Source of the DNA: Trichoplax sp. H2
Taxonomy: Eukaryota
Assembly (NCBI GenBank): GCA_003344405.1
Contig: NOWV01000124.1
Span: 186,001-227,693 of the forward strand
DNA length: 41,693 nucleotides
Direction of reading: 5' to 3'
Under the pieces are notes generated by a model, which made no database searches, was not told the origin of the DNA, and saw only the letters and a list, made by a program, of their open reading frames with translations. Each line of letters opens with the position of its first letter. Within the stretch, counting starts at the first letter, position 1. Positions 1 through 41,693 of the stretch are shown piece by piece. The position numbers were made by a program, and so were the translations under genes.

Positions 1-1652
1 TATGATAACTAATATACGGTGGTGGACATACCAAGTTAAGATTAGCAGGTACTGTAAGATATCGACAGTGCGGTGCAATGTCCTTAGTACTGTGGTCAAT
101 TCTATGCCAATCATGATAATGTGTCTAAGGATCGCTTGCATATGTAAGCAAAGCTTGCTCTGTCGATAACAACCGTTATAAGAAAATGGAACTATCAAAA
201 TGGCTGTGTAGAAAACTTTATAAAGATTGTATGTTTATTCAATTTTTATCAGAATATTACATGAAATCAAAATTGAAAGGCCCAGTGGCCACCCTTAGCG
301 ATATAACGAATACTATTTCAAAAATCAACACTCTGTAGAAATGACTACCTTAGAGCTATTCGTTTTACATGAAGAAATCTTTAGGTAAAAAGTACTATAA
401 GAATCTTATACTGACCTATTGAAATCAACCCATATTCAGAGTCATCTAACAGTAGTATAAATACCCCCGCCCTGCTCGTTTCAAGGGAGGGCGGGTGCGA
501 ATAGTAGTTGCTCAAGCATGGTGCAAGACTCTTATAGTGAAGAATAGTCTAATATATTCAGTTATCTGCGGAGTTCAGTTGGGAAATCAAGTTGGCGTAT
601 ATCACTAACATAGAAACTGGAGATACTGGGAGAAGTAACTCGAGCTATTATAGTTGCACGAGAGATTCTTTACTTTGTTAATAAACGTTTCATTTGTCGC
701 CAAGAGAGCGTTGTGATGGAAGGTCACGTTCAATAATTATTGCGAAATAATTTCAATACAGATATTAATTGAAGACAGTTAAGTCAATTTATTCGCTAAT
801 GTTTAATTTTTCTAAGAAATTTAGATTGCTGCACCAAAATTCAATTTTTATCTCAATTATGTCGTCTAAATTAAATTACGCGTATTATCGATAAATTACA
901 ATTATTAATCTATGTGACAATACAAAAACTATATAAAAAGACAATGTTTTAACCTTTAGTAGGTCATGAACTATTAGAATACCAGGTATATTTCTAGTGA
1001 TCCATGAGTAGATGTACCAGTTGTAGCAATCTTCTATAGTATATTACAGTTACAGTAGGCAATATCTTTGCTACTTTTTATAATACTGTATCCCAGTATC
1101 CAAACTACTAGGAAAATTCCTACAGGGCTCCGGCTATACTACTACGAGACCCACATATATGATTCTATTAATACAATTTACTTTTATTTAAAGTTACCGA
1201 TTCTCGATTCCAATACTTTTGACCTTCCAACTTATTCTAAAGTGTCTCAACTTGCAACTTACGCTCTTACGCTTTAGCATGACTGTCACTCGTCTACAGA
1301 TCAACTAACTACTAAACCTAAAGTTACATGATATTATATACAGTAGTGTACTACAGATCGTAATCCTACATGCAATCGGGATCGCTACAATTCTTATTAT
1401 TGTACTACTCGTATATCCTTCTGGCATACCATCCGATTAGTAATGCGAGTATAATCACATTCATACTCACTTTTCAGTGTGTAATAGGGTTACTATAACA
1501 ATCGTAAACAATCTTAGCATTATGGTAGTATACCAGAAAAGCATATAATTAACTAAAGTACACTATACTACTAAACACGCACACTTCTTTCTCTAGTTAT
1601 TACTTCATATTTAGCCATTAATTTTATATTGAGCTAGAAATCTAATCTAGTA

Positions 1653-2669
1653 TTAATAATTGTACATCGTTGCGGATACTAGAATGGATCGTCGGCGATA
1701 TTCGGTAGCGGTCTTTCGTGTGATACACTTTTGTAGGTAATACCGAGATTTCTTCTTAATATTATAATCAAATTTCAGATATAAAAATGGATTTATCACG
1801 GAAATACCAACCGTTGTGGAATATGACACAAATGCAAGCACATAATATACCATATTTTCATCTCCCATCTGTCGTAGTGATTTTTTTGTTATGGCTATAG
1901 CTATTCCTGTTGCAAAGTATGGCCATGTTATCAATAAATAAGATGCAGCAGTGGCAATCAAAACTTGATTAAATTTTTTTTTTTTCATGTGCAAATTAAT
2001 TCTAGTGTGGATTGAAATATTTCCAGGTCTAACATAGTTATATTGATGCTTGAATATGGTGCCATACATAAATAATAAAATACCAGTAGGTATAAAGTAA
2101 ATTATGATAATATTGACGATGAGGGATGCTATCGTGAAAGAGTTGATATGGATCATATCGCATACGACCGTTTCATCTGGATAGACGTCGACGTAAAATA
2201 TTGTTGGAATATTAAAAATGATAGAAAGTATTAAGGCAAATGTTACCATTGATATTAATAGGTTTCGCCTATGTTTCGAATAGAACCTTAAAAATGGTTT
2301 AATAATCACAAAATATCGATCAATACTGATTATGCATAAAGTAAATATGGAAAGAGTGTAAGAAGATTGGATAATATAGAAAAATATTCGGCACATATAC
2401 GATCCTAGGGTATAGTCAATATGCGCCATAGCGGCGATGGAAAATGATGTAGTACCTATCAATGTAGCTATGATATTCGAAACGAGAGAAATACGAATTA
2501 AATAATATGGAGTTTTATAAAAAAAATTATCATTAACGATGACATAAAGTACGAAGACATTAACAATAAATCCTATAAATAAAACAGGAATAGATGCAGC
2601 AGAAGCATAGACGCTAATAACACTGTAATATTTTTTTTCTTGATTAGAAATGTTGCCGGAGATATTCAT
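1653..2669 (-). CDS. Class A (rhodopsin-like) G-protein-coupled receptor, intronless, orphan
   Basis: 338-aa ORF with seven hydrophobic segments, TM3 C...SIDRY, ECL2 Cys (VVCD), TM5 Pro (YFIP), TM6 TWPY, TM7 NPFLY, and N-terminal N-glycosylation sequons (NIS). Confidence 0.93.
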   Translation of the reverse strand: MNISGNISNQEKKYYSVISVYASAASIPVLFIGFIVNVFVLYVIVNDNFFYKTPYYLIRISLVSNIIATLIGTTSFSIAAMAHIDYTLGSYMCRIFFYIIQSSYTLSIFTLCIISIDRYFVIIKPFLRFYSKHRRNLLISMVTFALILSIIFNIPTIFYVDVYPDETVVCDMIHINSFTIASLIVNIIIIYFIPTGILLFMYGTIFKHQYNYVRPGNISIHTRINLHMKKKKFNQVLIATAASYLLITWPYFATGIAIAITKKSLRQMGDENMVYYVLAFVSYSTTVGISVINPFLYLKFDYNIKKKSRYYLQKCITRKTATEYRRRSILVSATMYNY

Positions 2670-5600
2670 GACTCAATTCTTGCGGCGCCAACAGAATGTA
2701 AAACACAATCCTATTTGTAAATCATACAACCAAAAATCACTAAGTGAAGATTGTTTAAATCGTAACACAATATTATTTAATTTCAATCTAAAATGCAAGC
2801 AACTTCGATTGGAAACAAAGAGCTTCTATTGTTTACAGTTTTGCTATTTAAACTTTTTAACTTCAATCTTTTATTGCTTTGATAATATATTATATATGAA
2901 GAGCAGACCAAAAATAAAGATATTAAATTTAGAGCTTGAGCTCTCGATTCTGGAATAAATTACTAGAGAATTGCTTCATCTCTTTGTTTGCACAAATATT
3001 ATTAATGCCCACTTTAAATATTGGTTTGACGCCGCCAGTAATGTACATGTTACTGTATAATATCTAGTTTATTTATGGACGATGTGAATGTACGTAGTTG
3101 TTTATGTAGGACTATTTTACACAATTACATAATCAATCAGGTATGTAATATTTCTACAAGGCTTTTTAATTAGCTTATTGTCTGTAATATCATTAACTTG
3201 AAAGCAAATATGGTTGCATTCGCGGCTCAGGCCGGAAAGTAACAATTGAGTACATTAGCACCAACGACATGTAATCATAATAATGAAGCGGTTCACTAGC
3301 ATTTATCTTGAATCTAAACAATCTCAAAGTTTTTCGCATTACCACGATCAAGTCAGTTTAATTGAATATGTTTAAGGCATCTCAGATTGTTACCGAACCG
3401 ATAAGATCATTTGAGCAGGTAATAACTAAACTCCAATATCGAATTATTTGATATACTTAAAACTTAAATTTTGTTACACTAAACGGCATTTAAGGATAGT
3501 AATAAGAATAATGCATTCATGTCTACAATAGTATTTCAACGAGAGAATAAAAGTTTGCTTCAAATTTATTTGCATATTAATTTAATTTAAATTGCGATTT
3601 TTGTTGAATCTGGTGATAATTTTTATCAAATACATAGTCATATCGTCAACAGTAACAGAATTTGCTCAAAGAAGAGTTCTTAGTATCGAATAGATATTGG
3701 AAATATCAGCTTGTTAAATATTCAAGGATAGCTTTCACAACAAAGCTGAATTTGATCTTGATATTGGTTGACTAGCAATGATTGATATGATGCGTTCGAA
3801 AGTATATTACGGTAGTGATGCCATAATATTGTTAAGTAGATAGAGCTACGATACTCGTTCAACACTAGGATCTCGAAGTACTGTTTTAGACAAGAAAAAC
3901 AGAAAAGTAGAATAGTGTAGGAGAGAATCTGCTTGTATGCTAACAAGTTTTATGAACTCTTTTTAATTAGGAATGCTGATAGCAAACGTAATTTATTCTT
4001 GTGAAAGATTTTTCTACGGAACTAGAATTTTTTCACGAAATATAGTGCAGCTGTATTTAGGGAATAATAGTCATAGCGGTGGCTTTTGACTTTGTATCTA
4101 AATTATAAGAAACTTTTAATCGTTGCCAAGCTGGGTACTAACAATTAATAATAACTAAGTATAATTTAATTATACATTCCATATCAACTTCTACACGTAT
4201 CTAATAAATGTAAAGAGTTCATAGGTAATTAATTACTGCAACAATATCATCATATTTCTGAATAGAAATAGCTAGTATGCAGTTATATTACTAGAAACGA
4301 ACTCGCACTATCTCAAATTCTAAGGTTGTAACCTATAACCGTTACCTAAGAGTAAAGAATAAAGGAAATCTCTAATTATTTCTAAACAAAATGTAAGTTT
4401 ACAATAAAAATACTTTCAGTTCGTTAGTATCACTGCGGCTTTTATTATTAATTGTTTTATTGTAAATGAATTTATAAATAAATACCAAAAACAGATTGTT
4501 AGCTTGCCATGCTCAAACCGCAATAATAAGTTTCAGTCTGCAGATTGTTGGTTATGGAAGTTCGTAAATAATTAAAATATTTTCTATTTATAGAGAATGA
4601 AATATAAAGAATTTGCTATTGAGAGTCACCGATAAAAATAAATTTTGCCGCAGACATAATATATCTGACGCTACGGAAACTGCATCTGCTGACTTCTATT
4701 TTTGAATCATATATGTATTTAGCTCGTTTCATTCATAGGTTGCTAATATATTTTTTGAAATTCTGCATTATTGCGCTCATAACTAATTTACTACACTAAT
4801 TGCATCATAAAATTTAAATTAACCCAGAATATTATCGGAAATGTTTGTGTTTTGTTTTATAGAAACATATCAAATATGCTGCTTCGTACTTTAATAACTC
4901 TAAAACTTGAATCTCATTTGGAGCATATGTTGTGCTTCTGCTGGAACTGCTTAAAGTGTTGTATATATTTTTCGCTAGCAATATGATAAAATAAACTCTA
5001 CATTCCGCCGACGCATTTAAAAATGTGAATAGCTAGATATTCAAATCTGGAACAATAGATGCCATATGAAGGTTAATTAAATTCAATCTCACCATTGTTA
5101 ATATCTAATTTTAAATACCCTCATTTATTCTTAGCTAAGGCATAGACTAAAAAATATGTTAGTAGACCATAGCTATAGCAAAATTTGCATGGCTTTAATT
5201 ATAAACTTCCTTCACCGTACGATCATTGACAATAACTTGTTACATAAGAGTAAGATATTCGCTTCGATGAAGAAAAAGGCTTCTAGCAGATTTTTATGAA
5301 TGACTGTTATATGAATTAAGACTCTAAACTGATAATTAAAACTCAAAGTGACAACGACGAATTCTCATCATTTTCATTGAATATTTATGTTTTGGTAAGA
5401 AAATAATTGGGAGTTTTTTCCATTTGCTCAATACTGAATTATGATTGCAGGTTACAGTATTACAATTATCTTTTTCTAACATACGTTTATTTCACAGTTT
5501 ACAGTTAAATGAATTTTTTACGAAATATCAATTTAAAATTTCTATATTACCCATTGTATTTACTAGAAATGCGTGAAAATATATCGTTGTTAATTTATAA

Positions 5601-6836
5601 TTATTATCACGACTATATTATAATAGACAGTTGCATTCTTACAATCAATCGTTTTATCTTGATTTACTAAAAACTGGTTCGGTTTCTATTGTGCACCACA
5701 ATATTAAGATAAAGATAGATATTTATTACTACTACTGGGATAGGCATCTCGAATTTTTTGTTCTGTCTGATGATATCCTGAAGTTAATAGCAATTAACGG
5801 TGATAAGTATTTGATTTGTGCGATAACTATCAGTTTCTACTCAATTATGATAAGGCAACGAAAAAATCGTTAGCTTTTTAACTTATATATAAAGTTATGT
5901 TCCTAAATTGTAAAAGTAATCAAAAAATCGCTTAACACAGTACTCGTAGTGCAACAAGTAGAATAATGTTATGTATATAGATTGCTAGTAAATATTTAAT
6001 GCATTTCCGGTAAAGGAAAGTGAATTAGGCAGATACTTAATTTATAGGAATGCTCAAAAGTCAGATCGTGTTCTGATCATGGTTGATTAATCTCCTGTTA
6101 TATGGATGCTTAACGTATACTAAAGTAGAGTTTAAAGTTACACTAACTTAGATCTAAAAGCATACGGTACAGCTGACAAAGTTTATTAGTGTTCAGATTT
6201 CTTTAAGCACTCTGTAGCAGCTAGCAGATCTAGTTAGAAAATATAAAAATAGGTTACTTTTTATAGTAAAGAGAGTTCTAGAATTGATCCTAGAAAAGAC
6301 AAGTGTCAGTGCTTTACCGCTGTTGGAGGTAGTAGCTGTCTTACAAGAGTGGTTGTAACATGGCTACAAATATAGAATAGAAAATACTGTAGGATCCGTC
6401 TCAAATAGCCTAAAAAGCTCCTCTTAAAGTTTAAATTTCTTAAAAATAGCTCAATTATTCAATATCAAAGTAAGATATGGTATAAAAGATTGATCGCACA
6501 TTTAAAAGGGCTAAAATATATCAATTATGCGGAACAGAAATCATTTGATTTAAGAAATACGTTACAACAGGAAAGTATCACACACTTTCGTATTTTATAA
6601 TAACTAGTACAAACTCACGTCACTTTGCAGACGGTTTACGATAATGCACCCATTTATTAATAATTAACAGATAGTATTACCGTTGCCATTCGACATTATA
6701 TATAATATATCCCGTCAATAGCCAGGCACTACTATATTCACAGCTATGCTTCTAGAATACTACTTTTCGATAATGCATTCACGGATGAAATGCTATGAAA
6801 TGCTATATTAAGATTAGTTAATGATACAAAGCACAT

Positions 6837-6900
6837 TATGATAACTAATGTACGTTGATGGACATACCAAGTTAAGATTAGCAGGTGCTGTAAGATATCT
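6837..6900 (+). repeat. Dispersed direct repeat of window positions 1-63
   Basis: tatgataactaatRtacgKtgRtggacataccaagttaagattagcaggtRctgtaagatatc occurs at both 1-63 and 6837-6899 with about 4 mismatches. Confidence 0.85.
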
Positions 6901-7544
6901 ATACTGCGATACAACATCCTGTTAAAATTAAAAAGTTATTCCAGATTTACCTTACTGGGCAGTACTAGTTTACTATAGCTAAGTTTATTACATAAGAGAC
7001 GGCTAAAACGCTTAACATCAATTACTCCTTCTGATATAGAGGCACTGTAATAAGCATGAATTAGAGAAAACAATTTCCGAAAACGCGATGATGAATTAAT
7101 CGACGCTATGATAAGCGCTTTCAAGCTAAAACCAAAGATCTTTGCTACAAAATATATTATAATTCGCGTAAACTGAAAAAATAACAGTTACAATCAATAT
7201 CTATTTATAATGTGGAAGGTAGAATAGCGGTGTTAGTAAGCCCTACAGAAATTATCGCTAATGGAGACTGATTTTAATGAAATCTTAAAATAGAAATGAT
7301 ACTATTACAAAATAATAAAGATTAATGACATACGGTATGAATGTGATAGAGTAAATATATCATCATAGTATCTCCTACTGTAATGCCTGAAAAATTTTAA
7401 AGGTAGTTTATTCAATGTATTCAAATTATTCTACGTATGGATGGTACAATTCAAAATTTGTAACGAAAAAAAATATTACTATTACAGAATATTAACACCA
7501 TGAGCTCACTTTCAGGTTTGTCCTCCCTGATATCTACCTACATT

Positions 7545-9076
7545 ACGATTCTAAATACTGAACAGTAACACGTATAACATCATAGGTAACGGTATTTCAA
7601 CAAATATCAAAGCATATTATCTGACGAAAATAAGGTAACAATTAGCTAGAGTAAGTCTTTATGAGACAATCAGTGATAATAGTCCCTTGTGAAATCATCA
7701 TCATAATTTTAAGTTAAATACTTTTATCACTATGATATTGTAGCTATTTTGATAGCAATTTCAAAAAATGAAATTATATTATATTAACTTTGTCTCTTTT
7801 TACCTGGTTTAACATTTACTATTGTAAGTAAGATAGCTAAATGGAACGACGCAAATTCTTGTTACTGAGCTTCATATAAATTTATATATCTAATGTATTG
7901 ATTTCTTTAATATTTAGTAGTTTATAGCGTTAGATTGTCTTAAAACCTATGTCTAATTTACTTTTAAGTACAATTTGAGTAATTAGCTACACTTTAATAG
8001 ACAAGGAATTTTAATAANNNNNNNNNNNNNNNNNNNNACGATTCTAAATACTGAACAGTAACACGTATAACATCATAGGTAACGGTATTTCAACAAATAT
8101 CAAAGCATATTATCTGACGAAAATAAGGTAACAATTAGCTAGAGTAAGTCTTTATGAGACAATCAGTGATAATAGTCCCTTGTGAAATCATCATCATAAT
8201 TTTAAGTAAAATACTTTTATCACTATGATATTGTAGCTATTTTGATAGCAATTTCAAAAAATAAAATTATATTGATGTTGTCGTAGTAACTTTGTGTTTG
8301 AACAGGATAAATTATTGTTTTATTTTTAGTAAAGTTTATTGTCAAGCAATCATCACCAGGTAAGTATCACTAAGGACAAATTTATCGAATTATTCATCAA
8401 AGTAATAAATAGTTTTTTCTATTTTCATTATTTTAGCCGAACAGGTTTATTCATTATAATTCTCCCGGTGAAAGATATTCTGCTCTGAACTTAATTTTAT
8501 TATTGCTAGCCCAGAAAAAAATTAAAGTAGGGTAGCGTAATTTCGATATAATTTCACAGAATTTATTTATTTTCAGCCAATAATGAAATTTTTCCAGGTG
8601 CCTTTATGCTATTTAAACGTGGCCATTTAGTTTTAAAATCCTACATAACGTTTATTAGCTTATAACTACTTTTCCACGAGATTTATATAACGATTAGAAA
8701 GCTTAACGGCATTTACTGAGCAACTTACTGCAAAAAGGATGGCAGTAAAATGGTTTATTGTGTTGTTCTGTATCTTACTGATTTCTTGAAATATAAAATA
8801 ATTTCTTGTGCATAAGAACGCAATAATTGCTCGTTTTATTTATTAACTTTGTCTCTTTTTACCTGGTTTAACATTTACTATTGTAAGTAAGATAGCTAAA
8901 TGGAACGACACAAATTCTTGTTACTGAGCTTCATATAAATTTATATATCTAAAGTATTGATTTCTTTAATATTTAGTAGTTTATAGCGTTAGATTGTCTT
9001 AAAACCTATGTCTAATTTACTTTTAAGTACAATTTGAGTAATTAGCTACACTTTAATAGACAAGGAATTTTAATAA
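7545..9076. other. Assembly gap (20 N, 8018-8037) flanked by near-identical duplicated sequence; probably two uncollapsed haplotypes differing by a 567-bp indel
   Basis: 7545-7780 matches 8038-8273 and 7782-8017 matches 8841-9076, with only a few SNPs. 8274-8840 is present only in the right-hand copy. Confidence 0.85.
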
Positions 9077-9255
9077 CTCCCATCTCTTAGCTAGTAAGAG
9101 ATTATACAGCTTCTACGTGGGACCGCGACTACTTGATCAATTTTACCAGTTAGCTTGATGGATGATTCCTGAACATGAATTTCATCGTGCCATTCCATGT
9201 AAAAAGCGTTCAAGGATAGGTTACAGAAAGGAAATTAAACTCTATCTCTTATCGA

Positions 9256-9867
9256 TCATGAAATAAACCACACGTAAGCTTTTATAAAATAAAATTGTAA
9301 AATTCCAATAATTATTCCACAGATCACATCACTAATATGATGTCTTCCTGATAGTATACGTGAAACAGAGAGTAAAAGTGCCCATAAAACAATCATCACC
9401 TTGTTCATGACAGTAATAAACGAATATTGAAGGAATATACAAGCCATAAGCGATGCTCTTGTAGCATGACCAGAAGGAAATGAATGTCGATCGACATAAC
9501 CAGTTAGGTACATATCATTCCTATTGGTAGCTGGTCTACTACGGCGAAATGTTGCCTTCAAGACAATAATGACTAAAATATCGACCCACCAAGCAGTCAT
9601 AATATTCTGATAGAATGGTTTCATGATTGGATCACGCCAAGAATGATAGAGGAGAGCAGTTACAGCCAGCAGCCAGAGCACGCCATGCCCAGAATATTCC
9701 CACAGTAGTAACACCTTTCTAGTATGGCTACCGGTGAAAAATCCAACATCCCTTTCTGAGCAAATACATAATTTCTTGGAAAATTGACGATCATAATCAA
9801 TAATCTGATGAAAGATTGAATTTTGGCTATTTCCCTTCATCTTTGATTCGGAGGGAGTTTTCGCCAT
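9256..9867 (-). CDS. PAP2-family lipid phosphate phosphatase, PLPP6/PPAPDC2 (polyisoprenoid diphosphate phosphatase)-like, copy A
   Basis: 203 aa with intact catalytic motifs C1 KATFRRSRP, C2 SFPSGH and C3 SRILSGRHHISD, plus the PLPP6/7-type EYSGHGVLW motif and TM segments. Confidence 0.92.
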   Translation of the reverse strand: MAKTPSESKMKGNSQNSIFHQIIDYDRQFSKKLCICSERDVGFFTGSHTRKVLLLWEYSGHGVLWLLAVTALLYHSWRDPIMKPFYQNIMTAWWVDILVIIVLKATFRRSRPATNRNDMYLTGYVDRHSFPSGHATRASLMACIFLQYSFITVMNKVMIVLWALLLSVSRILSGRHHISDVICGIIIGILQFYFIKAYVWFIS

Positions 9868-11362
9868 GTTGGCGTATTACAATACAGCTTGCTTTACCGA
9901 TGTTTAAAATTTCAGTAAGGCTTTCTTAACTTGTTAATGATCTACGTGTAAACGTGGGGTTCAATAATGTTAAAATGATATCAAAATTGGCTAAGAAATT
10001 AATCCCTGATCAGCAACTTCAAAAGCTCTATCAATGTCAACCTATCACTCCACTGAAGTAAGACAATGTTGATATCATAGCTTGTACACCATAGGATAAA
10101 GACTAACTAGCTTTCCTGAGTCTATTACTTTGCTAAGTCTACACTTTAGGACTACTTTAATTTGAAGTGGACGTGGCCAATCTCTTCACTATAACCTGAA
10201 ATTATGGTTTCCAATCAGCATCTCCTTGAAGCTTTTACTCTACTCTTAAATCAGCCAGGACTAGACCGTTCAAATTGGATCTCGATGGCAGTAGCCTCTA
10301 CAACGCATACTCAAAACTAAATCAATTAATTCATGGCATCTTATTTACATAATTGCCTATAGGCAGTTAAGGTTTCCAAAGCATTTCTATGTATTACAAC
10401 GGATGTAAAGACTACACAGAAGCTGCTCTTATATTACCAGGCTGTAACGACTTTAAACACATATATATCTTGGTGTTGGATAGAAAGTTGACGTTGACTT
10501 TATCCATTTCCGAGGCATGCTATCTATTGCTGATCTGAGAAATAAATCGTAATATTTTCTTCAAGGTGAGCAGTTCGAGAATAGAAAGGTAAAGTTTGAA
10601 GGAGAATAAAACATCTTTATGTCTTTATATGCAATGAGATTCTTGCTTTTAGCAACTCGTTATATTTTGGCTACGAAAACTGCAGTAAACATTCCACTAT
10701 TACTACCATATTAAAATTACTGTAGGATATTGAATAAAACTTTGATCTACAAACTGCAATCATTGCGTGCTTATTTCTCCTTGCTAAAGAAATCACCGTC
10801 AAGCTGAGGCAGGATTAAATATCCAGTGTTACGAAGCTTGATGCACTGTGATAAGTGGCTAGAAGTACAGTTGCTGATGATTATTAATTTTTAATCGCAT
10901 TTCCACTGAAGCTACGCTAGAGTTCACTAGTACTAAGTTGTAACAGTTATTAATAAAATATTTAATAACCTAAACTTATCGCTGGACTCCATTTCTATAG
11001 TATAGGAATAAGTTAGTTTTCCTTTACTGATCTCCGGAGTTAGTCGGGAACCTGAAGAGTAGATAGTTTAGTTCAGGAACGATCACGAAAGCGGTTTTGT
11101 GACACCAGTCATATAAGAAGCCGTATCAACACAAGCTTTCTAGATTGGAAATCCCTTTGCCTACTCTAGCTTAGAGACAGCGAATTAGATATATTTCATC
11201 GTTTTATTGTCATACTTCACAAAATTATTTCTTGACGTTATACCAGCGATTGCAAAGCTTACTTGAAGTCCATCTTAGACCAATCAGCATTCCTAATTTA
11301 TCTTCCTTTTGATGCATTTCATCAAGTTGTCCATAGAGTGAAGAATAGCCTATAAGATTGTC

Positions 11363-12058
11363 ATGAGAAAGAGCAACAGATCTACACGGGGGAATGCTCA
11401 ATCTAATGTAAAGTTACAGGATCCGTCCACGATATCGAAGTCAGCCAACCGTTCCCACTCTGCCACTAGAGATGGAGCAAGCAATAGCCTATTAGGAGTA
11501 GTTGTCAGCTCAATCATCTCACTTGATGAGCAATTATCCAATAAATTGTTTATTTCTTCTGGAAAAGACATTGGATTTCTTTCAGGAAGTCTGATAAGAA
11601 AATTTCTGCTTTGGTGTGAATATTCCGGCCATGAAATCCTGTGGTTTATGCTGATATCTCTTTCGCTATGGTTATACCGTCATGATCCTGTTTCATTATC
11701 TTTCAATTTGAATCTTGCCATAGCTTTCGTTTTAGATATTATCATTGTTGTCTGCTTGAAAATGTTATTTCAAAGGCGAAGACCCGAAGCAAATAAGATC
11801 GATATGTATGTTCTAGCGTCGGTAGATCACTATTCTTTTCCATCTGGGCATGCAAGTAGAATAACAGCCTTAGCATGTATATTACTGCACCATCCAGTTC
11901 TACACAACGGTTATAAAATTTATGTATTAGCATGGGTTATTATTGTCTCTTTGTCACGTACGTTAGCTGGAAGACATTTCCTTGGCGATGTTCTATGTGG
12001 TAACTTGATAGGATTACTAGAACATTACTTCACCCAATCATTCCTATGGATTAGTTAG
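11363..12058 (+). CDS. PAP2-family lipid phosphate phosphatase, PLPP6-like, copy B (divergently oriented paralog)
   Basis: 231 aa with C1 KMLFQRRRP, C2 SFPSGH, C3 SRTLAGRHFLGD and EYSGHEILW. Colinear with copy A. Confidence 0.92.
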   Translation: MRKSNRSTRGNAQSNVKLQDPSTISKSANRSHSATRDGASNSLLGVVVSSIISLDEQLSNKLFISSGKDIGFLSGSLIRKFLLWCEYSGHEILWFMLISLSLWLYRHDPVSLSFNLNLAIAFVLDIIIVVCLKMLFQRRRPEANKIDMYVLASVDHYSFPSGHASRITALACILLHHPVLHNGYKIYVLAWVIIVSLSRTLAGRHFLGDVLCGNLIGLLEHYFTQSFLWIS

Positions 12059-12608
12059 CGTTAAAATGGAGATCAATAATAATAATTTGAAACAAGACGA
12101 TTAGCATCAAGATTTGCATTGGAGGTTATACTTGTGCAGAAGCTTTAAGAGGGTATTAGCAGTATTCAACGCTAATGCACAAATATTTTCCTTGGCGATA
12201 TTCTATGTGGTAACTTGACAGGATTGCTAGAACATTACCTCACCAAATCATTCCTATGGATTAGTTAGCGTTAAAGTGGAGATCAATAATACTAATTTGA
12301 AGCAAAACGATTAAAATCAAGATTTGCATTGGAGATTATACTCGTGCAGAAGCTTTAAGAGGGCACCGGCAGTATTCAACGCTAATGCATAAGTATTTTC
12401 CTTGGTGATGTTCTATGTGGTAACTTGATAGGATTGCTAGAACATTACCTCACCAAATTATTCCTATGGATTAGTTAGCGTTAAAGTGGAGATCCATAAG
12501 ACTAATTTGAAGCAAGACGATTAGCATCAAGATTTTCATTAGAGGCTATACTTGTGTCTAAACTTTAAGAGGGCATCATCAACATTCAGCGCTAATGCAT
12601 AAGTATTT
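11977..12608 (+). repeat. 3 x 210-bp tandem repeat made of the last ~27 codons and 3' flank of PAP2 copy B
   Basis: tttccttggYgatRttctatgtggtaacttga... starts at 11977, 12187 and 12397. The units are highly similar. Confidence 0.95.
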
Positions 12609-14093
12609 GGGATAGATAATCTAGGTGATAAAGTAGTGTCATTGCGAAAATCTCACTTGGCTAACCATTTTCGACATAGAACCCATCCTTTGATATCGTA
12701 ATACTTAGACTTACGTGTATGATGATTTCTTCGATGAAAGTTGATTCATCATCGAATGTTATAATCAATTTGGATACATCGACGGGGATGACGTACTTTT
12801 TATCGAAATAGAATTTCGATAACTGCAACAAGCATGTAAGAAAATATTATAATACAGAACTCTAGCATTTTATAATTTAATTTGCTACCGTTAGAGTAAA
12901 TATATAAAACTTTAGTACGTCAATATTCAGAGCCCCAAAGAAGTTGAAGTAAAGCTCTCTAGCACCGACCAGAATTAAAGAGTCAACTACCCAATTAACC
13001 GTAAAAAGTACTAATTCGAAAATAGGACTATCCGATGTCAAGCATTGTAATATTCTCTGAAAGTAGGAGCAGTTAATCAAATCATAGTTTACGAGTAAAG
13101 TAAATGAACTGAGTCTGGTTATTGAATCTAGTAAGTGTAGATTGTACAAATATAATTTCCTAGCATAATTGGTTAGTATGTCATGGAAGGGGATGCTTTC
13201 GATTTTATTGCTCATTTAGTAATTGTTATTGCAAAACGATTGTCGCTACTATCGTAAAAATTTAGGTGCATGTAGTTAAATTAAACCATTTTGTATTCAA
13301 CGTTTATTAAGCCGTTTCATTAGTAGATAAAATTATTATGTGTTCTTACACTTTCTTAGGGAAATTGCAAGAGCGTTACCGATAAATGTTAATTTGACGT
13401 TATCAAATAGACGCCACTGTCACTCCTAATAATTTAATAGGATGCAAAATAATCATCAAAATATTCTGCTACCTAGATGTAAAGTTAGTATATTGCTAAG
13501 TTGCAATGATGCTTGATATTTTTAATGCTTATCCATAATGCCCAATTCTTTTATTAGGCTGCTACTGTGCTAACTTTTCAGGATAGGGTAAATAACACGG
13601 TCATCATATTTTCAATTAGTACTCTTTTAATGCGATTGAAGTGATAATCAATGTCGTTATTCTGCGAGTAATAACTGTCAATAGATAGATTACAGAAAAC
13701 GATTTAAAATGATATGAAAGTTATGTCAGCTAATAGAATAAATCAGGATATATAACTAATGAACAGTTTGATAATTTATTTAATAAAATATCTTTTTGTG
13801 TTACAATTCATGTTCTACAGTATTGCAGGAAAGCAAAAGTTTTCTTACTTTAACATTAACAGCTGTACCCTATTATAGCAAAAATAGTAATGCTTAAAAT
13901 ATTCGAATGCTTACATCGGCTAAAATAAGTGGATATCAATGCAATATTCAATTCTCTAATGGGTACAATATCAACAGAAATAAAATATTGATATTTCAAG
14001 TTATAACACGTAAATAGGATCAAAAAAGCTATATGATTATCTTGTATTTGAAGCTAATGAACAGCTTATACTTTAACATGTGGCAGATCTATT

Positions 14094-16065
14094 CTATTCA
14101 CAATTTCCTTTATCGACTTGCGCAGAATTTTTGCTATTTCTCTTATTAGATTTCATTGCTTCAAGCGTCAATATTATTAGATAATATTCCTTATACATCC
14201 TTTCTACTTCGTAATATTCTGATGCTAATATTCGGTAATAAGCTATATTTTGATACGTAATTGCATTATCTATGCCTTCCTGAGTATTTCGATCTTCTAG
14301 CCACTTTATTAAAATCCAGATGATAGTCTCATACATTTCGGTAGATACTGGATTTGAGCCATTATTTTTCATTTAATTGTATTAGATAATATGGTATAGG
14401 ATATAGATCATCTCCTAATAATTGCTTTTCAATTGCAGCAGCCTTCTCAAATGCTTCTATCGCTTTGCCTTCTAGTCCTAGTTGCTGATATAGATATCCG
14501 ATATTGCTGTAGCATGCAACTGCTAATAAACTTTGCTCTTCTAAGACAATCATGCATACCATCGACAATTTATAAAATTCACTCAAGGCGTTTTCAAATT
14601 CCTGCCTCAACATATAGACAAAGGCTAAAGTGAATTGAGCAGCAGCCATAAGTAAATGATATTGGCCTAGTTTATATAGCTGACATTGGTAAGACTTGAT
14701 AAACATATCGACGCATTCATTCGATTTACCATTTGCATAATATAGTGCGCCAAAATGATTATATGTTTGGAAGCCGATAGCGTTAGATGCTCATATATAG
14801 TCTGTAAATTATCATTACTATCGTAAATTGCGATTGTGCTAGATCGTATAATCCTTTCCTACAAAGTAGACTATCATAATAATCGTAAGCATCGGTAACA
14901 TTTTGATCTTCGCCACATGCAATTCTTTCAAGTGTTTAATAGTTCTTCTCTACATCCAAGGCATTGTCAATTTTATTACTATTTTTATCCATATAGGCGT
15001 AAACTTTAGTAAATTTGTGTTTTAGATCTGCATAGCTAGAACTATCTCCGCCTCGTGTTCGCATACGGATACTTAAGCACTTGAATAGCACATTTTCCGC
15101 AACTTCATATCGATCCAATGCAATCTCAGAATCGACTAGATTTATTGTGCTAAGGTACATCTGAAATATTACCATATACTCATTGCATTCTAGTAGCTCG
15201 TATCAGATTTTTCTTTGCATCTTGGAATTTAAATTGCTTATTATAACATACACCCATATTATTCAAAGCATTAGCTACGGTGGCGTTGGCATGACCATAA
15301 TCTTGTTTTTCTATCCTGAGTCGCAGTTGCATCGCTTCTTGTGCCTGATCATATTTGCCGATAAATTCATGTGCATCGCTTATATCGCTGTAACTACACG
15401 CAACATCATCGTGATATTTTCCCAATGTTTCAACTTGTATGTCTAAAGCTTGCTTCTAGACAGCAATGGCTTCATCGTATCGATTTAATCCGTTATAAGC
15501 GCTTCCATTGTAGTTTATTTTAGCAGCGGCACTTAAAGGCCTTTCTCCGCGCAAAGGAATATATATTTCTAACAATTTCTTAAAGGCTTGCAACGATTCT
15601 TCAAAGTTTTCCTTTAACGAATATTGCTTACCAAGGTTATGATAGCATCTCGCTACAACGATATTATTGGCCACTTTCATTCTGTCGTAATTCAATTTCG
15701 ATATACTTTTTTAAATTGATTATAGCACGATCTAAATCTCCATTGTAAACCAATATAACACTCATTTTGAGATAAGATTAAGCCATGACTTGGCTATCTT
15801 CATCTGCTACTTTCATTCTTAATTGCATCACTAGTTCATAGCATTGTTGAGCGGCAATATGATCACCTTGATCTTGCTTGATATCGCCTTCATAGTCCAA
15901 GCAATCAGCTAATAATAATTTATCATCCAAATTTCGAAAGCCATCCTTTGCGCTTTGTGGTGATAACATAGCGTACATATGTTTTTTTATTCGAAGTGAA
16001 TTGGCCGCTGAATTGAGCTCATTGATGGTATCTTGTCTATTCGTCTCTTCCACAAATTTGCTCAT
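14094..16065 (-). pseudogene. Tetratricopeptide-repeat protein pseudogene (kinesin-light-chain/nephrocystin-3-type TPRs)
   Basis: Six ORF fragments in shifting frames carry TPR signatures (ADCLDYEGDI, ARCYHNLG..Y, VANALNNMGVCY, AVACYSNIG.LY) and are separated by stops and frameshifts. No intron-sized gaps separate several of the fragments. Confidence 0.85.
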
Positions 16066-16417
16066 ATGTAGTTGAGAACCATTTGAAAAGAATCCGTAGA
16101 CTTGTTTAAATTTCCCTTAAAGCATTGATTGGCAGTGATGGATTTAAGGCAATGAATGCGTTGCTTATTAAAATAACAAGCCATACTCTTTTTCACTTCT
16201 TTTCTCTTCACTCACTCAGTAGACCTTGATAATAAGAGTTGAGGCTTAGAATAGATGGAATGATATTGGTTAATTGATTTAATGAATTATCTTGTAGAGT
16301 TATATACAGCTATGCTTACTACATATACACCCACATGTGACGAAGATGTACAGCATGCTGTATCACCATGGCGATAGATTTTCCTTGGGAGGGTCTATTG
16401 GCAGTCTCATAAAATTG

Positions 16418-16456
16418 CTCATACTATGCTCATATTATGCTCATACTATGCTCATC
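16418..16456 (+). repeat. Short 11-bp tandem repeat (gctcatactat) x ~3.5
   Basis: Read directly: gctcatactat gctcatattat gctcatactat gctcat. Confidence 0.8.
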
Positions 16457-16647
16457 TCGTAGCTCAGCTTTCATGCTAATCATGAATTTTTAGATCCTGT
16501 ACTTGGATGTCTACTGGACTCTACTCACTAGATTCTACAGCTAGCTCATAGTTAGGTGCTCAAGGTACAAAGTGGGCATTTAAACGTTTTTGTGGGCGGA
16601 GGCCCTCTAGACTTACTGTATAGTGATTTAACAGTCTCTGGGCTGCT

Positions 16648-17525
16648 AGTTGATAGAAAGTCTAAAATGCTTTAGAATTCCTCGATTCATCTGCCTTCTC
16701 GAAACCAAGGCAACCTCCAGGAAGCTAACCTAGACTATAACTGAGTATTCGGAGATTGAAAACTAAAAGAGACCTTTAAAGCAAGGAATCCAGGTGAATC
16801 CATTGTTGGGAATACAGTAGCTTAAAAGCAAAGAGGCTTCTAGAACCAAGGCAATCTTCAGGAAATCTACTGAGGTAAATGTTTAGTAGATTAATTAATT
16901 TAAAAGTAGCAAGAACCTTTAAAACAAACCAATCCGCAATGAAATCAGTATTGCTGAAAATAGAGTACATTAAAGGTAGCAAGAGGCTTCTAATCCAAGG
17001 CAAGCAAAAACAAGCTTAACTACTTTACTTTATTGCAGGAAATGCAGTAGATTGAAAGTGGGAAGGAAGTAAAGAATCATAGCAAGACTTACTGCAAAGT
17101 TCAGCAGATTGAAAGCGGTAGCTTTCAAGCCAGGACAACCTCAAGAAACTTATCTGGACTATTACCGGATATACAATAGATTGAAAGCCGAAGGAGCCTT
17201 CTAATGCATACAGCCGCAAACAATTCCAACTTGACCTGCTACTTATTCAGTAGATTAAAAGCGAAAAGAAGCATTTATGCTACGGCATCTGCAAGGAAAC
17301 TTAAGCAACTGTTACTAGATATAGAATAGATTGAAAGTGGAGAAAGCTTCTAAACCAAAGCAACTGCAAACAAAACTCAGCGAAATCCACCTATAAATTC
17401 GGTAGACTGAAAGCAGGAAGAAGTTTGCAAGCCGGGGCAACAACAAAGAAACTCAACTAGACTAGCGCTTGCTACACAGTAGATTGGAAGTAGAAAAAGC
17501 ATTGAAAGCAAGGCAACGACAAACA
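16648..17525 (+). repeat. Degenerate tandem array A, ~12 units of ~57-82 bp, core AGTAGATTGAAAG...CTTCTAAACCAAGGCAAC, upstream of GNAT gene 1
   Basis: The core recurs at roughly 70-77 bp spacing (for example agtagattgaaag-like words near 17046, 17103, 17175, 17249, 17325, 17401, 17478) and ends ~110 bp before the ATG. Confidence 0.85.
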
Positions 17526-17629
17526 CTTTTATTTATATTGAATAATTTTTAGATTCTGTACTTAGTAAAGCATCTAAAGAGAATCAGGTTTGATCTTGTT
17601 GTAATAGAGCTTGGCGTAAAAATATAGAC

Positions 17630-18496
17630 ATGGAAACGAATAACACAAATTCTGACTTTCGAATTGTGACAGCGTCGGCGAAAGATATGAATTGGATATC
17701 GACAATGACCAAACTTCAGAAATGGAATCCTGGATTGAAAGACGTAGTTGCGTTTCATTTGGTGGATCCAAACGGTTTCTTTATTGGTTTATTGAATGAC
17801 AAACCGATGTGCTGTATTTCTGCTGTCAAGTATCCTAACACTACTTACGGATATATCGGGTGCTATATAGTTGAGGAAAACTATCGAGGCAAAGGTTATG
17901 GGTTACGTATATTTAAACACGCCATGGATTATTTAACGGGATGCTATATTGGACTGGATGCTGTCATTTCTCAGCAAAAAAATTACGAGAAATCCGGATT
18001 TCAATTTGCTCATGCTGTAAGAAGGTACATTGGCATCATACAAAGAAAAAGCCAAATTTGTAAAAATATACGATATGCCAAAGATATCTCAATGGATAAG
18101 ATAGTAGAATATGATGCTCGCCATTCTTTTTGTCAAAGGACACATTTCTTAGCGTCATGGATACATGTAGGAACTGATCAATGTTTAGTTTATATCGAGG
18201 ACGATGGCACTATCAGAGGCCTCGGAGGTATTCGTCTCGCTGTCGATGGTTATAGAGTAGGACCACTATTTGCTGAGACACCCGAAATCGCAGAAAACTT
18301 ACTTTATGCTTTGTGTCCTTCGGAAAGCGATACTAAAGTTGATTTCGATGTCCCTGAGCCTAATTCTGACGGTATATGCCTAGCCGAAAGACTAAATTTA
18401 CAGCATATTGAAGAGAGTAGAAGAATGTATACTGGCGCTAGGACCAAACTTCCATTACGCAATATTTTTGCATTCGCGTGCACGGAACTAGGATAG
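17630..18496 (+). CDS. Double-GNAT acetyltransferase, YitH/HolE-like (GNAT plus C-terminal Acetyltransf_18-type domain), copy 1, intronless
   Basis: 288 aa with WNPG..D...F..VDPNGFF, acetyl-CoA motif A YIVEENYRGKGYG, IGLDAV..QQ.NY.K.GF, second-domain YRVGPLFAE and terminal ELG. Confidence 0.92.
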   Translation: METNNTNSDFRIVTASAKDMNWISTMTKLQKWNPGLKDVVAFHLVDPNGFFIGLLNDKPMCCISAVKYPNTTYGYIGCYIVEENYRGKGYGLRIFKHAMDYLTGCYIGLDAVISQQKNYEKSGFQFAHAVRRYIGIIQRKSQICKNIRYAKDISMDKIVEYDARHSFCQRTHFLASWIHVGTDQCLVYIEDDGTIRGLGGIRLAVDGYRVGPLFAETPEIAENLLYALCPSESDTKVDFDVPEPNSDGICLAERLNLQHIEESRRMYTGARTKLPLRNIFAFACTELG

Positions 18497-18765
18497 ACTA
18501 TATTTTAATTCGCCGTTTTTATGTGACGAATATAAAATATATGGAAAGCTATTATGGCCTTAAGTAGTGATAGTACTATATATAAACAGCATGAAATTAA
18601 AATCTTGTTTGGGATATAAAGTAGTATGCTTAGTATGGGAATGCAGTAGGGGGATTTCTAAAGAATTCCTGAGGAGCTGAAGGAATATCAATCACCATGA
18701 TTTTGCTGATACTTTACGCTGTATATCTTTATCGCCTGTGTATACTAACAAACGTGTTTAACAAG

Positions 18766-18925
18766 TTGATCAATGTTGAGCAGAATAAAAACAATTAAAA
18801 TCAAGCAATCGTAGTACTCATAAATCAACTATTTTCTATCATTATGACTTTCATTGTGATATATCAGGCTACAAAGTAATGAGAGCATGATTATAAGCAT
18901 CCGATAAAAAAGTCAGTATAAAGGC
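18766..18925 (+). pseudogene. Decayed duplicate of the 5' region and start of the piggyBac-derived gene (marks the tandem-duplication breakpoint)
   Basis: ttgatcaatg.tgagcagaat...gactttcattgtgata...aaagtcagtat aligns to 23449-23610. Immediately after it, 18933 onward (tctcttcactca...agaccttg) aligns to 16203 onward. Confidence 0.75.
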
Positions 18926-19764
18926 AGAACTATCTCTTCACTCATTCGGAAGACCTTGGTGATAAAATGAATGAAAGTATTATGCATGCAATGTGTCGTA
19001 GTTTCAGCTAATTACAGTAGTAATTGAAGTACGGTAGCATTAAGGTGTAGAATAATCTACTATACTTATAAGGTAATTTCATAATTGCTGACGATGAAAT
19101 AGTTTACTTTTACTATTCGTATCACATTAGAGATTTGCTTAATTTTATATCTCAGATTTGGAGTTCGACAATTGCGAACCTAAGGGTTATGTATGATAGA
19201 CTGGTAATGCCTAGAAATTATTGGGTGATTGACCTAGTGTCGTACGAGAGAATATAACGCTAAGGGGTTGTAAAATCCAAGCACTACACGATGATATTGG
19301 TTAATTGGCTAAATTGATTATTTTGTCCAGCAAGTGGTGGGTGTGACAATGGATGAAGATGTGCAATATGCTGCATCACCATAGTGATGGATACTGCTGG
19401 ACATCCTGGTTAATTTACATTCCCTATACTGACTGAACACTATTTTATTTTGTTACTGTATGGCTATATCATCGTCGCTGCATATTCATGCAGTACAATA
19501 TAATGGACTATGGACCTCTACAACGCTGAATGAAGTTCAGTAATGCATAGCATATGGAAAAAGTTGGAATTGGCCTCATTCTAGTACTAAATAGTAACGA
19601 ATCTACATCAACAATATTGTATTATTTCATTGGCGTATTTTAATCCTAGCGCTGCTCTAGAAAGATAGGTGTTCGCGGACGTTGGGAGAGAGGGCTGATC
19701 TAGTATTTTGGACTCTTCGTATAACGCCATTAGAGGCTGGTACTAGTAGTCTCTGGCTTGCTAG

Positions 19765-20635
19765 TTGATAGCAAGTCTAAAACGCTTCGACACTCCTTGA
19801 TTCATCTACCCTCTTGAAACCAAGGCAACCTCCAGGAAGACAAGTTGGACTATTACTAAGTATTCGGTAGATTGACAGCTGAAAGAAACTTCTAAAGCAA
19901 GGAAATCCAGGTAAAACCGTTGTTGGAATAGAGTCAATTTAAGGCAAAAAGGCTTCTGGAACCAAGGCAACCTCCATGAAATCTAGCAAGGTAAATTTTC
20001 ATTCGATTTAAAGCAGAAAGAGGCTTCAAAACAAGTCAATCTGCAAAGAAACAGGCATTGCTTAAAATAGAGTAGATCAAAGGTAGCAAGGGGCTTCTAA
20101 TCCAAGGCAACTTCAAACAAGCCCTACTAGTCTACTATAGTGCAGGTAATCTAGTAAATTGAAAGTAGGAAGAGCGTAAAGAAGCCAAGCTAAAATTGCT
20201 AGAAGTGCAGTAGATTGAAAGCACAAGCTTCTAAGCCAAGACAACCCAAGGAAACCCATCTGGACTATTACCTGCTATATGTTACATTAAAAGCAGAAGG
20301 AGGCTTGTAATTATATGCAATCGCAAACAAGCTATACTAGAGCTACTGGATATTTAGTAGATTGAAAGTAAAAGAAGTTTCTATGCTAAGGTAACTGCAA
20401 GGAAACCCAAACAGACTATTACCAAATATAGAATAAATTGAAAAACAGAAAGAGCTTCTTTACCAAGGCAACAGCAAATAAAGTCAGCGAGACCCACTGA
20501 TAAAATTCATTAGATTGAAAGCAGGAAGAAGTTTCTAAACCAGGGTAATACCAAAGAAACCAACTAGACTAGTCCTTGATACAGAGTAGATTGAAAGTAG
20601 AAAAAGCTTCTAAACCAAAGTAACTACAACCACTT
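19765..20635 (+). repeat. Degenerate tandem array B, ~12 units, unit-by-unit paralog of array A, upstream of GNAT gene 2
   Basis: Core at ~19866, 19932, 20001, 20071, 20153, 20209, 20281, 20356, 20432, 20509 and 20585. Confidence 0.85.
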
Positions 20636-20740
20636 CGCTTTGTGCCCACTAATTGTAGATATTGTAATCAGTGAAGCAGTAAAAGGGAATCTGGTTTGAT
20701 CTTGCTGAAATAGAGCTTGGCGTAAAAAATAAATAGAGAC

Positions 20741-21607
20741 ATGGAAACGAATAACACAAATTCTGACTTTCAAATCGTGACAGCATCAGCGGAAGATGTG
20801 AACTGGATGTCGACAATGTCCGAACGTGAGAAATGGAATCCTGGATTGAAAGACGCAATCGCATTTCAACTAGTGGATCCAAATGGTTTCTTCATTGGTT
20901 TATTGAATGGTAAACCGGTGTGTTGTATCGCTGCTGTCAAGTATCCTAATACTACTTGCGGATATATCGGGCGTTATATAGTTGAGGAAAACCATCGCGG
21001 CAAAGGTTATGGCTTACGTATATTTAAACACGCCATGGAACATTTAACTGGATGTTGTATTGGACTGGATGCTGTTCCTTCTCAGCAGAAAAATTACAAG
21101 AAATTTGGATTTCAATATGCTACTGCTGTTAAAAGGTATATTGGCGTCATACAAAGAAAAGCCCAAATTTGTAAAAATATACGACGCGCCAAAGATATCT
21201 CAATGGATAAGTTGATAGAATATGATGCTCGCCATTTTCCTTGTCAAAGGACACATTTCTTAGCGTCATGGATACATGTAGGAACTGATCAATGTTTAGT
21301 TTATATCGAGGACGATGGCACTATCAAAGGCCTTGGAGGTATTCGCCTTGGTGTCGATGGTTATAGGGTAGGACCACTATTTGCTGAGACACCCGAAATC
21401 GCAGAAAACTTACTTTACGCTTTGTGTCCTTCGGAAAGCGACACTAAAGTTGATTTCGATATTCCTGAACCTAATTCTGACGGTATACTTCTAGCTGAAA
21501 GATTAAATTTGCAATATTTTGGAGAGAGTGGGAGAATGTATACTGGTGTTATACCCAAACTACCTTTATCCAATATTTTTGCATTTGCAAGTGCGGAACT
21601 AGGATAG
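20741..21607 (+). CDS. Double-GNAT acetyltransferase, YitH/HolE-like, copy 2, intronless
   Basis: 288 aa with the same motifs as copy 1. About 47 aa differences by hand count (~84% identity) and no indels. Confidence 0.92.
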   Translation: METNNTNSDFQIVTASAEDVNWMSTMSEREKWNPGLKDAIAFQLVDPNGFFIGLLNGKPVCCIAAVKYPNTTCGYIGRYIVEENHRGKGYGLRIFKHAMEHLTGCCIGLDAVPSQQKNYKKFGFQYATAVKRYIGVIQRKAQICKNIRRAKDISMDKLIEYDARHFPCQRTHFLASWIHVGTDQCLVYIEDDGTIKGLGGIRLGVDGYRVGPLFAETPEIAENLLYALCPSESDTKVDFDIPEPNSDGILLAERLNLQYFGESGRMYTGVIPKLPLSNIFAFASAELG

Positions 21608-23567
21608 ACTTTATTTTAGTCCGACGTTATTATTTAACGAATACAAATTGTGTGTATAGCCTTAAGTAGTGATAATATTGTTTGTAAATATGATTTTAGC
21701 TTTGGTCTTGGTCTTAACTGGTTTTAATACTGAACTTGCATGTATTAATCTTCAACACAAATACTTGTATTTCACCTTTGCCAGTATATGGGCCAGCACG
21801 AATGCTATCATTTACAATCTATTTGTTCATATTATTTCTTTGCATCATTCCAATATTACTGGTAATGAAGAGTTAAAAGACGAGCAAAAACGCCTGCATT
21901 AGAAAAATTATTTGCTGTTAATGCACGCATCGCTTTAGTCCATAACGGTTTCAAGCATCAATCGATACACGATATAATTTTATCATACCGTTGCGATGCC
22001 AAATTAAGTGAAACTATTGTATTGCTGCAATTTAACCTATTCGTGTTAAATTAATTTAGAAAGGAAATTTGAAACTTGTCTTAATCAACTTTTCAAAGAT
22101 CCTATGCATACTTCATAATATAAGAAGTCGAGACATCGTAAGCACTTATTCGTATTAATTTAATCTATACCACTTCTTTTCTAATACACTGAATATGTGA
22201 TTAAATTAAACTGTGACTAAAGCGGTAGTATTAGCGTTATTAGATGCATCATTTTAAGTTCCTGATTATTACTGCAATCCTTTACAATTTATACGATGAT
22301 AGAACTGTTGATAGTATGTTTAAAACATATTCTGCAAGAAAAGAAAGCTAGTTACAATTGGACATCCATGATCAATATATTTAATATCTTTTACGATTGG
22401 AATGAAATATAAATTTTTACTTCCGGACTGGAAAATTACCACTAACTTCTAGACTAAAACTTGCAGCTCTGTAATCCGCTGTTTGCATGCTGTTCAGTCG
22501 ATTATTAAATGCAATAGATGGCCTGTAATTTCACACCAAAGACTAAGGAAAAAGTTCTTACTACTAAAAGTCTTCTATACTACGTTGTGCTCGTATTCCA
22601 TTTATGGATGGATGTAAGCAATCAGTACGGTTGATTTTAGGTTTTAAAATTTGTGTAACATTAGTCTATACTAGAGATATTGATATTTTACAAGGCATTT
22701 TGCTGTTCCTTTAATATTTCAATTCAATATGACAATACGCTAATAATTTGGACACCATACAGCCAAATCAAGCAAACAGTGGCATAACAGTAATTATTTA
22801 TTTGATCGCCTCGTAATCTCATTGCTGCGTAGACCAATTACGAATAAGTATGAAAACTAGACAGAAGTAAATAAAATCTATAATAAACTGCAAATACAGG
22901 CTCCGGCGTTTAAGTAGAGGTAGCCAACTTCAGAGTTATTTAATACCCAGGGTAGCTGATTTCTTGGATTACTTCCCATATCTTTCATTTCCACATATAA
23001 AGTAAGGTAGTTGTCTTATGTTGAGATGAATTACGATACTGACAAGTGACGACTGGATATTAAGAGAATTTCGATAATTAAAATTTAATATAATGGATCA
23101 CTATATTGCACCAAAAATAGTCCATTGCACTAGTATTATCCAAGTGATAGTCGTAGAATAAATTTGTTAAAGATGTATTTCTATTATTATTCCCGTTGTT
23201 CTAATTTAGTTGCCAATATATCTGCCTATAAATTCGTAAAAGAAAAGTCTAAAAAATCGATTCCTCTGTCAATATCATGAGTAGGACTTGCTAGAAATCA
23301 GATATTAATGGCTCCAAAATAAAATTAGCAATAGCATTTTAAAATGGCCCATCTATTTTATAGCTACGCATTAATCACAAATTAGAATTGGAAATTTTTG
23401 ACTAATTTAGATAGTTGAAATGCACCTAAATCAGTGTTCATTCAAAAATTGATCAATGCTGAGCAGAATTAAAATTAAAATCATGCAATCTTAACATCCA
23501 TAAAATAAAGTCAACTATTCTCTATCACTGGGACTTTCATTGTGATAGATTAGGGCTATAAAGTAAA

Positions 23568-24881
23568 ATGGCAGATAGTGATAGCAGCCAAGGAGAAAGT
23601 CAGTATGAAGACGCATATCCTGATAGTAAACAGATCAAAATTATGAAAAGTAATGAGAATCATTGTGTTCACGAGAAAAGCCTTAATCATGATCTTCTTT
23701 CCATATCACCACACTTACCTTGGCGATACGATGAATGGCTACCAGCAAATTGGTCAGAAGCCTTGCCACATCCGTTTAAAGGGTATCCTGGGATAAAATA
23801 CGATACTACTTTTTATGATGCAGTCCATTACTTTCAGTTATTTGTGCCCAACAGTCTATTTGATCAATTCGTTATGGCTACGAATCAGTTTGTGTCTCAA
23901 TTACTTGAACAGCAAAATGGCAATGGAGAAATTATTAAGCAATTAAAGCAGTTATGGGTCCCAACAACGATGATCGAAATGAAGAAATTTATTGGCTTGC
24001 TACTTTTAATGGGTATCATTGAGAAACCAAATGTTTTTCATTACTGGTCTCTTGATCCGCTTTACGAAACACCGCTATTCCAATCGATCATGACTAAGAA
24101 ACGCTTTATACTTTTATTGCGATGTCTACGCTTTAATGATGATCAGCATCGAAATGATAAAGACGAAATACTATGCGATCGGTTATGTAACATCAGGCCC
24201 TTACTTGATTATTTTAATCAAAAATTTAGATATGTCTATGATGCCGAACAGGATATTGCTCTTCATACATTAACTATTAAGGTTAAAAGAAAGCATATTT
24301 GTGAAGAAACAGCATCTCACGAAACGTTAGTCAATATAAAATTGCATTATTTACGTGAAAGTAAATCAGGCTATATGTTTCAATTTCAAGTATGCAATGA
24401 CGATAGTAAAACTTGTACTAGAAAGGTTTTCTCTATACCTACGGAAACTGAGAAATGGAATTTTAAGGAGAAATTAGCTTTATCTCTTCTGAAACCCTTT
24501 CTCGATCAGGGCTACAACGTTTATATGGATCAACATTTTACTTCCATTCCGCTTTTTGATTATCTTTATCGACGTAAAACCAATGCTTGCGGTATCATTT
24601 TACCTCAAAATCTACCGCCTACAATTGAAAATCTTTTGAATCAAAGTCAAGAAGAAATGATCGCTTATCGTTCTGGTCCCTTACTTTGTCTCAAGTGGAG
24701 AAAAGAAGAGCCATTATGTATTCTTTCTAGCCTTCATAGTGATCTAACTACACAACAAGTTAATCATCAAGATCAGCCTAAAAAATCCAACGATATGCCC
24801 AATCATGATTTGAATAAGAAGAAAATTACGGCACTTCTTCGCTATGATCAAAACATGGATAATGCTTCCAAACAAGATCTG
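23568..24881 (+). CDS. piggyBac-derived protein (PGBD4-like, DDE_Tnp_1_7 domain), coding exon 1 of 3
   Basis: piggyBac motifs ATNQF, EMKKFIGLLLLMGI, YWS, MTKKRF..LLRCLRFND, IRPLLD, GYNVYMDQHFTS, TNACG, LKW. Phase-0 donor CTG|GTTAGT at 24882; the supplied ORF reads on into the intron. Confidence 0.88.
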
Positions 24882-25033
24882 GTTAGTTCAGCATACTTGA
24901 GAGTATTTTTGTAACCTAATTTTCAGTCAGATATTGCTGAATTATTTCACATATAAATCTTGACTAGTTTAATTTAGAGCAGTATTTTCCATTTGTCGTA
25001 GCATCATCTGTCGTCAATTCCATTCTATTTTAG

Positions 25034-25186
25034 AGTATGAAATTACAACACGTGTCTGGAAAAGCTGTTAAATTAGGCAAGAAATTGGGCATCCAATTGC
25101 TCCAAGTATGCATGCGAAACGCCTTCATTATCTTTCAGAATGATAGATCTTACCTTGGCAAATCTTTTCTACAATTTCAACATGAT
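25034..25186 (+). CDS. piggyBac-derived protein, coding exon 2 (51 codons; absent from the ORF track)
   Basis: Acceptor ttctattttag| and donor |GTAAGG. Translates SMKLQHVSGKAVKLGKKLGIQLLQVCMRNAFIIFQNDRSYLGKSFLQFQHD, matching the piggyBac K..KKL...LL.....NA.I...F segment. Confidence 0.82.
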
Positions 25187-25788
25187 GTAAGGTTATTTTT
25201 GGGGTTGTGAATTTATAAAACCAATATGTAGTTATTGTGAGTCTGCCCTAGTTGCCTTGTAAATAATAGCATTATGGTAAGAAAACCAAATAGAATTTCT
25301 GTCTTTGGCTTAGGATATATTTTAAAAATTCACATATACATGAATGAACATGGTTTTAATACCCAGTTCATCGTCTAGCTGCTAAAAGGATAAAAAGTTC
25401 CGATCAGCTATTCGACATTCCCTTGTAGGAATATAGCGATCCAATTGAATATTAATTTAATAAAAAATAATAATATTTTAATTTAATGGAAATAATTACC
25501 AACAGGCACAAGATACTATGAGATTGCAATGCCTGTACTTGTAGAAATTAAAATTTTCCATAATTTATTGATGATACCATAGTTGCACTAGTCTCTGGTT
25601 GTATAGTTTCGCTTCTTCATTGTATCATTAATCGGCTATAAAATGATTCTGTCGTATGCACGATAATCCAACAATATCTGCTAGTGTGGACGAAGAACAA
25701 ACTCAACTTACATGCTGTACCTTCCGATCAACTGGAAATGAAGATATAACAGCATTAGTAACTGTATTTATTTGCCTTTGTTTATTAG

Positions 25789-26034
25789 GTGATTACTGAC
25801 CTACTATTTTGCGAGGAAAAAATGGAAATGGAAAAGAAAGAGGCTACTATTCGTTTGACAGGTCGTCATTTTATACAGCATTTAAAACCGTCCAAGTTTG
25901 CTTGTAGAGTCTGCTGTAGGAAAGGTACATTGAAATATGTCTATACTATTTGCTCTATATGCCCCAATGATATTGGCTTATGTTTGGATCCTTGTTTTCG
26001 ACTATTTCATACTATTTTGCGCTATTGGGAGTGA
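25789..26034 (+). CDS. piggyBac-derived protein, coding exon 3: C-terminal cysteine-rich zinc-finger domain
   Basis: Acceptor tttgtttattag|GTG. Encodes RLTGRHF...CRVC...CSIC...LC..PCF..FH, the piggyBac CRD (zf-Tnp_2-like) pattern, ending in TGA. Confidence 0.88.
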   Translation: MITDLLFCEEKMEMEKKEATIRLTGRHFIQHLKPSKFACRVCCRKGTLKYVYTICSICPNDIGLCLDPCFRLFHTILRYWE

Positions 26035-26048
26035 ATACCTGTGTAAGG

Positions 26049-27530
26049 CTTCAAATTTCAAATTGGCTTGTAAATCTGCAATATGAAAGTAATATTTAAA
26101 TATGCCAATTTGGATTCTTCAGTTTGTCCAAAAAATTATGGATTAGGTTTTAGCCGCTTCTTTTCGACCTTTTTATACCATTTTTCCATATCGAAATGAA
26201 AAAGTTCAAATTAGCTTGTAGAGTCTTCAGTAGAAAAGGCATATTAAAAGATGTTGGCAACATTATTTATTCATTTTGTTGAAATAATATTAGCTGACAC
26301 TTACATCCTTACTTTACACTTATCATACCGTTTTGGACTTTTGGAATTGATTAATTAATAGTTTTATATAGCAGTTCAAACTCCAGATTTGCTTGTAGGA
26401 TCTGTAGTTGGAAAGCTATGTTGAAATGCGTCTTTATTAGTTTGCTTGTCCAGTTTGTCTAAAACAATATAACGATATTCTTGCTTTCGACATTTTCGTA
26501 CTTTTTTGGATGATTTAACTCAGAGTTTTATGCAGTAGTTCAATTCGAAATTGGCTTGTGGAGTCTGCGGTAGGAAAGAAATATAATTATGCTCATACTG
26601 CTGTGTTTATTCAGCTTGATCAAGCGATCTTAGCTATATATAGGAAAGATGCATTGAAATGTATCCAAATTACCTTGCTTGGACAGTTTGTCTAAACAAT
26701 ATTAATTTAGGTTTATACCTTTGCTTTCGATATTTTCATACTGTTTTGAGTGATATAATGTAAACTTTTATCCGACAGTACTATTCGAAATCGGCTAGTA
26801 GAATGTACGTAGGAAAGAGACATAAATATGTCTACATACTACTGTACTTGTTTCGTTTTTCCAAGTGATGTTAGCTATACGTGTGTATCCTTACTTTCGG
26901 TCCTTCCATACTTTTGGCTTTGACAATGAGTAATTAACGTCCTATATGGCACTGATACTCAAAACTTGCTTGTTGAATCTATGGTCTAGTAGAATATGTT
27001 GTTACCATTTGTTCCGTTTGTCCCAGTGATAAGAGCTTATGTTAAAATCATTGCTTTCGAACTAGTCGCGTTCTTTGCCTTACTACTACTCAGTTCATCC
27101 AATGCGATCTAGTACAGTAAAATATTGTAAATTATGTTTATTGATGAAATAAAATGATGTGCTATACGATCGTTTCAGTTGAACCTAAGCATAATAAACA
27201 TTCAATACGTCGAAACATTTTACCTATTTGAAAATCTTAGAAATTTTGATTCGCTTGAATACGACAATTTAAAGTTAAAAAGATGGTACGAATCTTCATT
27301 GAATATGATGGTTATGAATTGGGAGGCATTTCAAATACCTCTCAATGCATTTACGCTATTCTAGGAGTAAACTAAAGAGTTCGAAAAATCTATAACTATG
27401 GAAATAGCAAGCATTCCAATTGATGGCATCAGGCATAGAATTCTTTAGCCATACCGTCCATACTACTGTATTTGCTCCAGTTATATGAGCTTATGTTCAG
27501 ATCCTTGCTTTTCAATTGATCGTCTTCTTT
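26049..27530 (+). repeat. ~7-8 degenerate tandem copies (~115-175 bp) of the zinc-finger coding sequence of exon 3
   Basis: Variants of ttgcttgtagagtctgctgtaggaaag and ccttgttttcgactatttcatact recur at ~26060, 26210, 26388, 26550, 26640, 26790, 26965 and (partially) ~27455-27530. All copies contain stops or frameshifts. Confidence 0.8.
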
Positions 27531-27875
27531 TTCCTGCTGGTATTCAGTTTTTATTCAATATGATCAAGTACAGAAATATTGTAAAATTATGTTTATTGAC
27601 GAAATAAAAATGATGTGCTGTATGATCGCTTCTGTTGAAGCAATACATAGTAAATATTTAATATTTCAAAAATATTTTACCTATATAAGAAATGTTAGAA
27701 ACAGAGTCAACCTTGATTTGCATGAATAGTAGAGTCTATAAAACAAAAGATGATACTAATCTTTTTTGAAAATGGTTAGTCATGAATTTGGAAGTATTTT
27801 TGTACACCTCTAATGATATTCATGCCATTACAAATTATATTATTCGAAAAATTAAAAACGATGAAAGCAAATATC
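27030..27875 (+). repeat. Two-copy ~455-bp degenerate direct duplication
   Basis: gagcttatgtt...agtacag..aaatattgtaaa.ttatgtttattga.gaaataaaa.tgatgtgct occurs at 27033 and 27487. Similarity extends to ttcgaaaaat at ~27380 and ~27843. Confidence 0.8.
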
Positions 27876-28629
27876 CAGGCACCTTTAATTAAAGTACTAT
27901 ACATTCTTCGCGATGTAAGCCATCGCAAAATATAGTACTAGAAAAATGAGCAATTAAGGAAATAACAAGTATCTCAGCTACCTCTAATTACATTTACTGT
28001 GATTCACGCCAACATAAATTATAGTGTTAAAAAATTAATAAACTAAAGAAACAACAGGTATCCCGGTCGATAGCTTGAGGCATAGAATTCTTTAATACGG
28101 TTCGTAGAGAAATGAATACTTTAGCGGCATTTTCAGCTAAATGGCCATTTTGATTGTAGTCATTTACATACATACAGGTTGTCTTCTTGCAACTCTTGTA
28201 ATTTATCTCGTAATTTAGTGCTAGCCTCAAATGTTGGATAAACTCTAGGCATGAACAGAATTAAAACACATAGCTTTAAATTTATTTTAAATCCTTAGTC
28301 ACTCATTGATTGACCTTTTAGCCGAACGTAATCGAAACTTTAGTAGCGCCCCAATTTTTCCTTATGGTAACTAATACAACGATTATAAATCAATTAAAAT
28401 AATACTATTACAAATGATTTAATGCAGTGCTAACATGAACAAATTTTAAAAACTTTTTTAATTCCTTACACCTAAACGATTTCATTAAAATAAATTATTT
28501 TCTAATAACTGAATTGCATATAAGATTAAAGTGATTGTAACGAATTGCAGTAGTAGTGTTTTGAAAGTAACATATTAATATGAATATAAGCTATAGATAT
28601 GGTACAAATATCGGTTAAACCTAATAGAG

Positions 28630-29005
28630 TATTTATAGATGAAGTGGTCGAAGAGATTATATCGAATTGGAAAGTACAGATATCCATCTTTTGAAGGTTA
28701 CATTTTACAGCGGATTTCCATTCAATGATTTACTGTTGGAATTAAATCAGAATAGTTTTTAATCCTTCAACAGGGTCGTTAAAAGGTTATGTGGCCAGAG
28801 AGATTGTAGCAAATTGGAAGGTTATAGACGTCGGCAATTTAAAGATTAGATTTTCCAACGGATTGCTATCGCATGGTCCAAAGTTGAAGTTCAATCAGGA
28901 TGGTTTTAATCCTTGAACACGGTTGTTAAAAACTTATGAAATCGGAAATTGTAGCAAATTGGAAAGTATAGATGTCAATATTCTGCAGATGACATTTTCC
29001 AAGAT
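28630..29005 (+). repeat. Degenerate tandem repeat, ~140-bp unit x ~2.5
   Basis: aattggaa(a/g)g at ~28665, 28812 and 28957; aatcag.at.gttttt?aatcctt.aaca.gg at ~28745 and ~28893. Confidence 0.7.
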
Positions 29006-29224
29006 AATTATTGGAACCAAGATTACCAATATAACGAAAAGCTATTCTTATAGTGCTATAAAAGAATATCTTAACTGTTTAGTTACACTTAAATCCTTTA
29101 ATATCAGAGAACTCTCTTGGTATTATGACGTAGAAGTGTATATTGGAAAAAAATTGCAGTAATTAATTGAGTTATTCTATTTGCAATGGCTTGTCTGTAT
29201 TTAGAATTGATCTCCAGTCTCGAC

Positions 29225-29490
29225 ACATTGTTGTTGTTAAGAGTATATTTAGCAGACTAACAATAATTTTAATCTATTTTATACTTCGGTCTCAATATAT
29301 TATTGTTAAGGATCTGTTAAGCAGACTAAGTAAACATTTAATCTACTTTATACTTCAGCCTCGATATACTTTTGCTAAGGACTATTAAGCAGAATAAGAG
29401 ACCTTTTAATCTATTTTATACTTCAGCCTAGACGTGGTGTTGTTAAGATTCTATTAAGCAAACTAAGAAAACTTTTAATCTATTTTATAC
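29225..29490 (+). repeat. Tandem repeat, 68-69-bp unit x 4
   Basis: g(t/c)taag at 29236, 29305, 29374 and 29442; each unit contains taagcagactaag and tttaatctattttatacttc variants. Confidence 0.88.
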
Positions 29491-30214
29491 GACTAGCTAT
29501 TATGCATAATGGCTAGTTATTGAGACTTTTAGAATAATATATGACACGGTATAGATGGTAAACTGACCACCATCCTTAAGAAAGGTGTCTGTGCTGTATT
29601 AAAATTTTTCGATAGCATCATTGTTTATCACTCAGCTACGTGGAATTGTTGACAGGAAGCTATGAAATATTACAAAATACGCATTATCACATTATATATT
29701 ATCCAATTAGGCTTCTATCGTAGAATCCAATTTATCAATCTCCATTCAATACTTTTACCATAGAAAACATCTGCTTCAATGTAGAAATAACAAAACTGAG
29801 TCACTGTTTGGAAAATAGTCAATAGCAGGAATGTACTTTTCTCTAATTTTCACCCACGCCTAACTATCCAATAGAGTCAATTAGGAGGTTGGACTTGAGA
29901 TGCATCCACTTGAATTATTTTTTAACTTGATGTTGTTATTGATTATATGATACTGAGAAGAAATCTTTATGTCATCGAAGACGCGGCATGAATCTAAAAC
30001 ATAAACAAGGAATAGCTATATACAACTAAAGTGTTCCGATTGTAGTAAAATAGGAAAAACTTTTCAATTTTGTATTGTCATATTTTGAATACATAGAGAG
30101 AAGGAAGGTGAAAAGACCCGTCTAGAACGATACAAGATATTCTTTGTAATTCAGTAAAAGAATGATTTTGAATACAATCGTATTTCATTTTATTCATAAT
30201 TACTTAGGCCTATA

Positions 30215-31410
30215 ATCAATAGAGGTTCAAATTTTAATATCTTCTAAATGTATCTAAAGATGACGATTTGATTACTTTTAGCTTAAGATATGGATTAGAA
30301 TAGGTTAGATTATAATTAATTTAATGACAGTCATGTCTAAGTTACTCATAATTTTCAGCCTTAAAATCAATTGACAGTCGAGCATAACCATTCTTTACGT
30401 TAGCTTATGGACAACAACTGGAAACTTTTAGTTTAATACCTGGATAGAAGGATGATGTAATAAACTTATAACAATCATTTTTAGCTTATTTAGAATAATT
30501 TAGCTTTAAAATAAAATGAATTGAAATTCAAACAAAATAGTGTACTCTAAAATAAATTGGCCATTAGATAACTTGAACGCCTAAACTCAAACATGGATAA
30601 AAAAACTATATAATTAATTTATAGACAACTTTGTTTATCTGAATCGTAATTGTTGATCCTTAAAATTCATTGAAATTTGAATTGAAAATGGCCTCCAAAA
30701 TGAATTAGTTCGTATCGCATTTAAAGTTGTGAGCTTCAAACCAGGATAAAAGATTAATATGAATAATTTAAGTACAACGTTAGTTATTTGATTCCTATTC
30801 AGGTTTAAAATTGACTGAAATTTAAATTTAAGAATGGCTTCTAAAATAAATTCGTTCTAATATGATTTGAAGTTCTGAGCTTTAAACATGCATAATATTG
30901 TCAGTAATAGAAATACAACCTTGATCATTTAATTCGTAGTCAAGTTTGAAATTAATTGGAATTTGAGTTCAATAATGGATACTAAAAATATGAATTCTTG
31001 TGTGATTATATATATACTATGCCTGAGCTGCTAATATAGATAAAATGATGACATTAATATTCTATATACAATCTTGCTCGTTTGACTCGTCATCAAGGCT
31101 AAAATTAATAGAAATTTGAGTTCGGTAGTAGACTTGTAAATAAATTATTTCTGATATGGTTTAAAGCTTTGGCTAAAGTTTAATATGGAGAAAAAACAAA
31201 TATTAATAATCAAAGTTCAATTTTATTCATTAGATTTACCATTAAAATAAAACAAACTTTGAACTCAGCAGAATACAATAAAGTAATTTACTTCTTTGAT
31301 GACTTTAAGACCTTGAATTCCAGAGTATACAAAAACACGATATAATCAATCCAAATACAATCTTACCCATTTAATTTATTATCATTTGCGTTTAAATTCA
31401 ATTGAAAGGC
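30215..31410 (+). repeat. Highly degenerate tandem repeat, ~145-bp unit x ~8
   Basis: aaaatRaatt / tgaaatttgaRtt / ggataaaa / tacaac motifs recur at about 30549, 30697, 30843, 30984, 31138 and 31280. Confidence 0.7.
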
Positions 31411-32723
31411 TATCTTTAATCCACCCTAAATTAGCATTATTCAATTGTTATTCGACTGGCTTTAAAAATAAAGCCAAAAATGAATACTTAGCCATGCAAC
31501 TAAAATAGATTATTTTTAGCTACTAATTTTTTTAATCCGTTTAACTAATCATGCATTAAAAAATGAAATATTATGGTAGACTGGAAGAACTCAAATTGGC
31601 TAAAATTAGGTCATCATGGCTAAAACCTGTTATCCTGTCACCTGGTCCACTACCCAATTTATCAGGGGTTAATGACTATCTAATAGATACTTATGCTTAC
31701 TATTGATAAAGAAGTAAAAACCTTTAACTTCACTGGATAATGTTTACAAGTAGGAAATACATCTAAGCCAAAAGTACCGTGTGCGACTAGATTACACTCA
31801 AATGTTGACGAAATATATTACTAAATGCCCCATGCATAACATAGTTTCTTGTTTCTGCCTTTTTTAAATGGTTTTATCCTCTCATAAATTGATATAGATG
31901 TATTAATCTGATTTTAACTAATTTTTCAATTAATGACGATCCAAACTTTATGCTTTCTTAGTTTAATTAGCAAACGGCCATTATAATGGAATAAATGAAA
32001 TAAACCGATGTAGATCTTTAGTATAGACAAATTATAATTCTAATATTAGCTTTTCGGTCCATCTATTATTCAAACCCCACAAATGCATTTTATCTATAGT
32101 AAATGATATCAATCAAGGCATCAAAAGCGTGAAAATTATTAAAGAGCAGAAAAAATCCAGCTAAGAATATTTTTACAATAGTTTAAGCTGATTAGTTTAA
32201 AAATCCAATACGTAAAAGATTGAACATGAATTGCGAGAACAGGAAATCAGTCTTAACAGATAGGTATCTAAATTATCGATTCATCCGGTCTGGATTCAAA
32301 GTAAAAATTTAGAGACAAGTTAAGTCTATATGGCCTAGATGCTTATTTAATCAAATTGTAAAGGAGATGACTATCTATATTACCACACATGGTAGAAGTT
32401 TGTTTAGAAATGATGTAGAGACATTTTGCGAAATAGACCAGACTAGACTATGTAGACATACTTAGCATCTCAATTGTGATGAACTTTGTAAACTCACTGT
32501 AAGAAGGAAGAGCTATACACAAGCAAGAAATTAGTCTTTAATAAATGTCTATCTTTAGCTATGTGCTCCTTCAGTTCACTCTAGTCTACATATTTTCTTA
32601 CTGAAAATGAACAAATAGTTTGAACTAGTTCGAAGGTAAACTAATTTTTATCCGTCAACTTTGCGACAATAAAGAAGAACACTAATATAAACATTTAGAG
32701 ACTTATTGTTAACGCTGAAATAA

Positions 32724-32762
32724 AGAATTTTTCAGAATTTTTCAGAATTTTTCGGAATTTTT
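32724..32762 (+). repeat. 10-bp microrepeat (agaatttttc) x ~4
   Basis: Read directly from the sequence. Confidence 0.85.
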
Positions 32763-35244
32763 TTCCATTTTAATGTAAATATTCAATTGGCGAATGTTAC
32801 CCTTTCGGCCGAGAAAACTTGTATATTTTTTCTGTCATTGCTTTCGTCTAGATATTGATTGGATAGGAAAGAATCAGTCGATGCTATTATCACGCAACGA
32901 TGAAAGATTTTTATTCCTTTGTTCTATATTTCTATTTAAATATTTATTACCTACCTATTTTATTCACGACTTAATGAAAGATTGATGTCAATACTAAGTA
33001 AATTTGAATATTGACTTGTAAAGCTATAGTAAAATATTCTATCCAGATGCCACGAAGGGTCAACGATCTACTGGATAGAAAAGGATATCATTTATTTTTT
33101 ATTATCACCATATGGCAAAATTAGACGGTTGCCGAATGCAATGATCGCTTTGTCATAGAATTGAATTGGTAGAAATTAAAAAATTTTTTAAGGCTACAAA
33201 TTTATGTTACTCTCGAGAATGACAGAACTATCGTTTTATCATTCCCATATGTCAAAATAAGTCATCGTAAATTACTTTGCATGTGAATTGGATTTATAGA
33301 GCCAGAGCTTTAAATTATTTGTTCTTTACGAAATAATGCAGTAATTTTGCTACTGGTAATTTTTGAAGACGTGCAGTAACTGTTGGTATAAGAATTGGAT
33401 ACCTTTACCAATTTCAAATTTGTATAGCATCGGAGAATAAAAGAACATCCTTTAATATCCGATAATATTATTGAGTTCTCACCTATTATAACTAGGTTGC
33501 ACTCTTGTTATTCAAAACTTTACTATCACAGCAATGACTTGAATAATATTGTTAACCTATTAAGATATTTTGATCATTTTTAAATCAAAGCCATCATAGG
33601 CAAGCATGAATTACCATCCGATAACGATGGAAGATATTGAGATATCTGTGGTACCGACTGACTTTGATTGATATTATTATCTTTATCAAGGAGTCGGAAC
33701 AAAATAATTATGGGATATAGATGCTTTATCATGATCTATGATTACTAACACATCAAAAGCTAAATATGTAACTTTTGAATCGATCACCATTATTATTGAA
33801 GGAACAAGGTTATCATCAAGATATTGTTACGATCATCATCGGATAGTTATACTTCCTCTTCCTCGTTATCTATCAATTAATTGATTATGTTATCGAGATA
33901 TAGCTATGAATACAATTTTCTCTATTGTGGATTTTTCCTTATTGAAACAAATTATGTCTTGCTATATATTATTGATTTAAATCACAATGTATGGAATATA
34001 AAAACGTATACAAGTACAATTGATATATAATTTACTCCTACGCTGACATCATTGATACTTCTCATTTTCAAGTTGAAATTGATGAAATTCGCATCGGTAT
34101 GGAAAATTTATTCGTTTTTAATAATTGCTAACGATTTAATTCATAAAAGTAGATCATGATTATTCTTGATACCGACAATAAGTAATTTTAACTTTAAAAT
34201 GAATAAAAAATTGTTCATTCATCCCTTGCCTATAAAGAGACGCAGCTGAAATTATTTAGGATTATTTTTCACCGGATTTAACCTGTTAAACTATTTCTAT
34301 CATAAATACCAAAAAAAGGTTTCCTTTTTTGATTCGATTTCCTACCAATTTTTACCTTACCAGGATGACCATAGTTGTAGTGGAATTTATAGAACAAACC
34401 ATAAGCTGCATCATCCGGTTACCTTATTCTCCCAAAGTTACTAAGCGGTGTTAGTGACTTTTTAAAGGTTTATTTAGGAAATAACGTCGGGTCGATATCG
34501 ATCAGTTTGAAGATTCCAAGTTTATCCCTCTTCCTTTGGAAAAATCATCTTCTATGATACATCTTACGATTTGCAACAGCAATTCTTTTCATCTATTTTA
34601 TCATTGGGGTGTTAAAAAGTTGTAGATCCATACATTATAAACTTGAACACGAGGTAAGCGTATAGTGGTTTAAATTGATTGAGCGTGGCGATATATTAAC
34701 GTCTCAGAATATCGGTGCTTTATACCATATTATTAGTAAATCACGGACTTCTATATTAAACTGCTCAATCTCTTAAATATGATGTTTGGTGTCGCTCTAA
34801 TTAGAAATTGATTGAAGCTAGATATTTTTATTTACGGTGACAACGACTTGAAAGCTTATTTCTATCAACTTTGTCGTCCATATAACAGTTATTAATAACA
34901 TCGGAAGTGAAAGCTAGCGTAAATTACTCTACCAAAATCTGTTTTCATCCCTAAAATTTGTCAACACCATTTACAAATATACCAGTTTGATCCGGTATTG
35001 GTTTGATATTTACAAAATAAAGAATTCCTCAGTCTTCAATATTAAAAAACCTATCTTCATTTGCTATCCATTCTACTATATTCTAAAATTTAATTATTGT
35101 TTAGCTAAATTAGTTCTTCATGAAATATTTGCCAAGAAAGAATAATTTTAATTTTATGTTCTTTAATGTAGAAAATTAACGAGAAAATCATCAAATTCTT
35201 TTGCCTCATATAACCGAAATCGAAAAGAAAATTACTTTGAAGAG

Positions 35245-36249
35245 ATGGAAGAACTAGCAACATTAAAGATGAATGATATAAAACCGACTTCACCGCTAGT
35301 TGCAGTTAGTAATTATACCATCAATTCTACAATCTATATATCACTCTTGCCCGATAGTAATATTTATGCTATCATTACTGGTTTAACTCTCTTAACCAAT
35401 GTTAGCATGTTATGTCTCGTCATTAAAGAACGAAAACTACATACCATGTCGAATTGGATATTAGCAAGTATGTTTTGTGCAGGCATTGCTTTTGCAATTG
35501 CTTATTTATTACCTCGTTGGGTAATATTCTTCAAGTGGAACCTGTATCATTCCTTTGCGTGCTTAATTTTACCCATGACTGGCTCAGGATTAATCATCAA
35601 TTTCAATTTGCACTTGGCGTTAGTAAGTTTAGATCGTTATTTCTGTTTTACTTCGCCCTTTACATATCAAAGACCACAATCACGTGTTATAGCCAAGTTA
35701 GCCATAGCTTCTGTCTGGGTTTTAAGTTCTTTCACAGCTTACATACCACTCTTTACTTTCCTTATTCCATCACCAGGAAAATGTGCAGCCCAACAACGTA
35801 GTGAAATCTATTATAATTATTTATGTACAGTCTTTGTCATCCTCTTTTTCTTGCCTTTAGCTGTTTTAATCGTTACTTATTCAAGAATATTATGGATTGT
35901 TAATAATCATACCCAAAGACGCCAAGAAGGCATCGTACGCTCAAATTCAGTGACGATTTCCGCATTTCACCGTAATCTTCGAGCGATCAAATATATGATA
36001 GCTTTAATCGGTTTATTTATTCTCTTTTGGTTACCTTACATCATCCTCTTCCTAGTTTACTATGCAACATCCATTGCCAGTGTTCACACATTAATACTTA
36101 TTCGCAATTTTCAATACTTGGCCTTTTCCTATCCAGCTGTCAACCCAATCTTGTATGCTTATTTCACACCATGTATGCGCCATGTTATGAAAAAAAAGTT
36201 ATCTAGGTCAATTCAATCTATAGCTCAAATATTATCCAACATAGCATAA
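35245..36249 (+). CDS. Class A (rhodopsin-like) GPCR, amine/adenosine-receptor-like fold, intronless, orphan
   Basis: 334 aa with 7 TM, LHTMSN (ICL1), TM3 C...SLDRY, TM4 W, TM5 FFLP, TM6 FWLPY and TM7 NPILY. Confidence 0.93.
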   Translation: MEELATLKMNDIKPTSPLVAVSNYTINSTIYISLLPDSNIYAIITGLTLLTNVSMLCLVIKERKLHTMSNWILASMFCAGIAFAIAYLLPRWVIFFKWNLYHSFACLILPMTGSGLIINFNLHLALVSLDRYFCFTSPFTYQRPQSRVIAKLAIASVWVLSSFTAYIPLFTFLIPSPGKCAAQQRSEIYYNYLCTVFVILFFLPLAVLIVTYSRILWIVNNHTQRRQEGIVRSNSVTISAFHRNLRAIKYMIALIGLFILFWLPYIILFLVYYATSIASVHTLILIRNFQYLAFSYPAVNPILYAYFTPCMRHVMKKKLSRSIQSIAQILSNIA

Positions 36250-36562
36250 GAAATATCAAAACTGATTAATGACATATTCAAAGTGATGAATGATTTATTC
36301 CCATTGAAAAATACAAATAGATTTAAAATTCTACGTTGCATTGATGATCAAGAGCGTAGGAATATTGTAATAAATGTTTTATAAAATCTATTCTAGTCAA
36401 TAGTATCCATAGAACATTTTCGCAAACATGACACACTTATTTTTGAAGCAAGAATCAACGAAAGCTGATCTTTCAAAAAAACATCGCAATATAAAGTAGA
36501 AGCTAATCCATTAATCTATTCAATAATGAATACGTTCTCATTTAGAAATTCTTTTACGGAAA

Positions 36563-36970
36563 GCAATCTGCAGATGAAAAATTACCGATGGTTTTGTATT
36601 TCTGTGTAAGCTAAATTTTCGCTAATCTCCATGTGAGAAATTACGGTTGGTTTTATGCTTCTGTATAGGCTAAATTTTCGCTAATCGCCAGATGAGAAAT
36701 TACGGATGGTTTTATAATTCTGTATAAGTTAAGTTTTCGCTAATCTCCAGATGAGAAATTACGAATGGCGTGGTGTTTCTATACGGCTAAATTACCGTTA
36801 ATCTCCAGACGCGAAACTACGAATGATTTTATACTTGTATGTGAGCTTAATTGCCACTAATCTCTAGATTAGAAATTAATGACGGTTTTACATTTCCAAG
36901 TTAGTGAAATTTTTGGTAATCTCCATATAACAAATTACAAATTGCGATTATATTTCCATGTGGAAAATTT
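36563..36970 (+). repeat. Tandem repeat, ~59-bp unit x 7
   Basis: Consensus gctaatctccagatgagaaattacggatggttttatatttctgtataggctaaattttc; taatc(t/g)cc at ~36623, 36682, 36741, 36800, 36858 and 36917. Units degrade toward the 3' end. Confidence 0.92.
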
Positions 36971-37839
36971 TTCAGAGTTAAATAGATTTCTCAGTAGGAG
37001 ACATTAATATTGGCCATCTATGGCAAATAGCTTTTAGCGGTATTTATTATACAGCCAAAATTGGTTGTCAATTCGCGAATAGTTACAACAGTGACCTCTA
37101 TACTTATACACCTATAATCTACGATATCATACCAAAGTATCAAGATAAAGTATTACGTAAATATATTAACATGGTATGTATATAACATTCATGTCGAAAC
37201 TAAATTGTTAGGGTTACATAATGGATAATTATTCTCGCTTTGCTTGCCCAATATAAAAGCAAATATTGATCGTTATTGGTAGAAATTGAAGACAAGATAA
37301 TTCTGGAAAAGAACATTTTTTATTCTACGCTTTCGGTAAGCTTATGTTATCCTTGCTACCATTATTCAAGCTTGAGTTTGCTTTGATATGCTAAATTCTA
37401 GTAGTATCAGGCTTTATGATTCCACTAAGCTTTTAGTCAAGGCTCGACTTTGTCATGTTATATAAAAAGTGCCGAGCTAAAATTATTTAACGCTCATTTT
37501 AGAGTTTATAAACCTTTAAATGGCAAAGTAGAGAACCAAGGCCTTGGCTTCACAACGATGTTCCTTTGCTGCCATGCAGTTAAACTGCTTATATTGACTA
37601 TCAGAGCATAAATAAAATTTTTGTCTTCATTACAAATCTTGTTACTCCGACATGAAGTATTCAATTTCGAGATTTAAATACTGTATAGGATTATAACTAT
37701 CGCACATCATGTAATAAATACATCAACGGATATATATGTATATCGCATGGATTATGATTTGCTATGAAAGTAAGTGATTGATTAGTGCCACAGCGAGCAA
37801 TCCTACTCCGAATTTTTTTGTTTTCTGTATTGCTATCCT

Positions 37840-38150
37840 AGCAGCAAAGGTATGTCGTGGGCAGAAACAATACAAATAGTAAAACAAAGTTTTATAGAGT
37901 CTATCGTCCAATATTTACATAAGGCTAGAAGATCGTTTTTGCTTAGCAAAGGTATGCTGTAAGCGTAAATTATACAAATAGCTTACAGATTTCTACAGTA
38001 TCTATCGTCCATTATTTACATAATATTTGAAGATCATTTATAGTTGGCAAAGGTATGTTGTGGACGTAAATTATACAAATAGCTTACAGATTTCCATAGC
38101 ATCTATCGTCTAATATTTACATAATACTAGAAGATCATTATTACTAGCAT
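37840..38150 (+). repeat. Tandem repeat, ~101-bp unit x 3, each unit starting with AAAG|GTATG
   Basis: gcaaaggtatg...atacaaatag...tctatcgtc.aatatttacataa...gaagatc repeated three times. Confidence 0.9.
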
Positions 38151-38485
38151 ATAATCTCATCCTAAACACAAGGTTACTATTAACTAGGATTATTACGCTA
38201 TTAGCGGCTATTCACTATTAAAATGGCTATCTATCAGCTTAAGGGACAGCACTATCTGTGATCAGATGGTGTAAAGTAGCATTAACGATATTATTTCATA
38301 AGTTTAGCTAGACAGAAAACTGCCTTTCGAAGAGAAGATCTTTTTAATTGCATATAATCTCATCCTATAATGCGATGTCGCCGTTAGCTCAATGGATAGC
38401 ACTACCTGCGGTCATATGGTATAAAGTAGCTTTATCGAAATTATTTCCTAAAATCTAGCTTGGGCAAAAGATTGCCTTTCAAGAC
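38147..38485 (+). repeat. Two-copy degenerate direct duplication
   Basis: gcatataatctcatcct at 38148 and 38350; gcacta.ctg.g.tca.atggt.taaagtagc...tgcctttc at ~38249 and ~38399. Confidence 0.75.
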
Positions 38486-41400
38486 TTATGCTTTGTTGGC
38501 AACGGTCAATTTGTCATTTCATAATGACATTATTCTATTCATTGGTTGTTATTTTTAATTTCTTAAAATCTGTCGCCTTTAAAATTCTTATATTTACTTT
38601 GCTTCATGTCGTCTTAATTGTAAACTAACGCATATAAGGCATTATCAATAAAACATCACTAAACCTTATCTAATAGTAGGACTGTTCCTAACTTTTAACG
38701 CCTCATATCAGTTTACGTCGATTGCCAGAGAGAACTTGATATAAAATACACGATTAAACGATCGCAGTGTAATAAGCTGATAAATTGTATAAGCCCAATT
38801 GCTGAATTAGCTCTCCGCCATTAGATCTTAAAATTATGTGACAGAATGAATTTTATTGGTCACTATGATACACATTAGAACTGAATTATGGCAGAACAAT
38901 ACCTTCACTATTAAACTATGATTTACTAGGCTTCTTGTTACCCACGATTACTACCAGTAATAGCTGAATTTCGAATATGCAAAATCATTGTAATTGATCG
39001 AATTTTCGTAGTGATACAACCGTATATTGCTAGGATTATGAATAGGACAATATGAAAATATCCCTCCACGAAGTTAGGAGTTATGTTGGGATTTGAATCA
39101 TTCATTTAAAACAGAGTATGGCTTGCACCTCCGTTAGCAGAAAATGATTATGACAGTAAAGCAAATATATCTAAAAAGCGAATGAAGCCTTCAAGATAAT
39201 CTTAATACATGGAGAATGCGATATTCTACGAAGGATATATACAAAACAAAAATAATTTCAAAGACCTATAACGATGATTAAGGTAGTAACAAATGGAATA
39301 GAATAAATATTGGAGAGACTCAAATAACAGCAGGGAATAAATATCTCATTGGCTAAACGTATGCATGCCATCATTCATTAAAGTAATCAAAACATGACGC
39401 CCTACATTAGCAATTCATACGAACTAGCATTTCATCAGTAACATGAAAACACGATCAAGGGATCTTATCTTATAGACTGCTATTAAAAAAAATTGTAGAC
39501 ATTCTACAGATATAGAGCAGAATAATTTTAATTCTGTGCAATCCAAGTAATTTAATATTTGTTTTAAGTTGTAGTGGCTTACTCTCCACTCTGGTTATAT
39601 AACTCCAATTTTTGATCAGGTAAAATGGATAGCCATAAATACCAGTGGGTACACATGATATTAAACACTAGAAATTAAAAATTTCTTTCTTTCAGTCACA
39701 AACCACCATCATAACTTACAATTTCGACTTTCTTATACTTAGAGTAAGAAAAAAATTTTCATATACTTTTGTAGATACAAAAAATTTTCTACTGTAGCTA
39801 TAATTATTGATAGTACTTGGTGACTACATATAATTTTTTCAGAATATTTGAAGTAGTAACTCAATGGAATACGTTAATACTTACTTTTATAGTGGTTCCT
39901 TTATTCGGAATTTTTCCATGAATTTACGATAATTGAACGTTGTATTCTGTTCACTATAAATTGCTTTAATAAATTTCGTTGTAGTATTTAATAAAATAGT
40001 CAATATTAATAGTACTAAAATGTCTCATTGCAAGCATAAGAGGTTTTTAGTAACAGTTTCAAACCGATTATAGCATTGCACTACTACGTATAAATCCTAC
40101 TGAATAGACTGCTAACAAAATTATAAACCAGATTCTTGTAATAAAAATCTATTTTAGAAAGGATCTTCGAATAAGTCATTATTTATTAACGTAGGAACTG
40201 AAGCTTAGCTACTATGAACAGTGATAGTGTTAGTCTGTTCGCAATATACTTTTAACATGAACAATCTCTAACAATTTCTTACTGTAATTAAATTAATATT
40301 CTAAATTAAATGCAGTACTTCTACTGAGCAAGGCTATTCCCTTAATACTTTATGTTCCTGTTATTCCTTTCATTATATTCAGGAGTATCATGCATTATTC
40401 TGTTGGGTAGTATTCGCTAGATATCCATAATGGAGTCAGTAAACTTTACTCTTATACAGAGTTAATAAGTCTGTCTTCACGTATTTAACCAACGATTTTG
40501 TGTGATTTAACTTACAATTTACAGTTAATTCCATTTTCAACGAAATCAAGGACATAAAATTATACCGATATTTGCCATGGATACCTATGATGAAAAGGAA
40601 AATTCAGTCCAACATTTAAATGTGCAACAAATTTTGGAGCAAAAGGTAATACAGTCAGATAATTGCGTTTATACTATGGATAAAAAGCCACATGGTTATG
40701 CAGCTGTGTTCAATCAAGAGTAAGTGTACTAAAATACTGTTAAGAAATATTAAATACTATCTTCATTCCTATGTTAGTTATTAAACGCCATTTTTGATGA
40801 TGATGGGATGTACTAGTATCATTTTCATGACTTTAAGAATTTTCTCACGTTCTGATTATGAACGATAGTTCCTATTTTAAATCTTGCTATTCTTCTATTA
40901 GTATTGATGAGGTAATACTTTATAGATACACGTTGCAGAATATACTGTAGTAAATATCTTCTTAGTTTAGATCAGTGTTAAGAATGGAAATTTGTAACGA
41001 GGAAAAAGATAAACCTATTACAGAATTACACTATGAGTCTACCGTCAGGTTTGTTCTTCCTTACATTAACCTGCAGTACTATTATAAGCACTAACGATCT
41101 CCTATCATCAGGAGGAACAGTAGTACAACACTATTCTCTCTTAGACATAACTGAACTCAAACTTTCTTTAAAAATTATTTAATTTATAGTAAATTGACAT
41201 AAATATTAATTATCAGTTTATGGATAATATTATAAACTATGCAGTTATCCATTAAAAATATAATTAACGTCATAGATAATACTATGTTATCTGACAAAAA
41301 CAAGATAAGTATTTTGTAGGAAAACCCACTTCACGACAATTAAGTTACAAATTATAAACCTCTTTATATTAGATCTGCAAATCTCACCTATTACTTTAAA

Positions 41401-41693
41401 TGAATATATCTGACCATACATGTATTCCATACATTCTGTTAGATTTTAATTTCAAATAACAAACTGCGCAGTGCTAGATTTATAAATGTCATCCATTACT
41501 CCAAATGAATATCTCTGCTAAGATTGCTTATTGATGCAGTATTTAATCACTCATAAAGCTAAGGTGATACATGTAATTCCATGCGTTTTATTCGATTTTA
41601 ATTTTACTAAACGAATGAGACGATTATAACCAATATTATTAAATTCTTTATGACAGGAAATTTTTACCAGACTCAAATTTGGAAGACAGAAGT

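Follow-up and report, generated by a model that had tools for sequence, protein, structure and literature searches.

The window, a 41,693-nt stretch of contig NOWV01000124.1 from Trichoplax sp. H2, contains one piggyBac-like gene, with a GNAT pair upstream of it. Its three exons and two introns are listed in Table 1, together with the residues in the catalytic columns and a run of decayed sequence copies that lies beyond the stop codon. Splicing of the three exons gives a coding sequence of 1713 nt, which specifies 570 amino acids followed by a stop. Exon 1 opens with an ATG codon, which an in-frame TAA precedes by three codons, and ends at the donor site CTG/GTTAGT.

Table 1. Features of the piggyBac-like gene of Trichoplax sp. 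H2 and of the adjoining DNA, in positions of the window
Feature	Position	Strand	Description
Exon 1	23568..24881	+	438 codons; acidic/Ser-rich disordered N-terminus, helical N-domain, RNase H-like core (piggyBac-type transposase)
His233, column of first catalytic Asp	24264..24266	+	codon CAT; motif IALHTL
Asp321, second catalytic Asp, kept	24528..24530	+	codon GAT; motif VYMDQHF
Ser434, column of third catalytic Asp	24867..24869	+	codon TCC; motif NMDNASKQDL versus GGVD
Intron 1	24882..25033	+	152 nt, GT..AG, phase 0; acceptor ...TTTTAG/AGT
Exon 2	25034..25186	+	51 codons; final part of transposase core; donor GAT/GTAAGG
Intron 2	25187..25788	+	602 nt, GT..AG, phase 0; acceptor ...TTATTAG/GTG
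Exon 3	25789..26034	+	81 codons plus TGA; Cys/His-rich domain at 25903-26010
Five decayed partial zinc-finger copies of exon 3	26196..27517	+	tblastn of exon 3, E values from 8e-7 to 0.14

In a MAFFT alignment, both the exon 1/2 and the exon 2/3 junctions were gap-free and colinear with P0003, a homolog of 557 amino acids that is uninterrupted. The two smaller exons were also matched independently by tblastn, exon 2 with P0006 as the query (25052-25189; E value of 1.3e-6) and exon 3 with P0003 (E value of 3.7e-12). The homology of two further ORFs, P0001 and P0002, stops exactly at the start of intron 1, and both of these ORFs continue with a valine (GTN) codon. The original prediction of an open protein of about 570 amino acids read across two phase-0 GT-AG introns was borne out in its coordinates, its splice sites and its length of 570 residues.

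We looked for spliced joints in the contigs of runs X1, X5, X11 and X13 and found none in these contigs. Of the four runs, X11 alone is recorded as RNA, possibly with DNA in the library; it had contigs at 22000-22328 and 25986-26552 only, and these cover neither exon 1, exon 2, nor either intron. The first plus-strand AATAAA after the stop codon lies at 27148, 1.1 kb downstream, a hexamer that occurs at close to chance frequency in this AT-rich window (147 observed versus 130.6 expected).

Two Pfam domains were found in the protein. DDE_Tnp_1_7 (PF13843) covers amino acids 84 to 432 of exon 1 with an E value of 6.4e-59 (200.4 bits, against a gathering cutoff of 22.4), and zf-Tnp_2 (PF13842) matches exon 3 with an E value of 1e-9 (39.2 bits, cutoff of 24). 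With E values of this size, the assignment to the piggyBac type is far beyond chance. An AF2 model of exon 1 had a pLDDT of 80.9 and a pTM of 0.80, and when this model was searched with Foldseek, the best solved match was piggyBat, 9c0f_C (E value of 2.9e-21; TM score of 0.61), while piggyBac, 6x67_C, was also recovered (E value of 2.5e-16; TM score of 0.58). The match of the protein sequence to 9c0f had an E value of 3.6e-33 in phmmer. The gene is thus a member of the piggyBac transposase superfamily by both fold and domains. Its C-terminal Cys/His-rich domain had been predicted to be intact, and this proved correct: in addition to the zf-Tnp_2 match, all 7 Cys/His ligands are present in the pattern C-x2-C-x12-C-x2-C-x6-C-x3-C-x4-H, with spacing identical to that in P0003, P0009 and P0014. 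Neither a SCAN nor a coiled-coil addition was found in the protein. No longer fused form of 768 to 2190 amino acids was found in the protein collection, an observation that carries little weight.

The catalytic Asp triad of Trichoplusia ni piggyBac consists of residues 268, 346 and 447. We placed the equivalent residues of the Trichoplax protein by phmmer against piggyBat (9c0f) and by MAFFT alignment with 5 homologs and with 153 homologs (154 rows), and the triad reads H233/D321/S434. Thus the three statements of the original prediction about the active site, namely, that the first Asp has become His (IALHTL), that the second is kept (VYMDQHFTS) and that the third is lost (NMDNASKQDL, with Ser in place of the GGVD Asp), agree with these alignments. 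The piggyBat segments SLDE and YMDN pair with ALHT and YMDQ, respectively. In the column of the first Asp, Asp is found in 137 of the 153 other rows and His only in P0001 and P0036. Asp occupies the second column in 134 of the 153. In the third column, 109 of the other rows have Asp and 30 have gaps, and Ser is found only in P0001 and P0117. Taking the triad as a whole, 98 of the 154 aligned rows are D-D-D and 2, the Trichoplax gene and P0001, are H-D-S.

The residues beside the triad are changed as well (DES to H-TL, DN to DQ and GGV to DNA). Ser434 lies between two acidic residues, Asp431 three residues ahead and Asp437, the "fourth D," on the other side. An acidic residue in the column of Asp431 is present in only 2 of the 154 rows, as Asp in the Trichoplax gene and as Glu in P0001, and Gly fills this column in 86 of the 153 other rows. 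Mutation of one residue of the triad is reported to abolish the activity of T. ni piggyBac in vitro (PMC6143343, citing Mitra 2008). We infer that the Trichoplax protein has lost the ability to cut or join DNA.

Among 1.84 billion representative proteins, P0001 and P0002, which are on record as exon 1 ORFs only, were the only close relatives. P0001 is 66% identical across all 438 exon 1 residues, has an open frame and has the same H/D/S residues; around H233, a stretch of 17 residues (AEQDIALHTLTIKVKRK) is unchanged in it. P0002 is 40% identical and has a different incomplete triad, N/N/D. In the tree, the Trichoplax gene and P0001 group with a support of 100, and the clade with P0002 added has a support of 97. 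The stem leading to the group is long (1.56) and the tips are short (0.18 and 0.36), as would be expected if change was rapid at domestication and constrained afterward. We take P0001 to be an ortholog on the basis of its similarity, the common substitutions and the common exon end. When the aligned three-member clade was used to scan metagenomes, 8 loci at 25 to 38% identity were obtained among at least 592 pattern matches. No identical protein of 240 to 767 amino acids was present in the protein collection searched.

Searches for TTAA-flanked terminal inverted repeats found no credible pair around the gene, over at least 5 kb on each side. As a positive control, the same repeat finder recovered the 40-nt TTAACCC...GGGTTAA repeats around an intact relative of 603 amino acids in L001. 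A repeat of the L001 type is absent from the vicinity of the gene; when as many as 4 mismatches are allowed, its sole match is at 8740, some 15 kb away. The motif TTAACCY occurs 9 times in the window (12 expected). Its nearest sites, 22032 (plus strand) and 31666 (minus strand), were considered as element ends and rejected, being 9.6 kb apart without a joining inverted repeat. The absence of TTAA-flanked inverted repeats noted in the original prediction was therefore confirmed. Both the D-D-D triad and the TTAA-flanked repeats of an active, autonomous piggyBac-like element are lacking from the Trichoplax gene.

The word depth of run X1 was 100 in the gene-internal contig versus 92 and 90.4 in contigs entering the unique flanks, a weak hint only as to copy number. 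Three X1 contigs were only 90 to 95% alike and there were loose ends at 23467 and 24228; these could come from a second, diverged copy. Downstream of the gene, the five decayed partial copies of exon 3 lie at 26196-26336, 26382-26435, 26545-26751, 26959-27060 and 27470-27517 and correspond to the direct-repeat family D7, with 61 to 75% nucleotide identity. Stop codons or gaps interrupt the four longer ones, and a visible loss of Cys codons marks copies 1 and 3. With P0003 or P0006 as the query, tblastn gave no match to these copies in the window.

Several proxies bear on selection. We simulated neutral divergence, by substitution only, to the 66% protein identity of P0001, and none of 1000 runs remained free of stop codons (mean of 11.5 stops; minimum of 2). 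Against runs X1, X5 and X13, six coding differences are listed, and all six are synonymous third-position changes, a result with a probability of 1.6e-4 by chance at a kappa of 2. The differences listed account for 20 of the 21 in X1 record 8, 7 of the 8 in X13 record 16 and 2 of the 4 in X5 record 21, which lies within exon 1, and those beyond the ones listed could be nonsynonymous. X1 differed from the window at 3 of 1712 coding bases versus 31 of 3377 noncoding bases (Fisher P = 0.0015), so that the flanks and introns have about five times the variant density of the coding DNA. A similar contrast is seen in the pattern of decay, in that the downstream zinc-finger copies are broken whereas exon 3 proper keeps 7 of 7 ligands. 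The identity of the 17-residue stretch around H233 in P0001 is a further sign. These signs, which are proxies rather than a formal Ka/Ks, support purifying selection on the gene.

On this evidence, the gene is probably a domesticated, noncatalytic host gene derived from piggyBac and no longer a transposon. Its ancestor would have been a piggyBac transposase, and its descendant a placozoan host gene. The gene has three exons and lacks terminal inverted repeats; the piggyBac fold is kept in full, as is the zinc-binding domain at the C terminus, but two of the three catalytic Asp residues have been replaced (H233 and S434). The protein may bind DNA or chromatin, either by itself or in an architectural role beside other proteins, and such binding would be served by the retained cysteine-rich domain together with the transposase scaffold. 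Since two cutting residues and the transposon ends have been lost while selection keeps the frame, a new DNA-binding use is the probable outcome. The profile of a host-co-opted PGBD gene put forward in the original prediction is therefore supported, by a frame open across two introns, the loss of two Asp residues, the retention of H/D/S in P0001, the full set of 7 zinc ligands, the lack of terminal inverted repeats and the signs of purifying selection.

The suggestion that the gene might be undescribed in this lineage fits our literature searches, in which no paper describing it was found. The locus may nevertheless be among the 16 piggyBac-like matches that a 2010 survey of the Trichoplax adhaerens genome counted as inactive transposon remains (PMC2871265). 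That survey lists 139 transposable element (TE) matches and judges all TEs of the genome to be inactive.

Genes domesticated from piggyBac have been described in vertebrates, cephalochordates and ciliates, and the criteria applied to the PGBD genes are single copy, orthologous position across species, purifying selection, with Ka/Ks below 1, and expression as a spliced host transcript (PMC5381638). Mammalian PGBD1 and PGBD2 and Paramecium PgmL1 to PgmL5 likewise have a piggyBac core without transposon ends, an incomplete triad and purifying selection, and PGBD2 and the PgmL proteins retain the cysteine-rich domain, as the Trichoplax gene does; an architectural or DNA-binding role rather than catalysis has been proposed for these proteins (PMC5381638, PMC6143343). 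An incomplete triad together with a retained core and cysteine-rich domain is the trait that the Trichoplax gene has of a PgmL-type inactive partner, which would bind and support a catalytically intact paralog, the active piggyBac-derived excisase. The likeness to PGBD1 to PGBD5 and PgmL is one of kind only. The Trichoplax gene belongs to another phylum, Placozoa, has its own H-D-S pattern and carries no extra SCAN or coiled-coil domain. The tree gives it a separate origin, in a PBLE lineage near P0003 and P0008. PGBD5, found from cephalochordates to humans, is also ancient, derived from piggyBac, intron bearing and without the canonical triad (PMC3902484, PMC5381638), but it has 5 to 7 introns and no cysteine-rich domain (PMC5381638, Table 1), whereas in the Trichoplax gene there are 2 introns and the domain is intact. 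The fold and domain order are the same as in T. ni piggyBac (6x67/6x68), piggyBat (9c0f) and the L001 element, and P0003 and the L001 ORF are 34 to 35% identical to the Trichoplax protein. The active elements and L001 have D-D-D, a single uninterrupted ORF and TTAA-flanked CCC...GGG repeats; the Trichoplax gene has none of the three.

A second reading is a mobile or recently mobile piggyBac family, of which this would be a nonautonomous or repressor-type copy with its frame kept by transposon-level rather than host selection. The 16 matches reported in T. adhaerens would suit such a family (PMC2871265), as would the imperfectly matching X1 contigs with their loose ends within exon 1. We nevertheless think it unlikely, because the repeat finder that recovers the L001 ends detects no terminal inverted repeats or TTAA-CCC ends for at least 5 kb in each direction, two introns break the frame, and only two close relatives were found in so large a protein set. 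The X1 word depth points the same way, as a weak hint that gives no copy number, and the 2010 survey judged every TE of the genome to be inactive (PMC2871265). Furthermore, the gene and P0001 have the incomplete triad in common at 66% identity, which implies long persistence without catalysis. Another reading, a dead relic drifting neutrally with a frame left open by luck, is one that we disfavor and regard as very improbable. It would account for the two missing catalytic residues, for the lack of spliced joints in the contigs of the four runs and for the lack of an identical annotated protein of 240 to 767 or 768 to 2190 amino acids. Such a relic would, however, have had to stay open at the P0001 divergence, where no neutral simulation did so, with only synonymous changes among the six coding variants listed and about one-fifth of the variant density of the flanks and introns, and to preserve its splice sites and all 7 zinc ligands next to duplicated fragments that have decayed.

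It is also conceivable, if improbable, that the gene is domesticated yet catalytic, with a remodeled metal site formed by His233, Asp321 and a relocated carboxylate (Asp431, Glu in P0001) and/or Asp437. The acidic residue at position 431 is confined to exactly the two H-D-S proteins, both D321 and D437 are kept, and the segment around H233 is wholly conserved in P0001. Some nucleases with an RNase H fold use His to bind metal, for example, in the DDH/DEDH site of Argonaute. In the Trichoplax protein, however, the carboxylate replaced by His is the first, not the third, the residues beside the site have been remodeled too, and the related P0002 has a triad that is different and likewise incomplete. 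Human PGBD5 is reported to mobilize DNA with noncanonical aspartates (PMC5381638), but T. ni piggyBac is reported to lose its activity when one triad residue is mutated (PMC6143343). There is a small chance that the placozoan active site has been rebuilt around His233, Asp321 and the carboxylate three residues upstream of Ser434 and carries out host-controlled DNA cleavage or rearrangement.

A separately domesticated, intron-bearing, triad-defective placozoan gene would bring an early-branching animal phylum into the known range of such genes, and it would supply a gene that the searched protein set lacks. All transposons of the genome have been judged dead (PMC2871265), and this transposase would have lasted among them by taking on a different role. 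Whether the site is dead or rebuilt is a question that the unique Asp or Glu beside the lost third Asp makes testable. If it were rebuilt, host-controlled DNA cleavage or rearrangement would take place in one of the simplest animals.

The original prediction was of an intron-bearing piggyBac gene, and the gene model upholds it. Exon 1 lies in a 450-codon open frame (window 23562-24914, frame +3), and joining the three exons gives a spliced frame of 1713 nt, or 570 aa, split by two phase-0 introns of 152 and 602 nt. In Pfam, exon 1 matches DDE_Tnp_1_7 (E = 6.4e-59) and exon 3 matches zf-Tnp_2, the piggyBac zinc finger (E = 1e-9). The alignment to P0003, an uninterrupted 557-aa homolog, is gapless across each of the two exon junctions. 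Exon 2 was matched independently by tblastn with the homolog P0006 (E = 1.3e-6), as was exon 3 with P0003 (E = 3.7e-12). The cysteine-rich pattern C-x2-C-x12-C-x2-C-x6-C-x3-C-x4-H is kept in exon 3, with the same spacing in P0003 and two further homologs, P0009 and P0014. No protein identical to the piggyBac frame was found among database entries of 240-767 aa or 768-2190 aa, so the locus seems unannotated as a protein of those sizes.

Features of the gene and its surroundings (window coordinates)
Feature	Position	Strand	Details
Exon 1	23568-24881	+	ATG at 23568; followed by GTTAGT donor
Exon 2	25034-25186	+	51 codons; TTTTAG acceptor before, GTAAGG donor after
Exon 3	25789-26034	+	TTATTAG acceptor before; TGA stop at 26032-26034
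Rhodopsin-family receptor ORF	1653-2672	-	single-exon
Rhodopsin-family receptor ORF	35167-36249	+	single-exon
PAP2 phosphatase-like ORF	9256-9876	-	divergent from the next
PAP2 phosphatase-like ORF	11342-12058	+	
GNAT gene (Acetyltransf_18)	about 17594-18496		intronless; in tandem with the next, 84% identical
GNAT gene (Acetyltransf_18)	about 20726-21607		intronless
Tandem repeat, 69 nt	29234-29490		3.7 copies, 79% matches

Modelling exon 1 with AlphaFold2 from a 50-row alignment gave a mean pLDDT of 80.9 and a pTM of 0.80, with predicted disorder confined to residues 1-50. The model's best match among solved structures was piggyBat (9c0f_C; E = 2.9e-21, TM 0.61), and it also matched T. ni piggyBac (6x67_C; E = 2.5e-16). 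Residues 1-50 (23568-23720) hold an acidic, Ser-rich word, DSDSS...QYEDAYPD, which the homolog P0001 also has and of which P0002 and P0005 carry echoes; PMC9499001 is concerned with piggyBac's disordered N-terminal region.

Searching 1.84 billion representative proteins returned 7217 matches at E <= 1e-3. The only close relatives were P0001 (66% identity, 635 bits) and P0002 (40%, 271 bits), the next match scoring 200 bits. Both are prokaryote-style ORF calls in which homology stops exactly where exon 1 ends and a Val codon follows, as expected if both had a phase-0 GT donor at this position. Identity to P0001 was 22/50 in the disordered N-terminus, 124/175 over residues 51-225, 86/120 over 226-345, 40/64 over 346-410 and 17/26 over 411-438. 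We built a quick IQ-TREE phylogeny of 46 rows, comprising exon 1 and the 45 of the 57 top matches that were at least 420 aa long (the 12 shorter ones were omitted). The gene paired with P0001 (support 100), P0002 joined them (97), and the trio grouped with P0003 and P0008, which carry the D-D-D triad (97). The stem of the gene and P0001 was long, at 1.56 changes per site; the tips were short (0.18 and 0.36).

The catalytic triad was predicted to be crippled, and the residue columns, read from the spliced protein aligned with 153 homologs (154 rows in all), confirm this. At the first Asp, which 137 of the 153 homologs keep, the gene has His233; at the second (D in 134 homologs) it has Asp321, and at the third (D in 109, with 30 gaps) Ser434. 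For the first two positions, phmmer likewise pairs piggyBat SLDE with ALHT and YMDN with YMDQ. The full DDD triad occurs in 98 of the 154 rows and HDS in two, the gene and P0001; P0002 reads N/N/D. Of the four T. ni positions given in PMC5381638 (268/346/447/450), the "fourth" Asp is also retained, as D437 of the gene. The first Gly of GGVD, a Gly in 86 of the 153 other rows, is Asp431 in the gene and Glu in P0001, the only two of the 154 rows with an acidic residue there. Any single triad mutation abolishes T. ni piggyBac activity, according to Mitra 2008 as cited by PMC6143343, and we consider it unlikely that the active site has been rebuilt and still works.

We simulated neutral drift of exon 1 down to 66% protein identity, allowing no changes but substitutions, at the base composition of the window and kappa 2; the runs needed a mean of 0.19 substitutions per site. 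Stops arose in all 1000 runs (mean 11.5, minimum 2); the real frames of P0001 and the gene are both open. Contigs near-identical to the window were present in three other sequencing runs, X1, X5 and X13. The coding differences listed (23615, 23756, 23837, 24449, 25042 and 25108) were all six third-position and synonymous, for which the chance is 1.6e-4 (23% of possible changes being synonymous at kappa 2). The listed set covers two of the four differences in X5 record 21, which falls within exon 1, and all but one of those in X13 record 16. In X1, which spans the whole stretch, there were 3 differences in 1712 coding bases versus 31 in 3377 noncoding bases (p = 0.0015), or 4 versus 30 if the one unlisted difference is taken as coding (p = 0.0056). 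As an internal control, the four longer of five zinc-finger copies downstream of the gene have stops or gaps, and two visibly lack Cys codons. The simulation, the synonymous variants and the lower density of coding differences support the predicted domesticated transposase; that the gene is a neutral relic is very improbable.

The lack of TTAA-flanked terminal inverted repeats also held. Searches of 17000-32000 and 21600-28500 yielded nothing beyond weak AT-rich pairs (71-94% complementarity), none bordering the gene, and TTAACCY occurred at chance frequency (9 observed versus 12 expected). The positive control was L001, a metagenome locus and the closest intact relative fetched as DNA, where the top match was a 40-nt pair, TTAACCCGTTAACTGCCA... 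/ ...TGGCAGTTAAAGGGTTAA, flanking a 2.4-kb element. This complete piggyBac-like element (L001 1260-3624) has 40-nt TTAACCC inverted ends and encodes a D-D-D transposase in a single 603-aa ORF, 34% identical to the window's protein; a 311-aa ORF lies upstream of it. Nothing near the gene corresponded to the L001 terminal repeat, which matched (<=4 mismatches) only at 8740, and no further piggyBac-like coding sequence was found in the window. Word depth in X1, which is not copy number, was 100 for a gene-internal contig and 92 and 90.4 for contigs extending into the flanks, and this equality argues weakly against many identical copies. Three extra low-depth X1 contigs, 90-95% alike, align with portions of exon 1 before diverging, and X1 has loose ends at 23467 and 24228; the divergent contigs could stem from a second copy that has diverged, from another strain or from chimeric assembly. 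There is little likelihood that the gene is a copy of a still-mobile family.

No spliced joint was found in contigs of the four runs compared (X1, X5, X11 and X13); X1 contigs traverse the introns, as expected of DNA. In a row 3' of the stop, at 26196-27517, the zinc-finger part of exon 3 recurs as five degraded, incomplete copies (61-75% nucleotide identity). Contigs of X11, which is recorded as RNA, span 25986-26552, including three of these copies, and may represent a long 3' UTR or DNA carry-over.

The other ORFs of the window encode two rhodopsin-type receptors, two PAP2 proteins, one TPR protein and two tandem GNAT acetyltransferases. The GNAT at 20741-21604 has its own database protein, and its tandem paralog is recorded as TRIADDRAFT_60070 of Trichoplax adhaerens. 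Their flanks are duplicated as well, at 3.1-kb spacing, and degenerate arrays of ~75/150-nt units lie upstream of each copy (17000-17550 and 19800-20650; families D2-D6, core CAGTAGATTGAAAG). The best named relatives outside Trichoplax are bacterial, at ~40% identity (among them Kiloniella, Spartinivicinus and Maridesulfovibrio), making the pair a candidate for an old bacterial acquisition, duplicated later.

Full-text searches on piggyBac or PGBD in Trichoplax or placozoa turned up no account of the gene. For T. adhaerens, the transposable-element passages of Wang et al. 2010 (PMC2871265) give 16 piggyBac matches (14,676 bp), complete ORFs in hAT and mariner only, and no transposable elements among 14,572 ESTs. 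The passages of Bouallègue et al. 2017 (PMC5381638) on domesticated piggyBac-derived (PGBD) genes use single copy, orthologous position and Ka/Ks as criteria and tabulate incomplete triads for PGBD1, PGBD2 and PGBD5. Bischerour et al. 2018 (PMC6143343) showed that in Paramecium PiggyMac requires the triad-less PgmL proteins, which retain a cysteine-rich domain, as architectural partners. By kind, the gene belongs with the domesticated piggyBac genes already known, strict PGBD membership hinging on synteny, copy number and dN/dS. It probably stems from domestication of a piggyBac transposase within placozoans and would be immobile, under purifying selection and noncatalytic, acting via DNA or chromatin binding.
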